From an uncultured Halobacteria archaeon (lineage in GTDB: Bacteria; Pseudomonadota; Gammaproteobacteria; UBA9214), in NCBI GenBank assembly GCA_963847565.1, contig CAWKAE010000013.1, forward strand, positions 15,757 to 79,756: DNA of 64,000 nucleotides. Direction: 5' to 3'. The position numbers and the translations under genes were made by a program. A model generated the notes under the pieces. It had not been told where the DNA came from. It did no database searches and was given only the letters and a program-made list of their open reading frames with translations. Shown here piece by piece: positions 1-64,000 of the stretch; position 1 is the first letter of the stretch; every line of letters starts with the position of its first letter.

Positions 1-6
1 GTCAAG

Positions 7-642
7 ATGATACTGAAGAACAAGCAGGGACAGGAAAGCACCCGCGAAATCCGCTCGAAGACCCTTGAGGTGGCGGACGATGGCGACAAGAGCCTCACGA
101 TCTTTGACAACCCGCGTGACGTATCAGGCACTGCCCTGCTCAGCTTCACCCATCGTGAAGGTCCTGATGACCAATGGCTTTACCTGCCGGCGCTGAAACG
201 CGTCAAGCGCATCTCGTCAGACAACAAGTCGGGCCCGTTCATGGGCAGCGAGTTTGCCTACGAGGACATCACCTCGCAGGAAGTTGACAAGTACACCTAT
301 AAATTCATAAAGGACGATACGCTGGACGGCATGGATGTGTTCGTGTTTGAACGTTACCCGAAAGATGAAAAGTCCGGCTACACCCGGCAGATCATCTGGC
401 TCGACAAGGAGCACTACAAGGAACGGAAAATCGAGTACTACGATCGCAAGGACTCACTGCTTAAGACACTGGTATTCAATGATTACAAGCAATTCAAGGA
501 CAAGTACTGGCGTGCCCTTAACATGTTCATGGAAAACCACCAGACCGGCAAAAGCACTCGCCTGCTGCAATCCGACTATGTATTCAATGTCGACCTGACC
601 GACCGGGACTTCGACAAAAACTCACTGAAACGTGCCCGCTAG
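7..642 (+). CDS. Outer-membrane lipoprotein-sorting (LolA-like) protein, 5' end outside window
   Basis: Motifs DDQWLYLPALKRVKRISS, GPFMGSEFAYED and IEYYDRK typical of LolA-like proteins encoded with MMPL/RND transporters. Confidence 0.8.
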   Translation: MILKNKQGQESTREIRSKTLEVADDGDKSLTIFDNPRDVSGTALLSFTHREGPDDQWLYLPALKRVKRISSDNKSGPFMGSEFAYEDITSQEVDKYTYKFIKDDTLDGMDVFVFERYPKDEKSGYTRQIIWLDKEHYKERKIEYYDRKDSLLKTLVFNDYKQFKDKYWRALNMFMENHQTGKSTRLLQSDYVFNVDLTDRDFDKNSLKRAR

Positions 643-657
643 ACAGAAACGTCCATC

Positions 658-1881
658 ATGAAACGCTTCCTTTGCGCCCTTGCCTGCCTGCTACCTGCCA
701 TCTGTGCACATGCCGGGTGGCGCGGTTACGTCGCAGCCGAACTGCTTGGCTTCATTGAAGATCCGCAGGACAGCCGCCAGCACAATAGCTACGTTTCGCT
801 GGCCTTCGAGCCGGAGTACTTTCACGAATGGAACCAGCGCGATGACCTGTTTACGTTCAAGCCGTATCTCTTGCTGGACGCACATGACAACAACCGGACA
901 CATGCCGATATTCGCGAGCTGTCGTGGATTCACGTGGCACGTGACTGGGAAACGAACATCGGCATCAGCAAGGTTTACTGGGGTGTCACCGAAGCCGTTC
1001 ACCTGGTGGATGTCATCAATCAGACCGACCTGGTGATCAATGAAGACGGCGAGGACAAGCTCGGCCAACCCATGGCCAAGCTGACGCTGATAAGGGACTA
1101 CGGTAATTTTGACCTGTTCGTGCTGCCTGGTTTTCGCGAACGCACCTTCCCGGATAGCGAAGGACGACCGCGCTTCGGCATCCCGATCAGTGACGACGCC
1201 CTGTACGAATCCGGTGCACAGGAGCTGCATACAGATTTCGCCATACGCTGGTCCCACACCATCGGTGAATTCGATATCGGCATCGCACATTTTTCCGGCA
1301 CCGGTCGCGACCCGCGCTTCGTGGCCCGTCCCGCCGCCATTTCCGGCATGACTATCAGTGAAATCACGCCACTGTATGAAATCGTAGACCAGACCAGTCT
1401 CGACCTGCAGGCCACCTTCGGCGGCTGGCTATGGAAACTGGAAGCCATCACACGCAGCGGCCAGGGGAAACGCATACGTTCCATAGCCGGCGGCTACGAG
1501 TACACATTCGTTGGTGTCAACGAATCCCCGGTCGACATCGGCATCATTACCGAGTATCTCTATGACAGCCGCGGCGACAGCATCAACCCGGCCGTGATAT
1601 TCGCCAGCCAGCCATTCTTTACCTCACCGTTCCAGAACGACCTGGTGCTGGGTGCGCGTGTGACACTTAATGATGCCGCCAGCTCGGAACTGCTGGCCAG
1701 TGTTATCGTCGACATGGAAGGCGGCGGTCAAAGCTTTAACGTCGAAGCCAGCCGTCGCTTCGGCGACAGCTGGAAGCTGTCACTGGAAGGACGTGGGGTA
1801 ATGAATATTCCAGCGGGCAACGTACTGTCCTCCTTCGAGGATGAAAACCGTGTCCGCGTGGAACTGGCACGCTACTTCTAG
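658..1881 (+). CDS. Predicted outer-membrane beta-barrel protein, partner of the LolA-like protein
   Basis: Signal peptide, VYWG...LVDVINQTD motif, alternating beta-strands, C-terminal Phe (ARYF). Confidence 0.7.
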   Translation: MKRFLCALACLLPAICAHAGWRGYVAAELLGFIEDPQDSRQHNSYVSLAFEPEYFHEWNQRDDLFTFKPYLLLDAHDNNRTHADIRELSWIHVARDWETNIGISKVYWGVTEAVHLVDVINQTDLVINEDGEDKLGQPMAKLTLIRDYGNFDLFVLPGFRERTFPDSEGRPRFGIPISDDALYESGAQELHTDFAIRWSHTIGEFDIGIAHFSGTGRDPRFVARPAAISGMTISEITPLYEIVDQTSLDLQATFGGWLWKLEAITRSGQGKRIRSIAGGYEYTFVGVNESPVDIGIITEYLYDSRGDSINPAVIFASQPFFTSPFQNDLVLGARVTLNDAASSELLASVIVDMEGGGQSFNVEASRRFGDSWKLSLEGRGVMNIPAGNVLSSFEDENRVRVELARYF

Positions 1882-1937
1882 CATTTACCCCGGTGCCGGC
1901 GTCACGGCCGCGATGCATAGTTATCGGGGTGGCCTTT

Positions 1938-2771
1938 TCAAACCTGCTCTGGAAAATCCGCTGTGTGATAACAGCAGTTGACCACGTCGAACGAATCATG
2001 GCGCAGGAAACTGCGAACTAATTTGCTGAACGCGACGCCTGCAGGCCATCCTGTCACCAGACTGGTAATACTCTCCACCGGGCTGACCTCGTCCAGTGCA
2101 CGCAGAATCAGCTGGGAACGGTTTTTAACTTCGAATTTACGGAACAAGGTCGTCAGGTGCGCCTTGACGCCCTGGTGCGACAGAAACACACGCTCGGCGA
2201 TTTCTCTGGTCGACAGGCCCGTCATGACCAGTGACAACACCTCGGCCTCGCGATTCGTCAGACGTCTGCTCAACGACACCACCCTGGAGTGAATGCCGTC
2301 CACCAGCGAATTGTCGACGATGAAACGCTCCATGATATGCCGCTCGACCCAGAAAGAGCCTTTACGCACCGCATCAAGTGCCGCCAGCATGTGCTCGCCC
2401 TGCATTTTCTCGTTAATGTAACCGTGGGCACCGGCATTGATTACCCTGTAAAGATAATCGTCTGACATTGACTGGCCAAATACGAGTACACGCAGGACTG
2501 GAAAACCCTCGACCATTTCCCTGACGAAGTCTTCAAACGGATCAGGCTTTGATTTTTCCTGTAACAGCAGCAGGTCCGGGCATTCGCCGGCAAAGTAGCG
2601 CGCGCAAGGATCACCCGGCGCCACGCAATCAATCGACAATTCGTCTTCGGATGTCTCGAGGGTACGGATAATGTCGTCGACAAATTTATCCCTGTTAGCG
2701 ATCAACAGGACACGCGTTTGTATTGGCGCATCCACCAACTGTACCCGCCTCATTGCGTGTTGCGCTGACAT
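1938..2771 (-). CDS. LuxR/NarL-family regulator with atypical receiver domain
   Basis: C-terminal HTH LTNREAEVLSLVMTGLSTREIAERVFLS..VKAHLTTLFRKFEVKNRSQL. Start placed at ATG 2771 after GGAGAG. Extreme C-terminus may be frameshifted. Confidence 0.8.
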   Translation of the reverse strand: MSAQHAMRRVQLVDAPIQTRVLLIANRDKFVDDIIRTLETSEDELSIDCVAPGDPCARYFAGECPDLLLLQEKSKPDPFEDFVREMVEGFPVLRVLVFGQSMSDDYLYRVINAGAHGYINEKMQGEHMLAALDAVRKGSFWVERHIMERFIVDNSLVDGIHSRVVSLSRRLTNREAEVLSLVMTGLSTREIAERVFLSHQGVKAHLTTLFRKFEVKNRSQLILRALDEVSPVESITSLVTGWPAGVAFSKLVRSFLRHDSFDVVNCCYHTADFPEQV

Positions 2772-2850
2772 CAGACTCTCCCGAATAAACGTATTTGTTT
2801 TATAAGTATATAATAATATTTTTAATATTGTCATGCAAGCCAGGAACCCG

Positions 2851-2864
2851 CCAATCCTGTGCCT
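2851..2864 (-). promoter_or_regulatory. Possible sigma-54 (-24/-12) promoter for the LuxR-family gene
   Basis: Minus strand AGGCAC-AGGAT-TGGC vs consensus TGGCAC-N5-TTGC, ~80 nt upstream of the start. Confidence 0.3.
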
Positions 2865-3017
2865 GGCCCTGACGACAACACGCACACAACACTTTGTTTA
2901 TTATCAATAGTTAGCCCTGGCAACTGGATCTAACGCACATGCCCTGTATCTGCGCTTGCCTGCCGGCGGACGGGTGATTTAACCGTCATGGCGTACAGCA
3001 TGTCAGCAGGCATAATT

Positions 3018-3780
3018 TCAGAAAGTAAATTCCCTGAATCGCATGGCAAATGCGGACCTGTCCGCAACATGCACTGCAACAGCCACCTTGTGGGAGTCGA
3101 CTACGCGCTCGACCGCCAGATGCCAGCCGGAAACTGCTGCCGAAGCGCCAGTATAGCGGATTTGCCAGCCATCATCCCGGTCGCGCTCAAAGTGGAAATG
3201 TTTACCTGAATTGGCAAGACCAGTGCCGCAGGCCTTGCAGTAGGCCTCGCGTAGCGTCCACAGGTTGATGAACTCATCCTGCAAATCCAGCCCCTCAAGA
3301 TCGCGCAGTAATCGCAATTCCTCATCGGCAAACATGCGTTCGGCGATCCCCATTGCATACCGGCGCACGGACAAGCGCCTCGGCATCCACGCCGCAATCG
3401 AGTGTCTGCGTCACTATGCAGGCCGTCAGGCCACGGGTATGTGTCAAATTGAAGCGTAACGACATCCCCGGGTCCGGGTGTGCAATTTCCGGGCGACCAT
3501 CGGTACTGAGGCTGAATTGCCAGTCCGCCGGCTCGATATCGGTATAGCGTGACAGTACCCGTCGCAACATCGCATGCGAAAGCAGAAAGACATGCCGGTC
3601 AGCATCGAAACGAAAGCGCCGGTAACGGTCAGCTTCATCACTTGACAGCAGTTGCGTGCAACTTTCCAGCACGGATGAGTCCGTGACGCGGTCGGTTTCC
3701 AGGAACCAGACATGGGCTGAATGTGCCAGTTCCGCGACCAGGGTCTGCCGGTCAGTCGGCTGCTTATTCACGGGCTGCAT
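3018..3780 (-). CDS. Sfp-type 4'-phosphopantetheinyl transferase (split by apparent frameshift near 3370)
   Basis: ORF 3322..3837 has GRP, LRFNLTHT and GVDAE; ORF 3018..3386 has FINLWTLREAYCKACGTGL (WxxKEA-like). Confidence 0.85.
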
Positions 3781-4483
3781 GATCAATCGGGCCGATACGG
3801 TCCCAGGTTGGCAAGTAATACGCGTGCATCGGGCCATGGTTACCCGGCACGATCGAGGTTCTTTTCATGTCCGGTATATTGCCAGTATTTGGCAACGCAT
3901 TCACGACTGCGTCAGTTCAGTGCATGCGGCGCGCACAGCGGGATAACAACACGCGACCTGCGCACCTGCACCGGTTCGCGATACATGCCCGCCACGCGCA
4001 GACCGCCTGGACAACATGTCGACTAATGACTGCCACGCTATCGGCCAGTCCCTGACGCACAGGCGTGATCAGCCGCTTGCCAGTTGCATTGATGCAGACA
4101 GCGCATCATCGCGGCAAATCACACAGCGGCAACCCATCAGTCAGGCTTTGGGTCCATGAAAATATTGTAATCATAGTTCCTGCATGATCTCGCTCAGCAC
4201 AAATACCTGACAGTCTGCGCACTGCTGCTGACAGGCTAAATAATTTCGTTATGTTATTGAATTATTTAGTTTAATTACAGATACAAATCCAGAACAAAAC
4301 CCGTCTCATGTCTGGATTGTCAGGTCGTAATGTCATAAAATAGGGCAGTAACCCAACTATTTGAAGTCGCGTCAATCAACCCGTGTTTGACGCATGCATT
4401 CCAGTGAAACGAGACCCGCACCCATGCGCTCGTTGATCGCCGCAAAAAAATAATAACCAGGCAGTCTGAACCAGAGGCCGGTA

Positions 4484-5806
4484 ATGGACAAAAAACCACC
4501 GATAGAGCTGCAGTCAATCATTGATGCACAGGACAACCCGTTTGTACTGATTGACGAGAACTACAACATCGTCAGCGCCAACAAGACCTACTGTGACACC
4601 TACGGCACGACACCGGATGAAATCGTCGGGCAGAAATGCCACCAGGTTTCTCACCACTCCGAAGTCCCCTGCCACCAGAACGGCGAAGATTGTCCTCACC
4701 AGCGGGTGTTCGCTACATGGAAGCCACACCAGGTCCTGCATATCCACTATGACAAGGACAAAAATCCCGACCGCGTTCGCATCAAGGGCTCACCTGTTAA
4801 TAGTGCTGACGGCAAGCGCTACCTGGGCGAATCTGTCTTTCGACTGAACGCGACCGACGATCCCGACTGCATGGAACAGCCAATGATTGGCAAGACACCG
4901 GCTTTCCTGGTCTTTATGGAACAACTGAGCCGCGCAGCGGAATCCAGCGCGTCCATCCTGCTGAATGGCGAGAGCGGCACCGGCAAGAATATGGCCGCCA
5001 GGTATGCCCACAAATCATCGGACCGCGCCAGCGCGGCATTCATACAGATCTCGTGCAGCGCACTGGATAAAAATACGCTTGAGAGCGAACTGTTCGGCCA
5101 TGAGAAAGGGGCCCTGGTGGGCTGCGGGGGACGACGTTTCGGACTGTTTGAATCGGCCAATAATGGCACGTTATTCATCGATGGAATCGACCAGCTGCCG
5201 CTCCCGGTACAGGGTAAACTGGTCCGCGCGATTGAAACCGGCACCTACCACCGCCTGGGCGGACAGAAAGCACTCAAGGCCGATGTGCGTATTGTATCGG
5301 CCACCACCCGCAACCTGCTCGAGATGGTCGAGCAAGGCACCTTCCGCGCCGATCTGTACTACCGCATCGCCGGCATCAAGGTCGATATCCCGCCGTTGCG
5401 CGACCGCAGGCAGGACCTACCCGTGCTCGCCGAAGCCATCCTGAACAGACTAACCGGTAGCATGAAAGCCAGTATTACCGCCAGGGCCATCGACAAACTG
5501 ATGACGCATGATTTTCCGGGCAATCTGCACGAACTGAGAAATATTCTGCAACAGGCGCTGATTATCAGCACCAACGGCGTCATTACGCCGGAGCTGATCA
5601 ATATTGAATCCTCCAGGAAACAATTCCAGCAGGACAAACACGATGGCGCATCCATCAGGGAGATCGAGGCCAGGCACATTGCTGACCTGTTAACCCGTCA
5701 CGGCGGACACCGCCGCAAGGTAGCCGATGAGCTCGGCATCAGCGAGCGCACACTTTATCGCAAACTCGTCAAATACGACCTGAGGAATACCGGCAAGCAC
5801 TCGTAG
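4484..5806 (+). CDS. PAS-domain sigma-54 interaction (NtrC/Fis-family) regulator with degenerate AAA+ motifs
   Basis: N-terminal PAS, Walker A GESGTGK, ESELFGHEKG, FRADLYYR, FPGNLHEL, C-terminal HTH VADELGISERTLYRKL. Confidence 0.9.
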   Translation: MDKKPPIELQSIIDAQDNPFVLIDENYNIVSANKTYCDTYGTTPDEIVGQKCHQVSHHSEVPCHQNGEDCPHQRVFATWKPHQVLHIHYDKDKNPDRVRIKGSPVNSADGKRYLGESVFRLNATDDPDCMEQPMIGKTPAFLVFMEQLSRAAESSASILLNGESGTGKNMAARYAHKSSDRASAAFIQISCSALDKNTLESELFGHEKGALVGCGGRRFGLFESANNGTLFIDGIDQLPLPVQGKLVRAIETGTYHRLGGQKALKADVRIVSATTRNLLEMVEQGTFRADLYYRIAGIKVDIPPLRDRRQDLPVLAEAILNRLTGSMKASITARAIDKLMTHDFPGNLHELRNILQQALIISTNGVITPELINIESSRKQFQQDKHDGASIREIEARHIADLLTRHGGHRRKVADELGISERTLYRKLVKYDLRNTGKHS

Positions 5807-6075
5807 CCAACCGGCACCCGGATGCCATCGCGCTCCAGGAAACTGGCGGAATATACGGATAACCGGGTCATTGCTATCGACGCGCAACTATCTGATAACT
5901 TTTTTCATTGCGTTACCAACTGCATTGCCACTACCTTTATTGCCATGACGGATAAAGCAGCAACGCCTTGAGTCTCATGGTCCGGGAAACGTCACGCTCC
6001 ATTGATCAGTGACAGACAACAACATGACTGTCCGGGTTAAATGGTGTATCGCTGCGAGATCATTCCCACCTGACA

Positions 6076-6092
6076 TGCGTCAAACTGTCGCA
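6076..6092. promoter_or_regulatory. RegA/PrrA-type binding box upstream of regB
   Basis: TGCGTC-AAACT-GTCGCA matches GCGNC-N5-GNCGC. Confidence 0.55.
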
Positions 6093-6132
6093 TACAGTTG
6101 TCGTCCGTCCGCCAGCATTGCATGATGAACCT

Positions 6133-7416
6133 ATGAATATTTCTATCGACAGAAATCCCGAGGAGACGGTCAGGCACAATTACTATCGTCTGTTCATGCT
6201 GCGAAATGCTGAAATTGCAGCTATCGGGTTTGGCATTGCGATCGCGATGTTATTTTTCGGCCTGGCGTTGCCACTGCTGCCCCTGGTGACAATCCTCGCG
6301 CTGATCGTCAGCGTGAATCTATACACCTGGTACCGGCTACACACAGGCAGCAGTTTCGGCAATAACGAGATCTTCGTCCTGATGCTGCTTGATGTGGCCG
6401 GCCTGACGGGAATTTTTTACTACACCGGCGGCGCTTCCAACCCGTTTGTCTGGTTCTACCTGTTGCCACTCATGATTGCCGCCACGATCCTGTCGCGCTG
6501 GCAAACATGGGGCATGGCAGTTACATCAGTCCTCTGTTATTCCGCGCTGTTTTTCATCGACGCGCCTGACGCGGGTGTACACGCCCATCACGCTCAGGGT
6601 AATAACGACGGCTTTGCCATGCATGTGCTCGGCATGTGGCTGGGTTTCGTCATGAGCGCCGGTTTCGTCGCCGTGATTATCGTCGGCATGGCGCGCAGCT
6701 TGCGCGAACGCGACCGCCGACTGGCGGAGGCACGCGAAGCGTCCCTGAAAAACGAACGACTGGTCGCACTTGGCACGCTGGCTGCCGGCACCGCCCATGA
6801 ACTGGGCACGCCCCTGGGCACGATGGCCATACTGGCATCCGAACTGGAACACGAGTGTACGCGCACCGGTGACAATGACCTGAAGCGGAAGATGCGCATC
6901 ATCAATGAGCAAATTGCCCGCTGCAAGGATGCGCTATCAGTACTGTCGGCATCAGCCGGCGCCGATCGCGCCGAGGCCGGGCACCGCATGCAGGTCAGGC
7001 AATATCTTGATGAAGTCATCAACACCTGGAAACAGCAGCGCCCCGAAACGGGCCTGCAAACCGACATCGACAGTCAAGCGCCACATGCCGACATCCTTGC
7101 CGAACGCACACTGACGCAGGCACTGGTCAACATCATGAATAATGCAGCAGATGCATCCCCGGAGCACGTTGCACTGAATGCGACATGGACAACGCAACAA
7201 CTTACTATCAGGATATTCGACCGCGGCCCGGGGCTCAGTGACGAAATAGTCAGCCAGCTCGGCAAAGCACCTGTTACTACCAAGCGCGAAGGACTCGGCG
7301 TCGGCCTGTATCTTGCCCATGCGACCGTCTCACGCATTGGCGGCAACCTGACCATCAGCCAGCGCGACGGGTGGCGGAACCGAGCTGTGTATCAATCTTC
7401 CACTACTTACCAATGA
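6133..7416 (+). CDS. regB: RegB/PrrB redox sensor histidine kinase
   Basis: Multiple TM helices, quinone-binding GGASNPF, H-box AHELGTPL, redox Cys (ARCKDAL). Last residues probably frameshifted. Confidence 0.9.
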   Translation: MNISIDRNPEETVRHNYYRLFMLRNAEIAAIGFGIAIAMLFFGLALPLLPLVTILALIVSVNLYTWYRLHTGSSFGNNEIFVLMLLDVAGLTGIFYYTGGASNPFVWFYLLPLMIAATILSRWQTWGMAVTSVLCYSALFFIDAPDAGVHAHHAQGNNDGFAMHVLGMWLGFVMSAGFVAVIIVGMARSLRERDRRLAEAREASLKNERLVALGTLAAGTAHELGTPLGTMAILASELEHECTRTGDNDLKRKMRIINEQIARCKDALSVLSASAGADRAEAGHRMQVRQYLDEVINTWKQQRPETGLQTDIDSQAPHADILAERTLTQALVNIMNNAADASPEHVALNATWTTQQLTIRIFDRGPGLSDEIVSQLGKAPVTTKREGLGVGLYLAHATVSRIGGNLTISQRDGWRNRAVYQSSTTYQ

Positions 7417-7434
7417 AACCAGGGGCTGACAGGC

Positions 7435-7977
7435 ATGGATAACGAACAGCCGGTATTATTGCTGGTCGACGATGATGAGGTGTATTGCGAAGTCCTGGGC
7501 GATGCGCTCAAAAAGCGCAACTACGATGTCTCGATTGCACATAACCTGAAAGATGCTATTGCCCTTGCTATAGACACCGAACCGGAGTTTGCCGTTGTCG
7601 ATCTGCGTATCGGCAGCGAATCAGGCCTGGAACTGGTCAAGCGCTTATCGGAACTTGATGAAAACACCCGCATCGTCATGCTGACCGGTTATGCCAGTGT
7701 TGCCACAGCCGTGGAGTCAATCAAACTTGGCGCAATACACTACCTGTCCAAGCCGGCTACAGCAGATGAAGTGGTTGCCGCACTCCATCGCGAGGAAGAC
7801 GGTGACCCGGGTGTGCCCCCGGCCGGGCAACCGTTATCGGTGAAGCGCCTGGAATGGGAGCATTTGCAGAAAGTACTGACCGAGCATGACGGCAATATTT
7901 CGGCAGCCGCCCGCGCCCTGAACATGCATCGCAGGACACTGCAGCGCAAGCTCGCCAAACATCCGGTAAAGGAATAA
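7435..7977 (+). CDS. regA: RegA/PrrA response regulator
   Basis: Receiver domain plus LEWEHLQKVL..HDGNISAAARALNMHRRTLQRKLAK. Confidence 0.95.
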   Translation: MDNEQPVLLLVDDDEVYCEVLGDALKKRNYDVSIAHNLKDAIALAIDTEPEFAVVDLRIGSESGLELVKRLSELDENTRIVMLTGYASVATAVESIKLGAIHYLSKPATADEVVAALHREEDGDPGVPPAGQPLSVKRLEWEHLQKVLTEHDGNISAAARALNMHRRTLQRKLAKHPVKE

Positions 7978-8018
7978 AAAAACGGCTGCACTCTTTCGGG
8001 GACCGAGAGTAGCAGCCG
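7976..8018 (-). terminator. Intrinsic terminator (minus strand)
   Basis: Hairpin CGGCTGC(T)ACTCT...AGAGTGCAGCCG followed by U7 on the minus strand. Confidence 0.75.
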
Positions 8019-8059
8019 CATAAAGTGCAAGAAAAAGTGTGGGAGATATGTTCTTGCAA
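7976..8059 (-). ncRNA. Candidate ~83-nt RegA-dependent small RNA
   Basis: TTCCGG-N17-TAGATT promoter abutting two RegA boxes, 8-bp stem with CUCCC loop, then terminator. Confidence 0.5.
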
Positions 8060-8093
8060 GCGATAATCTAGCAGAGATCAGAAATCCCCGGAA

Positions 8094-8125
8094 TGTGGCA
8101 CAGTGTCGCGCGACATTCTGTCGCA
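8094..8125. promoter_or_regulatory. Two tandem RegA-type boxes
   Basis: GTGGC-ACAGT-GTCGC and perfect GCGAC-ATTCT-GTCGC. Confidence 0.6.
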
Positions 8126-8144
8126 GCGGCCGCCACCACGTATT

Positions 8145-8850
8145 TCAATGTTCCGCCAGCACCGATTTCACGAACGGTATTGTCAACCGTCGCTTTTCTA
8201 TCATTGATGCTTCATCCAGCCGGTCGAACAATTCAAACACAGACGACAAATCGCGTGAGATACGATTCAGAAGGTAACGGGCCGTGTCATCAGGTAATTC
8301 CAGGCCCCGCCCCGATGCGCGCATCTCCAGGGCAGCTTTCAGTTCAGCATCATCCAGCGATTTAAGCCGGTAGGTCAAACCCCAGGCCAGGCGCGAAGCG
8401 AGGTCCGGAATCGAAAACCCGCACTCTGCAGGTGGACGGGAACCGGCAAATACCAGGGTATTTCCTGCAGCACGCGCCTGGTTGAAAAGATTAAACAGGG
8501 CTGTTTCCCAGCCAACATGGCCTGCCACCGCATCGACATCATCGATACATACCAGCGACATGGTTTCCAGTCCCTCGAGTATTTCCGGTGCCAGCGCCTG
8601 CATTTCTGCCAGCGGCATGTAGGCGGTTGTCAGGCCGTGGTTGCCGGCCGCATAGCAAGCGGCCTGTAACAGGTGGGACTTTCCCGTCCCGGTTTGAGCC
8701 GGCGATGAAAACCAGTGGCTCGCCACCACCAGCGGCTGCTGTCGTCAGTGTCGCAACTGCCTCACGGTTCGGTCCGGGATAATAACTTTCGAACCGGGCG
8801 CTATTACGCAGCGACAGGCCCAGCGGCAGTTGCGGATGTTCAATCGACAT
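8145..8850 (-). CDS. hda: DnaA regulatory inactivator Hda (apparent frameshift near 8695)
   Basis: Clamp-binding QLPL at the N-terminus, GTGKSHLLQA, LVCIDD, PDLASRLAWG, RRLTIPFVK; syntenic with purM. Confidence 0.92.
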
Positions 8851-8875
8851 ACTTATTCGCTACGTCAGGAAGTCT

Positions 8876-9427
8876 TCAGGACGACTGCCTGCCAAGGGCA
8901 CGCCTGCCCCAGGTCCAAACATAACCGAGGCCACTCCACACCGTGGTCACAAGAACAGCGTACAACAGGACATCTATCCACGTAGATGGCAACGCCTGGA
9001 TACCGCGTGAAAACATGACGGCAAATACCAGGAGAATTTGCGTAAAAGTATTTAACTTGCTCACCATGCTGGGCTCCATGGTGATTTTTTCAACTTTATA
9101 GTGATAAACAAGGGCACCGGTCACGATCATGATATCCCGCAGGATGATCAGGGCCACCAGCCACAGGGGGATCAGCCCCAGCCAGCCGAGCGTAATAAAG
9201 GCGCACACCAGCAACAGCTTGTCCGCCAGCGGGTCCATAATTGCGCCAAGCCGGCTGGACCAGTTGTTGCGCTTTGCCAGGTAACCATCGATGGCATCGG
9301 ACAGACCGGCGATACCGAACAGCAGCAGGGCAAGACCGAAGCGGTCATCCAGCATGGCCCAGACAACCGGTGTTACCAGCAGAAACCGGAAGACCGTGAT
9401 GAGATTGGGTATGTCCCGTGCCTGCAT
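8876..9427 (-). CDS. CDP-alcohol phosphatidyltransferase
   Basis: IPNLITVFR and SDAIDGYLAK...GAIMDPLADK motif. Confidence 0.9.
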   Translation of the reverse strand: MQARDIPNLITVFRFLLVTPVVWAMLDDRFGLALLLFGIAGLSDAIDGYLAKRNNWSSRLGAIMDPLADKLLLVCAFITLGWLGLIPLWLVALIILRDIMIVTGALVYHYKVEKITMEPSMVSKLNTFTQILLVFAVMFSRGIQALPSTWIDVLLYAVLVTTVWSGLGYVWTWGRRALGRQSS

Positions 9428-9437
9428 GCCTGTCCTG

Positions 9438-10487
9438 TCACTGGCGAAGACGGAAGCTGCCTGGCAATCCGCCGGGGTCAGTCTCCAGAACCGTCCCGAT
9501 CGCAACTGTGCGCGTTAAATTCTGCAACCCGCCACTCGCCTGCAACGAATACTGCACACTACCCGGCACCAGCTCACCCACTTCTACACGACTGACTGAT
9601 GACAGCGATGCCAGGTATCGGCTGATGCGTGCATACGCATCGAGCGTCTCGATTCCATTGACAGTGATATTAACAGTGTCACCGGTATTACCACTGCCAG
9701 TGACTGCAAAACGTGTTGCAAGGATATCCGCAACATCCTCGATACCCTGCTGCGCAAGTGCCTGCAACTGTTGATGACTGTCTGACCATTCGTTGGCACG
9801 ACCAACAACATCAAGATGCCAGCGGGAAGACCAGCCACCGGACGGACTGCGATTGAGTCGACCTATCAGAACAGCCGGCGGTTTGTAGCGTTTCGATGCC
9901 GTCAGCACCTTGTCAAAGAAGCCGCCCCACAGATCCGAGAAGCGCACCTGTGACTGATCTTCAAGATCCATCAGGGGGAACAGGATAGGCACACCCCGTT
10001 TACGCGCAGCCAGTTCGACCTGGCGATGCACATCACTGTCACCATCGGCGGAAACAATATAACGCCGGCCACGATCCTCGACCGCCAGCCACACCAGCGT
10101 GTCGGGCCGTTCGCCACCCCAGTAGGCCATGCCCTCCTGCTGCAGCGATCGCCGAATGGCATCACCGTCGAAACGCGCCCATAGCTTCAACACCGCCGGA
10201 CTCGACGAGGTCTCGGTAAAGTAACGATATTGCTGGACCAGGCGCGCCGGGTCTTCGAGCAGCTTGCGGGCCGGTTCGCCGGAAAGCGCAGACTGGTCAC
10301 CCGCCACCCGCACGATAATCCGTGACAGGGCGGTCCTGAAGGCCGCTGTACGCACACCCGGCGTCTGGTCAGTGACGGCCACCTCGGTTTCAAACAGGTC
10401 CGTAACCGCACGCGCCGGTGTAAAAAACACCAGCAAAAGACACAGCATGGCAATGACTTTTCCGGCCGTTTGTTTTTTATATTCCAT
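9438..10487 (-). CDS. DUF2066-family exported protein
   Basis: Signal peptide, [23 protein letters not shown]; conserved position divergent from purM. Confidence 0.8.
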
Positions 10488-10626
10488 GTGTTACCCGACA
10501 GAGTTCCCGTATCCCGCTAGCATACGGATATCTTCACGATTTGACCATATCGACACTGACAGCTTTCTGATTGCAGCGCCTGCAGGCGACCGCTACCATA
10601 GCGACCCTGTCCTTCTGGAGTTACGC

Positions 10627-11688
10627 GTGAGCGCACATAAAAAGCCTGGCCAGTCTGCAAACCCCCTGAGTTACCGCGATGCCGGTGTGGATATAGACGC
10701 CGGCAATGCACTCATCGATCGTATAAAACCCGCGGTCGCCAAAACACGCAGACCCGGCGTCATGTCAGGACTGGGCGGTTTCGGCGCCCTGTTCGAGCTG
10801 CCACAGGGCCGGTACCGGGAACCGGTACTCGTCTCGGGAACAGACGGTGTCGGTACCAAGCTGAAGCTCGCGGTCGAGGCAGGGCTGCATGACAGCATCG
10901 GCATCGACCTGGTCGCGATGTGTGTCAACGATATCGTGGTCACCGGCGCAGAACCGCTCTTTTTTCTGGATTATTACGCCACCGGCAAACTCGAACTCGA
11001 TGTAGCCAGCGATGTCATCACCGGCATCGCGCGCGGTTGCGAACTCGCCGGCGCCGCGCTGGTCGGTGGAGAAACGGCCGAAATGCCGGGCATGTACAGC
11101 AACGGAGACTACGACCTCGCCGGCTTCAGCGTCGGCATTGTCGAGAAATCGGAAATAATCGATGGCAGCAAGGTCGGCAGCGGCGATGTGATCATCGGGC
11201 TGGCTTCGTCCGGCCCGCATTCCAATGGCTACTCGCTCATTCGCAAGGTACTCGAGGTCAGCGGACAAACCCTGCAGGACACCCTGGCAGGTAAAACACT
11301 GGCCGAGTGGCTGCTCGCACCAACGCGCATCTATGTAAAGTCACTGCTGTCGTTATGCAGTGCATTCGATGTTCATTCACTCGCCCACATTACCGGCGGC
11401 GGCCTGACAGAAAACCTGCCACGCGTTCTGCCGACAGGCACGCGCGCAATTATCGACGCCAACAGCTGGCAACGCCCGGCAATCTTCGACTGGCTGCAAC
11501 AACAGGGCAATATCGAATCGCAGGAGATGTACCGCACTTTCAACTGCGGCATCGGCATGGTCGTGTGCGTGGCTGAAACCGATGCCGACCAGGCGCTCGC
11601 ACACCTGATTGCAGCCGGCGAGGATGCCAGCATTATCGGGCGGATAGAGGCCGGCGAAGAGATACCTGAAGCAATCATCCGCGACTGA
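10627..11688 (+). CDS. purM: Phosphoribosylformylglycinamidine cyclo-ligase
   Basis: [35 protein letters not shown]; GTG start after GGAG. Confidence 0.97.
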
Positions 11689-11724
11689 CGGTCGGGCTCG
11701 CGAGACTGAATCATCAAACCGTCG

Positions 11725-12405
11725 ATGGCTGACCCGACTCCCGCAAAACTACCCGTCGTTGTCCTGATCTCAGGCCGGGGCAGCAACCTGCATGCAATTA
11801 TCGATTGCGTGGATGCCGGCAAGTTGCCGATCGAGATACGCGCCGTCATCAGTAATCGCCCCGCTGCCGCCGGGCTGCAATATGCCAGTGCAGCCGGCAT
11901 TGCCACCGAAATACTGGACCACACCACCTATACCGACCGTGCGCACTTCGACCAGGCATTGCAGGCGGCGATCGATCGCCATGCGCCCGGACTGGTGGTG
12001 CTGGCCGGTTTCATGCGCATCCTGACGGCGGATTTCGTCAACCACTACCGTGGCCGCATGCTGAATATTCACCCGTCCCTGCTGCCGGAATTTCCCGGCC
12101 TTGACACACACCGCCGCGCACTTGAATCCGGCGCAGCAGAACATGGCGCGAGTGTGCATTTCGTCACGCCAGACACCGATGGCGGCCCGGTCATTCTGCA
12201 GGCACATGTGCCGGTAAAGTCCGGCGATACAGAGGAGAGTCTCGCTGCACGTTTACTGCATGAAGAGCATCGCCTGTATCCACTGGCTATACTCTGGTTT
12301 GCAACCGGCCGTATCAGCGTTGACGATGCAGGCCAGGTCAGGCTCGATGGTGCACTGCTGACAACGCCGGTGAATATGGCCGACATTCACGACCTGCCAT
12401 GCTGA
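11725..12405 (+). CDS. purN: Phosphoribosylglycinamide formyltransferase
   Basis: ISGRGSNL, LAGFMRIL, NIHPSLLP. Confidence 0.97.
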   Translation: MADPTPAKLPVVVLISGRGSNLHAIIDCVDAGKLPIEIRAVISNRPAAAGLQYASAAGIATEILDHTTYTDRAHFDQALQAAIDRHAPGLVVLAGFMRILTADFVNHYRGRMLNIHPSLLPEFPGLDTHRRALESGAAEHGASVHFVTPDTDGGPVILQAHVPVKSGDTEESLAARLLHEEHRLYPLAILWFATGRISVDDAGQVRLDGALLTTPVNMADIHDLPC

Positions 12406-13172
12406 ACAAACTACTGCCTGTTACCTTGCTTGCGATTGCAGGGCTGACCGGCCGGCAAGACCTGTTTGCTGCCGGTTTGCCGGACTTTACCGCGACCTAC
12501 TCGGTTGAGCGTGGCGTTCTCACGATTGGCAACGCCCGCATTGCACTGACACGCGAACCAGATGGCGGCTATCACTATGAATCACATAGCTGGCCCGCCC
12601 GCCTGGCCTCGCTGTTCAACAAGGTAAAACTTCACGAAACGAGCAGTGGCCGGATCACCGGGGATGGCCTGCGCCCGGAACAATATCATTACCTCCGCAC
12701 CGGTGGCAGCAGGGAGCGCGTCGCACATCTTACCTTTGACTGGCAAGCGGGCATGGTGGTCAACAACGTTGCCGGCAGTCGCTGGAAAATGACCGTCCCC
12801 GCCGGAACCCACGACAAACTCTCGACCCAACTGGGAATGATGGCTGCCCTTGCACAGGGTGAAACGGATTTTTCTTTCGATGTCGCCGATGGCGGCACAC
12901 TCAAGCAGTTTCGCTACCGGGTGCTTGGCAGGAAAGTCCTCGAGGTACCGGCAGGTACGTTCAGGACAGTCAAGATAACGATGTCGAGCGGCAAGGGCAG
13001 GCACAAGACCCTGGCGTGGTGTGCCCCGGACCTGAATTACCTGCCGGTCAAAATCGTTCGGCAGGAGCAAGGCGAGGCGGCTTATTCCAGCTACCTGGAA
13101 AGCTTCAGCGAGTCACTGAAAACCAGCAACTTCGCAAAAAGTCATCCCGCACCCGGCGAAATTGATGAGTGA
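12399..13172 (+). CDS. DUF3108-family exported protein
   Basis: Signal peptide, VPAGTFRTVK, WCAPDLNYLPVKI; commonly follows purN. Confidence 0.8.
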   Translation: MLNKLLPVTLLAIAGLTGRQDLFAAGLPDFTATYSVERGVLTIGNARIALTREPDGGYHYESHSWPARLASLFNKVKLHETSSGRITGDGLRPEQYHYLRTGGSRERVAHLTFDWQAGMVVNNVAGSRWKMTVPAGTHDKLSTQLGMMAALAQGETDFSFDVADGGTLKQFRYRVLGRKVLEVPAGTFRTVKITMSSGKGRHKTLAWCAPDLNYLPVKIVRQEQGEAAYSSYLESFSESLKTSNFAKSHPAPGEIDE

Positions 13173-13521
13173 ATTCACCGCATACCTGCATGAAGTCTTT
13201 GCCCTGTTCGGTCCTGTCACTGCACGCAAAATGTTCGGCGGCTATGGCATCTATCATGACGGTGTCATGTTCGGCCTGGTCGCGGATGACACCCTGTACC
13301 TCAAGGCAGACGCTGGCAGCCGTGATCAATTCCTGGCGCGCGGGCTCGGGCCATTCGAATACGAGAAAAACGGCAAACGCATTGCGATGTCATATTACCT
13401 TGCGCCCGAGGAAATCCTTGAGGACCCGGAAGCGGCACGCACGTGGGCAAAACAATCCTGGGAGGTTGCCTGGCGCGCCCGGTCGAAACGCGGCAAATCG
13501 CAACTGCGCCGTGATTCGTGA
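13162..13521 (+). CDS. TfoX/Sxy N-terminal domain protein
   Basis: RKMFGGYGIY..GVMFGLVADDTLYLK, MSYY. Confidence 0.9.
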   Translation: MMSEFTAYLHEVFALFGPVTARKMFGGYGIYHDGVMFGLVADDTLYLKADAGSRDQFLARGLGPFEYEKNGKRIAMSYYLAPEEILEDPEAARTWAKQSWEVAWRARSKRGKSQLRRDS

Positions 13522-13605
13522 ACCAGCCAGGGACTTGTTTCAGTGAATAATCGCAACACGACGGGCTTCCACCCATTGATCGAGAGCAACTGATTCGAAG
13601 ACAGA

Positions 13606-14172
13606 TCAGGTTTTCGGCAGGGTCACGCCCTTCTGGCCCTGGTATTTTCCGCCGCGGTCCTTGTAGCTGGTCTCGCAGACCTCGTCGGACTCAAGGAACA
13701 GCACCTGTGCAACACCTTCGTTGGCGTAGATCTTGGCAGGCAACGGCGTGGTATTGGAAAACTCCAGCGTCACATGCCCTTCCCATTCCGGTTCAAACGG
13801 GGTGACGTTGACGATAATACCGCAACGCGCATAGGTGGACTTGCCAAGGCAAATCGTCAGGACATTGCGTGGAATACGGAAGTATTCAACCGTGCGCGCC
13901 AGTGCAAAAGAGTTCGGCGGAATGATGCACACGTCTGATTTCACATCGACAAAACTGTTGTCGTCAAAATTCTTCGGGTCGACGATGGCAGAGTTGATGT
14001 TGGTGAATATCTTGAACTCGTCCGAACAACGAATATCGTAGCCGTAACTCGAGGTTCCGTAGGAGACGATGCGGGCACCGTCTTTCTCGCGAATCTGGCC
14101 TGACTCGAACGGCTCGATCATGCCGTGCTGCTCGGCCATGCGGCGGATCCATTTATCGGCTTTGATTGACAT
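13606..14172 (-). CDS. dcd: dCTP deaminase
   Basis: [31 protein letters not shown]. Confidence 0.97.
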
Positions 14173-14218
14173 TGTGGTGGTTGAATCTCGTTTAAGTTGG
14201 ATATTCTAAAAAAACTTT

Positions 14219-14419
14219 CGCGCAAAGTCGCAAAGAACGCAAAGCAGATATCTTTGTCTCTAAGTAACTACTCCCTCCCCCTCAGGGTGAAGGGCTGGGG
14301 AGAGGGGATTGAATTAAACAGGATGAACGTACCCCCTCTCCCTGGCCCTCTCCCAGAGGGAGAGGGGAATGAAGTTTTTTACAGCAACAACATCTCCCTT
14401 GTGTCATGTTGCCTGCGCG
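14219..14419. repeat. Composite REP-like element A: CGCAAAG-type flanks enclosing a CCCTCTCCC-type doublet (14271-14368)
   Basis: CGCGCAAAGTCGCAAAGAACGCAAAG at 14219-14244; inner arms match 51130-51227 and 62767-62867; right flank degenerate. Confidence 0.75.
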
Positions 14420-14440
14420 TCGAATGGCTTCCCGCTTCCC

Positions 14441-15532
14441 TCAGTCGTTCTGAATCACGATCTGCGGGAACCGCGCTGCATAATCCTTGGTCTTCAGTGA
14501 CAGCTTGGCGGCCGTGCGCCGGGCGATTTCGCGATAGATTTGCGAAATCCGTGAATCCGGCTCCGCAACGACCGTCGGCTTGCCTGCATCGGTCTCTTCA
14601 CGAATACGTATGTCGAGCGGCAGCGCACCGAGGAAATCGGCATTATTCTGTTTCGACATGCGTTCACCACCACCTTTACCGAAGATGTATTCCTCGTGGT
14701 TGCAGTTACTGCAGATATGGATACTCATGTTCTCGATCACACCCAGCACCGGCACCTCGACCTTCTCGAACATCTTCAGTCCCTTGCGGGCATCGAGCAG
14801 GGCAATGTCCTGTGGCGTGGTCACGATAACCGCACCGCTGACCGGCACCTGCTGTGCCAGTGTCAGCTGGATGTCGCCTGTGCCTGGCGGCAGATCGACA
14901 ATCAGGTAGTCGAGATCTTTCCAGTTGGTATCGTTGAGTAACTGCTGCAAGGCCTGGGTCACCATCGGTCCACGCCAGATCATCGGGGTTTCCTCGTCAA
15001 CCAGGAAACCGATCGACATGGCCTGGAGGTCATAACTGTTCATCGGCTCCAGCGACTTGCCGTCCACAGATTCCGGCTTGCCGGATACGCCCAGCATGCG
15101 CGGCTGGCTGGGGCCATAGATATCGGCATCCAGGATACCGACCCTGGCGCCCTCGACAGACAGTGCCAGCGCCAGGTTGACCGCGGTAGTGGACTTGCCG
15201 ACACCACCCTTGCCGGAGGCAATCGCAATAATATTCTTGATACCTTCGATGTGCTTCACACCCTTCTGGGCGGAATGCGCGGAAATCTTGCTGGATACGT
15301 CGATGACGGCCTTGTCGACGCCATCAATGGATTCGACCAGCGTCTTCAGCTTGTCGGCCAGCTCGGCGTGGAATCCGGCGGCGGGATAGCCCAGTACGAT
15401 TTTAACGGTTACGGTCGAGCCGTCGATGGACACGTCCTTGACGCATTTCGCCGACACGAGGTCTTTCTCGAGGTGCGGGTCAACGTAGGTGGCCAGTTTT
15501 TCTTCAATCCGGTCTGTGGTCACGTCAGCCAT
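14441..15532 (-). CDS. apbC: Fe-S cluster carrier ApbC/Mrp
   Basis: SGKGGVGKSTT, DADIYGPS, DLPPGTGD, ENMS..CSNC; divergent from metG. Confidence 0.96.
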   Translation of the reverse strand: MADVTTDRIEEKLATYVDPHLEKDLVSAKCVKDVSIDGSTVTVKIVLGYPAAGFHAELADKLKTLVESIDGVDKAVIDVSSKISAHSAQKGVKHIEGIKNIIAIASGKGGVGKSTTAVNLALALSVEGARVGILDADIYGPSQPRMLGVSGKPESVDGKSLEPMNSYDLQAMSIGFLVDEETPMIWRGPMVTQALQQLLNDTNWKDLDYLIVDLPPGTGDIQLTLAQQVPVSGAVIVTTPQDIALLDARKGLKMFEKVEVPVLGVIENMSIHICSNCNHEEYIFGKGGGERMSKQNNADFLGALPLDIRIREETDAGKPTVVAEPDSRISQIYREIARRTAAKLSLKTKDYAARFPQIVIQND

Positions 15533-15790
15533 GTGTCTGCTCCTGAATATATGCGGGCGCCGGCCTGCCGGGACCAGCGAAAATTGACCGCGAATTGTAC
15601 ACCAAGCCGCCGGCCCCGTGCGCAGGACTACCCATAGGGGATACGCATTGCCACAGATTCAATGGGGTCACCTTCGCTTGAATCCAGAATCTGAACGAAA
15701 TCAACCGGCTCTAACCCCACTGATTCGGTCTATGGCATACTTGCACACTTATCTATAGCTGTTTCAGGACGTTATTTACGCAAGCCGAAA

Positions 15791-17819
15791 ATGAGTCAGA
15801 AAAATCGCACAATTCTGGTCACCAGTGCCCTGCCCTACGCCAATGGACCGATCCATATCGGGCACCTGGTGGAATATATCCAGACCGACATCTGGGTCCG
15901 TTTCCAGAAACTGCATGGACATGATTGCAAATATGTCTGCGCCGATGACGCGCATGGAACGCCGATCATGCTGCGCGCCCGGCAGGAAGGCATTACACCG
16001 GAAGCCCTGATTGCAGCGGGTCGCCGTGGAGCACCAGGCAGACTTTGCCGGCTTCGGCGTTGATTTCGACAATTACTACAGCACCCACACGGATGAAAAC
16101 CGCGCGTTTGCCGAAAAAATCTACCTGGCCTTGCGCGATGACGGACACATCGCGCGGCGCACTATCAGCCAGTTTTTCGATCCGGAAAAAGAGATGTTCC
16201 TGCCGGACCGTTTCATCAAGGGCACTTGTCCGCGTTGCGGCGCAGAAGACCAGTACGGTGACAACTGCGAGGTGTGCGGGGCAACCTACGATGCCGGTGA
16301 GCTGAAAAATCCGCGTTCTGTCGTCAGTGGCGCGACACCGGTCAAAAAGGATTCGGAACACTACTTCTTCAAACTGGCCGATTTCGAAGACATGCTGCGC
16401 ACCTATGTTCGTGAGTCCACGCAACCGGAAGTCGCCAACAAAATGGACGAGTGGCTGTCCACCGGCCTGCATGACTGGGACATTTCCCGCGATGCGCCCT
16501 ACTTCGGTTTCGAGATACCGGATGCGCCCGGCAAGTATTTCTATGTCTGGCTGGATGCGCCCGTCGGTTACATGGCGAGTTTCAAAAACCTGTGCGACCG
16601 CACCGGTCTGGATTTCGACGCTTACTGGGGCAAGGACAGCCAGGCCGAGTTGTACCATTTCATCGGCAAGGACATCCTGCGTTTCCACACCCTGTTCTGG
16701 CCGGCGATGCTGAGTGGCGCCGGTTACCGCCGGCCAACGGCCATATTCGCACACGGTTTTCTGACCGTCGACGGACAAAAGATGTCCAAGTCGCGCGGTA
16801 CATTTATCAAGGCCAGCAGCTGGCTCGAGCACCTGAACCCGGAATACCTGCGCTATTACATCGCCGCAAAGCTCGGCGCCGGTGTCGATGACATTGATCT
16901 CAACCTCGAAGACTTCGTGCTGCGCGTGAACAGCGACCTGGTCGGCAAGGTCGTCAATATCGCCAGCCGCTGTGCCGGCTTCATCAACAAGAAGTTCGAC
17001 GGCATGCTCGCCGATACCTGCAGCGAAGCGGACCTGTATGCCGACTTTGTCGCGGCCGGGTCTGACATTGCCGCAGACTACGAACAACGCGCCTATGGAC
17101 AGGCCGTGCGCAAGATCATGGCACTGGCCGACCGTGCGAACCAGTACATCGATGCGAACAAGCCCTGGGTCCTTGCCAAAGAAGCCGGCAGCGAACAGGA
17201 GGTCCAGGCCGTATGCAGTACCGGGCTCAACCTGTTCCGTGTGCTACTGACTTACCTGCAACCCATCCTGCCGGCCATGGCGGCAGAGGTTGAGGACTTT
17301 CTGAACATACCCGCGATGCAATGGTCCGCCATCGCGGAACCACTGACTGCGCATCGCATCAATAAATTCAAACCACTGATGACACGCGTGGAACAGGAGA
17401 AAATCGACGCCATGCTGGAAGACTCAAAAGAATCACTGGAAAGCACCAGCGCACCGGCAAGCACCGGCCCGCTCGCCGACGACCCGATCAGCGAAACCAT
17501 CGCGTTCGACGACTTCGCAAAACTGGACCTGCGCATTGCGCGCATTGCAAAGGCCGAACACGTGGAAGGCGCCGACAAACTGCTGCAACTGACACTTGAT
17601 CTTGGCGGGGAGTCCCGCAATGTATTTGCCGGCATCAAGTCGGCCTATACGCCGGAATCGCTGGAAGGCAAGCTGACGGTCATGGTGGCAAACCTGGCAC
17701 CCCGCAAAATGCGCTTCGGCATTTCCGAAGGCATGGTGCTGGCCGCCGGACCCGGTGGCAGTGACCTGTTTGTGTTACACCCGGATGACGGTGCAGAACC
17801 GGGCATGCGGGTTAAATAG
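15791..17819 (+). CDS. metG: Methionine--tRNA ligase (apparent frameshift near 16012)
   Basis: HIGH in ORF 15791..16063; Zn knuckle, KMSKS and C-terminal tRNA-binding domain in ORF 16011..17819. Confidence 0.97.
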
Positions 17820-17842
17820 GCGCTATGCGCCTGTATATACAT

Positions 17843-17906
17843 TGTAGGAGCGGATCGCATCCGCGAATTTAACTCAAAGAATTCGCGGATGCGATCCGCT
17901 CCTACA
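17843..17906. repeat. GTAG-family REP doublet (REPIN)
   Basis: Perfect 27-bp inverted arms TGTAGGAGCGGATCGCATCCGCGAATT with a 10-nt spacer. Confidence 0.9.
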
Positions 17907-17938
17907 CCGTTTTAAAGGATGTGACACACAATTTCAAT

Positions 17939-18520
17939 ATGACAGAGCTGGCCCTAATCCTCGTCAGTACCGTGCTGGTCAATAATTTTGTCCTGGTGAA
18001 ATTTCTTGGCCTGTGTCCGTTCATGGGTGTCTCCCGCAGTGTCGACACGGCCACCGGCATGGCGCTCGCGACCACCTTTGTCCTGACACTGTCGTCGATT
18101 TGCAGCTACCTCGCCAATGAATTTCTGCTGGAGCCGTTTGGCCTCGAGTACCTGCGCACCATTACCTTTATTCTCGTGATTGCCGCGGTGGTGCAATTCA
18201 CTGAAATGATCGTGCACAAAACCAGCCCGCTGCTGTACAAGGTGCTGGGGATTTTCCTGCCGTTAATTACCACCAACTGCGCCGTGCTGGGCGTTGCGCT
18301 GTTGAACGTTCAGCAGGATCTCAATTTTATCGAATCGGCCGTCTACGGTTTTGGTGCGGCAATCGGTTTCTCGCTGGTGTTGATATTATTCTCCTCCATG
18401 CGTGAACGCCTCACGGCGGCAGATGTACCGGAACCGTTTCGCGGCTCTGCCATTGCACTGGTAACCGCCGGCCTGATGTCACTCGCCTTCATGGGTTTCT
18501 CCGGCCTCGTCAAGGGTTAA
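17939..18520 (+). CDS. rnfA: Rnf/Rsx complex subunit A (cluster 1)
   Basis: [31 protein letters not shown]. Confidence 0.95.
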
Positions 18521-18535
18521 GGGACCTACCGGGTC

Positions 18536-19096
18536 ATGCTGATCGCACTCGTCACGCTGGGCATCCTCGCCGTAATTATTGGCCTGGTGCTGGGCTATGC
18601 AGCCATTCGGTTTCGCGTCGAAAGCGATCCCGTGGTCGAACAAATTGATGCGCTGCTGCCGCAGACGCAGTGCGGACAATGCACCTACGCCGGCTGTCGT
18701 CCCTATGCGGAAGCGATCGCCGCCGGCGAGGCCGACATTAACCAGTGCCCGCCCGGTGGCGAAGTAACCATCCAGGGACTGGCCGATTTGCTGGGCGTTG
18801 ACCCCAAACCGCTCAACCCGGAACATGGTGAACACAGCGAGAAAACAGTTGTCATTATTGACGAACAGGTCTGCATCGGCTGCACCCTGTGCATCCAGGC
18901 CTGCCCGGTAGACGCCATCCTGGGCGCAGCCAAGCAGATGCATACCGTCATCGCATCCGAGTGCACCGGTTGCGACCTGTGTATCCCGCCGTGTCCCGTG
19001 GAATGCATCCACGTGGTGCCGGTGAAGACGACCTCCGCCACCTGGTCATGGCCACTACCCGGCACTGACACCGAGGTAATAAAAAACAGTGACTAA
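18536..19096 (+). CDS. rnfB: Rnf/Rsx subunit B (cluster 1)
   Basis: [14 protein letters not shown]...CPPGG plus two CxxCxxCxxxCP motifs. Confidence 0.95.
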
Positions 19097-20762
19097 GCAG
19101 GATCGAACACAGTCACTGGCGCCGCTGGGCGACTTCGATCGCCTGTATCACTTTAATGGCGGGCTGAAGCTGGCGGGTAACCGCGCGGTCTCGCTGGCGT
19201 GTCCAGCCCGTTCGGCGGGTATCCCGCCACAATTGATTCTGCCCCTGCAGCAACACATTGGCGAGCCGGCGGAATGTCTTGTCAAGGTGGGAGACAGGGT
19301 ACGCAAGGGTGACGTGCTGGCCGGGCCGGTCGGACAAGTCAGTGCGCCGTTACACGCACCCACATCCGGGACCATCTCGGCCATCGAAGCGCGCCCGGTA
19401 GCCCACCCGTCAGGGTTGCCGGCCCCCTGCATCGTGATCAATACCGACGGTAACGATACGGCCGGACCGATGGCGCCTCCCGTCGACTACCTGCAGACAG
19501 ACCCGGCAAGCTTGTGCGAACTGATTCGCCGTGCCGGCATTGTCGGACTCGGCGGTGCGGGATTTCCGACCCAGGTCAAGCTGGCGCGGAAAAATGACAT
19601 CGAGTTGCTGCTGATTAACGGCGCGGAATGCGAACCATGGATTACCTGCGACGAGCGCCTGTTGATTGACCAGGCCGAAAACGTCATTAGCGGCATCCGG
19701 ATCCTGCAACACATACTGAAACCACAACACTGCGTGCTTGCGATCGAGGACAATATGCCGGCTGCACGTGAGGCGATACGGGCAGTACTCGACAACGGTG
19801 ATTCCGGCATACGGCTGGTCGAAGTGCCGGCCATCTATCCAGCCGGCGGCGAACGGCAACTGATCAAGGTAATCACCAACCGCGAAGTGCCGAGCATGGG
19901 ACTACCTGCTGACATCGGCATCATCTGCCAGAACGTCGGTACGGTTGCCGCCATTCATCATGCCATCAACGAGGGCAAGCCGTTGCTTTCGCGGCTGGTC
20001 ACAGTTACCGGCGACGGCGTTCGCGAGCCCTGCAACCTCGACGTACTCATCGGCACACCCGTCAGTCACGTGATAGCCGCCGCCGGCGGTTATAGCAGCG
20101 ACATCGAACGCCTGCTGATCGGCGGCCCGATGATGGGTTATGCCGTCGGCACCGACGCCGTTCCGGTCATCAAGACGACTAACTGCATACTGGCAGTGAC
20201 ACCGCAAACCATGCCATCACCCCAGGCGGCACTGCCCTGCATACGCTGCGGCAAGTGTACCGAGGCCTGTCCCGCCGACCTGCTGCCGCAACAATTGTAC
20301 TGGTTCACCCGTAGTGGCAACCATGACGCCGCGCAGGATTTCGGCCTGTTCGACTGCATCGAGTGCGGTTGTTGTGCCTATGTCTGTCCGAGTCATATCC
20401 CGCTGGTACAGTACTATCGGCATGCCAAGACCACGATCTGGGCACAGGAGAAGCAGAAAAAGGCCTCGGACATCGCGCGTAATCGCCACGAGGCAAGACT
20501 GGCGCGGCTGGAACGCATCAAGCAGGAACGTGCTGACCGGCTGGCGAAAAAGAAACGTGCCGTCTCCACACAAGGAGCTGACGGTGACGACCCGCGCAAG
20601 GCCGCCATCCAGGCCGCGCTGGACCGGGTAAAACGGAAAAAGGAACAGGCAGACTTCACACCTGCCAACACCGACAACCTGACCGACGACCAGCTGCAGC
20701 AAATCGAGGCGGCCGATCGCCGACGCGGTTCCGGCCAGCATCCGGAGGATGACAAGGGCTAA
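19089..20762 (+). CDS. rnfC: Rnf/Rsx subunit C (cluster 1)
   Basis: [22 protein letters not shown], two 4Fe-4S motifs, charged C-terminal tail. Confidence 0.95.
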
Positions 20763-21784
20763 TGGAATTCAAGACCTGGACTTCACCACACCTGCCGGTT
20801 AACGACAGCGTGCCGTCGATGATGCGCCTGGTGCTGCTGGCATTGTTACCGGGTACCGTCTGCTTCTTCTGGTTGTTCGGCTGGGGCGTTTTGTTCAACT
20901 TGCTGATCGCCGGCATCACCGCAGTGATTGCCGAGGCTGCCATGCTGAAGCTGCGCAGGCGCGCAGTCACACACACACTGCTGGATGGCAGCGCCCTCGT
21001 CACCGGCTTGCTGCTGGCACTGGCCCTGCCGCCACTGGCGCCCTGGTGGATACCGGTTATCGGCAGCCTGTTTGCTATCATCATCGCCAAACAACTGTAC
21101 GGCGGCCTGGGGTATAACCCGTTCAACCCGGCCATGGTCGGCTACGTGGTGTTGCTCATTTCTTTCCCGCTGGAGATGACCCTGTGGCCGGCGGCCGGCA
21201 ATTACCCCGACCTGGCGAGTACGTTCAGCCTGTTCTTTACCGGCAGCCTGCCGAACGCCGGTTCTATTGATGCTGTCACCATGGCGACACCGCTGGACAC
21301 GGTGCGGACCCGGCTTGGCCTGGGCGATACGCTGACTGAATTGCGCAGCGGCGCATTGTTCGGCCTGGCCGGTGGTGCCGGCTGGGAGTGGGTAAATCTC
21401 TGCTTCCTGGCCGGCGGCCTGTTTATGCTCAAGCTGCGCGTCATCCAGTGGCGGATACCCGCCAGCATGCTGGCCGGACTGGCGCTGACTGCACTGGTAT
21501 TTCACCTGTACGACCCGGATACATACGCCTCACCCCTGTTCCACCTGTTCAGCGGCGCCGCCATGCTCGGGGCATTTTTCATTGCCACCGATCCGGTGTC
21601 GGCCAGCACCACGCCACGCGGACGCCTCTGGTTTGGCTTTGGTATCGGCATCCTTACCTGGGTGATTCGCACCTGGGGAGGCTACCCGGATGGTGTGGCA
21701 TTCGCCGTCCTGCTCATGAATCTCGCCGCACCGACCATCGATTTTTACACCCGCCCGCGGGTGTTCGGACAACGCAACGAATGA
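20762..21784 (+). CDS. rnfD: Rnf/Rsx subunit D (cluster 1)
   Basis: GGLGYNPFNPAM, flavinylation motif TMATPL, TDPVS. Confidence 0.95.
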   Translation: MEFKTWTSPHLPVNDSVPSMMRLVLLALLPGTVCFFWLFGWGVLFNLLIAGITAVIAEAAMLKLRRRAVTHTLLDGSALVTGLLLALALPPLAPWWIPVIGSLFAIIIAKQLYGGLGYNPFNPAMVGYVVLLISFPLEMTLWPAAGNYPDLASTFSLFFTGSLPNAGSIDAVTMATPLDTVRTRLGLGDTLTELRSGALFGLAGGAGWEWVNLCFLAGGLFMLKLRVIQWRIPASMLAGLALTALVFHLYDPDTYASPLFHLFSGAAMLGAFFIATDPVSASTTPRGRLWFGFGIGILTWVIRTWGGYPDGVAFAVLLMNLAAPTIDFYTRPRVFGQRNE

Positions 21785-22410
21785 ATTACCGCCAGATCGT
21801 TATCACGGCAATTATCCTGCTGCTGTTTACAGTGGTGGGCACTTCCATGGTCGCCTTCACGTACGATGGCACCCGGGAAAAGATTGCCGCCAACGAACGG
21901 GCAACGCTGCAGCGCAAGCTGAACCAGTTATTACCTGCCGGCAGCTACGATAACGACCTGCTCGACGATCGCATTACAGTGACACTGCCCGACGCAAACG
22001 ACAGGGATAGCGCAATAACCGTCTACCGTGCACGAAATAATTGCGCCGATGCCGGCCTTGTCATGACCGCGGTCGCGCCGGACGGGTACAGCGGGCGCAT
22101 CAAGATGCTGATTGGTATCCGTGCGGATGACACGCTCAGTGGTGTGCGCATTATTACTCACCGCGAAACACCCGGACTGGGTGATGCGATTGATGAACAA
22201 CGCACCGACTGGGTATTCGGATTTGACGGGAAGTCGATCGGTAATCCGCCCATCGAGCGCTGGCGCGTTAAAAAAGACGGCGGTGCATTCGACCAGCTGA
22301 CCGGCGCCACTATCACACCACGCGCAATCGTGAAGGCAGTCAAGCGCACTTTGCTGTACTATCAGGCCAACCGCGAAATGCTTTACTCAACAGCGCCAAG
22401 CACTGAATAA
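21781..22410 (+). CDS. rnfG: Rnf/Rsx subunit G (cluster 1)
   Basis: APDGYSG, HRETPGLGD, FDQLTGATITPRA. Confidence 0.95.
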   Translation: MNYRQIVITAIILLLFTVVGTSMVAFTYDGTREKIAANERATLQRKLNQLLPAGSYDNDLLDDRITVTLPDANDRDSAITVYRARNNCADAGLVMTAVAPDGYSGRIKMLIGIRADDTLSGVRIITHRETPGLGDAIDEQRTDWVFGFDGKSIGNPPIERWRVKKDGGAFDQLTGATITPRAIVKAVKRTLLYYQANREMLYSTAPSTE

Positions 22411-22413
22411 ACC

Positions 22414-23103
22414 ATGAGCAAACCCGCATTCACCACCATTGTCACCGACGGCCTGTGGACCAACAATCCCGGCATCGTGCAACTGCTCGGCCTGTGTCCG
22501 TTACTGGCCGTCACGACCAACATGGTAAACGGACTTGGCCTGGGCCTGGCGACGACACTCACCCTGCTGGCATCCAATGCGACGGTTTCGCTGATACGCA
22601 GGCTGATTCGCCCGGAAGTCAGAATCCCGGTATTCGTACTGATTATTGCGTCTGTCGTGACCGTCATCGAGCTTGCCATGAATGCATGGCTGCACGACCT
22701 CTACAAGGTGCTGGGCATCTTCATACCCCTGATTGTTACAAACTGCGCAATCATCGGACGCGCCGAATCATTCGCCTCCCGCAATCCCCTGGATCGCGCC
22801 ATCGTGGATGCATTGGCCATGGGCATCGGCTTCACGCTGGTACTGGTCGTGCTGGGTGGCATGCGTGAACTGATTGGCCAGGGCACCTTGCTGTCGCAGG
22901 CGCACATGATGTTCGGTGAAGCAGGACGTTCACTCACACTGACACTGATTGATGACTACCGGGGCTTCCTGCTGGCCATACTGCCACCGGGTGCGTTTAT
23001 CGGCCTTGGTTTCATTATCGCCGGCGTGAACATAATCAACAGCAGGCGGGAACGGCAAACGACTACCGCGCCAGCACACGCAGAACAGCCCTCACCCGCC
23101 TGA
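22414..23103 (+). CDS. rnfE: Rnf/Rsx subunit E (cluster 1)
   Basis: LLGLCPLLAV, IPLIVTNCAIIGRAE, LPPGAF. Confidence 0.95.
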   Translation: MSKPAFTTIVTDGLWTNNPGIVQLLGLCPLLAVTTNMVNGLGLGLATTLTLLASNATVSLIRRLIRPEVRIPVFVLIIASVVTVIELAMNAWLHDLYKVLGIFIPLIVTNCAIIGRAESFASRNPLDRAIVDALAMGIGFTLVLVVLGGMRELIGQGTLLSQAHMMFGEAGRSLTLTLIDDYRGFLLAILPPGAFIGLGFIIAGVNIINSRRERQTTTAPAHAEQPSPA

Positions 23104-23122
23104 CAACAGGCCAGTCAAGCAC

Positions 23123-23758
23123 GTGAACCGCGAGAAACGCACGGAAATATTTTCTCGTCTGCGCGACGCCAACCCGCACCCGACCACCGAGCTGAAATAC
23201 GGCAACCCGTTTCAACTGCTGGTTGCGGTCATCCTGTCTGCGCAATCGACCGATGTTGGCGTTAACAAGGCAACGGCCGCGCTGTTCAAAAAGGTTCGAA
23301 CACCGGCTGCACTTCTGAAACTGGGTGAGGAAGGACTGCGCGAATACATAAAGACAATCGGCCTGTTCAACACCAAGGCAAAAAATATCATCAAGACCTG
23401 CGCCATCCTGGTTGAGCATCACGGCGGCAAGGTACCCGATGACCGCGCGGCACTCGAGGCACTACCGGGCGTCGGTCGCAAAACCGCCAATGTTGTGCTC
23501 AATACCGCTTTTGGTCACCCGACCATCGCCGTGGATACACACATATTCAGGGTCGCGAACCGGACCGGTATCGCACCGGGAAAAAACGTGGCCGAAGTCG
23601 AACAGCGGCTGCTGCGGCTGGTACCCGACGCGTTCAAACAGGATGCGCATCACTGGCTGATCCTGCATGGACGCTATACCTGCGTGGCCCGCAAACCGCG
23701 CTGCCAGTCATGCATTATTTCCGATCTGTGTGAATTCAAAGACAAGAATATAGATTAA
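23123..23758 (+). CDS. nth: Endonuclease III
   Basis: LSAQSTD, LPGVGRKTANV, VDTH, C-terminal 4-Cys cluster motif. Confidence 0.97.
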   Translation: MNREKRTEIFSRLRDANPHPTTELKYGNPFQLLVAVILSAQSTDVGVNKATAALFKKVRTPAALLKLGEEGLREYIKTIGLFNTKAKNIIKTCAILVEHHGGKVPDDRAALEALPGVGRKTANVVLNTAFGHPTIAVDTHIFRVANRTGIAPGKNVAEVEQRLLRLVPDAFKQDAHHWLILHGRYTCVARKPRCQSCIISDLCEFKDKNID

Positions 23759-23860
23759 AGACAAGTAGTTACATTCTGTTTTAGGCGCCGGGATTAACTG
23801 TTATATTGCATCCTCTGCGCGGCGCCAATTATCACAAAACTATCCCGTTGAGAACATTAG

Positions 23861-23887
23861 AAACTTTTCATTTTGCCCAATGTCGTA
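23861..23887 (+). promoter_or_regulatory. Possible ECF-sigma promoter of the MNIO cluster
   Basis: AAACTT-N16-TCGTA, sigma-E-like spacing, ~90 nt before the precursor ATG. Confidence 0.4.
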
Positions 23888-23979
23888 GAGTCTGACACAA
23901 CAAGAGGTCGTGGCAAACGACCACAATGACTGGAACATCTGTTCCTGCTTATCAAACAAACAGTATGGAGATCTATCCA

Positions 23980-24357
23980 ATGTCAAAAATATCAACATTT
24001 AAACCTCTGGCAGTCGCAATGGGAGCTGCGTTTGTCACTTCGCTGGCTACCACACCGGTTGCCAACGCAGCGGAAAACCCGTTTGCAATGTCCGAGCTTG
24101 CCAGCGGCTACATGGTTGCCGACAGCCACATGGAAGGTAAATGCGGTGAAGGCAAGTGTGGCGGTGACAAGGCCAAGAAAGAAGGCAAGTGCGGCGGCGA
24201 CAAGGCCAAGAAGGACCGCGACTGTGCCGAGAAAGAAGGCAAGTGCGGCGAAGGCAAGTGCGGCGGCGACAAGGCCAAGAGCATGAAGGAAGGCAAGTGC
24301 GGTGAAGGCAAGTGCGGTGGTAAAAAGGCCGACGATGCCGAGATCCCGGCCGAGTAA
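23980..24357 (+). CDS. Secreted EGKCG-repeat RiPP precursor (HvfA/oxazolin, bufferin-like)
   Basis: Sec signal ending ANA-AENPF, seven EGKCG repeats, directly upstream of DUF692; GGAG RBS. Confidence 0.9.
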   Translation: MSKISTFKPLAVAMGAAFVTSLATTPVANAAENPFAMSELASGYMVADSHMEGKCGEGKCGGDKAKKEGKCGGDKAKKDRDCAEKEGKCGEGKCGGDKAKSMKEGKCGEGKCGGKKADDAEIPAE

Positions 24358-24388
24358 GTACGCTATGGAAACCGCAGACTGATACGCC

Positions 24389-25265
24389 GTGAGTAAGCCG
24401 AGCTACCCCGTCAGCGGTACCGGACTTGGACTGCGGCGGACCCTGATGGGTCCGCTGCAGGACAATCCTCCTGATACTATCGACTTTCTGGAAGTCGCCC
24501 CCGAGAACTGGATCGGGATTGGCGGCAAAATGGCCAAAGACTTCCGCTTCTTTACCGAGCGCTACCCGTTTGTTTGTCACGGCCTGTCGCTTTCAATCGG
24601 CAGCCCTGCCCCGCTGGATGAAACCTTCGTACACAGGGTACGGCGCTTCCTCGACGAACATGGCTATACGTTTCTATACAGAACACCTGAGTTATTGCAG
24701 TGACGACGGGCATCTCTATGACCTGATGCCGATCCCGTTTACCGAAGAGGCTGTCCACCACGTGGCCGGCCGCATTAAACGGGTGCAGGATATTCTTGAA
24801 CGCCGCATCGCCATGGAAAATGTTTCCTACTACGCGGCACCCGGCCAGCAAATGCCGGAGATAGATTTCATCAACGCAGTGCTGGCAGAAGCCGACTGCG
24901 ACCTGCTGCTGGACGTCAACAATATTTACGTTAACAGCATAAATCATCAATACGATGCGAAAGACTTCCTGACATCACTACCGGCGGACCGGGTGGTTTA
25001 TTTCCATATCGCCGGTCATTACGACGAGGCCGATGACCTGAAAGTCGACACGCACGGGGCACCGGTAATCGATCCGGTGTGGGCGCTGCTGGAAACCGCC
25101 TATCGACACTTCGGTGTTGTACCCACACTGCTCGAACGTGACTTCAATATTCCGCCACTGCCCGAGTTGCTGGCCGAGATAGACCAGATAGCCGCACTGC
25201 AGGCAAAACAGGCAAATAGCAGCAACGCGCAAAACCCGGGGACGGCCAGTGGCCACACAGGCTGA
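24389..25265 (+). CDS. DUF692 multinuclear non-heme iron oxidative enzyme (MNIO; apparent frameshift near 24662)
   Basis: [57 protein letters not shown]. Confidence 0.92.
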
Positions 25266-26025
25266 CTTTATCCGGCAGCAGTATGCGTTTGCCGCGCATA
25301 TACGCGACCCGCAACATGCGCCCGCCCCGGCTGAAGTCGAAGACCGCCGGATGGGTATTTACCGCGAACTGTTCTACAACAACGTTGAAGGCTTTATCTC
25401 GAATACATTTCCCGTGCTGCGCGAAATCCACGATGATGACGCCTGGCATCGCATGGTGCGTGATTATTTCCGCAACCATCATTCCAGGACACCCCTGTTC
25501 CTCGAAATACCGCGCGAGTTTCTCACCTGGCTGCATGATGAACGCACGGCACAGGCCGATGACCTGCGCTTTCTTTACGAGCTGGCGCACTACGAGTGGG
25601 CTGAGCTGGCACTAACGATCGCGGAAGATTCAACTGATTCGAGCAGCATTGACCCGGACGGCGACCTGCTGACCGGCATCCCCTGCCTGTCTCCACTGGT
25701 CTGGCACATGACCTACGCATACCCGGTACATAAAATCGGGCCGGATTTCATTCCGGATGCCCCGGGTGAGTCACCTACCAGCCTGGTCGTGTACCGCGAT
25801 CGTCACGATGAAGTCGGCTTCATGGAAATCAACCCGGTCACGAAACGATTGCTGGAAATTATTGAACCCAATGAAACCGCTACCGGCAGGGAATTACTGG
25901 CACGCATTGCAGCGGAAATGGCCCATCCGGATCCTGACGTCGTGATCAACGGCGGTCTCGAGATACTGATCAACCTGAAACAGAAAGACATCATCACCGG
26001 AACAAACAAGCAGCAAATCCCGTAA
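25249..26025 (+). CDS. DUF2063 MNIO partner protein (HvfC/BufC-like)
   Basis: [30 protein letters not shown]; overlaps DUF692 gene. Confidence 0.88.
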
Positions 26026-26074
26026 CAAGGGATTCACGCAAAAAAAAACAATCAACCACCCGGGGAGGTGGAAC

Positions 26075-26725
26075 ATGACCGGTATTCTGAACTGTTTGCA
26101 AAACCTGCTGGACCGTACCCGCGCATTTGATTTTCTCGGCCCGCTCGCGCTCAGGCTCTACCTGGTGCCAATATTCTGGATGGGCGGCACCAAGAAACTG
26201 GAAAATGCCGGACTGGACTGCGTCAGTAACGGCCCCTGCAGCTTTGTGCCGAAACAGGACATCATCGACTGGTTCGGCAACACGGAATGGGGCCTGGGTC
26301 TGCCCTTCCCGGAACTACTGGCTTACCTCGCCTCGTACACAGAATATTTCGGCGCCATCCTGTTGCTGGTCGGCCTGGCGGTACGCTGGATTGCTGTCCC
26401 GCTGATGTTCACCATGATTGTCGCTGCGGTTACGGTTCACTGGCCGAACGGCTGGCTTGCCATTGCGGAAGGCAGCGGCTTCTACGCCACCGAGCGCACA
26501 CAGGGCGCAATCGAACGCCTGGACCGCGCAAAGGAAGTCCTCCAGGAAAATGCCAATTATTCGTGGCTCACCGAGAATGGCAGCCTTGTCATCCTGAATA
26601 ACGGTATTGAATTCGCCGCAACCTATTTCATCATGTTACTGGTACTGTTCTTTATCGGGGCCGGCAAGTACTTAAGCCTTGATTACTGGATTGCCCGCAA
26701 ATGGAGAAACACCAGCGACACCTGA
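26075..26725 (+). CDS. DoxX-family membrane protein of the MNIO cluster
   Basis: LRLYLVPIFW, WFGN..GLGLPFP, VHWPNGW, NNGIEFAA, GAGKYLSLD. Confidence 0.88.
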   Translation: MTGILNCLQNLLDRTRAFDFLGPLALRLYLVPIFWMGGTKKLENAGLDCVSNGPCSFVPKQDIIDWFGNTEWGLGLPFPELLAYLASYTEYFGAILLLVGLAVRWIAVPLMFTMIVAAVTVHWPNGWLAIAEGSGFYATERTQGAIERLDRAKEVLQENANYSWLTENGSLVILNNGIEFAATYFIMLLVLFFIGAGKYLSLDYWIARKWRNTSDT

Positions 26726-26766
26726 ACAGCCAACGCAATCACCACAAAAAATAACAGGAGCCCGCC

Positions 26767-28295
26767 ATGGACATGATGACCGACGAAACGGTATCCATAG
26801 TCACAACTATCCTGAATATTATGGCAACCCTGTTTGTATTACTGATCGGCATCGGCGTGCTGGTTGTCATTGTGCTGTTCATCCTGGATGTCACCCAGAC
26901 AAAAAGTGCCATTCGGCGCAATTATCCGGTCGTCGGTCGCTTCCGTTATTTCTTCGAACACCTGGGTGGATTTTTCCGCCAGTATTTCTTTGCCATGGAC
27001 CGCGAGGAAATGCCCTTTAACCGTTCCCAGCGGAGTTGGGTCTACCGGGCCGCGAAAAATATCGACAACACCGTCGGCTTCGGCTCTACCCGTGACCTGC
27101 GACCGCCTGGAACCGTCATGTTCGTCAACTGCCCCTACCCCACGCTGGGTGAGGATGCGGTAGCAGCACACGATTTAACAATTGGCCCCAACTGCCGGCA
27201 TCCCTACACGACCAGCGCCTTGTTCAACATTTCCGGCATGAGCTATGGCGCGATTTCGAAACCTGCGGTACTGGCCCTGTCAAAGGGTGCAAAGGCGGCT
27301 GGTATATGGATGAATACCGGTGAAGGCGGGTTGTCGCCCTATCACCTCGAAGGCGGCGCTGACATCGTCTTCCAGATCGGCACCGCCAAGAATGGTGTGC
27401 GCGATTTCGAGGGCCATCTGAACGAGGACAAACTGCGCGACGTGGCCGCCAACGAAACGGTTCGAATGTTCGAAATAAAAATGAGCCAGGGCGCCAAACC
27501 CGGCAAGGGCGGCATCCTGCCGGGCAGCAAGGTAACGGAGGAAATTGCCGCAATTCGCGGTATCAAGCCGGCAGCGACGCCATCAGTCCCAATCGCCATC
27601 TCGACATCAATTCGAATGCCGAATTACTCGACATGATTCAGCGAGTCCGTGACATCACCGGCAAACCCACGGGGTTCAAGGCAGTCATTGGCGCGTATGG
27701 CTGGCTGGACAATCTGTTTGAAGAAATCAATGCACGGGGCAGGGAAAGCGCCCCGGACTTCATTACGCTTGACAGTGCGGATGGCGGCACCGGCGCCGCA
27801 CCCATGCCGTTGATTGATGATGTCGGATTGCCGCTGCGCGAGAGCCTGCCCCTGCTGATCGACAAGCTGAACGAACATGGCCTGCGTGACCGGGTATGCG
27901 TCATCGCTTCTGGCAAACTGGTAACCCCGGCCGATGTTGCCTGGGCATTATGCATGGGAGCGGACTTCATCGTCTCTGCACGCGGCTTTATGTTTGCACT
28001 GGGTTGCATCCAGGCACTGCAGTGCAACAAGAATACCTGCCCCACCGGCATTACGACTCACAACAAGCGCCTGCAACGCGGTCTTAACCCGCAAGACAAG
28101 GCGGTGCGCGTGGCGCACTACGCAAAAAACATCGTCAACGAAGTCGGCATCATCGCCCACTCCTGCGGTGTTCGCGAACCACGCGAACTCAAGCGATTCC
28201 ATGCGCGCGTTGTTGTCACTAACGGTCTCTCGGTGCCGCTGAACGAGTTGCATCCGGATAAACACACGAACAATGCTGCCTCACAGGCCAGCTAA
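26767..28295 (+). CDS. FMN-binding glutamate-synthase-family protein (apparent frameshift near 27570)
   Basis: SGMSYGAIS, NTGEGG, EIKMSQGAKPGKGG, DGGTGAAP, GCIQALQCNKNTCPTGI; N-terminal TM helix. Confidence 0.88.
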
Positions 28296-28588
28296 TCACA
28301 GTACCGACAGCACAATGAACATCGTGCAGAACGTCCCCGGCACGCGCAGATAGGTCAGGCGCCGACACTACCCTACCGGTCAACCTGGCAGGTAAAACTG
28401 CTCCGCTACGGCCTGTATAACAGCAACAATCCAGCCTGCGTAGCCGAAACGTGATCGCTGTCCCGGTTTACCGGGATGGTCGGGGCGATACTGCACCTGT
28501 CGTGAGGGGCCGGGTCCGACTGTCACTGCATTGCACGCATCCCCTGACACCGTGACACGATGACCCGGCCGCTCCACGACAGCCGTAT

Positions 28589-29107
28589 TCAGTTTCCTGA
28601 CGCACCCTGATCAACACGCAGTGCACGAATTATTTCCAGAAACGCCGGTGCATCCCACTCGCGTCCACCGATCGCACGGTATGCAATGCGGCCATCCGGC
28701 GCAACGACGTATGTCGTTGGCAATCCCTTTACCGGCCACTCGGCAATAACTTCGCCATCACGATCAAGCAATAACGGGAAATCCGCCGGGTAGTCAGCAC
28801 TGAAGACAAAGATCGTGTCTTCGTCCTCACCCATGTTAATCGCCAGTATGATTACGTCTTCCTTTTGCAGGCTTTGCCATGCCCTGTTCATGGAGGGAAT
28901 TTCTTCGCGACACGGCGGGCACCAGGTTGTCCAGAAATTAATAATCACGGTCTTGCCGCGGTAGTCGGACAATTTATGCGTCTTACCCTCGGTATCCGGC
29001 AAGGTAAAATCCGGCGCCATTACCTGTCCGGGAATGGGCGAGAGTACCTCGGCAGCCGGCAGGCAACCGCACTGAACCAGCAACAACAGTAATATCAGCC
29101 GCTTCAT
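28589..29107 (-). CDS. TlpA-family thiol:disulfide oxidoreductase
   Basis: [27 protein letters not shown]. Confidence 0.92.
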
Positions 29108-29700
29108 TTCAATGTGTCCACGTCAGGTGCACAAACAATTCCCGGTATTCTTCCCGTATGCTGCACATCTCCCACACCCCAGGTCACGTCCAGGTCGAAA
29201 CGTGCCCCGGGCGGCAAACCAAACGCCGTCAGACCCCAGTTATAGTCACTTGCCAGGTATTCCTGCCGGGTCGGGAACATTCCCCAGCGCACCACCAGCC
29301 TGGCCGCTTCATCGGCATCATCGACGCTCCATGACTCGAGTAGCGGTTCTTTCAGCATAATGCCTTGCTCCTTGCCGTTGTGATGAATGCGCCATTGTGA
29401 CTGGTCTATGGTTACCACGTGGCCGGAATCCGCATCACCGATATTCCTGACAATGGTCTGGAACATACAGCTCTGCGCCAGCTGCTCGATGACTGCGGGC
29501 GAGAACCGGTGTTTCATCAGCATGGCACGGGTCTGATCAGGCAGGCGCTGGATCAGTTCGATCTCGATGTTATCCGTACGAAAATGCCAGCCACGCAGGC
29601 CATTCTCATCGTTAACACTCTGGTTTACCGTTGCAGACATACTGGCCGGCGAAAATACGGACAGCAACAGCATGGCCGTCAGTCTGGCGGGAATACTCAT
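29104..29700 (-). CDS. Exported hypothetical protein, translationally coupled to TlpA
   Basis: Signal peptide after GGAG RBS, two Cys; ATGA overlap with tlpA-like gene. Confidence 0.7.
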
Positions 29701-29824
29701 TGACTCCTCCGGTCGATACCACTTACAGGTGGCCTGCAGAATAGTATACCGCTTCATGGCTCGCTGTGATCGCAGTACAATTAGTGGACTATGCCGACGC
29801 GGACCGGCCAAACAGGAAACCCAC

Positions 29825-31007
29825 ATGACGCAAATCGGAACACCATTATCAGCAACGGCCACACGAGTATTGCTGTGCGGTGGCGGCGAACTCGGTAAAG
29901 AAGTCGTCATCGAACTGCAACGCCTCGGCGTCGAGGTCATTGTCGTCGACCGCTATGCAGATGCACCGGCCATGCAGGTCGCACACCGCAGCCATGTACT
30001 GTCGATGCTGGACGGCGCTGCACTGCGACAGGTCATCGAGCAGGAAAAACCGCATTACATCGTGCCTGAAATCGAGGCCATTGCGACAGACACACTGGTG
30101 GCGCTTGAAGGTGAAGGTTTCACCGTCATCCCGACTGCCCGTGCCGCACACCTGACCATGAACCGGGAAGGCATACGCAGACTGGCAGCGGAAGAACTGG
30201 GTATCCCGACATCACCCTTCCGGTTTGCAGAGAACCGCGATGAATTCGAGGCCGCCGTTCGGGAAATCGGTCTGCCATGCGTGGTAAAACCTGTTATGAG
30301 TTCATCCGGCAAGGGCCAGAGTACCCTCCGCGACGAATCAGACATCGACACAGCCTGGCACTACGCCCAGCAAGGCAGTCGCAGTGGCGCCGGCAAGGTA
30401 ATCGTGGAGGGCTTCGTCACGTTCGACTATGAAATCACCTTACTGACTGTTCGACATGAAAACGGCACCGCTTTCTGCGAACCGATTGGCCATCGCCAGG
30501 AAGACGGCGACTACCGGCAGTCCTGGCAACCACAGGCCATGAGTCAGACCGCGTACCAGGCTGCACGTGACATCGCCATGCGCATAACCGACGCGCTTGG
30601 CGGCCGCGGGCTATTCGGTGTCGAGCTTTTTATAAAAGGTGATGAAGCTATCTTCAGCGAAGTCTCGCCCCGTCCGCACGACACCGGCATGGTTACCATG
30701 ATCTCCCAGGACCTGTCCCAGTTCGCACTGCACGCACGCGCCATTCTCGGTCTGCCTGTGCCGGGCATTGTCCAGTATGGACCCGCCGCCTCCAGCGTCG
30801 TCCTCGCCAACTGCGAATCAAGCCAGGTCTGCATTCGGTCACCTGGAAGCAGCATTGAGCGAACCGGATACCCAACTGCGGCTGTTCGGCAAACCCGGCG
30901 TACAGGGCCAGCGACGCATGGGCGTGGCACTGGCGCGTGGAGCCGATATCGAGGACGCGCTCGGCCGCGCGGAACGCAGCGCGGCAGCCGTCACAATTAT
31001 CCCCTGA
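29825..31007 (+). CDS. purT: Formate-dependent GAR transformylase (apparent frameshift near 30830)
   Basis: [36 protein letters not shown]; C-terminal RLFGKP...RRMGVALA in the next frame. Confidence 0.95.
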
Positions 31008-31046
31008 AGCCGGGGTTCGCCCCGTGACGAGATAAGGATTAATAAC

Positions 31047-31265
31047 ATGGATAACAATGCGTTAATAAACAGAATCGAGACACTAGAGGGCCAACTGATG
31101 CACCTTGAAGCCGCCCTTGACGAGGTCACACGCACCCTGCTTGACCAGGAATCCCGACTTAAAACACAGGCCGCCACCATCGAACGCATGGAGGATGTCA
31201 TCAAGGGCCTGGCCGGACCCGGCATGGCTGACCCGCAAAAGGAGCCACCACCGCCGCATTATTGA
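31047..31265 (+). CDS. slyX: SlyX-family protein
   Basis: Coiled coil ending in EPPPPHY. Confidence 0.85.
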   Translation: MDNNALINRIETLEGQLMHLEAALDEVTRTLLDQESRLKTQAATIERMEDVIKGLAGPGMADPQKEPPPPHY

Positions 31266-31351
31266 GCCAGGTCACACGCTAAAGACCGGCAGCAATCAGG
31301 CCGATGTTGATAGGTGACACATTGATTATCACCTACCGGCAGGCAACTAAC

Positions 31352-32116
31352 GTGACCATTGAAGCACTCAATCTACTGTCCCAGATTATGTCGGGTTTTA
31401 CCCTGCTGGCACTCCTGTGGCTGACTGCACGGGCCTTTAAAATGAACGCCGGCTGGGGCCTCGGCGTCCTGCTGTTCTCGCCTGTTACTGCCGTCGCTTT
31501 TGGCATCCGTCACTGGAACAGGGAAAAATTTCCATTCCTTTTATATATGGGCACGTTCACCGTAACGCTCGTCCTGCTGGTCTCGCTATTCACCGCATGG
31601 GGTGGATGGGAACTGGTAAAGGCCGGTCAAACGGCCAAACAGTCGCTACAAGACCAAACATTAACGCAAAATAAAGCGGACGCTTTCAGAAAAGCGAGCC
31701 TGTCGTTCGAGAAAAAATCAGGCATCAGTTATACGCACGGCAAGCTGCTGACGCGGCTACAGCGTGAACTTGACCGCAAGGCCGAACAGGAACAAATCGA
31801 CGCCAGGGCAGCCGAACTGGAAGCGCAGGAAGACGCGAAAGATGCCGGCTATGAAGGCCTCTACCGCAGGTCGCCGAAAAAAACAGCGCGTTACCGCCTG
31901 GTATACAAGCCACTCAAGCTAGCCGATGCGCACAGGTACATTGGCGCAACCGTCAAGGTTACGCGGCGTAATGTCGAGGAAAAGGAATATCGCCTGACCG
32001 GCGCATCGGGTGGCTCGTTAAAGTTCGCCCAGAAGAACAGGCAAGGTTCTTTTTCTTTCGCATTTAAAAAACGCGACATCGAGAAGATTCGCATCCTTAC
32101 CAAGGAACCTTACTAG
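31352..32116 (+). CDS. Hypothetical membrane protein
   Basis: Three N-terminal hydrophobic helices, charged coiled region, basic C-terminal domain; start uncertain. Confidence 0.65.
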   Translation: MTIEALNLLSQIMSGFTLLALLWLTARAFKMNAGWGLGVLLFSPVTAVAFGIRHWNREKFPFLLYMGTFTVTLVLLVSLFTAWGGWELVKAGQTAKQSLQDQTLTQNKADAFRKASLSFEKKSGISYTHGKLLTRLQRELDRKAEQEQIDARAAELEAQEDAKDAGYEGLYRRSPKKTARYRLVYKPLKLADAHRYIGATVKVTRRNVEEKEYRLTGASGGSLKFAQKNRQGSFSFAFKKRDIEKIRILTKEPY

Positions 32117-32169
32117 CGCAAGCAAGATGGATTCTTGACAGCCTGCAGACGATCTGAAAGACTCGAGCC

Positions 32170-32274
32170 ATGAACACCCGGATATCACACCTGGTCAAAA
32201 CAACTGACAGCCTGCTGCGAGCATGGCTGCACCGCATGCGTACGCGCGGCACTCTGGCACTTATGTTTAGCTGA
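32170..32274 (+). CDS. Putative 34-aa leader peptide (MNTRISHLVKTTDSLLRAWLHRMRTRGTLALMFS)
   Basis: ORF begins 7 nt after a TTGACA-N17-AAGACT promoter-like motif and overlaps a predicted antiterminator strand. Confidence 0.5.
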   Translation: MNTRISHLVKTTDSLLRAWLHRMRTRGTLALMFS

Positions 32275-32299
32275 TTTTTTCCAGACAACAGTATTCCAG

Positions 32300-32332
32300 A
32301 GGCCGCACGGTATTTACCCTGCGGCCTTTTTT
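32300..32332 (+). terminator. Intrinsic terminator/attenuator upstream of the DMT gene
   Basis: AGGCCGCA...TGCGGCCT stem followed by a T-run, 46 nt before the next ATG. Confidence 0.75.
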
Positions 32333-32378
32333 GTTTCCGGCCACTGGAAACCGGGCTTGTATTAAAGGAGGAAAACAG

Positions 32379-33281
32379 ATGTCGGTGCCTGCAGCCTACA
32401 TCGGGGTCATTATTATCTGGTCGACGACACCGCTTGCTATTCAGTGGAGCGGTGATGACGTCGGCTACCTGTTCGGCATAACCAGCCGCATGACAATCGG
32501 CCTGCTGGGCGGTCTGCTGGTGATCGCATTGTTCCGTATCAGGTTACCCTGGCACCCGGATGCGCGCCGCACCTACCTGGCCGCTGGCCTGGGAATGTTT
32601 GTCGCCATGCTGGCGGTATACCATGCCTCACGTATGATTCCGTCCGGATGGATAGCGGTTATTTTCGGACTGGCGCCCATGATTACCGGCCTGATGGCGC
32701 ACTTCTGGCTACCTGGAAAATCACTCTCGGCCATGCGTGTTGCCGGTATGCTGCTGGGGATATCCGGAATGGCGATGATATTTATCGGCGCAGACAGTGG
32801 CGGGCCGGAAGCGGCCACCGGCATACTCAGCATGCTGATTTCCGTAACCGCCTATTCCGCCAGCGCTGTCGCGATACAGCGTATCGGCGCAGACATCCCG
32901 GCCATGGCCATCACGACAGGCGGCCTGCTGCTGACCGTCGTGCTGTTGTTCGGCGTGTTCGCCATGAGCGGCCAGGCATTACCTGCCGTCATCCCGGTTC
33001 GCACCGCAGCGTCCATCCTCTACCTCGGCGTTGTCGGGTCGGTACTGGGTTTCGCCATGTATTACTACATTCTGAAACAGGTCGACGCAACGCGTGTGGC
33101 ATTGATTACCCTCATCACACCCGTCATCGCGCTGCTGCTCGGCCACGTATTGAACAGCGAACAGATCCAGTACAGCACCTGGGCAGGGACCGCAGCAATC
33201 CTGTCCGGCTTGCTGCTGTTTGAATACGGCCATACGCTCAACCGCCTGCTCCCGACAGCCAGAATCACTGCAGGTCGCTGA
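32379..33281 (+). CDS. DMT/EamA-family transporter
   Basis: About 10 TM helices, IWSTT, ILYLGVVGSVLGF, ITPVIALLLG; strong RBS AAGGAGG. Confidence 0.9.
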   Translation: MSVPAAYIGVIIIWSTTPLAIQWSGDDVGYLFGITSRMTIGLLGGLLVIALFRIRLPWHPDARRTYLAAGLGMFVAMLAVYHASRMIPSGWIAVIFGLAPMITGLMAHFWLPGKSLSAMRVAGMLLGISGMAMIFIGADSGGPEAATGILSMLISVTAYSASAVAIQRIGADIPAMAITTGGLLLTVVLLFGVFAMSGQALPAVIPVRTAASILYLGVVGSVLGFAMYYYILKQVDATRVALITLITPVIALLLGHVLNSEQIQYSTWAGTAAILSGLLLFEYGHTLNRLLPTARITAGR

Positions 33282-33364
33282 CTTGCCGAGCCGGGAAGAA
33301 ACCAGCATGCACCGGAGCGGATGAATTGTCTATAATCAGACGAAACCACTGACAGGATTTAAAT

Positions 33365-34144
33365 ATGACGCATCGAATCATCACCCTGATTACCGCACTG
33401 TTGCTGCTGGCCGGCTGTTCCACTTCGCCGACGGGACGCTCGCAACTGGTCTTGATGCCGGACAGCCAGATGGACCAGATGGGTCTGCAGGCATTCACGA
33501 ATATAAAACAGAAGACGCCTGTCAGTAGTAATCGAAAATCCAGCAACTACGTAGAGTGCGTCACTAACGCGATCACCCGGCAGGTTGGCGGCCGCTGGGA
33601 GGTCGTCGTATTTGAAGATGATTCGGCCAATGCGTTCGCCCTGCCCGGCAGTAAAATCGGCGTGCATACCGGCCTGTTGAAAGTGGCCACCAACCAGGAC
33701 CAGCTGGCGACTGTTATCGGACACGAGATCGCACACGTCCTGTCACGTCATTCGAATGAACGCGTGTCACAGCAATTTGCCGTGGAACAGGGACTGGGAC
33801 TGGTCAGCGCGGTTGCGAGTCCGACGTCCACCACCGGCAAGACACTGATGGGCATGATGGGCGTAGGCGCCCAGTACGGCATACTCATGCCCTTCAGTCG
33901 TGTGCAGGAAAGCGAGGCCGATATATACGGACTCGATCTGATGGCGAAGGCCGGGTTCGACCCACGCGAAAGCGTCAACCTGTGGATTAACATGGGCAAG
34001 GCGAACAAGGGCCAGCCGCCGGAATTCCTCTCCACGCACCCGTCGCACAGCACACGCATCAGTGACCTGAAAGCGCGCATGAATTCAGCCATGCAGCTTT
34101 ACCAGAACGCCCGCAACTCGGGCAAACGCCCTGCCTGCGGCTGA
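33365..34144 (+). CDS. M48-family metallopeptidase lipoprotein
   Basis: Lipobox LAGC, NAFALPG, HEIAH, QESEAD, FLSTHP. Confidence 0.92.
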   Translation: MTHRIITLITALLLLAGCSTSPTGRSQLVLMPDSQMDQMGLQAFTNIKQKTPVSSNRKSSNYVECVTNAITRQVGGRWEVVVFEDDSANAFALPGSKIGVHTGLLKVATNQDQLATVIGHEIAHVLSRHSNERVSQQFAVEQGLGLVSAVASPTSTTGKTLMGMMGVGAQYGILMPFSRVQESEADIYGLDLMAKAGFDPRESVNLWINMGKANKGQPPEFLSTHPSHSTRISDLKARMNSAMQLYQNARNSGKRPACG

Positions 34145-34150
34145 TTGTTT

Positions 34151-35041
34151 TCAGCTAACCGGGTTACGCAAGGCGCCTGCGTCGCCAACTTCGACCACCA
34201 TCTCGTCACCGGCCTGTAGATATTTTGGTGGTGAGAAACCCATACCGACACCGGCCGGCGTGCCGGTCGCAATAATATCGCCCGGCAACAATGTCATTCC
34301 GCTGGATAATGTCTCGATAATTGTCGGTACATCGAAGATAAGCTGTTCAAGCGTGGCCTGCTGGCGCAACTCGCCATTGACGGTACAGCTGATCTGAATA
34401 TCTTCCGCTGCCGCCATAACACTGCGGTGCACGACAAGCGGCCCCATGGGGGCGAATCCATCCAGGCTCTTGGCACGAAACCACTGGAAATGATTCTTCT
34501 GCATATCACGCGCGGAAATATCGTTGATGGCGGTGTAGCCGAATACATGCTGCCAGGCATTGGCGGCGGAAATGTCCCGGCCACCCGTACCGATAATCAG
34601 CGCGAGCTCCGCCTCGTAATCAAGCTTGCGGGTCAGGTCCGGGTATGACGGCACCGGCGCGCCCGGTGCAATTACCGCGGTGGTTGCCTTGGTGAAAATA
34701 ATCGGGTGTTCGGGCGGCTTGTCAGAACTGTTCATTTTGGCGGCAACTTCACGCGCGTGTTCCAGGTAGTTCTTGCCGAGACAGATGATATTCCTGCGCG
34801 GCACCGGTATCGGCGCTAACGGTCTGACATCATCATATGGCCGGCAGGCGCGCCGCTCACTGGCCGCGAGAACCGCCATGTCCCAGGCAAGTGCTGCCGC
34901 GCCGTCCCCCGCTTCCACCAGTGCTGCCAGCGTAGCGGCCACCAACCCGTCACCCGACTCACGCGCGGCGGCCGGTAAATCGACGACAGTGCCGTCAACC
35001 AGCGCACCGAGCTGGCCATTTTCCAGGGTCAGAAATTTCAT
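34151..35041 (-). CDS. Fumarylacetoacetate hydrolase-family protein
   Basis: CLGKNY..H, DYEAEL, NDISARD, PGDIIATGTPAGVG. Confidence 0.92.
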   Translation of the reverse strand: MKFLTLENGQLGALVDGTVVDLPAAARESGDGLVAATLAALVEAGDGAAALAWDMAVLAASERRACRPYDDVRPLAPIPVPRRNIICLGKNYLEHAREVAAKMNSSDKPPEHPIIFTKATTAVIAPGAPVPSYPDLTRKLDYEAELALIIGTGGRDISAANAWQHVFGYTAINDISARDMQKNHFQWFRAKSLDGFAPMGPLVVHRSVMAAAEDIQISCTVNGELRQQATLEQLIFDVPTIIETLSSGMTLLPGDIIATGTPAGVGMGFSPPKYLQAGDEMVVEVGDAGALRNPVS

Positions 35042-35081
35042 GCAGGATCTTCCGGCTGTCAGGTGTTTGAGAAAAGCAGGT

Positions 35082-35930
35082 TTACTCGCTGAAGGTGTCA
35101 CACTTGCCGGCATCACCGTATTCGATGCCCGTTTTGAACCAGTGCACGCGCTGCTCCGATGAACCATGCGTGAACGACTCCGGTACCACGTAGCCCTGCG
35201 CCTGTTTCTGCAAACGATCATCACCGATCGCTGCAGCGGCCTTCAGGGCTTCCTCGACATCACCGGATTCAAGTACATTGCGGCTACGGTCGGCATGGTT
35301 ACCCCACAGGCCGGCATAACAGTCCGCCTGCAATTCCTGTTTGACGGAAAGCTCGTTGGCCGCGGATTTCCCCATGCTCTGCTGCGCCTGTCGTACCTGT
35401 TTACTGGTACCGAGCAGGGTCTGTACATGATGGCCAATCTCGTGCGCAATCACGTAGGCCTGCGCAAAATCACCCGGCGCACCGTGGCGCTGTCTCAGAT
35501 CGGAAAAAAACGACAAATCGATGTAGACCTTTTTATCCGCCGGACAGTAGAACGGCCCCATGGCAGCGCTCGCCATGCCGCATGCTGAACGGACCGAACC
35601 GGCAAACAGTACCAGCCGGGGTTCTTCGTAGGTACGTCCGGCACGCTTGAATATTTCACGCCAGGTGTCTTCGGTATCCGCCAGCACAACCGACACGAAG
35701 TCCGCCATTTCGGCCTCTTCCGGTGTCGGCTGGTAATCAACTTCGGTTGTTTGCGGTGATCCAATTCCCTCTTGCAGCTTCAGCAGGATCGAGGGATCGA
35801 TCCCCAGGAAATAGCCCAGCGCCAGCGCAACCACGACTGTGCCGATACCACCCTTGAATGCAGCCCCGCCCAGTCGCTGTCCGCGCCGGTCCTCGACATT
35901 TGAGCTTCTACGGCCCCTTTTCCAGCGCAT
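35082..35930 (-). CDS. YpfJ-like neutral zinc metallopeptidase
   Basis: SSNVEDRRG, GPFYCPAD, AHEIGHHVQ, ELQADC, ESFTHGS. Confidence 0.92.
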   Translation of the reverse strand: MRWKRGRRSSNVEDRRGQRLGGAAFKGGIGTVVVALALGYFLGIDPSILLKLQEGIGSPQTTEVDYQPTPEEAEMADFVSVVLADTEDTWREIFKRAGRTYEEPRLVLFAGSVRSACGMASAAMGPFYCPADKKVYIDLSFFSDLRQRHGAPGDFAQAYVIAHEIGHHVQTLLGTSKQVRQAQQSMGKSAANELSVKQELQADCYAGLWGNHADRSRNVLESGDVEEALKAAAAIGDDRLQKQAQGYVVPESFTHGSSEQRVHWFKTGIEYGDAGKCDTFSE

Positions 35931-36051
35931 GGTTCCCCCTGAATAAACGGTTCCCGGGCATTATAGTGCATTTACCGGCAGGTCTGCGGCAGGCGACATA
36001 AAGTTACATATGGGCGTTTACGTCCCGCCGGATTTGCGTCAATATTGGGCC

Positions 36052-36771
36052 ATGGAAACGACCCAGACCGAAATCCCGCAGCCGCACCCGCAACCCAGAC
36101 GCAGCCGCCTGCGTATGTTCCTTATCGTGCTCGCCACGATTGTCGTGACGATCGGCGTAACGTTCTGGGTTATTCGCACCTGGATTTTCCCCTCCGAATT
36201 CAAGCCCGTCAAACTTTCCGTCAAGGAAGAGCAGGTGCTTGACCGCAAACTGGCGCGACTGGACAGCCTGCAAGTCACACAGACACGCGGAACGGCAAAG
36301 GCAAAGCAGCGCAAACTCGAACAGGGTGACCAGGGCGCCGATTACATCGAGCCCGAGGCCTATAGCGAAGAAGGTGCCGACCGCAGCATCTCGCTGTCGG
36401 AACGCGAACTCAATTCGCTGCTGGCAAGGAACACGGACCTGGCGAGAAAACTGGCGATTGACCTGTCAGACAACCTGATGAGCGCAAAGCTGCTGATTCC
36501 CGTCGATGAAGACTTCCCCATTATGGGCGGACAAATTCTCAAAGTCCGCGCAGGCGTGGAACTGGCCTACCGCGATACGCGACCGATCGTGATACTCAAG
36601 GGTGTCAGCGTAATGGGCGTTCCGGTACCCAATGCCTGGCTGGGTGGCCTGAAGAATATCGACCTGATTGAACAGTACGGTTCGGATGCCGGCTTCTGGA
36701 AAGCCTTTGCTGACGGCGTCGAAAACATCAATGTCGAAGACGGCAAAATCCGCATCGAACTGAAAGAATAA
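36052..36771 (+). CDS. Hypothetical membrane-anchored protein
   Basis: Single N-terminal TM helix, long ORF, GVPVPNAWLGG motif. Confidence 0.7.
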   Translation: METTQTEIPQPHPQPRRSRLRMFLIVLATIVVTIGVTFWVIRTWIFPSEFKPVKLSVKEEQVLDRKLARLDSLQVTQTRGTAKAKQRKLEQGDQGADYIEPEAYSEEGADRSISLSERELNSLLARNTDLARKLAIDLSDNLMSAKLLIPVDEDFPIMGGQILKVRAGVELAYRDTRPIVILKGVSVMGVPVPNAWLGGLKNIDLIEQYGSDAGFWKAFADGVENINVEDGKIRIELKE

Positions 36772-37003
36772 ACCCTTCCACCGCGTTACCCGTATCTCCG
36801 CCATGTAGTACCAAAGTGCAATACTGTTGCACCTAAGGACAATAGCCGCGCACTTGCCACCTGCCTAGACTGGTTACCAGTGGCAAACATAATAATAACA
36901 AGCCACCTTATACTAATAACCGGCAGAGACGGACACCAGGCCGGCCACGCGGAAACCAGGGCTTTACCAGTACGGAACGGAACAGAGCGAAAAGGAAAGG
37001 AAG

Positions 37004-37200
37004 ATGAGGACACGCGAATCAGACAGGCGTCAGTACGGCATGGCAAACCGCTTCCCGCTGGAAGATAACACCGGGTGCATCATTCCTTTCAACCGCAGCA
37101 ACAAGCCTGACAGGCGCCTGCGCAACCTTGCATTGCGCGAGATTGATTGCGAGGAATTCAGTCTCTATTCTGTAAACAGATGTATACGGCACCCGATAAA
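37004..37200 (+). CDS. Small protein with two DRR motifs (true 3' end uncertain)
   Basis: Purine-rich RBS; MRTRESDRRQ..FPLEDNTGCIIPFNRSNKPDRRL; the frame reads on into the convergent gene. Confidence 0.5.
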
Positions 37201-37213
37201 CCGGGGCTGCAGC

Positions 37214-37651
37214 TTACATACCATCACACTTCGCGGATACCCGCCGCCCGCTCCAGTTGTTACGCATTTCCATCGTGGTCTCGCCCATGGTCATGACCAT
37301 GTGCATTTCACCTTCAGCCGAATCACCGTGCGAGATAAAACTGCCCTCACCGCTGAATGTCGGCATATCACCCCCGCCACATTGCATTTTCCAGCGCACG
37401 GAATTGTTGCTTTCCTGCTTGTCGACGATACGGCAGGTCCCGTCTTCCATCATGGCCTGTGCGGGATCGAAGTTTTTATCCTCGATGCATTCAAATGATG
37501 TTTCATTGATCGGCTGCCCGGTTACCGGGTTAACCGACTGCATCTTTACTTCCCACTTGCCGGTTTCGAACTGGATGGCGCTGGCCGTCAGCGGCAACGC
37601 CAGAGACAGCGCAAAACCAATAACACTTAACCGTATTTTCCGGATATTCAT
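37214..37651 (-). CDS. DUF3617-like exported protein
   Basis: Signal peptide, GKWE, four spaced Cys, C-terminal GRRVSAKC. Confidence 0.75.
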   Translation of the reverse strand: MNIRKIRLSVIGFALSLALPLTASAIQFETGKWEVKMQSVNPVTGQPINETSFECIEDKNFDPAQAMMEDGTCRIVDKQESNNSVRWKMQCGGGDMPTFSGEGSFISHGDSAEGEMHMVMTMGETTMEMRNNWSGRRVSAKCDGM

Positions 37652-37654
37652 GGA

Positions 37655-38050
37655 CTACCCCTTGCCGGTGCGCGTACCCAGCAGCTCAATTTGATAACCA
37701 TCCGGATCCTCGACGAACGCAAGAATCGTTGTCCCCGCGTTCATGGGGCCCGCTTCCCGTATAACCTTCCCGCCACGACTGCGTAATTCATCAACTGCCG
37801 TGTAAACATCATCGACCTCGATGGCAATATGACCGAAACCGGAGCCCGTGTCGTAGCGGTCGGTATCCCAGTTATGCGTCAGCTCGATGACCGTGTTGTC
37901 TGCTTCATCACCATAACCGACGAAGGCCAGCGTGAATTTGCCATCGGGATAGTCCTTGCGTCGCAGCAATTGCATCCCGAGCACCTGGGTATAAAAGTCG
38001 ATGGAGGTATCGAGATCACCGACCCGTAGCATGGTATGAAGTAATCGCAT
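37655..38050 (-). CDS. gloA: Lactoylglutathione lyase
   Basis: [34 protein letters not shown]. Confidence 0.96.
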
Positions 38051-38373
38051 TTTCCTGCCCCGCAGTCAGCCCGGCTGACCTGAATGTGCCACCACAGTAC
38101 AACCTGCAGTCAGAATACCACCAGCACAGTAGTGTTTAAACACACAACCCTGTTTAAAACTTTCCGGAATGTATCAAATTTCACGATCAAAGGGACATCC
38201 GTGACTTCAGGCACTCCCAATCAATCTCATGAAACTGATATATTCAGTACTGTGCAAGCCCGGTACGGTTCGTTTTTTATATCCTGCAACAACCAGCCCT
38301 GACTGGACGGGGCATAAGGGCCACCAGCGTCTCCCGCAGGGACCGGGAACTATAACGACAGGCCAGTTACAAT

Positions 38374-39252
38374 ATGGAAGCAGCTCTCAGCAGTGCCGCA
38401 ATCGCCGTGATTTTCATGCTTATCCTGGGGCTGCTGCTCGCCGGCATCCTGGCCGTCGCCAGCCGTCGCCTGTTCGTCTACGAAGACCCGCGCATCGACG
38501 AGGTCGAGGAGATGCTGCCGCACGCCAACTGCGGGGCCTGCGGGACGGCCGGTTGCCGCGCCTTTGCGGAACAGCTGGTCGCAGGCGAACAGCTGCCCGG
38601 AAAGTGCACCGTCAATTCGGCGGACATGAACCAGCAGATAGCCGGCTTCCTCGGCGTTGACCTCGGCCAGGAGGAAAAGCGCGTTGCCCGGCTGGCCTGC
38701 GCCGGCGGCAGCAACGTGGCACACACCCATGCCAGCTATGCTGGACTCGACACCTGCCGCGCCGCCGCCCTGGTCTCCGGTGGCGGCAAGAGCTGTGTCT
38801 GGGGCTGCCTCGGTCTTGGCGACTGCGGCGAGGTTTGCGACTTCGACGCCATTCGAATGGACCGCCAGCGCCTGCCCGTGGTGGATAACGAGCGCTGCAC
38901 GGCCTGTGGTGACTGCGTCGACATCTGCCCGCGCGACCTGTTTTCCCTGCAACCCGTCAGTCACCACCTCTGGGTGGCCTGCAGTAATCCGGAAGCCGGT
39001 GACGAGGTCGAGGCCGACTGCCGTGTTCTTTGCAACGGCTGCGGGCGCTGTGTTGCCGATGCACCGGAAGGCCTGATCACACTGCAGGACAAACTGGCAG
39101 TGATCGACTACAGCCGCAATGCACTGGCATCGAGACTTGCCATTGAGCGCTGCCCGACCGGCGCGATTGTCTGGCTGGATGATGGCAACGCGGTAAACAA
39201 GGGCAAGGCAGCCGCCAGGATTGTACGCAAGGGGGCCCTGCCCGTTGGCTGA
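38374..39252 (+). CDS. rnfB: Rnf subunit B, long polyferredoxin type (cluster 2)
   Basis: TM anchor, LPHANCGACGTAGC, GCLGLGDC, CTACGDCVDICP, CNGCGRC, CPTGAI. Confidence 0.9.
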   Translation: MEAALSSAAIAVIFMLILGLLLAGILAVASRRLFVYEDPRIDEVEEMLPHANCGACGTAGCRAFAEQLVAGEQLPGKCTVNSADMNQQIAGFLGVDLGQEEKRVARLACAGGSNVAHTHASYAGLDTCRAAALVSGGGKSCVWGCLGLGDCGEVCDFDAIRMDRQRLPVVDNERCTACGDCVDICPRDLFSLQPVSHHLWVACSNPEAGDEVEADCRVLCNGCGRCVADAPEGLITLQDKLAVIDYSRNALASRLAIERCPTGAIVWLDDGNAVNKGKAAARIVRKGALPVG

Positions 39253-39329
39253 CAGGACACAAGGGTGTAGGGTGGAATCACAATTGACCCGAATGCTTTT
39301 CACGGATTTCAGCTAGAGACAGATTAACA

Positions 39330-42300
39330 ATGCCCAAGAAAACCGCAGCACAGCAATTCAAGTACCCCGGCACGCGAATGGCGATGGATGGCAATACCGC
39401 CGTCATCATGTGTGAACGCGAATCATCGGACGCCGCGGGCGCCTACCCGATCACACCCTCGACGCAGATGGGTGAGTACTGGGCAGAAGAAGCCGCCAGA
39501 GGGCACCTGAACATCTCGGGCCGACCGCTGATCTTCGTTGAACCGGAAGGCGAACACGCCGCTGCCGCGGTAACGGCCGGCATGTCCATGTCGGGTCTGC
39601 GTGCGAGCAATTTCTCCTCGGCACAGGGCATAGCCTACATGCACGAGTCGCTGTATGCCGCGGTCGGCAAACGCTTGCCCTACGTACTCAACATGGGCTG
39701 CCGCGCCATGACAAAGTCCAGCCTGAATGTGCACTGCGGCCACGATGACTATCACTGTATCGACGACACCGGTTTCACCCAGGTGCTGGGCAAGAACGCA
39801 CAGGAAGCGGCAGACCTGAACCTGATCGGCCGCAGGCTGGCCGAACTCTCTCTGACCCCGGCGGTCGTGGCGCAGGACGGTTTCCTGACCACCCACCTGA
39901 TCGAACCCCTGCAGGTGCCGGAACGGGAACTGATAGCCGAGTTTCTTGGCCGTCCGGATGACATCATTGACTGCCCCACGCCCGCCCAGCGCCTTATATA
40001 CGGTGCCACGCGCCGCCGTATACCGGAACTGTGGAGCGTGGATAACCCGATCATGGCAGGCCCGGTAGAAAACCAGGACTCGTACATGCAGTCGGTGGCC
40101 GCCCAGCGGCCCTATTTCTTTGAGCACGTCGCCGTCATCGCCGAACAGGTCATGGACGAGTACTACCGGCTCACCGGACGGCGCTACCGGCGTGTCAGCG
40201 GTTACCGGATGGATGATGCAGAGTACGTCATCCTCGGCCAGGGCAGTATGATCGTGCAGGCCGAGGCCGTCGCCGATTACCTGCGCGAAACTCGCCAGCT
40301 GAAGGTTGGCGTGGTCAATGTCACCATGTACCGGCCCTTCCCCGGTGACCTGCTGGGTAGCATCCTCAAGGGTCGCCAGGGCGTCGCCGTGCTCGAGCGT
40401 ACCGACCAGCCACAGGCCGAGGACCTGCCGTTGATGCGCGAGGTGCGTGCCGCCCTCTCCAAGTGCCTGGAGAACGGTGCAGTGACAGGCGGGCAGTCGC
40501 CTTATGCCGGTTACGCCAGTTACCGCATCGGCGACATGCCACGACTCTACTCGGGTTGCTACGGTCTTGGTAGCCGCGACCTGCAACCCGAGGCACTGGT
40601 TGCCGCCATCGAGAACATGCTGCCGGACGGTACGCACAAACCCTTCTATTACCTGTCGGTGGACTTCGTGCACGACACCCCGGCCAACCCCAAGCAGGAG
40701 ATCTACCAGCAGAACCTGGTCGATGCCTACCCAAGGCTCCGTGACCTGACCATCCATGGCAGCGAGAACCCGGACCTGACACCAAAGGGATCCACCACCG
40801 TACGCATGCACTCGGTCGGCGGTTGGGGTGCTATCACCACCGGCAAGAATCTCGCCATGACCCTGTTCGACCTGCTCGGCTTCGACATCAAGGCGAACCC
40901 GAAATACGGCTCGGAAAAAAAGGGTCAGCCGACGACCTACTACCTGTCGGCTGCACCGGAACCGATTCGGCTGAACTGCGAGTACCACTACGTCGACGTG
41001 GTCCTGTCACCGGACCCCAACGTGTTCGGCCATTCAAACCCGCTGGCCGGGCTGAAACACGGCGGCGTATTCATCATACAGAGCAGCCTGGCAGACGCCG
41101 ACGCCGTCTGGGCCAGCTTTCCGCGCAGTGCCCGCCAGCAGATCATCGACAATGAGCTGCAGGTATTCTTCCTCGACGGCTTCCGTATCGCGCACGATGA
41201 GGCCTCCAATCCCGACCTGCAGTACCGCATGCAGGGCAACGCCTTCCAGGGCGCCTTCTTCGCGGCCTCACCGCTGATGCAGCAGGCCGGGCTGGATGAG
41301 GCCGGACTGTTCGACGCCATTGATAAACAGCTGCGCCACAAGTTCGGCGGCAAGGGCGAACGTATCGTGCAGGACAACCTGCGGGTGGTGCGACGCGGTT
41401 TCGACGAGATCCAGGAGATCACCGACAAGGTACTGGGCGCCGCCAGCCAGGAACCACAGCGCAAGCCGGCCGGACTGCCGGTCATGCTGAAGCGCATGCC
41501 GGAAGGCAGCGGCGGTATTTCCGATATTCACCGCTTCTGGGAACAGACTGGCAGCTTCTATATGAACGGACAGGGCAACGAGAACCTTGCCGATCCGTTT
41601 ATCGGGCTGGGCGTGATGCCGGCCTGCACCGGCGTGTTCCGCGACATGACCCAGATCCGCTTCAAGTACCCGGAGTACAACCCGGAAAACTGCACGGCAT
41701 GCGGTAACTGTTTCACCATCTGCCCGGACAGCGCTATACCGGGACTGGTGAACAGTATCGACGACGTGTTCAACACGGCGATCTCACGCATTGAGACAGG
41801 CGGACAGCTGACCCTGCACCTGCGCCGTGCGGTACGCGACGTGGAAAAACGCCTGCGCACCCTGATCGAGCCGGTCGGCGAAGTCGCCGAGGTGGACAAG
41901 CTGCTGGACCAGGCCGTGGTGACTACGCTGGCGGAGTCCACCCTTGAAGGTGACAGCCGGGCACGCCTCGAGGAGGAATTCGGCTGGTTCCAGCAGGCCA
42001 TCGGCGACTTCCAGTTCGCCGTCACCAAGCCGTACTACACCAACCGCGAGAAGAAGGCGAAAAACAGCGGCGGCCTGTTCTCCGTGACCATCAATCCGTA
42101 CACCTGCAAGGGCTGCATGGAATGTGTCGAGGTCTGCGACGATGATGCGCTGGTAGCGACGCCGCAGACACCGGAGGCGATCGACCGGCTGCGCCGCGAC
42201 TGGGAGTTCTGGCTCGACCTGCCGACCACCCGCCCGGAATACATTCGCATCGACGATCTCGACGAGCGCATCGGCGCCCTCGAGACCCTGCTGCTCGACA

Positions 42301-44258
42301 AACACAACGTCGCTTCACTGGTCAGCGGCGACGGCGCCTGCCTGGGTTGCGGCGAGAAGACCGTACTGCGACTGTTCACCGCCACTGTCACCGCGTTGAT
42401 GCAGACGCGCGTGACACGCCAGGTCGCGAAGATCGATGACCTGGTCGAGCGCCTCGAACATCATATTCGCCTGCGACTGGCCGAGGGCATGGACCTCGAT
42501 GACACGGACGCCATCAACGCGGTACTGGCTGCACACCGCGACAGCGACCTCAGCCTGTCGGAACTGTCCGGTGAGCTTGATGCAGCACATGCCGCCGAGC
42601 CGGTGGACACCCACTGGTTTGGCTTTGCCACCGGTCTGCTGAAGAAGTTGCGGCATCTGAAATGGCAATACACGCAGGGCGAGACCGGCCAGGGTCGCGC
42701 CGCCATGGGCATCACCAATGCCACCGGCTGCTCGTCGGTGTGGGGTTCCACCTATCCCTTCAACCCCTACCCGTTCCCATGGGCAAACCACCTGTTCCAG
42801 GATGCACCGTCGCTGGCAATGGGTGTCTTCCAGGGCCACATGGAGAGGATGGCGGAAGGTTTCACAGCGGTACGCCTCGCCGAGCTGGAGCTGGCCGGCA
42901 CGTACAATCCGCAGGAACATGACGAGTTCTTTACCTACTTCACCTGGAAACAATTCAGCGAGGAGGAGTGGCTACTTTGCCCGCCGGTGGTCGCCATCGG
43001 CGGCGACGGCGCCATGTACGATATCGGTTTCCAGAACCTTTCCAGGGCACTGATATCGGAAATGCCGATCAAGGTCGTCGTGCTGGACACGCAGGTATAT
43101 TCCAACACCGGCGGCCAGGCCTGCACATCCGGGTTCACCGGCCAGGTCTCCGACATGGCCGGTTTCGGCAAGGTCTGGAAGGGTAAGCCGGAGATCCGCA
43201 AGGAACTGGGGCTGATTGCCATGGCGCACCGCAACGCCTACGTCATGCAGGGCTCTTCAGCCAACGTTACACATCTGCTGGAGGGCTTCATCGAAGGCCT
43301 CAATACCAGGCGCCCGGCAATGTTCAATATCTACACACCCTGCATGCCGGAACACGGCATCGGTGATGAGTCTGCTGAAAACCAGAGCCGGCTGGCACTG
43401 GAATCGCGCGCCTACCCGCTGTTCCGCTTTGATCCGGATGCCGGTACGACCTACGAGGAATGTCTCGACATCGACGGCAATCCCGCTATCGACGATGACT
43501 GGCCCAGTTACACCCTGCGCTACAAGGACGAGGATGGCAACGAGGCCACGCTCGAGCTGCCAATGACCTTCGCCGATTTCGCCGTTACCGAGGGTCGCTT
43601 CCTCAAACACTTCCGCAAGGCACCGCGTGACACCTGGAACGACGACATGGTGCCATTGCATGAATTCATGGAACTGGACGCGGACGACCGCGAGGACCGC
43701 TACCCTTACATCTGGGGCGTGGATGCCAGGAACCAGCTGATGCGGGTCATGGTGACCGCCGAGCTGGTGCGCTCCTGCCAGGACAGGCTGGACTACTGGC
43801 GGTTACTCAGATCGCTCACCGGGACCTGCAAGACACTCGACGAGGACACGATCACAAACCGGGTCCGCACCGAGATGGCACAGCAACTCTCCGCCAGTCT
43901 GCTGGGCCTGGTCTCCGCGGGCGATACCGCCAGCCTGCTGGATACCACTGGCACCCCGGCTGCGGGCGACACCGCCACGGGCGCGGCGACGGCCGCGCCC
44001 GCCGGCGACTACGAACCGGTCTGGGTCGACACCCCCGAATGCGAAGCCTGCGACGAGTGCACCAGGATCAACCCGAAGATATTCGCCTACAACGCGGAGA
44101 AAAAGGCGGTCGTCACCAACCCGCGCGGCGGACCATACCGCGACATCGTCCGCGCGGCCGAGAAGTGTACCGCCGAGTGCATCCATCCCGGCACGCCGTT
44201 CGATATGAGCGAGAAGGATATCGACAAGCTGGTCAAGCGGGCAGAAAAGTTCCAGTGA
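39330..44258 (+). CDS. Large single-chain 2-oxoacid (probably pyruvate):ferredoxin oxidoreductase with C-terminal ferredoxin
   Basis: YPITPST, GGWGAITTGK, two CxxCxxCxxxC motifs, GACLGCGE, ATGCSSVWG, TPP motif GGDG...DTQVYSNTGGQ, terminal CEACDEC...C. Confidence 0.92.
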   Translation: MPKKTAAQQFKYPGTRMAMDGNTAVIMCERESSDAAGAYPITPSTQMGEYWAEEAARGHLNISGRPLIFVEPEGEHAAAAVTAGMSMSGLRASNFSSAQGIAYMHESLYAAVGKRLPYVLNMGCRAMTKSSLNVHCGHDDYHCIDDTGFTQVLGKNAQEAADLNLIGRRLAELSLTPAVVAQDGFLTTHLIEPLQVPERELIAEFLGRPDDIIDCPTPAQRLIYGATRRRIPELWSVDNPIMAGPVENQDSYMQSVAAQRPYFFEHVAVIAEQVMDEYYRLTGRRYRRVSGYRMDDAEYVILGQGSMIVQAEAVADYLRETRQLKVGVVNVTMYRPFPGDLLGSILKGRQGVAVLERTDQPQAEDLPLMREVRAALSKCLENGAVTGGQSPYAGYASYRIGDMPRLYSGCYGLGSRDLQPEALVAAIENMLPDGTHKPFYYLSVDFVHDTPANPKQEIYQQNLVDAYPRLRDLTIHGSENPDLTPKGSTTVRMHSVGGWGAITTGKNLAMTLFDLLGFDIKANPKYGSEKKGQPTTYYLSAAPEPIRLNCEYHYVDVVLSPDPNVFGHSNPLAGLKHGGVFIIQSSLADADAVWASFPRSARQQIIDNELQVFFLDGFRIAHDEASNPDLQYRMQGNAFQGAFFAASPLMQQAGLDEAGLFDAIDKQLRHKFGGKGERIVQDNLRVVRRGFDEIQEITDKVLGAASQEPQRKPAGLPVMLKRMPEGSGGISDIHRFWEQTGSFYMNGQGNENLADPFIGLGVMPACTGVFRDMTQIRFKYPEYNPENCTACGNCFTICPDSAIPGLVNSIDDVFNTAISRIETGGQLTLHLRRAVRDVEKRLRTLIEPVGEVAEVDKLLDQAVVTTLAESTLEGDSRARLEEEFGWFQQAIGDFQFAVTKPYYTNREKKAKNSGGLFSVTINPYTCKGCMECVEVCDDDALVATPQTPEAIDRLRRDWEFWLDLPTTRPEYIRIDDLDERIGALETLLLDKHNVASLVSGDGACLGCGEKTVLRLFTATVTALMQTRVTRQVAKIDDLVERLEHHIRLRLAEGMDLDDTDAINAVLAAHRDSDLSLSELSGELDAAHAAEPVDTHWFGFATGLLKKLRHLKWQYTQGETGQGRAAMGITNATGCSSVWGSTYPFNPYPFPWANHLFQDAPSLAMGVFQGHMERMAEGFTAVRLAELELAGTYNPQEHDEFFTYFTWKQFSEEEWLLCPPVVAIGGDGAMYDIGFQNLSRALISEMPIKVVVLDTQVYSNTGGQACTSGFTGQVSDMAGFGKVWKGKPEIRKELGLIAMAHRNAYVMQGSSANVTHLLEGFIEGLNTRRPAMFNIYTPCMPEHGIGDESAENQSRLALESRAYPLFRFDPDAGTTYEECLDIDGNPAIDDDWPSYTLRYKDEDGNEATLELPMTFADFAVTEGRFLKHFRKAPRDTWNDDMVPLHEFMELDADDREDRYPYIWGVDARNQLMRVMVTAELVRSCQDRLDYWRLLRSLTGTCKTLDEDTITNRVRTEMAQQLSASLLGLVSAGDTASLLDTTGTPAAGDTATGAATAAPAGDYEPVWVDTPECEACDECTRINPKIFAYNAEKKAVVTNPRGGPYRDIVRAAEKCTAECIHPGTPFDMSEKDIDKLVKRAEKFQ

Positions 44259-44318
44259 GACCGTCCTGCGACAGCATGAGCCACGGTCACAGGGCACGGC
44301 CTGTCTACGGGTGAATCC

Positions 44319-45659
44319 ATGATTCTGCGTAAGCTGTTTCGGCGTAACACCTTCGAGCATGGCGTGCATCCCGCGGAGCACAAGGAACTGACCTGCGGTC
44401 TGCCCATCCGCCGTCTGCCATTTGCCCGACAACTGATCCTGCCCCTGTCACAGCATGCCGGCAATCCATCCATAGCACTGGTAAGGCCCGGCCAGGAGGT
44501 GGTGCGCGGCGAGCCCATTGCCCGCGCAGATGGTTTCATGTCGGTCCCCATGCACGCACCGGCCACCGGCAAGGTGGAAGCCATCCAGCTGATGCCCAGC
44601 GCGCGCGGGCCAAAAACCCTGTCCATCCTCCTGCACGTCTACGCGGGTTCCAGCCAGGACGTGCTGTACGGTGCATCCCGCGATATCGACCACATGACAC
44701 CGGACGAGATCATCCAGGCGGTACAGGACGCCGGCATGGTCGGCCTTGGCGGCGCGGCCTTCCCGACCCACGTCAAGATGAAGCCACCGCCGGAACACAG
44801 CGTCGACACCCTGGTGGTCAACGGCTGCGAGTGCGAACCCTACCTGACCTGCGACCACCGGCTGATGCTTGAACAGACCGGCAACCTGCTGGCCGGCATT
44901 CGCATCGTGATGCGCGCGCTCGGGGTGGAACGCTGCATGATCGGGATCGAGGACAACAAGCTGGATGCCGTGGCCGCGATTGCTGCACAGCTACCGGATA
45001 ACGGGCCGGTCAGTGTGCATGCCGTGGAGACCAAGTATCCGCAGGGTGCCGAGAAGATGCTGATCGAGAGCCTGCTGGGACGGCGCGTGCCAACAGGCGC
45101 GTTTCCGTCCGCGGTCGGCGTCAGTGTTTTCAACGTCAGCACCCTGACCCAGATCGGCGAACTGCTGCCCCTGGGTCGCGGTGTTATCGAGCGTGTCGTC
45201 ACGGTCAGCGGCAGCGGTGTGCAGCATCCCGGCAACTACCTGGTGCCGGTCGGCACACCGGTGCGTTTCCTGCTGCAGCACGCCGGTACTACACCGCGCA
45301 CCCAGGAACTGATCCTCGGCGGCCCCATGATGGGCATGTCGGTTGCCTCGCTTGATGTGCCGGTTACCAAGGCCGTCTCGGGGATGGTGCTGATGGAGGA
45401 AACCGACGCCGATTTAGGCAATCGTCCCGTGCAGCCATGCATCCGCTGCGCCTGGTGTGTCGAAGCCTGCCCCATGCACCTCAACCCGTCGACACTGGGA
45501 TTGCTGGCGAGCAAACGTGAATACGCCCGCATGGCAGACGAGTTTCACCTCAACGACTGCTTCGAGTGTGGCTGCTGCAGCTACGTCTGCCCTGCCAATA
45601 TTCCGCTGGTGCAGTATTTCCGCATTGCCAAGGCCATCAACCGGGAGCAGGCGGCATGA
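44319..45659 (+). CDS. rnfC: Rnf subunit C (cluster 2)
   Basis: GVHP, GLGGAAFPT, NGCECEPYLT, YPQGAEK, GGPMMG, two 4Fe-4S motifs. Confidence 0.95.
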   Translation: MILRKLFRRNTFEHGVHPAEHKELTCGLPIRRLPFARQLILPLSQHAGNPSIALVRPGQEVVRGEPIARADGFMSVPMHAPATGKVEAIQLMPSARGPKTLSILLHVYAGSSQDVLYGASRDIDHMTPDEIIQAVQDAGMVGLGGAAFPTHVKMKPPPEHSVDTLVVNGCECEPYLTCDHRLMLEQTGNLLAGIRIVMRALGVERCMIGIEDNKLDAVAAIAAQLPDNGPVSVHAVETKYPQGAEKMLIESLLGRRVPTGAFPSAVGVSVFNVSTLTQIGELLPLGRGVIERVVTVSGSGVQHPGNYLVPVGTPVRFLLQHAGTTPRTQELILGGPMMGMSVASLDVPVTKAVSGMVLMEETDADLGNRPVQPCIRCAWCVEACPMHLNPSTLGLLASKREYARMADEFHLNDCFECGCCSYVCPANIPLVQYFRIAKAINREQAA

Positions 45660-46711
45660 CCGGAAGCCGGCTGAAGATCGAGCTGCGCACCTCGCCGCAC
45701 CTTAAACAGGCGGTGACGGTCGAACAGATCATGCGCAACGTGGTGTATGCCCTGCTGCCGGTTTGCGTGTTTGCCGTGTATGCCTTCGGTATCAGCGTGC
45801 TGGCACTGCTGATGGTAACCACCCTCACCTGCATCCTGTGTGAATCACTGTTTTGCCGACTCAGTGGACGGCCGGACACGGTGAATGACTGGAGCATCAC
45901 CATCACCGGCCTGCTGCTGGCGCTGACGCTGCCCCCCGGCTTCCCGCTGTGGATGGCCGTTGTCGCTGCAGTGGTTGCAGTCGGCCTCGGCAAGGCCCTG
46001 TTCGGTGGTCTCGGCAGCAACGTGATGAACCCGGCCCTGGTCGGTCGCGCCTTCGTGCAGGCCGCCTTCCCGGTCGCGATCACCACCTGGACACCGGCCT
46101 TCATGGAGGGACGTTTTACACAGTTCATACCCTCCACCCTGACCCTGCCCTTCATGCAGCCAGCGGACATCAGCGACTGGCTGTCGCACTCGCAACTGGA
46201 CGGTTTTACCGGGGCAACACCACTGGCACTGCAGAAGTTCGAGCAGATCACTACCCCGGCCCTTGACCTGCTGACCGGGATGACAGCCGGCTCGGCCGGC
46301 GAGACCTCCGCGGTGCTCATACTCATCGGCGGACTGTATCTCGCGGCACGCCGCATGCTGGACTGGCGCATCCCGACCGGAGTGCTGCTGGGCGCCGTGC
46401 TGACCAGCCTGCCCTTCTGGCTAATGGACGCGCAGCAATACCCGTCGCCGCTGTTCGTACTATTGTCCGGCGGCCTCATGCTGGGTGCCGTGTTCATGGC
46501 CAGCGACATGGTGGCCTCGCCGGTGACGCCGCTGGGTGTATGGATCTACAGCCTGTTTATCGGTGCGCTGACCGTGGTCATTCGGCTGTTCGGCGGACTG
46601 ACCGAGGGGGTCATGTACGCCATCCTGCTGGGCAACGCGCTCTCGCCGCTGATCGCCACCATCTCCCAGCCGCGGGTCTTCGGCGGCGCCCGTCGCGGGG
46701 TAAAGTCATGA
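45656..46711 (+). CDS. rnfD: Rnf subunit D (cluster 2)
   Basis: SPH, GGLGSNVMNPALVGR, flavinylation motif TGATPL, GETS. Confidence 0.95.
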   Translation: MTGSRLKIELRTSPHLKQAVTVEQIMRNVVYALLPVCVFAVYAFGISVLALLMVTTLTCILCESLFCRLSGRPDTVNDWSITITGLLLALTLPPGFPLWMAVVAAVVAVGLGKALFGGLGSNVMNPALVGRAFVQAAFPVAITTWTPAFMEGRFTQFIPSTLTLPFMQPADISDWLSHSQLDGFTGATPLALQKFEQITTPALDLLTGMTAGSAGETSAVLILIGGLYLAARRMLDWRIPTGVLLGAVLTSLPFWLMDAQQYPSPLFVLLSGGLMLGAVFMASDMVASPVTPLGVWIYSLFIGALTVVIRLFGGLTEGVMYAILLGNALSPLIATISQPRVFGGARRGVKS

Positions 46712-47406
46712 ACCAGCCCGCAACACCACAGGCCATTCCGGCCACACTCACCGTCCCGATGCTGCGCACCCTGGGGCTGGTGGCCGCGCTATCAGGTTTC
46801 CTGGTTGTGCTGGCCCATCACCTCAGCCTGCCGCTGATCGAGGAAAACAAGCGCATCGCCATCGAGCGTGCGCTGTTCAAGGTGATACCGGGCGCGGTCA
46901 CACGCCGCGACTACCTGCTCACTGCGACCGGCATGGAGCCGCTCGGTGAAACAGTACCGGACCAGGGTATGCATCTGTATGCCGGCTATGACGCACAAGA
47001 CCGGCTTGCCGGTGTTGCGCTGGAGACGGCCGCGCAGGGCTACCAGGACGTGATCCGCATCCTCTACAGTTACGATCCCGCCTGCGAATGCATTCGCGGT
47101 ATACAGGTCCTGAAGATGGCGGAGACGCCGGGGATCGGCGACAAGATCGCCAAAGACCCCGACTTTCTGCAGAATTTCGCGGCACTGGATGCCCGGGTGG
47201 ATGCCACTGGCAACGGCTTGGCCCATGCTATCGTCAGCGTCAAGAGCGGCAGCAAGACCGAACCCTGGCAGATCGATGCCATCTCCGGTGCAACCATCTC
47301 GTCCAAGGCCGTCGCGCGCATGCTCAACGACAGCGCACAACAGGCCGCGCCCGTGATCATTCGCCACCTTCATGTATTACAGAAACCCGCAGGGACCGCG
47401 CCATGA
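46708..47406 (+). CDS. rnfG: Rnf subunit G (cluster 2)
   Basis: GYQD, ETPGIGD, DAISGATISS. Confidence 0.92.
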   Translation: MNQPATPQAIPATLTVPMLRTLGLVAALSGFLVVLAHHLSLPLIEENKRIAIERALFKVIPGAVTRRDYLLTATGMEPLGETVPDQGMHLYAGYDAQDRLAGVALETAAQGYQDVIRILYSYDPACECIRGIQVLKMAETPGIGDKIAKDPDFLQNFAALDARVDATGNGLAHAIVSVKSGSKTEPWQIDAISGATISSKAVARMLNDSAQQAAPVIIRHLHVLQKPAGTAP

Positions 47407-48062
47407 GCCTGCCCGCAAAACACGAGACGGTAACGGCAGACACCTTCCTGCGCGGGCTGTGGCAGGAGAACCCGGTGTTCGTCATGCTGCTGGGCATGTG
47501 CCCGGTGCTCGCGGTGACCAACTCCGCCATCAATGCCCTGGCGATGGGGCTGGCGACGACCTTTGTGCTGCTGTGCTCCAGCAGCCTGGTGTCGTTGCTG
47601 CGCAAACAGATTCCGAAACAGGTCCGCATCGCCACCTACATCATTATCATCGCTACCTTCGTCACCATGGTGGACTATGCCATCCAGGCCATCAGCCTGG
47701 ACCTGTACAACGCACTTGGCGCATTTATCCAGCTCATCGTGGTCAACTGCATGATTCTCGGACGGGCCGAGGCCTATGCCTCGAAACAGCGACTGGGCGC
47801 CACCCTGGTCAATGGCCTGGGCATGGGTGTCGGGTTTACCATCGCACTGCTCTGCCTCGGCGCGGTGCGTGAAATCCTCGGCGCCGGCAGCCTGTTCGGT
47901 GTGCAACTGTTTTCCGACAACTTCCAGCCCTGGGTGGTCATGATCCTGCCACCAGGCGGATTCTTCGTACTCGGCGCCTGGCTGCTGGTGTTTGCGTGGT
48001 ACCGGCAGCGGCGCGAGCGGCGCCTGACGGAACATGCGGAGGTGACAGCCGATGTCCGGTGA
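47403..48062 (+). CDS. rnfE: Rnf subunit E (cluster 2)
   Basis: ENPVFVMLLGMCPVLAV, LIVVNCMILGRAE, LPPGGF. Confidence 0.95.
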   Translation: MSLPAKHETVTADTFLRGLWQENPVFVMLLGMCPVLAVTNSAINALAMGLATTFVLLCSSSLVSLLRKQIPKQVRIATYIIIIATFVTMVDYAIQAISLDLYNALGAFIQLIVVNCMILGRAEAYASKQRLGATLVNGLGMGVGFTIALLCLGAVREILGAGSLFGVQLFSDNFQPWVVMILPPGGFFVLGAWLLVFAWYRQRRERRLTEHAEVTADVR

Positions 48063-48642
48063 ATCACTGGGTTTCATCTTTCTGAATGCCGCGGTAATCA
48101 ACAACTTCGTGCTCGCGCTGTTCCTCGGCATCTGTCCGTTCCTCGGCGTTTCGGCCAAGCGAGCGACTGCATGGAACATGGGGCTTGCCGTGATCTTTGT
48201 CATGCTGGTCAGCTCGATCAGCGCCTACGGTATTAACTGGCTGCTGACCCGCTTCGAGATCGAGTTCCTGCGGCTGATCTGCTTTATCGCGGTCATCGCC
48301 TCCGCCGTGCAACTGGTGGAAATGACTATGAAGAAATTCAGCCCGGCGCTGTTCCGTGCGCTGGGTATCTTCCTGCCGCTGATTACCACCAACTGTGCCA
48401 TCCTCGGTGTCGCCCTGTTTCAAACCTTCCGCGAGTACAGCTTCCTGCAATGTCTCGCCTTCAGCCTGGGTGCCGGCGTCGGCTTTACACTCGCGCTGAT
48501 GCTGATGGCCGGACTGCGCGAACGAGTGGAACTGTCGCGCGTACCGGACGTCAGCCAGGGCGCAGCGATGACGCTGATGCTCGCCGGACTGCTGTCGCTG
48601 GCCTTCATGGGCTTTGCCGGGCTGGGAGGTCAGCATGCTTGA
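48052..48642 (+). CDS. rnfA: Rnf subunit A (cluster 2)
   Basis: [37 protein letters not shown]. Confidence 0.95.
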   Translation: MSGESLGFIFLNAAVINNFVLALFLGICPFLGVSAKRATAWNMGLAVIFVMLVSSISAYGINWLLTRFEIEFLRLICFIAVIASAVQLVEMTMKKFSPALFRALGIFLPLITTNCAILGVALFQTFREYSFLQCLAFSLGAGVGFTLALMLMAGLRERVELSRVPDVSQGAAMTLMLAGLLSLAFMGFAGLGGQHA

Positions 48643-48823
48643 TATGCTGATCGCCGCGGGCGTGATACTGCTGGTGCTGCTCGGCTGGATTGCTGTACAA
48701 CAGGGCGCACGCGAATTTGCCGAGCGGCACCCGGAATTCGGCCCGGCGCGCGAGGATGGCGAGGGCTGCGGCGCGGGCTGCAACTGCTGCGGCGGCCAGT
48801 GCACACGGCGCAACGAACAATGA
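48635..48823 (+). CDS. 62-aa single-TM Cys-rich microprotein
   Basis: GGAGG RBS, overlaps the rnfA stop; TM helix then GCGAGCNCCGGQC. Confidence 0.8.
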   Translation: MLDMLIAAGVILLVLLGWIAVQQGAREFAERHPEFGPAREDGEGCGAGCNCCGGQCTRRNEQ

Positions 48824-48851
48824 CACTCACTACCGCATGGAGAATAGCAAC

Positions 48852-49718
48852 ATGACCCGGCTAAGTGACTACGACACCAGTCGCACAAGCGAGGCGCTGG
48901 TAATAGAAAGCCACCGCATCACGTCAAAAGACGCCCCGGAGGTGCGCAGCATCCTGCTGAGCGTTTCTCACCCTGACTTCAACTATCGCGAGGGTCAGAA
49001 CATCGGCATTACCGTGCCCGGTGCGCAGGCATTTGGCAAGGAGCAGCACTTCCGCCTCTACACCATCGCCAATACACCGCGGCAGAGCGAGGGTGGCGAA
49101 GTCGAGATCGAGCTGTGTGTGCGGCGCTGCTTCTACATAGACGAGGTCAGTGGCGAGGAATACCCCGGGTTGGCCTCCAGCTTCCTCTGTGATGCCAGGC
49201 CCGGTGACCGTATTAACTTCACCGGTCCCTACGGGGATGCCTTCCGCATTCCGGAAGACCCCGCGACCAACCTGCTGATGATCGGCACCGGCACCGGCAT
49301 CGCGCCGTTTCGGGCCTTCATCCAGCACATCTACGAAAAGCAACCGCACTGGCAGGGCCAGGTACGACTGTTCTACGGTGCACGCACCGGTACCGAGACG
49401 CTGTATCGCAATGACCTCAAGGATGACCTGTCCAACTACTACGACCGCGATTCCTTTGAGGCCTTCGAGGGTCTCAGCAAGCGGCCATGGATGGACCGGG
49501 AAGATACCGGACTCAGCGAGGTGCTGGAAAACAATGCCGCTGCCATCTGGGACCTGATGCAGGACCCCAGGACCCATGTTTATATCGCCGGCCTGCCGAA
49601 GACCGCAGAGGATTTTTACCGCGCCATGACCGGCGTGGCCGGTTCCACGGCACGCTGGCGCTGGACACGCGAGGAAATGATGGAACAGGGACGCTGGTCG
49701 GAGTTGCTGTACAGCTAG
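48852..49718 (+). CDS. Ferredoxin--NAD(P)+ reductase-like flavoprotein (plant-type FNR/BoxA-like)
   Basis: YREGQNIG, RLYTIA, CVRR, GLASSFLCD, TGPYG, GTGTGIAPFR, LFYGAR. Confidence 0.88.
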   Translation: MTRLSDYDTSRTSEALVIESHRITSKDAPEVRSILLSVSHPDFNYREGQNIGITVPGAQAFGKEQHFRLYTIANTPRQSEGGEVEIELCVRRCFYIDEVSGEEYPGLASSFLCDARPGDRINFTGPYGDAFRIPEDPATNLLMIGTGTGIAPFRAFIQHIYEKQPHWQGQVRLFYGARTGTETLYRNDLKDDLSNYYDRDSFEAFEGLSKRPWMDREDTGLSEVLENNAAAIWDLMQDPRTHVYIAGLPKTAEDFYRAMTGVAGSTARWRWTREEMMEQGRWSELLYS

Positions 49719-49805
49719 GACCGGCAGGCAAGCCCGCTGGCAGTTGTTGCGCGACTCCTGCAGCCGTCAGCCCGGCAGCAGGAATGCTCCCCGGGGTGAC
49801 GACTG

Positions 49806-51022
49806 CTAGCCCTTGCGCTTCAGACGTGCCTCGATGCGCATGCGCAGCGCATTCAGGCGAATGAAGCCCTCCGCATCCTTCTGGTCATAGGCGCCCTCAT
49901 CCTCTTCAAAGGTCGCAATGCGTTCGTCAAACAGACTGTCGGAATCCGACTGTCTGCCAACCAGTGTCACGTTGCCCTTGTAGAGTTTCAGCCGCACCTT
50001 GCCGTTGACATGTTCCTGGGATGCATCAATCAACTGCTGCAGCAGGCGTCTTTCCGGGCTCCACCAGTAACCGTTATAGACCATCGAGGCATAGCGCGGC
50101 ATCAGTTCATCCTTCATATGCGCCACCTCTCGATCCAGCGTCAATGACTCCATCGCGCGGTGCGCCTTCAGCAGGATGGTGCCGGCCGGTGTTTCATAGC
50201 AGCCGCGGGATTTCATACCAACGTAGCGGTTCTCGACGATATCCGAACGACCGATGCCGTTACTGCCGCCAAGACTGTTCAGCGTCTTCATGATATCGGC
50301 CGGTGCAGTCGGTTACCGTCGAGTGCAACCGGGTCGCCGCGTTCGAATGTGATCTCGACATAGGTGGGCTTGTCCGGCGCCGCTTCGGGCGAGACCGTCC
50401 ACAGCCACATGTCCTCCTCCGGTTCCGCCCACGGGTCTTCAAGGATGCCGCCTTCGTAGGAAATGTGCAGCGAGTTGGCGTCCATGGAATACGGTGACTT
50501 CTTGCCCTGCTTCATTTCCACCGGGATGCCACGCTTCTCCGCATAGGCCATCAGCGTCTCGCGCGAGGTCAGGTCCCATTCACGCCACGGCGCGATGATT
50601 TTTATGTCCGGGTTAAGCGCGTAGGCACCCAGTTCAAAACGCACCTGGTCATTGCCCTTGCCGGTCGCACCGTGCGCAATGGCATCCGCGCCGGTTTCCC
50701 GGGCAATCTCGACCAGTCGTTTCGCGATCAACGGACGCGCAATCGACGTGCCCAGCAGGTACTCGCCCTCGTAAATGGTATTGGCGCGGAACATCGGAAA
50801 CACGTAGTCACGCGCGAACTCCTCGGTGAGGTCCTCGATGAAGATTTCCTTCACGCCCATCGCCTGCGCCTTCTCGCGCGCCGGCTCGATCTCCTCGCCC
50901 TGCCCGACATCGGCGGTAAACGTGACCACTTCGCAGTCGTACGTTTCTTCCAGCCATTTAAGGATGACCGACGTATCGAGACCGCCGGAATAGGCCAGTA
51001 CCACTTTCTTTACTTCTGACAT
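49806..51022 (-). CDS. argG: Argininosuccinate synthase (apparent frameshift near 50300)
   Basis: [37 protein letters not shown]. Confidence 0.97.
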
Positions 51023-51075
51023 CGTCTAGTCCTGCTTGTGAATGATATTTCGTATATAAATCTCAACACCTGTAA

Positions 51076-51273
51076 TTCACCGCAAAGGCGCGAAGGACGC
51101 AAAGAAAACCGATTGCCCTGACACAATCGCCCCCTCCCCCCAAGGGTGAAGGGTTGGGGAGAGGGAAGCTGATTGAACAGGTTTAATGGTGATCCCCTCT
51201 CCCTGCCCCTCTCCCGGGGGGAGAGGGAACGGTTGTTTGCAGCAATTAAGCTTCTTTGCGCCTTTGCGGTGAA
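51076..51273. repeat. Composite REP-like element B: 20-bp CGCAAAG-type inverted ends around a CCCTCTCCC doublet (51130-51227)
   Basis: TTCACCGCAAAGGCGCGAAG ... CTTTGCGCCTTTGCGGTGAA (19/20 inverted match). Confidence 0.85.
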
Positions 51274-51291
51274 GTAGCGTCAAACCAACAA

Positions 51292-53944
51292 TCAGGCCTT
51301 CGCTTTCTTCCTCGACCTGTTCAGGCGTGCCGACAGGCGCCTGGCCATGTCACCGAACAGCTCGGTTTGCGTCGGATGCGGGTGAATTGCCTCGCCAACC
51401 TGCGCCAGTGTCAACCCGGCCGACACCATCATGACCGCTTCGCCAATCAGTGTATCCGCATGGTCCGCAAGGAAGTGTACGCCGATTACACGTTGCGTGG
51501 CCTTGTCCGCCACGATCTTGATCAAGCCATGCGTTTCGTGATTGATCATCGCCTTGGCATCGATGCTCATTGGCACCTTGATCTCGGCTGCGTCGATTCC
51601 CTTCGCTTTGGCCTGCTCCACTGACAGCCCGACAAACGCCGCCTGTGGGCGCGAGAAGATCACACCGCAATCCTTGTCCTGGTCGTATTGCATGTTCTCA
51701 CCGACGATCGTGGCAGCCGTGACCCGGCCCTGCTGGGCAGCCGTATGCGCCAGCATCAATCCGCCGACCACGTCGCCAACGGCAAAGATATTCGGCACGC
51801 TGGTACGGCAGCGACTGTCGGCAGTGACGATACTGCGTTCACTGGCAACACCGGCCTTATCCAGACCGAGACCATCCAGTACCGGCCGTTTGCCGGTCGC
51901 CATGATGACGTAATCCACAGTGAGTGAACGCTTCTTGCCATCCGCATCGGTATACGCAACCTTCATCGCACCCGGCGTACCGGATAGCTGGTTAACGGCG
52001 GCAGATGTATGCACGACCAGTCGCGGTTCATCGTTGAGTATGCCCGACAGTGTCTTCGCAATTTCAGGCTCCACTTCGGCGAGGATACGTTCCTGCGCTT
52101 CCAGCAGCGTCACCTTCGCGCCGAAGTCCTGGAAAATCTGCGCCATCTCCACACCAATTGCGCCGCCGCCGATGACGGCAAGCTTCTTCGGTGGCGATTC
52201 CAGCGCCCACACGGTGTCAGAGGTGAGGACGCCACCGCTGTCGAGGCCTTCCTGTGCGCCGGGAATCGGTGGCACAAACGGCGGTGCACCCGTGGCAATG
52301 ACGGCACAACCAAAACTGATGGTCCTGTCCGGTTTACCGGACGGCAAAGCTGCCCGTGCATGCGGATCAGACTGGTTGGTCGAGGTATGCACAGCCAGCG
52401 TGTGCGCATCGACCAGTTCGCCAAAACCCTGGATGTAGTCGATACGCACACCCTTGTCAGTCTTGAGCGCCATTTCACCACGTGTTTCAAGTACATTGCG
52501 TCGATGTGCTTCCAGGTCTTCCCACACCAGTTTTGCGCGTGTTGTTCCGGTCACGCCGAGCTTTGCATCCTCGGCGCGATCACGTATCCGGTCGGCCGCG
52601 GCGCGCCAGGCCTTGGAGGGTATACAGCCACGCCACAGGCACTCGCCACCGGGGAACGGTGAGTCGTTGATTACCGCCACCTTCAGCTTGTGCGCCACCA
52701 GGTCGCGCGCGCAGTCCTCGCCACCCGGACCACCACCGATAACCACCACATCGTAATCCCAGTCGCCTTCAGGTATCGCGGGGCCACCCGGTCCCATCCA
52801 GTCTGCGGGTTGCTCGATAAATGTCTTCAGCGTTTTCAGAAACAGCGCGACATCGGCACCATTAATGACGCGATGATCGGCCGTGATGGTAAAGGCGCTA
52901 CCCTTTTCCGTGTTCGAGGATATGGCGAGGATCGCGGCCAGCCCGGGCGTGGCAATCGCATCGAAATAGCTGACATCGAACATCCCCATGTTCGATATCT
53001 GAAAGGTTGCACCGGTGAACTCTTCCGGATTGAGGTGACGCGTACGGGCACGCGCCACGAGGTCTTTCCAGTCCGTGTTCAGTTCCGCCAGTTCACGCGA
53101 TTCGCTGTTGCGCAGGATCGGCACAACCAGGCCGCCGTCATCGGCGGCAACCGCCATACCGATATCCACCTGCGTGCGCTCGATCAGCTTGTCATCCGGC
53201 TGGTAACACCAGTTGATCTTCGGATGTTTCGTGATAGCCAGTGCGCAGGCCTTCGCCACGGCGACGGTCACGGACACGCCGGCCGACTTGGCGCGATGCC
53301 ATCAGCATTTCCAGGCGGATATGCGAGGTGACCCTGAAGGTCGGCATGGAAATCGAAGATGCCATGGCGCGCGAAATCGCTTTCTCCATCGATTTCATCG
53401 GCCGGCCATCGCCGGGTACGGCCAGCTCGAACGGTGCCGGCGCATGCGTGATATCAGCGGCCGTGATCACGCCCCCCGGACCCGAGCCGGACAGGCGGTC
53501 GATATCGACGCCCTGCTCCGCGGCAAGCCTGCGCGCCAGCGGCGAGGCCTTGCCGGACTGCGGCCCCTGCGGACGCGGCGCAGCAGCACCGCCCGTGGCA
53601 CTGCGCGTACCGGCAGTGGCCGGCGGCGCGGACTGCGCGGCTGCCACAGGCGCCGTTTCGGCCACGACGGGCGCAGCCTCGCTGGCATCGACGTCGGATT
53701 CCGATTCCACCAGGTAAGCGATAGCATGCGTGACCGGCACCACGGCATCGACCGGCGCCAGCGGCCCGGACAGGAAGCCGTCGCGGAATACTTCCACGTC
53801 CATGACCGCCTTGTCGGTCTCGACCGTGGCCACGATGTCGCCGCGCTTGACGGCATCGCCGATATTCTTTTCCCAGCTGACGATGACACCCTCGGTCATG
53901 GTGTCGGAAAGCTGGGGCATTTTGATTACATAGGGGTCAGCCAT
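51292..53944 (-). CDS. Pyruvate dehydrogenase E2-E3 fusion (lipoyl, subunit-binding, acetyltransferase, dihydrolipoamide dehydrogenase); apparent frameshift near 53290
   Basis: ETDKA, ASPLARRLA...GSGPGG; DHRVING in frame with GGGPGG, GGECLWRGCIPSK and HPHPT. Confidence 0.9.
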
Positions 53945-53967
53945 TTAGTGCCTGTCCTCAAAATCTA

Positions 53968-54114
53968 CTCGCGCCAAGTCGCAAAGGCGCCAAGAAATAA
54001 TTAATAATAATGAAATACGGAAAATCTATTTGCTTCATTCATTCTGCAACTGCAGCTGGAGTACAAAGCACCAGACATTAATTAATACTTTGCGCCTTTG
54101 CGCCTTTGCGCGAG
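53968..54114. repeat. CGCAAAG-type inverted repeat element D with AT-rich spacer
   Basis: CTCGCGCCAAGTCGCAAAGGCGCCAAG ... CTTTGCGCCTTTGCGCCTTTGCGCGAG. Confidence 0.8.
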
Positions 54115-54119
54115 AAAAA

Positions 54120-55101
54120 TTAAACTCCAAATATCTTTCTCACCGCTTCAACAACGTCACTGGCATCCGGTAACGCGGCTTTTTCCAGCGTATGGTTGTA
54201 CGGGATCGGCACGTTTAGCGCGGAAACCCGCACCGGTGCGGCATCCAGCTCGTAGAAACATTCCTCGTTGATAATCGCCATCACCTCCGCACCGACACCC
54301 ACGGCCGGCTCCGCCTCTTCGACGATCACCGCCCGGTGGGTTTTGCTGACCGAGTTGCGGATACCCTCGCGGTCCAGTGGACTCAGTGCATACAGGTCAA
54401 TGACCTCGGCCTCGATACCATGATGCTGTGACAGCAGCTCGGCCGCCTGCAAACACCAGTGAACGGAGATGTTGTAGCCGAACAGTGTAATGTCACGTCC
54501 TTCCCGTGCGACCTCGGACCCGATGAGCGGATGGAAGTATTCATCTTCCGGCACATCACCCGTCATGTTGTACATGAGCTCATGCTCATTTATGAACACG
54601 GGATCGTTACAACGCACGGCCGACTTCAGCAGGCCATATGCCTGGCGCGGGTTCGACGGCGTCACCACGCGCAGACCGGCAATGCCCATATATACCTTTT
54701 CCATGCGGGCCGAGTGTTGCGAGCCGAGCTGGTGCGCGGTTCCGCCGGGTGAGCGTACAACGATTGGTGCTTCCAGCTGACCGCCCGACATGTAGCGCAC
54801 CTTGGCCGCGGTATTAAACATCTGGTCCATCGCCAGCCAGGAGAAGTTGACCGACATGATTTCGATAATCGGGACGTACGCCGATAAACGATGCACCGAT
54901 ACCGAGACCGGTATAGCCGTTCTCGGAAATCGGCGTATCGATGATACGTTTCTCGCCGTACTTTTCGTAGAGACCCAGGGTAGCCTTGTAGGTACCGCCA
55001 ACGACACCGATATCCTCGCCCATGGCGATCACCAGCGGGTCGTTCGCAAGTTCCTCGTCATGCGCACGCAGAATCGCTTCCCACATCATTATATCGGCCA
55101 T
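54120..55101 (-). CDS. pdhB: Pyruvate dehydrogenase E1 beta (apparent frameshift near 54870)
   Basis: MGEDIG, DTPISE, QHS, DPV, IVEE. Confidence 0.92.
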
Positions 55102-55103
55102 GC

Positions 55104-56093
55104 TCAGTCTCCGCCGTTCACCCAGGGATCACCCTCGGCGAGTACATATTTTTCAACTTCCGCCACGTGCGGCTCGGGCGACTCGCTGGCAAAACGAATC
55201 ACTTCATCCTCGATCTCGTCAAGGATTTCGGTATCCATTTCCTTGTATTCCTCAAGCGTCAGCTTGCCGGCCTCGATCAGTCGATCACGCCACATAATGA
55301 TCGGGTCACGCGTACTCCACATACGCTCCTCGGTCTTGGCACGGTAGGCATTGGAATCGGACATGGAATGGCCGCGGTAGCGATAGGTCATCAGCTCCAG
55401 GAAATACGGCCCATTGCCGGAGCGGACATGCTTGATCGCCTTCGTCGCCGCCTTGTGCACGAGTTCAACATCCTGGCCGTCAACCTGGGCCGAGGGAATA
55501 TTATAGGCGGACACGCGCTTGTACTGGTCGACCACCGCGGTCGAACGATCGATGCGGGTACCGATGCCGTACAGGTTGTTTTCACACACGTAGAACACCG
55601 GCAGCTTCCACAGTGCCGCCATGTTCAGCGACTCGTGAAACGTCCCCTGGTTGTTGGCCGCATCACCGAGAAAACAGATACAGATCTCGTCGCCGCCCTG
55701 CAACTGGATGCCCTTGGCAATACCCGCAGCCAGCGGGAATGGGCCGCCAACCAGCGCATAGCCCCCCATAAAACGATGCTGCACATCGAAAATATGCATG
55801 GACCCGCCGCGCCCCTTGCTGACACCGGTTTCCCTGGCGAACAGCTCGGCCATCACCCTGCGCGGGTCCGAGCCCGACTTGATGGCGTGGACATGATCGC
55901 GGTAACTGGTGATGACGTAGTCATGGCCGACACGGGCAGCCTCGAGAACGCCATGTGCGCAGGCTTCTTCGCCGGGATAGAGATGCAAAAAGCCGCCAAT
56001 GTTGCGTTCGACGTAAGCCTCGTAACAGCGCTCTTCGAAACGACGGGCAAACAGCATCTCGCGTAACAGGCGTTTTTTATCAGCGTCTTTCAT
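55104..56093 (-). CDS. pdhA: Pyruvate dehydrogenase E1 alpha
   Basis: GGFLHLY, YRDH, GRGGSMH, GDAA..QGTFHESLN, ENN, YRYRGHSMSD. Confidence 0.95.
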   Translation of the reverse strand: MKDADKKRLLREMLFARRFEERCYEAYVERNIGGFLHLYPGEEACAHGVLEAARVGHDYVITSYRDHVHAIKSGSDPRRVMAELFARETGVSKGRGGSMHIFDVQHRFMGGYALVGGPFPLAAGIAKGIQLQGGDEICICFLGDAANNQGTFHESLNMAALWKLPVFYVCENNLYGIGTRIDRSTAVVDQYKRVSAYNIPSAQVDGQDVELVHKAATKAIKHVRSGNGPYFLELMTYRYRGHSMSDSNAYRAKTEERMWSTRDPIIMWRDRLIEAGKLTLEEYKEMDTEILDEIEDEVIRFASESPEPHVAEVEKYVLAEGDPWVNGGD

Positions 56094-56243
56094 GTCGCAG
56101 GTATCTGAATGTGATGGAAAGTCGGCGTTTCTCCGGCAACCGTCGCAATTAAATGGCCACCGGGCTGAAACAGGTACCGTAGCATACCCCATCCCTCTGA
56201 TTTCCCGAGGAAACAACGGTATCCGTAACACGGCAAGCGCGAT

Positions 56244-56272
56244 ATCATCTGTGTTTTGCGTTAACAGGTCAA
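56244..56272 (-). promoter_or_regulatory. Possible sigma-70 promoter of the pdh operon
   Basis: TTGACC-N17-GATGAT on the minus strand. Confidence 0.35.
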
Positions 56273-56282
56273 GGCAAAAAGC

Positions 56283-57801
56283 ATGCAGATTCCCTACACA
56301 TACATCGAAAATATTAATATAAATCAACAGGCAAAAGACGCTACAGAGAAGCAACTGGACAGTCAGCCCGCCGCCATCATGCTGATACCCGCCAGGCCGG
56401 GCAAAGATGTATGGGACCGCCTGCCCTATGGCGAGGTCATACGGACACGTTTTCAACGCCGCCTGCGGTCGGACAAGACCTGCAGCCGGATCACACTGGA
56501 CCTGCCGAACAAGAACGGCACACGCGTGCTGCTGCAAACAATCAAACCCGACACCAGCACATTCGCGTGCCTGACGCTGGCGCGCAAGCTGGCGGCCGAG
56601 CTGCGGACGATCGACCCGCAAAGTGTCTGCCTGCAGGTAGCCGGCTTCGACACGGAGACTGGCGAGCGTATTACAGAAAACATGCTCGCCGCCCTGCTGA
56701 CCGCGGCCTGCCCCATGCCCGATTTCAAATCCAAACCGGCACCGGATGTTGCACTGAAACGCGTCAACATTTATGGCCTGGCGAAGAAAATCAACCTGGA
56801 AGCCACTGCGCGCAGAAATCATGGGCAATCACCTCGCACGCTGGCTGGCGGCATTACCACCGAATGAGTTGACGCCCGGTCACTACCGGAAACTGGTCAG
56901 CCAGCTGGCGAAGCAGGAAGGCTGGACCATGCAGTTTCTCGACCGCAAGGCGCTCGCCCGCAAAAAAGCCGGTGCTTTCCTTGCCGTCGTGCAGGGCAGC
57001 CCGGTGCATGACGCCGGTATCGTCCACCTGCGTTACCGGCCGAAAGGTCGCGCCGGCAAGAAGCTTGCGCTGGTCGGCAAGGGTATCTGCTTCGATACCG
57101 GCGGCGTCAACGTCAAGCCGGCGAAATACATGAACGGCATGCACGAGGACATGCAGGGCAGCGCGGTCGCGCTCGGCACCCTGCTGTCACTGTCACGCAT
57201 CGGGGTAGATTACGCCATCGACTGCTGGCTCGCGCTGGCCGAAAATCACATCGGCAGCAAGGCCTACAAACCCAACGACGTGGTCACGGCCTGCAACGGC
57301 ACCACGATCGAGGTCAAGCACACGGATGCCGAGGGTCGCATGGTACTGGCAGACACACTGGTACTGGCCAGCCGCGAAAAGCCGCACGCGCTGATCGACT
57401 ATGCGACGCTCACCGGCGCCTGCATCTATTCACTGTCGTCGCGTTACAGCGGGGTTTTCACCAACCGCAGCAAACTGAATGAAACCCTGATCGAGGCTGG
57501 CAGCAATAGCGGTGAACGCGTGTGGCCGTTCCCGCTGGACGAGGACTTTGACGAGTCACTCGAATCCCCTGTTGCCGACACACTCCAGTGCACACTCGAA
57601 GGTGATGCCGACCACATCCTCGCCGCCCGCTTTCTCAAGCGCTTCGTCGATGACAAAATCAACTGGGTACATGTCGATCTTGCCGCCAGTAATCACAAGG
57701 GTGGACTGGGCCACGTGCCGACCGATACCACCGGCTTCGGCGTGCGCTTCACCCTCAACCTGCTTGCAGAGCAGCATTTCCTGGATGGCACATGGAACTG
57801 A
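56283..57801 (+). CDS. M17 leucyl aminopeptidase-family protein (apparent frameshift near 56800)
   Basis: [39 protein letters not shown]. Confidence 0.9.
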
Positions 57802-58823
57802 CACTCGCACGACCTGACGACTGGCACCTGCACGTCCGTGACGGTGACGCGCTGGCTGGCGTGGTCCCGCATACCGCGGCGCAATTCGGACGCGCCATCA
57901 TCATGCCGAACCTGCAGCCGCCGGTTACCACCGTTGCACAGGCACTGGCATACCGGCAGCGCATTCTTGCCGTGCTGCCGGTAGAGACTGCATTTAACCC
58001 GTTGATGACGCTCTACCTGACGGACAACACACCGCCGGATGAAATCATGCAGGCGGCCAACAGCGAACATGTGCATGCCGTCAAACTCTACCCCGCGGGC
58101 GCCACAACACACTCGGACGCAGGCGTGACGGATATTGCGAAAACGCACGCCGCGCTTGCCGCCATGCAGGAAACCGGGCTGCCCCTGCTGGTACACGCCG
58201 AGGTCACCGATGGTGACGTGGATGTTTTCGATCGCGAAGCAGTCTTTATCGAACGTCACCTGCGGCCACTGATTGAACGGTTCCCGGCACTGAAGCTGGT
58301 ACTGGAACATGTCACCACAGAGGACGGTGTCAACTTCGTCGAGTCCACGCCGGACACGGTTGCTGCCACTATCACGGCACATCACCTGTTAATGAACCGC
58401 AACGATATGTTTAACGGTGGCATACGGCCACATCACTACTGCCTGCCGGTGCTGAAGCGGGAACAGCACCGCGCCACCCTGGTCAGGGCCGCCACCAGCG
58501 GCAACCGCAAATTCTTCCTTGGCACAGACAGCGCACCGCATGCACGCGAACGCAAGGAAACCGCATGCGGCTGTGCCGGCATCTACACGGCCCACGCCGC
58601 CCTGGAACTGTACGCACAGGCATTCGAAACCGCCGGCGCACTCGACAAGCTGGAAGGTTTCGCCAGCCAGTTCGGCGCCGACTTCTACGACCTGCCACGC
58701 AACACCGACACCATTACACTGGAAAAAAGTGACTGGCAGTTACCGGACAGCTACCCGCTGGGAAACTCGACAGTCATCCCGATGCATGCGGGCGAGACAT
58801 TGCACTGGCAAATCAGGACCTGA
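57792..58823 (+). CDS. pyrC: Dihydroorotase
   Basis: [36 protein letters not shown]. Confidence 0.97.
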
Positions 58824-58975
58824 CAAATCATTCTGCGGGCACGTCTTGCCCACCCTCTCCAGGGTTAGCCGATCATTAACGGAACAACCTGCCAGGGAAC
58901 CGCAGAATTATTTAATTAACTTCTGATTAAATCACTACGTATTGCAGCGGGGTTCGGGAATGCTGTCGCACACAT

Positions 58976-59009
58976 CCGGATGACGGCCTGCGGCCTTGCC
59001 TGTCCGGGC
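58976..59009. repeat. Degenerate single REP-like hairpin
   Basis: CCGGATGACGGCCTGCGGCCTT...TCCGGG resembles CCGGAT...ATCCGG REPs but lacks the CTAC end. Confidence 0.35.
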
Positions 59010-59102
59010 AGAACAGCGATGACGCCGTGCTCCCTGTAGTAAATATTCCTCAAAATTCATATATGTATCGAAATCACGATGCCGATTCGGTATCCTGCAA
59101 CC

Positions 59103-59741
59103 ATGCTATCAAATGACGATAAAGCGCCTATAGCAACACGCTTTCGTGGCTTCCTGCCCGTGGTCGTCGATATAGAGACCGCCGGCTTCAACGCCAAACG
59201 CGATGCCATGCTGGAAATCGCCGCCGTCACCCTCGATATGGACGAACAGGGCAGGCTGAGCCGTTGCGAGACATTCGCAGCGCATGTCGAGCCGTTTCCC
59301 GGCGCCAACCTCGACCAGGAGTCACTGGATTTTACCGGCATCGATCCGTATAACCCGTTCCGCATGGCCAAGCCGGAACGCGAGGCGCTTGATTCAATAT
59401 TCAAACCTATCCGGCAAATGATCCGCGATACCGGTTGCAAACGCGCTGTACTGGTCGGGCACAACGCATCATTTGATCTTTCTTTCCTGAATGCCGCCGT
59501 CAACCGGACCGGCATCAAGCGCAACCCGTTTCACCCGTTCAGCACCTTCGATACCGTGTCGCTGGCGGGTATGGCCTACGGCCAGACAGTGCTGGCCCGT
59601 GCCGTTGAGGCAGCCGGATTCCCGTGGGACAGTGAAAAAGCGCACTCGGCAATTTATGATACCGAGCAAACAGCCGAATTGTTTTGTACTATTATCAATC
59701 GCTGGAATGAATTCACCCTGCAAAACCTCGACCCGGCCTAA
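59103..59741 (+). CDS. rnt: Ribonuclease T
   Basis: [39 protein letters not shown]. Confidence 0.96.
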
Positions 59742-59770
59742 CCATCCCTGTTACAAGAAGGTAAAAAACC

Positions 59771-60325
59771 ATGCCCGAAGCACCCGATCTTAAAGAACAA
59801 GTTCTCCAGTCACACGCCGGCCTGATTCACCGGGTCGTCATGCACTGCGAGAACCCCGGCTCCGTTCCCGATATCGAGCAGGTCCTGCAACAGGCTGAGC
59901 AAAACGACTGGAAATCGCTGGTGAATGCTATTCGCAACATCATTTCGGGTAATCGGGACGAGTCGGTGCTGGCAGGACTGGACAATGAAGACAGCCTTAT
60001 TGTCGATTCCATCCTGAAAGGCCTGCAGGATCCCAACACCCTGCCAGCCCTGGAAACAGACATTGATTCGTCCATGGCGGCACCCGGCATTGCCGGTCTC
60101 GTGCATGCCGCGCGCAATGGCAACACACAGGCCCTGCAGATTATTGCCAATATGGCGAAGCAAATGCTCGCGGCCGGCGGTGACATGGGCATCCTGTCCG
60201 GTCGCATCAGGCCGCTGATCGAAGGCGAACGCGACGCCGACAAACTCACCGAGAAAATGACCGACAAGGGTCAGAAGCTGATGCTGGATATCATCGAGGA
60301 ATTGCTCAAGCTGGAAGCCAGCTGA
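59771..60325 (+). CDS. Hypothetical all-helical protein with an internal duplication
   Basis: AAGG RBS; repeats IRNIISGNRD and IRPLIEGERD. Confidence 0.75.
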   Translation: MPEAPDLKEQVLQSHAGLIHRVVMHCENPGSVPDIEQVLQQAEQNDWKSLVNAIRNIISGNRDESVLAGLDNEDSLIVDSILKGLQDPNTLPALETDIDSSMAAPGIAGLVHAARNGNTQALQIIANMAKQMLAAGGDMGILSGRIRPLIEGERDADKLTEKMTDKGQKLMLDIIEELLKLEAS

Positions 60326-60333
60326 TAAAAAAG

Positions 60334-60402
60334 CTGTAGGAGCGCCTTGCAGGCGCGATTGTATTCCGGAAATCAGATCGCGCCTGCAAGGCGCTCCTAC
60401 AG
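60334..60402. repeat. GTAG-family REP doublet (REPIN), second subtype
   Basis: Perfect 26-bp inverted arms CTGTAGGAGCGCCTTGCAGGCGCGAT with a 17-nt spacer, between convergent genes. Confidence 0.9.
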
Positions 60403-60415
60403 GTATTTCTTTGCT

Positions 60416-60742
60416 TTATTCCGCTGTACCGTCCACTGCGGCTGACACCATCTTCTGCAACTCGCCTTTCTGGTACAGGTCCAGCGTGATATCACATCCG
60501 CCGACAAGCTCACCGTTAATGTAGACCTGCGGGAACGTTGGCCAGTTGGCGTAACGCGGCAGGTTTTCATACACCTCGGGGTCAGCAAAGACATTCACAT
60601 GCGTGAAATCCTTGCCACAGGCCGCCAGCGCCTGCGCGGTCCGGCTGGAATACCCGCACTGCGGCAACTGCGGCGTACCCTTCATAAAGATTACTACCGG
60701 GTTGTTTTTTACTGCTTCGTCAATCCGATCCATAACATCCAT
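60416..60742 (-). CDS. grxD: Monothiol glutaredoxin Grx4
   Basis: FMKGTP..PQCGYS, WPTFPQ, GGCDI. Confidence 0.95.
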   Translation of the reverse strand: MDVMDRIDEAVKNNPVVIFMKGTPQLPQCGYSSRTAQALAACGKDFTHVNVFADPEVYENLPRYANWPTFPQVYINGELVGGCDITLDLYQKGELQKMVSAAVDGTAE

Positions 60743-60828
60743 TACCTGTTACCTCACTTCAAATCAAGAATATGTTTTCTGAATACCTGACAGTTTAACT
60801 CGGGATTAGAGCTTGTAAATACTCCCCA

Positions 60829-62610
60829 TCAGGGGGATATATCCACATTTCTCTGTAACCAGAATTCCAGCAGGGTTAGGTGCCACAGCTTGCTGCCGAG
60901 CAACGGGGTATGCGACTGTTCGGGATTTTTCAGCAGTGCATTTACATAATTACGCTGGTACAGGCCACGCTCCCTGCAGGCCTGTGAATCGAGTACGCCG
61001 CGCATAAAATCAAGCGTGCGGCCACGAATATATTTCAGCGATGGCACCGGGAAATACCCCTTGGGACGGTCAATAACCATGTCCGGGAGCAGGTCGCGGG
61101 CAATCACCTTCAGGGGATGTTTGCCACCGGATTTCAGCTTGATCTCGGGTGGCATGCAGGTAACCAGCTCGACCAGTTCCTGGTCAAGGAACGGCACGCG
61201 CGCCTCCAGGCCCCAGGCCATGGTCATGTTGTCGACACGCTTGACCGGGTCATCGACGATCAGCGTCGTGACATCGTAGGCGAGCACCCGGTTCAGGAAC
61301 CGTTTGCCGTGAGAGGCCGCAAGCCCCTCCGCCACCATGGGCGTCGAATAGTCCGGCCCCTGGTATTGCTTCGACAGGGTCGCATGCATTTCGTCATGTG
61401 ACCGGTCAAAATACAATGGCTGGAAACGTTCGATATCCCCGCCATGCGCGGCCTGCATTTGCTGGTACCAGAAATAGCCGGCAAACACCTCGTCGGCACC
61501 CTGCCCGCTCTGCACGACCTTCACCTCCTGTGATACACGTTCGCCCAGCAGGTAAAAGGCGACGGTATCCTGGCCGACCATTGGCTCGGACATTTCGTCA
61601 ACCGCTTCCGGCAAGCGTGACAGCACCTCGGAGTTCGGTATATGAATACGCCGGTGACGCGTGTCATAGAGTTCGGCAACAAGGTCCGAGTATTCGAACT
61701 CGTTACCTTTCTCTTCCGGCTCGTCCTCGAAGCCGACCGAGAACGTCAGCAGGTCACTGCAGCCGGCTTCCGCCAGCAATGCAACCAGCAGGCTCGAATC
61801 CAGGCCACCGGACAGCAGGATGCCGACCGGCACGTCGGCAATCACGCGCCGGCGTTCAACGGCCCGCCGCAGTGCATCGTGCGTGGCTTCTATCCATTCC
61901 CATTCATTCAGGTTATCCGTGCATGTCAGCGCATCCAGTTGCCAGTAACGCGTTAACGTCCTGCGCCTGTTCGCCTGCACAACCAGGCTGTGACCAGGCG
62001 CCAGCTTGCGCAGCCCGCGCAGCAGGGTACGCGGCGCCGGCACCACGGCATGCAGGGTGAAATGTCGATGCAGACCAACCGGATCAATGCTGGTATCGAC
62101 ATCACCCGCAGCCAGCAACGCCTGGCTGGTCGAGGCAAAACGAATAGCCTCGCGCGTAATACTGTAATAAAGCGGCTTGATACCGAAACGGTCGCGCGCC
62201 AGAAACAGTTGCTGCCGGTTACTGTCCCAGATCGCGAACGCGAACACACCCTGGAGTCGCTCGGTACATGCCTCGCCCCACTCGGCATACGCCCGGAGTA
62301 TGACCTCGGTGTCGCCGGACGAGTTAAACACGTGCCCCCGCGCCTGCAACTCCTTGCGCAGTTCCGGGAAGTTGTAAATCGTCCCGTTGAAAACCAGCGC
62401 GAGTCCGGCTGCGTCATCCACCATGGGTTGGGCGGCACGCTCTGACAGGTCAATAACCGCAAGCCGCCGGTGACCGAGCGCAACCGGCCCGGACAGGTAT
62501 CGCCCGTCACCATCCGGCCCACGCCGTGCAAGCCGGTCCGTCATGACCTGGACAACTGCCGGATCAGGTGGTCGCCCGTCGAACCTCAATTCACCGCATA
62601 TACCGCACAT
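60829..62610 (-). CDS. AsnB-like glutamine amidotransferase, N-acetylglutaminylglutamine amidotransferase type
   Basis: MCGICGE, RGPD, RDRFGIKPLY, LSGGLDSS, SGQGADE, DDPVKRVDNMTMAWGLEARVPFLD. Confidence 0.9.
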   Translation of the reverse strand: MCGICGELRFDGRPPDPAVVQVMTDRLARRGPDGDGRYLSGPVALGHRRLAVIDLSERAAQPMVDDAAGLALVFNGTIYNFPELRKELQARGHVFNSSGDTEVILRAYAEWGEACTERLQGVFAFAIWDSNRQQLFLARDRFGIKPLYYSITREAIRFASTSQALLAAGDVDTSIDPVGLHRHFTLHAVVPAPRTLLRGLRKLAPGHSLVVQANRRRTLTRYWQLDALTCTDNLNEWEWIEATHDALRRAVERRRVIADVPVGILLSGGLDSSLLVALLAEAGCSDLLTFSVGFEDEPEEKGNEFEYSDLVAELYDTRHRRIHIPNSEVLSRLPEAVDEMSEPMVGQDTVAFYLLGERVSQEVKVVQSGQGADEVFAGYFWYQQMQAAHGGDIERFQPLYFDRSHDEMHATLSKQYQGPDYSTPMVAEGLAASHGKRFLNRVLAYDVTTLIVDDPVKRVDNMTMAWGLEARVPFLDQELVELVTCMPPEIKLKSGGKHPLKVIARDLLPDMVIDRPKGYFPVPSLKYIRGRTLDFMRGVLDSQACRERGLYQRNYVNALLKNPEQSHTPLLGSKLWHLTLLEFWLQRNVDISP

Positions 62611-62739
62611 AGTGTTTCCTGTATTGCCCGAGTTTTCGTGGCATCACTGCTGCCCCGTGAAACCAAATTGGTAATGCATTTATCATGGTGAATGAATACC
62701 CATACACAAGCTTGATGCATATATCAGATATGAAGCCAA

Positions 62740-62889
62740 TCGCCGCAACCTAAAAGAGTATCCCATCTCCCTCCCCCCAAGGGGGAGGGCTGGGGAGAGG
62801 GGATCAAACATAATAACTGTTTGATGTTCTATTCCCTCTCCCTGGCCCTCTCCCGGAGGGAGAGGGGATACTCTTTTAGGTTGCGGCGA
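62740..62889. repeat. Composite REP-like element C: CCCTCTCCC doublet inside a perfect 25-bp inverted repeat
   Basis: TCGCCGCAACCTAAAAGAGTATCCC (62740-62764) / GGGATACTCTTTTAGGTTGCGGCGA (62865-62889). Confidence 0.85.
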
Positions 62890-63029
62890 GAAACACTCCA
62901 TTGAACAGCCTTCTTCCGGGTAACACTCGGCTTCCTCGCCGCCAACAACCCTGCGAGCACCGCCATGCAGCTTCATTAAACGGGCGCAGCCAATTACTGC
63001 GTCACGACCGCACCCGCCATGACAAAACA

Positions 63030-64000
63030 TCATAGCCTGCTACTGCCCCAGCCACCGCCACCGGGTGTATAAACAGACAGACGATCGCCAGTATCGACGC
63101 GCCGGTTAACCTTGCCGGGGAGACGTTTACCGTTCAGTTTATTCTCACCACATTCACCTGCCGCACCCCCGGCCAGCCCCCAGGGTGCATGCTGTCGGCG
63201 CTCGGACAACAGCGTAATGTTTGCCGGTGCGAGGAACTCGTATTCCCGCACCATGCCGTCGCCGCCCGCATGCCGGCCAGCACCGCCAGAGCCGGTACGC
63301 ACGGCATAGCGCCGCACACGCAACGGGTAAGCCATTTCCAGCACCTCGATCGGCGTATTGAGCGTATTGGTCATGTGTGACTGGACCGCGTCGAGACCGG
63401 CGAACCGACAGCTGCCACCGGTGCCGCCGCCAAGGGTTTCATAATAGTCCCAGATCAGATCTGCCGTGCGCGCACCCATGGCGATATTGTTCATCGTCCC
63501 CTGGCTGGCCGCCGGTATTTGTTCGGGTATTGCCTGCGCAAGCGCCCCCATGATCACATCGACGATCCGGCTGCTGGTTTCGACATTGCCGGCCGCAACC
63601 GCGGCTGGCCGGTTCGCGTTCACCAGGCAGCCGCGCGGTGCATGGATATGCAATGTTCTGAAACTGCCGTCACAGGCGGGCGTGTACGACGGCATCAGGC
63701 AGCGAAATACATAGAACACGGCAGCCGCCGCAACCGATAGCGGACAATTGATATTGCCTTCGACCTGCTCTGCCGTACCCGTGAAATCGATTTCAACGTG
63801 CGCCTGCCGCACCCGCAATTCCACCACGATGCGAATATCCGTATTACCCATACCATCATCGTCCATGACATCCTCGAACCGGTAAACGCCATCCGGTATG
63901 CCTGACAGCGCATGTTCCGCCAGGCGGGCACCGTAGGCGTTGATCGCTTCAAGACCTGCCAGGTACGCATCAGCGCCGTCTTCCAGCAACTGCTGCAGGC
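63030..64000 (-). CDS. Hydantoinase B/oxoprolinase-family protein, 5' end outside window
   Basis: DFTGT, GNVETS, SQGTMNN, YYETLGGG, HMTNTLNTPIE, TPGGGGWG. Confidence 0.92.
   Translation of the reverse strand, partial: LQQLLEDGADAYLAGLEAINAYGARLAEHALSGIPDGVYRFEDVMDDDGMGNTDIRIVVELRVRQAHVEIDFTGTAEQVEGNINCPLSVAAAAVFYVFRCLMPSYTPACDGSFRTLHIHAPRGCLVNANRPAAVAAGNVETSSRIVDVIMGALAQAIPEQIPAASQGTMNNIAMGARTADLIWDYYETLGGGTGGSCRFAGLDAVQSHMTNTLNTPIEVLEMAYPLRVRRYAVRTGSGGAGRHAGGDGMVREYEFLAPANITLLSERRQHAPWGLAGGAAGECGENKLNGKRLPGKVNRRVDTGDRLSVYTPGGGGWGSSRL

What the first reader, a model, noticed from the sequence alone, without database searches (positions are those of the whole stretch)
38374..49718. Self-contained Rnf-PFOR-FNR operon: a 2-oxoacid oxidoreductase embedded inside an Rnf complex
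Seen: rnfB - 1642-aa oxidoreductase - rnfCDGEA - Cys-rich microprotein - FNR-like gene, all co-oriented, with overlaps from rnfC to the microprotein and no free ferredoxin gene. Established: PFOR exchanges electrons with low-potential ferredoxin, and Rnf reversibly couples ferredoxin:NAD+ transfer to ion translocation. Inference: a hard-wired membrane module. It could conserve energy from anoxic pyruvate oxidation, or run in reverse to drive reductive carboxylation of acetyl-CoA, with the FNR as an uncoupled bypass. A full PDH sits under 2 kb away, suggesting an oxic/anoxic or catabolic/anabolic split. I know of no characterisation of this arrangement. Best candidate for an undescribed system in this window.
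Basis: partly seen in the sequence, partly recalled or inferred. Interest (0 to 1): 0.85.

Follow-up and report, generated by a model that had tools for sequence, protein, structure and literature searches.

The report
Pyruvate oxidoreductase wired into Rnf pump
A pyruvate-splitting enzyme that carries its own tethered ferredoxin is encoded in the middle of the genes for a membrane ion pump (Rnf), an arrangement kept in many bacterial groups that probably links pyruvate/CO2 chemistry directly to the membrane potential but has never been tested at the bench.

Summary
On the + strand lie rnfB (38374-39252), a 1642-aa PFOR-family gene (39330-44258), rnfC-D-G-E-A (44319-48642, overlapping), a 62-aa Cys-rich membrane ORF (48635-48823) and a plant-type FNR (48852-49718). 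The order is not peculiar to this assembly. Among the 80 best of 594 related loci, rnfB lies upstream in 70 of 70 testable loci and rnfC downstream in 65 of 66, across Gammaproteobacteria, Rhodocyclales, Acidobacteriota, Verrucomicrobiota and Hydrogenedentota.

New here:
- The enzyme keeps its TPP motif and twelve cluster cysteines.
- It ends in a disordered linker plus a single-cluster ferredoxin domain, which explains the missing free ferredoxin gene.
- A second architecture was found (KorAB, an ~830-aa tail protein, rnfB, a catalytically dead PFOR-like protein, then rnfCDGEA). It shows that the PFOR body, tethered ferredoxin and polyferredoxin RnfB travel together.
- FNR (29 of 56 loci) and PEP synthase (12 of 56) alternate at the operon's end.

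I read it as a dedicated, reversible pyruvate:NAD+ module coupled to ion translocation, leaning towards pyruvate synthesis. Binding, direction and co-transcription are not shown. A 2014 genome paper noted the arrangement. I found no biochemical study. Verdict: new variant of a known kind.

The parts
38374..39252 (+). rnfB2: membrane-anchored polyferredoxin subunit B of Rnf, 292 aa
   Evidence: Pfam FeS and Fer4. TIGR01944 85.4 bits against a cut-off of 68.7. Best solved relatives are A. woodii RnfB 9eri_B (7e-51) and C. tetanomorphum 7zc6_B (9e-50); A. vinelandii 8ahx_B matches only residues 12-107. All 20 Cys are invariant in 70 sequences.
39330..44258 (+). PFOR-family 2-oxoacid:ferredoxin oxidoreductase, 1642 aa, single polypeptide
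   Evidence: Pfam POR_N, PFOR_II, POR, Fer4, TPP_enzyme_C, Fer4_13. TIGR02176 409 bits, below the cut-off of 911. Best PDB match is Moorella PFOR 6cin, 2e-90. It is the only POR_N match in the own genome, which is 83% complete.
41691..42137 (+). Domain V: two CxxCxxCxxxC motifs (Cys 788-798 and 926-936) separated by a helical insertion of about 100 residues
   Evidence: The Cys are invariant in 81 sequences. Helices at residues about 810-891 have pLDDT above 85. Relative to 6cin there is a gap between residues 804 and 908.
42999..43007 (+). GDG of the TPP-binding motif (GGDGAMYDIG ... DTQVYSNTGGQ)
   Evidence: Alignment. TPP_enzyme_C hit at residues 1219-1274.
43890..44009 (+). Low-complexity Ala/Gly/Thr-rich linker, residues 1521-1560
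   Evidence: Least conserved block of the protein, mean identity 0.27. pLDDT is below 50 for model residues 160-187, which are protein residues 1531-1558.
44010..44255 (+). C-terminal single-[4Fe-4S] ferredoxin domain (Cys 1571, 1574, 1577, 1613)
   Evidence: Fer4_13. phmmer hit to D. africanus Fd I 1dax, 2.6e-5. Foldseek 1fxr: TM 0.85 on the target, rmsd 0.9 A over 58 columns, 36% identity. VIA-align Z 8.7, 8.5 and 7.8 to R. palustris Fd, H. thermophilus Fd1 and D. africanus Fd I. The four Cys are invariant in 70 sequences.
44319..45659 (+). rnfC2: NADH/FMN-binding subunit, 446 aa
   Evidence: TIGR01945 500.7 bits against a cut-off of 246. Complex1_51K, RnfC_N, SLBB, Fer4. PDB 7zc6_C 7e-106.
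45656..46711 (+). rnfD2, 351 aa
   Evidence: TIGR01946 298.8 bits against a cut-off of 207. ATG at 45656 overlaps the rnfC stop by 4 nt.
46708..47406 (+). rnfG2, 232 aa, FMN_bind domain
   Evidence: PF04205 8.7e-15. TIGR01947 84.3 bits, below the cut-off of 102. The start is inferred from the translation.
47403..48062 (+). rnfE2, 219 aa
   Evidence: TIGR01948 237.5 bits against a cut-off of 213.
48052..48642 (+). rnfA2, 196 aa
   Evidence: TIGR01943 230.7 bits against a cut-off of 229.3.
48635..48823 (+). 62-aa membrane ORF: N-terminal hydrophobic helix, RHPEFGP motif, Cys/Gly-rich tail
   Evidence: A like ORF follows rnfA in most loci, including Acidobacteriota, and in a type II locus (L088). 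It has no Pfam or NCBIfam family. Atlas neighbours are unnamed clusters.
48852..49718 (+). Plant/cyanobacterial-type ferredoxin:NADP+ reductase, 288 aa
   Evidence: FAD_binding_6 and NAD_binding_1. PDB matches: cyanobacterial FNR 8hfq 4e-42, spinach 1fnb 2e-37. It follows the operon in 29 of 56 loci.

Best explanation
The stretch is one operon for a dedicated 2-oxoacid oxidoreductase-Rnf unit. The 1642-aa enzyme is a catalytically intact PFOR relative, most likely acting on pyruvate. It carries three [4Fe-4S] clusters, and a fourth sits on a small ferredoxin domain hung from its C-terminus by a disordered linker of about 40 residues.

I propose that this tethered ferredoxin swings between the enzyme's outermost cluster and the cytoplasmic polyferredoxin RnfB2. 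RnfB2 has 20 invariant Cys, enough for five clusters. From RnfB2, electrons pass through RnfD/G/A/E to the NAD(H) site on RnfC2, coupled to Na+ or H+ translocation.

The net reaction would be pyruvate + CoA + NAD+ <-> acetyl-CoA + CO2 + NADH, with ions pumped out in the forward direction or let in for the reverse.

The hardware is reversible. I lean about 55:45 to the reductive use in these respiring or phototrophic hosts. In that mode the membrane potential and NADH drive pyruvate synthesis from acetyl-CoA and CO2, feeding PEP synthase. The FNR gives the same tethered ferredoxin a link to NADP(H). The small Cys-rich membrane protein is a subunit or assembly factor of this Rnf lineage.

Shown: gene content, conservation of order, catalytic and cluster motifs, the fold of the tail and disorder of the linker, and the type of RnfB.
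Inferred: the electron path, the physical contact, the ion coupling and the direction.
For: **Order kept across phyla.** rnfB is upstream in 70 of 70 testable loci, rnfC downstream in 65 of 66, and rnfCDEA complete in 59 of 61.

**Enzyme looks active.** The TPP motif, the YPITPS and Arg125 equivalents, and 12 invariant Cys for three clusters are present.

**Built-in ferredoxin.** The tail folds like the small ferredoxins D. africanus Fd I and H. thermophilus Fd1. It sits behind a poorly conserved linker with pLDDT below 50. No free ferredoxin gene lies in the operon.

**RnfB2 is the long clostridial type**, with 20 invariant Cys.

**Co-occurrence in 200 sampled genomes of the class.**
- All 11 genomes that hold the tail module also hold an RnfB2-like gene of 284-454 bits.
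- Type I: 8 genomes. The RnfB2-like gene is on the same contig, about 5 kb upstream, in 6 of these 8. In the other 2 the genes lie on different contigs of fragmented assemblies.
- Type II: 5 genomes. The RnfB2-like gene directly follows the tail-bearing gene in 5 of 5.
- Two genomes hold both types.

**Type II loci, 5 of 5.** They read KorA-KorB, an ~830-aa tail protein, rnfB, then a PFOR-like protein. rnfC follows in 3 of the 4 loci with room for it. The PFOR-like protein has lost the TPP motif and all four proximal-cluster Cys, yet keeps both domain V cluster motifs and its place after rnfB. A dead enzyme kept in that position argues for a structural or electron-wire role beside Rnf.

**Pyruvate context.** PEP synthase and PpsR follow the operon in 12 of 56 loci. 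Phosphoglycerate mutase is inserted in L006.

**Other observations.**
- The own genome has RuBisCO. No isocitrate lyase was found in it at 83% completeness.
- Contigs of two metatranscriptome libraries match parts of the enzyme gene and the small ORF-FNR junction with 0-7 differences. The tool warns that DNA can be present in such libraries.

**Established knowledge, recalled.** The pyruvate/acetyl-CoA+CO2 couple lies near -500 mV and NAD+/NADH at -320 mV. Rnf is reversible. Ferredoxin-dependent pyruvate synthesis was first shown in Chromatium extracts in the 1960s, and Allochromatium and Thiocapsa are among the carriers.
Against: - No direct evidence of contact or of a single transcript was obtained.
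- The enzyme gene is set off by gaps of 77 and 60 nt, whereas the rnf genes overlap.
- Canonical PFORs are soluble and need no membrane partner.
- The operon's FNR shows that the tail has at least one partner other than RnfB.
- In one type II genome (G009), rnfCDGEA is not next to the rnfB/PFOR-like pair. aroC follows instead, and the matching rnfC lies on another contig.
- The enzyme scores 409 bits against the PFOR equivalog cut-off of 911, so its substrate is not settled.
- For direction: a CBB autotroph needs pyruvate to be converted to acetyl-CoA, plastid-type FNRs usually run ferredoxin to NADPH, and the 2014 paper favoured pyruvate as donor. The oxidative reading is therefore nearly as good.
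- Only the 80 loci most like the query (63-89% identity) of 594 were examined.
Confidence: 0.42

Rival explanations
1. Same wired hardware, but the physiological role is oxidative. Pyruvate from CBB-derived C3 compounds or from stored glycogen is oxidised to acetyl-CoA. The low-potential electrons pass through the tail to Rnf2, which reduces NAD+ and pumps ions. This would be an energy-conserving replacement for pyruvate dehydrogenase under low oxygen. FNR would divert part of the electrons to NADPH for biosynthesis.
For: - The own genome has RuBisCO, so acetyl-CoA must be made from C3 compounds.
- This enzyme is the only POR_N protein found in the own genome.
- The FNR is of the plastid/cyanobacterial type, which typically runs from ferredoxin to NADP+ (recalled).
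- The Solemya symbiont paper proposed pyruvate as electron donor for this Rnf (passages read).
- Two of the neighbouring PDH genes are frameshifted as assembled.
Against: - PEP synthase and PpsR follow the operon in 12 of 56 loci, and PEP synthase is a gluconeogenic enzyme.
- The type II relatives sit beside KorAB. In these autotrophs KorAB is discussed as a carboxylase (PMC6315080, passages read).
- By my recollection most carriers are respiring organisms with PDH, which would make the oxidative role redundant.
- Frameshifts also occur in argG, pepA and ppsA of this assembly, so the PDH breaks are probably assembly errors.
Confidence: 0.28
2. Co-expression without a complex. The enzyme is an ordinary soluble PFOR whose fused ferredoxin serves several partners by diffusion, such as FNR and other ferredoxin-dependent enzymes. 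Rnf2 merely balances the ferredoxin and NAD pools. The gene order reflects co-regulation and joint horizontal transfer.
For: - Gaps of 77 and 60 nt flank the enzyme gene, while the rnf genes overlap.
- FNR in the operon shows that the tail has a second partner.
- G009 keeps the rnfB/PFOR-like pair away from rnfCDGEA.
- Canonical PFORs are soluble (recalled).
Against: - A ferredoxin tied to a large enzyme (about 180 kDa per chain by my estimate from 1642 aa) is a poor diffusible carrier.
- rnfB is always placed on the enzyme's side of the operon (70 of 70 loci).
- A catalytically dead PFOR-like protein is kept after rnfB in 5 of 5 type II loci. That is hard to explain by co-regulation of an enzyme activity.
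Confidence: 0.18
3. The enzyme acts on a 2-oxoacid other than pyruvate, such as 2-oxoglutarate, 2-oxobutyrate or a branched-chain or aromatic 2-oxoacid. The module would then serve a different pathway.
For: - It scores 409 bits against the cut-off of 911 for the PFOR equivalog.
- The match to solved PFORs is distant, with best E-value 2e-90 over a gapped alignment.
- It has large insertions near domains V and VI.
- The type II relatives are paired with KorAB-type enzymes.
Against: - In the alignment to Moorella PFOR, the YPITPS threonine and the arginine equivalent to the pyruvate-carboxylate ligand are kept, and the pocket residues are small and hydrophobic. The roles of these residues are recalled from D. 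africanus PFOR.
- PEP synthase and PpsR are direct neighbours in 12 of 56 loci.
- PFOR is the best hit in NCBIfam and in the PDB.
Confidence: 0.1

Closest known systems
Homodimeric single-polypeptide PFOR (Moorella thermoacetica 6CIN, Desulfovibrio africanus 1B0P; NifJ type)
   Same: Domains I, II, III, V and VI are in the same order. The TPP GDG...N motif is present, as are two ferredoxin-type clusters in domain V and a proximal cluster.
   Different: It is about 470 residues longer. It has a helical insertion between the two cluster motifs of domain V, a second long-helix insertion at about residues 1008-1115, and a C-terminal extension with a beta domain, a disordered linker and a ferredoxin domain. 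It scores below the equivalog cut-off. It is always encoded between rnfB and rnfC.
Rnf complexes of Acetobacterium woodii (9ERI) and Clostridium tetanomorphum (7ZC6)
   Same: Six subunits are present. RnfB is the long polyferredoxin type (7e-51 and 9e-50). RnfC matches at 1e-100 to 7e-106.
   Different: Gene order is B-[enzyme]-CDGEA. The hosts, to judge from the taxon names in the record titles, are mostly respiring or phototrophic Proteobacteria, Acidobacteriota and Verrucomicrobiota rather than fermenters or acetogens. A conserved small Cys-rich membrane ORF follows rnfA. The same window also holds a standard rnfABCDGE-nth cluster whose subunits are only 24-50% identical to these.
rnf2 operon of the Solemya velum symbiont (Dmytrenko et al. 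2014, PMC4287430)
   Same: The paper states that pyruvate:ferredoxin oxidoreductase genes lie between rnfB2 and rnfC2 of an rnfBCDGEA operon, beside a second rnfABCDGE operon (passages read).
   Different: It is a genome note only. In the passages I read there is no mention of the fused ferredoxin, the small ORF, the FNR/PEP synthase alternation, the spread across phyla or the dead-enzyme variant, and no experiment.
Type II clusters found here: KorA-KorB, ~830-aa tail protein, rnfB, PFOR-like pseudoenzyme, rnfCDGEA (loci L083-L087)
   Same: They share the same RnfB type (52-58% identity), the same C-terminal beta-domain, linker and ferredoxin module, a PFOR-like body after rnfB, and a small Cys-rich ORF after rnfA in L088.
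   Different: The tail sits on a separate ~830-aa protein. The PFOR-like body lacks the TPP motif and the proximal cluster. Catalysis is presumably done by the adjacent two-subunit KorAB. A NuoF-like gene and a FAD protein lie upstream in 3 of 5 loci.
Pyruvate:NADP+ oxidoreductase of Euglena and Cryptosporidium (recalled, not searched)
   Same: It joins PFOR chemistry to an FNR-type NADP+ reductase. Here an FNR gene closes the operon, and the enzyme has its own ferredoxin to feed it.
   Different: That enzyme is one polypeptide with a cytochrome-P450-reductase-like module. Here the FNR is a separate plastid-type protein without an FMN domain, and it is present in only 29 of 56 loci.
Azotobacter vinelandii Rnf1 (8AHX), the nif-linked reverse-running Rnf
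   Same: It is an Rnf thought to use the membrane potential to reduce a low-potential carrier for a dedicated client enzyme (review PMC12174285, passages read).
   Different: It has the short RnfB type, which matches only residues 12-107 of RnfB2. It uses free ferredoxin or flavodoxin and has an RnfH subunit. No nitrogenase NifH was found in the own genome.
NqrM and FeoB-associated Cys-rich small membrane proteins
   Same: The small ORF has the same outline: one N-terminal helix and a short Cys-rich tail, encoded at the end of an Rnf/Nqr-type operon. The weak Atlas lead to PF12669 scored 0.85.
   Different: Neither Pfam model matches the ORF, nor its place in the genome at E up to 10.

Membership tests
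PFOR (single-polypeptide pyruvate:ferredoxin oxidoreductase, TIGR02176) | Domain set I (POR_N), II (PFOR_II), III (POR), V (2x[4Fe-4S]) and VI (TPP-binding) in one chain | tested here: met
   All five are found in order by Pfam. The alignment to 6cin covers residues 17-804, 908-1016, 1126-1183 and 1212-1372.
PFOR (single-polypeptide pyruvate:ferredoxin oxidoreductase, TIGR02176) | Score at or above the curated equivalog cut-off of 911 bits | tested here: not met
   409.1 bits. It is therefore a member of the superfamily, not of the curated equivalog.
PFOR (single-polypeptide pyruvate:ferredoxin oxidoreductase, TIGR02176) | TPP/Mg-binding GDG...N motif and Cys ligands for three [4Fe-4S] clusters | tested here: met
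   GGDGAMYDIG...DTQVYSNTGGQ is present. Cys 788/791/794/798, 926/929/932/936 and 1004/1007/1134/1338 are invariant in 81 sequences. The assignment of the last four to the proximal cluster is inferred by analogy with D. africanus PFOR (recalled).
PFOR (single-polypeptide pyruvate:ferredoxin oxidoreductase, TIGR02176) | Pyruvate specificity | tested here: inconclusive
   The Thr of YPITPS and Arg125 align with their counterparts in Moorella PFOR. PEP synthase is a neighbour in 12 of 56 loci.
Rnf complex (RnfABCDGE) | All six subunits reach the NCBIfam subfamily cut-offs | tested here: inconclusive
   B scores 85.4 against 68.7, C 500.7 against 246, D 298.8 against 207, E 237.5 against 213.4 and A 230.7 against 229.3, so all five are met. 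G scores 84.3 against 102 and is below the cut-off, although the FMN_bind domain is present at 8.7e-15.
Rnf complex (RnfABCDGE) | Ferredoxin:NAD+ oxidoreductase activity coupled to ion translocation | not testable with these tools
   This needs membrane vesicles.
Plant-type ferredoxin:NADP+ reductase | Two-domain FAD_binding_6 and NAD_binding_1 fold with close similarity to plastid and cyanobacterial FNR | tested here: met
   Pfam. PDB 8hfq 4e-42, 1sm4 5e-38 and 1fnb 2e-37. The NCBIfam PetH equivalog scores 167.5 against a cut-off of 600, which is not met, so it is not a cyanobacterial PetH orthologue.
NqrM (PF04400) / FeoB-associated Cys-rich protein (PF12669) | Match to the family model | tested here: not met
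   There is no hit for the 62-aa ORF at E up to 1. Genome-wide scans at E up to 10 hit other places, not 48635-48823.
Pyruvate:NADP+ oxidoreductase (PFOR-CPR fusion) | PFOR and an NADPH-binding flavoprotein in one polypeptide | tested here: not met
   The enzyme ends in a ferredoxin domain, not a flavoprotein. The FNR is a separate gene.

The most novel reading that the evidence does not exclude
The PFOR-like protein is a true peripheral subunit of a distinct class of Rnf supercomplex. This would be a ferredoxin-free, membrane-bound 2-oxoacid:NAD+ oxidoreductase and ion pump. A tethered ferredoxin arm commutes between the enzyme and RnfB.

In type I the body is the catalyst, acting as a pyruvate synthase or oxidase. 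In type II it has become a pseudoenzyme scaffold that docks KorAB. Such machines would let sulfur-, iron- and light-driven bacteria that cannot reduce ferredoxin directly pay for reductive carboxylations with membrane potential.

This would answer two questions: how pyruvate synthase, long known from Chromatium extracts, is energised, and how 2-oxoglutarate synthase is energised in symbionts that run both the CBB and reverse TCA cycles.
Probability: 0.3. Interest if true: 0.85.

Novelty: new variant of a known kind. Interest (0 to 1): 0.62.

Why it matters
PFOR and Rnf are both well understood on their own. How respiring or purple phototrophic bacteria obtain ferredoxin reduced enough for pyruvate or 2-oxoglutarate synthesis is an old open point.

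A conserved operon that places a PFOR with its own ferredoxin arm next to the ferredoxin-binding subunit of Rnf makes that question directly testable. Cultured carriers exist: Allochromatium, Thiocapsa and Sedimenticola hydrogenitrophicus.

If the unit runs forward, it is a pyruvate dehydrogenase that conserves extra energy. If it runs backward, it is a membrane-potential-driven CO2-fixing step in organisms counted as Calvin-cycle autotrophs or heterotrophs. That bears on carbon budgets of chemosynthetic symbioses and sediments.

The dead-enzyme variant would also be a clear case of a metabolic enzyme turned into an electron-transfer scaffold.

Tried and rejected
**Complex prediction.** RnfB2 residues 36-292 (alignment A1) were folded with the ferredoxin tail (alignment A2). 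The verdict was 'no answer', score 0.00 against a mark of 0.32, and the controls were not run. I do not count this for or against binding.

**Fold searches.**
- Foldseek on the model of residues 770-1215 gave only weak PFOR rows (best E 4e-3, TM about 0.25). The two helical insertions therefore have no assigned fold.
- The beta domain at residues 1372-1496 was barely tested, because the ferredoxin domain filled both hit lists.

**Regulatory and RNA scans.**
- Rfam at gathering thresholds over 37000-51000 found nothing.
- The promoter scan over 37400-50400 found 0 sites, against 3.4 expected from shuffles. It found 13 terminator-like sites against 8.6 +/- 2.9. None lies in the rnfB-POR or POR-rnfC gaps. 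This is not informative either way.

**RNA libraries.**
- All runs were Logan contigs, which cannot show a transcript, a strand or a level.
- No near-identical RNA-library contig bridges rnfB-POR or POR-rnfC. The one bridging contig (X3, 39068-39484) has 39 differences and belongs to a relative.
- Bins without cover mean nothing.
- Shares of 0.05-0.09 of the words were too small to name a habitat.

**Small ORF.** It has no Pfam or NCBIfam family. Tests against NqrM and FeoB_associated were negative. The Atlas lead to PF12669 scored 0.85 and is only a lead.

**Ideas rejected.**
- A nitrogenase-supply role for this Rnf: no true NifH was found. The best hit was 55 bits in a 355-aa frame.
- PDH as a meaningful partner: it is not a conserved neighbour, and its genes are frameshifted as assembled.

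**Literature.**
- Seven searches found one explicit note of the arrangement (PMC4287430) and no biochemical study.
- I read passages only, using find mode, of PMC4287430, PMC6593406, PMC11636981, PMC12174285, PMC13664910, PMC4853749 and PMC6315080.
- Supplements are closed. Text S1 and Fig. S4 of PMC6315080 may describe the korAB neighbourhood that I call type II.
- Subscription journals are not covered.

Full report
**What is in the window.** ORF listing, Pfam and NCBIfam confirm nine co-oriented genes.

| Gene | Coordinates | Size |
|---|---|---|
| rnfB | 38374-39252 | 292 aa |
| PFOR-family gene | 39330-44258 | 1642 aa |
| rnfC | 44319-45659 | 446 aa |
| rnfD | 45656-46711 | 351 aa |
| rnfG | 46708-47406 | 232 aa |
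| rnfE | 47403-48062 | 219 aa |
| rnfA | 48052-48642 | 196 aa |
| small Cys-rich membrane ORF | 48635-48823 | 62 aa |
| FNR | 48852-49718 | 288 aa |

With starts chosen from the translations, rnfC to the small ORF overlap by 4, 4, 4, 11 and 8 nt. The enzyme gene is flanked by gaps of 77 and 60 nt. The FNR follows after 28 nt, with a GGAG 9 nt before its ATG.

A second, standard rnfABCDGE-nth cluster lies at 17921-23758. Its subunits are only 24-50% identical to those of the operon studied here.

The own assembly has 2.24 Mb in 25 contigs and is 83% complete. In it I found:
- this as the only POR_N protein;
- RuBisCO;
- no true NifH;
- no isocitrate lyase and no PhaC.

The last three absences are subject to the incompleteness of the assembly.

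The best 80 (63-89% identity) were kept. tblastn with the window's proteins gave:
- rnfB within 1.5 kb upstream in 70 of 70 loci with enough DNA;
- rnfC within 1 kb downstream in 65 of 66;
- rnfC, D, E and A all present in 59 of 61;
- FNR after rnfA in 31 of 60.

The one exception for rnfC, L006, has a CHASE histidine kinase and a phosphoglycerate mutase inserted between the enzyme gene and rnfC.

The record titles name Sedimenticola, Thiodiazotropha, Allochromatium, Thiocapsa, Thiothrix, Rhodocyclaceae, Sulfuritalea, Gallionella, Bryobacteraceae and other Acidobacteriota, Opitutaceae, Puniceicoccaceae, Kiritimatiellae and Hydrogenedentota. Only the 80 closest of 594 were examined.

**The enzyme.** It is a PFOR relative. 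The best solved match is Moorella PFOR 6cin (2e-90). It scores 409 bits against the curated PFOR cut-off of 911.

In 81 aligned sequences the invariant cysteines are:
- 788/791/794/798 and 926/929/932/936, the two domain V clusters;
- 1004/1007/1134/1338, which I assign to the proximal cluster by analogy;
- 1571/1574/1577/1613 in the C-terminal domain.

The TPP motif GGDGAMYDIG...DTQVYSNTGGQ is intact.

Relative to solved PFORs it has three additions:
- a helical insertion between the two domain V motifs;
- a second, long-helix insertion at about residues 1008-1115;
- roughly 270 extra C-terminal residues.

An AlphaFold model of residues 1372-1642 (mean pLDDT 82) shows a beta domain, a long helix, a stretch with pLDDT below 50 (residues 1531-1558) and a confident small domain. 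That small domain matches single-cluster ferredoxins:
- D. africanus Fd I: TM 0.85 on the target, rmsd 0.9 A, 36% identity;
- R. palustris Fd, H. thermophilus Fd1 and D. africanus Fd I: Z 8.7, 8.5 and 7.8.

The linker is also the least conserved block of the protein (0.27). The 'missing' ferredoxin is therefore tethered to the enzyme.

**The Rnf part.** RnfB2 is of the long polyferredoxin type found in A. woodii and C. tetanomorphum (7e-51 and 9e-50). The short A. vinelandii type matches only its N-terminus. All 20 of its cysteines are invariant in 70 sequences.

RnfC, D, E and A pass their NCBIfam cut-offs. RnfG is below its cut-off but has the FMN_bind domain.

A small ORF with one helix, an RHPEFGP-like motif and a Cys-rich tail follows rnfA in most loci, Acidobacteriota included. 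It belongs to no Pfam or NCBIfam family and is not matched by the NqrM or FeoB-associated models.

**Conserved neighbours.** Clustering of flanking ORFs, followed by targeted tblastn and NCBIfam, gave these counts.

Of 56 loci with at least 3 kb after rnfA:
- FNR follows in 29;
- PEP synthase with its regulator PpsR follows in 12;
- both never occur together;
- neither follows in 15.

Of 65 loci with enough upstream DNA:
- a divergent LysR-family gene precedes rnfB in 19;
- ApbE, the flavin transferase, precedes rnfB in 8.

PDH is not a conserved neighbour.

**A second architecture.** The C-terminal 271 residues were searched against 1.84 billion representative proteins. This gave 1574 hits at E up to 0.001 and 508 at E up to 1e-30. 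They include full-length enzymes of 1527-1685 aa and many proteins of about 700-890 aa in which Pfam sees only the Fer4_13 tail.

In 200 genomes sampled evenly from the class:
- 8 hold the full enzyme;
- 5 hold the ~830-aa form;
- two of these genomes hold both;
- all 11 also hold an RnfB2-like gene of 284-454 bits.

The five loci with the ~830-aa form (L083-L087) all read KorA, KorB, ~830-aa tail protein, rnfB, a PFOR-like gene of 1506-1599 aa. rnfCDGEA follows in 3 of the 4 loci with room for it. In G009 aroC follows instead, and a matching rnfC lies on another contig.

In 5 of 5 the PFOR-like gene has lost YPITPS, the TPP motif (a 10-residue deletion) and all four proximal-cluster cysteines. 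It keeps both domain V cluster motifs. A small Cys-rich membrane ORF again follows rnfA in L088.

This is the strongest comparative argument that the PFOR body, the tethered ferredoxin and this type of RnfB form one functional unit. The unit persists even when the body no longer catalyses anything.

**How it most likely works.**

Shown:
- the parts, their motifs and their conservation;
- the ferredoxin fold of the tail and the disorder of the linker;
- the co-occurrence with RnfB2.

Inferred: the tail shuttles single electrons between the enzyme's outer cluster and RnfB2. Rnf2 then links them to NAD(H) at RnfC2, with ion translocation.

From recalled textbook values, about -500 mV for pyruvate/acetyl-CoA+CO2 and -320 mV for NAD, the forward reaction can pump ions and the reverse needs them.

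I lean slightly to the reverse direction, pyruvate synthase, for these reasons:
- the PEP synthase neighbours;
- the KorAB-linked type II;
- the hosts, which are respiring or purple phototrophs that cannot reduce ferredoxin directly;
- the recalled classical finding of ferredoxin-dependent pyruvate synthesis in Chromatium extracts.

The oxidative reading is nearly as good. It was proposed for the Solemya symbiont, and it fits a Calvin-cycle autotroph's need for acetyl-CoA and the plastid-type FNR.

**Expression.** Contigs from two metatranscriptome libraries match the window closely:
- inside the enzyme gene: 284 nt with 2 differences, and 521 nt with 7;
- across the small ORF-FNR junction, 48794-49217: 1 difference;
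- inside the FNR, 49221-49470: 0 differences.

The tool warns that DNA can be present in such libraries and that contigs cannot show one transcript. Co-transcription therefore stays open.

**Literature.** The Solemya velum symbiont genome paper states that PFOR genes lie between rnfB2 and rnfC2, and suggests pyruvate as a donor (PMC4287430, passages).

Papers on Kentron, Endoriftia, Gallionellaceae, Thiomargarita and tubeworm symbionts mention PFOR and Rnf separately (passages). A 2025 Rnf/Nqr review does not mention the arrangement in the passages searched.

Seven searches found no biochemical or structural study. Supplements and subscription journals were not visible.

The thing is made of known kinds, PFOR and Rnf, in an uncharacterised, widely conserved variant with a tethered ferredoxin. 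It has a pseudoenzyme sister form that I did not find described.

Binding was not shown. The one complex job gave no answer and is not counted.

The tools search of earlier findings and the listing of cluster members were closed or switched off.

Noticed in passing
L083-L087 (G044, G009, G148, G084, G181); L088, L089: A second operon type occurs in 5 of 200 sampled genomes of the class. It reads (FAD protein, NuoF-like), KorA, KorB, ~830-aa protein with the same beta-domain, linker and ferredoxin tail, rnfB-like, PFOR-like gene lacking the TPP motif and the proximal-cluster Cys, then rnfCDGEA and a small Cys-rich ORF. The PFOR-like protein looks like a pseudoenzyme kept as an electron wire or scaffold.
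   Followed up: partly
P0044, P0048, P0059, P0078 and many other hits: There is a large family of proteins of about 700-890 aa in which Pfam recognises only the C-terminal Fer4_13 domain. The middle part resembles a degenerate PFOR domain VI without GDG. None is present in the own genome.
   Followed up: partly
window 17921-23758: A standard gammaproteobacterial rnfABCDGE cluster followed by endonuclease III (nth). Its subunits are 24-50% identical to those of the operon studied.
   Followed up: partly
window 49806-51022 (-), 53130-53330 (-), about 54880-54960 (-), about 56770-56870 (+); own genome C9:43338-45711: Apparent frameshifts split argG, PDH E2, PDH E1-beta and probably pepA. ppsA on another contig is also split. 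Four breaks fall within about 8 kb beside an 11.3-kb operon with none. These are either assembly indels or real decay, and I could not tell which.
   Followed up: partly
window 52700-52830 (-): No stop codon separates the end of the PDH E2 catalytic domain from the start of the E3 (lipoamide dehydrogenase) reading frame. This is either a natural E2-E3 fusion or another assembly artefact.
   Followed up: no
L006 14927-20324: A CHASE-domain histidine kinase and a cofactor-independent phosphoglycerate mutase are inserted between the enzyme gene and rnfC. This is the only locus of 66 in which rnfC is not within 1 kb.
   Followed up: partly
window 38247-38279 (+): A terminator-like hairpin with a T run lies in the 323-nt region upstream of rnfB. 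It could end an upstream transcript or act as a leader element. There was no Rfam match.
   Followed up: no
loci L008, L019, L024, L028, L030, L032, L034, L035, L047, L052, L054, L080: PEP synthase (ppsA) and its regulator ppsR directly follow the rnf-PFOR operon, in exactly the position where FNR sits in other genomes. The two never occur together in the 56 loci examined.
   Followed up: yes
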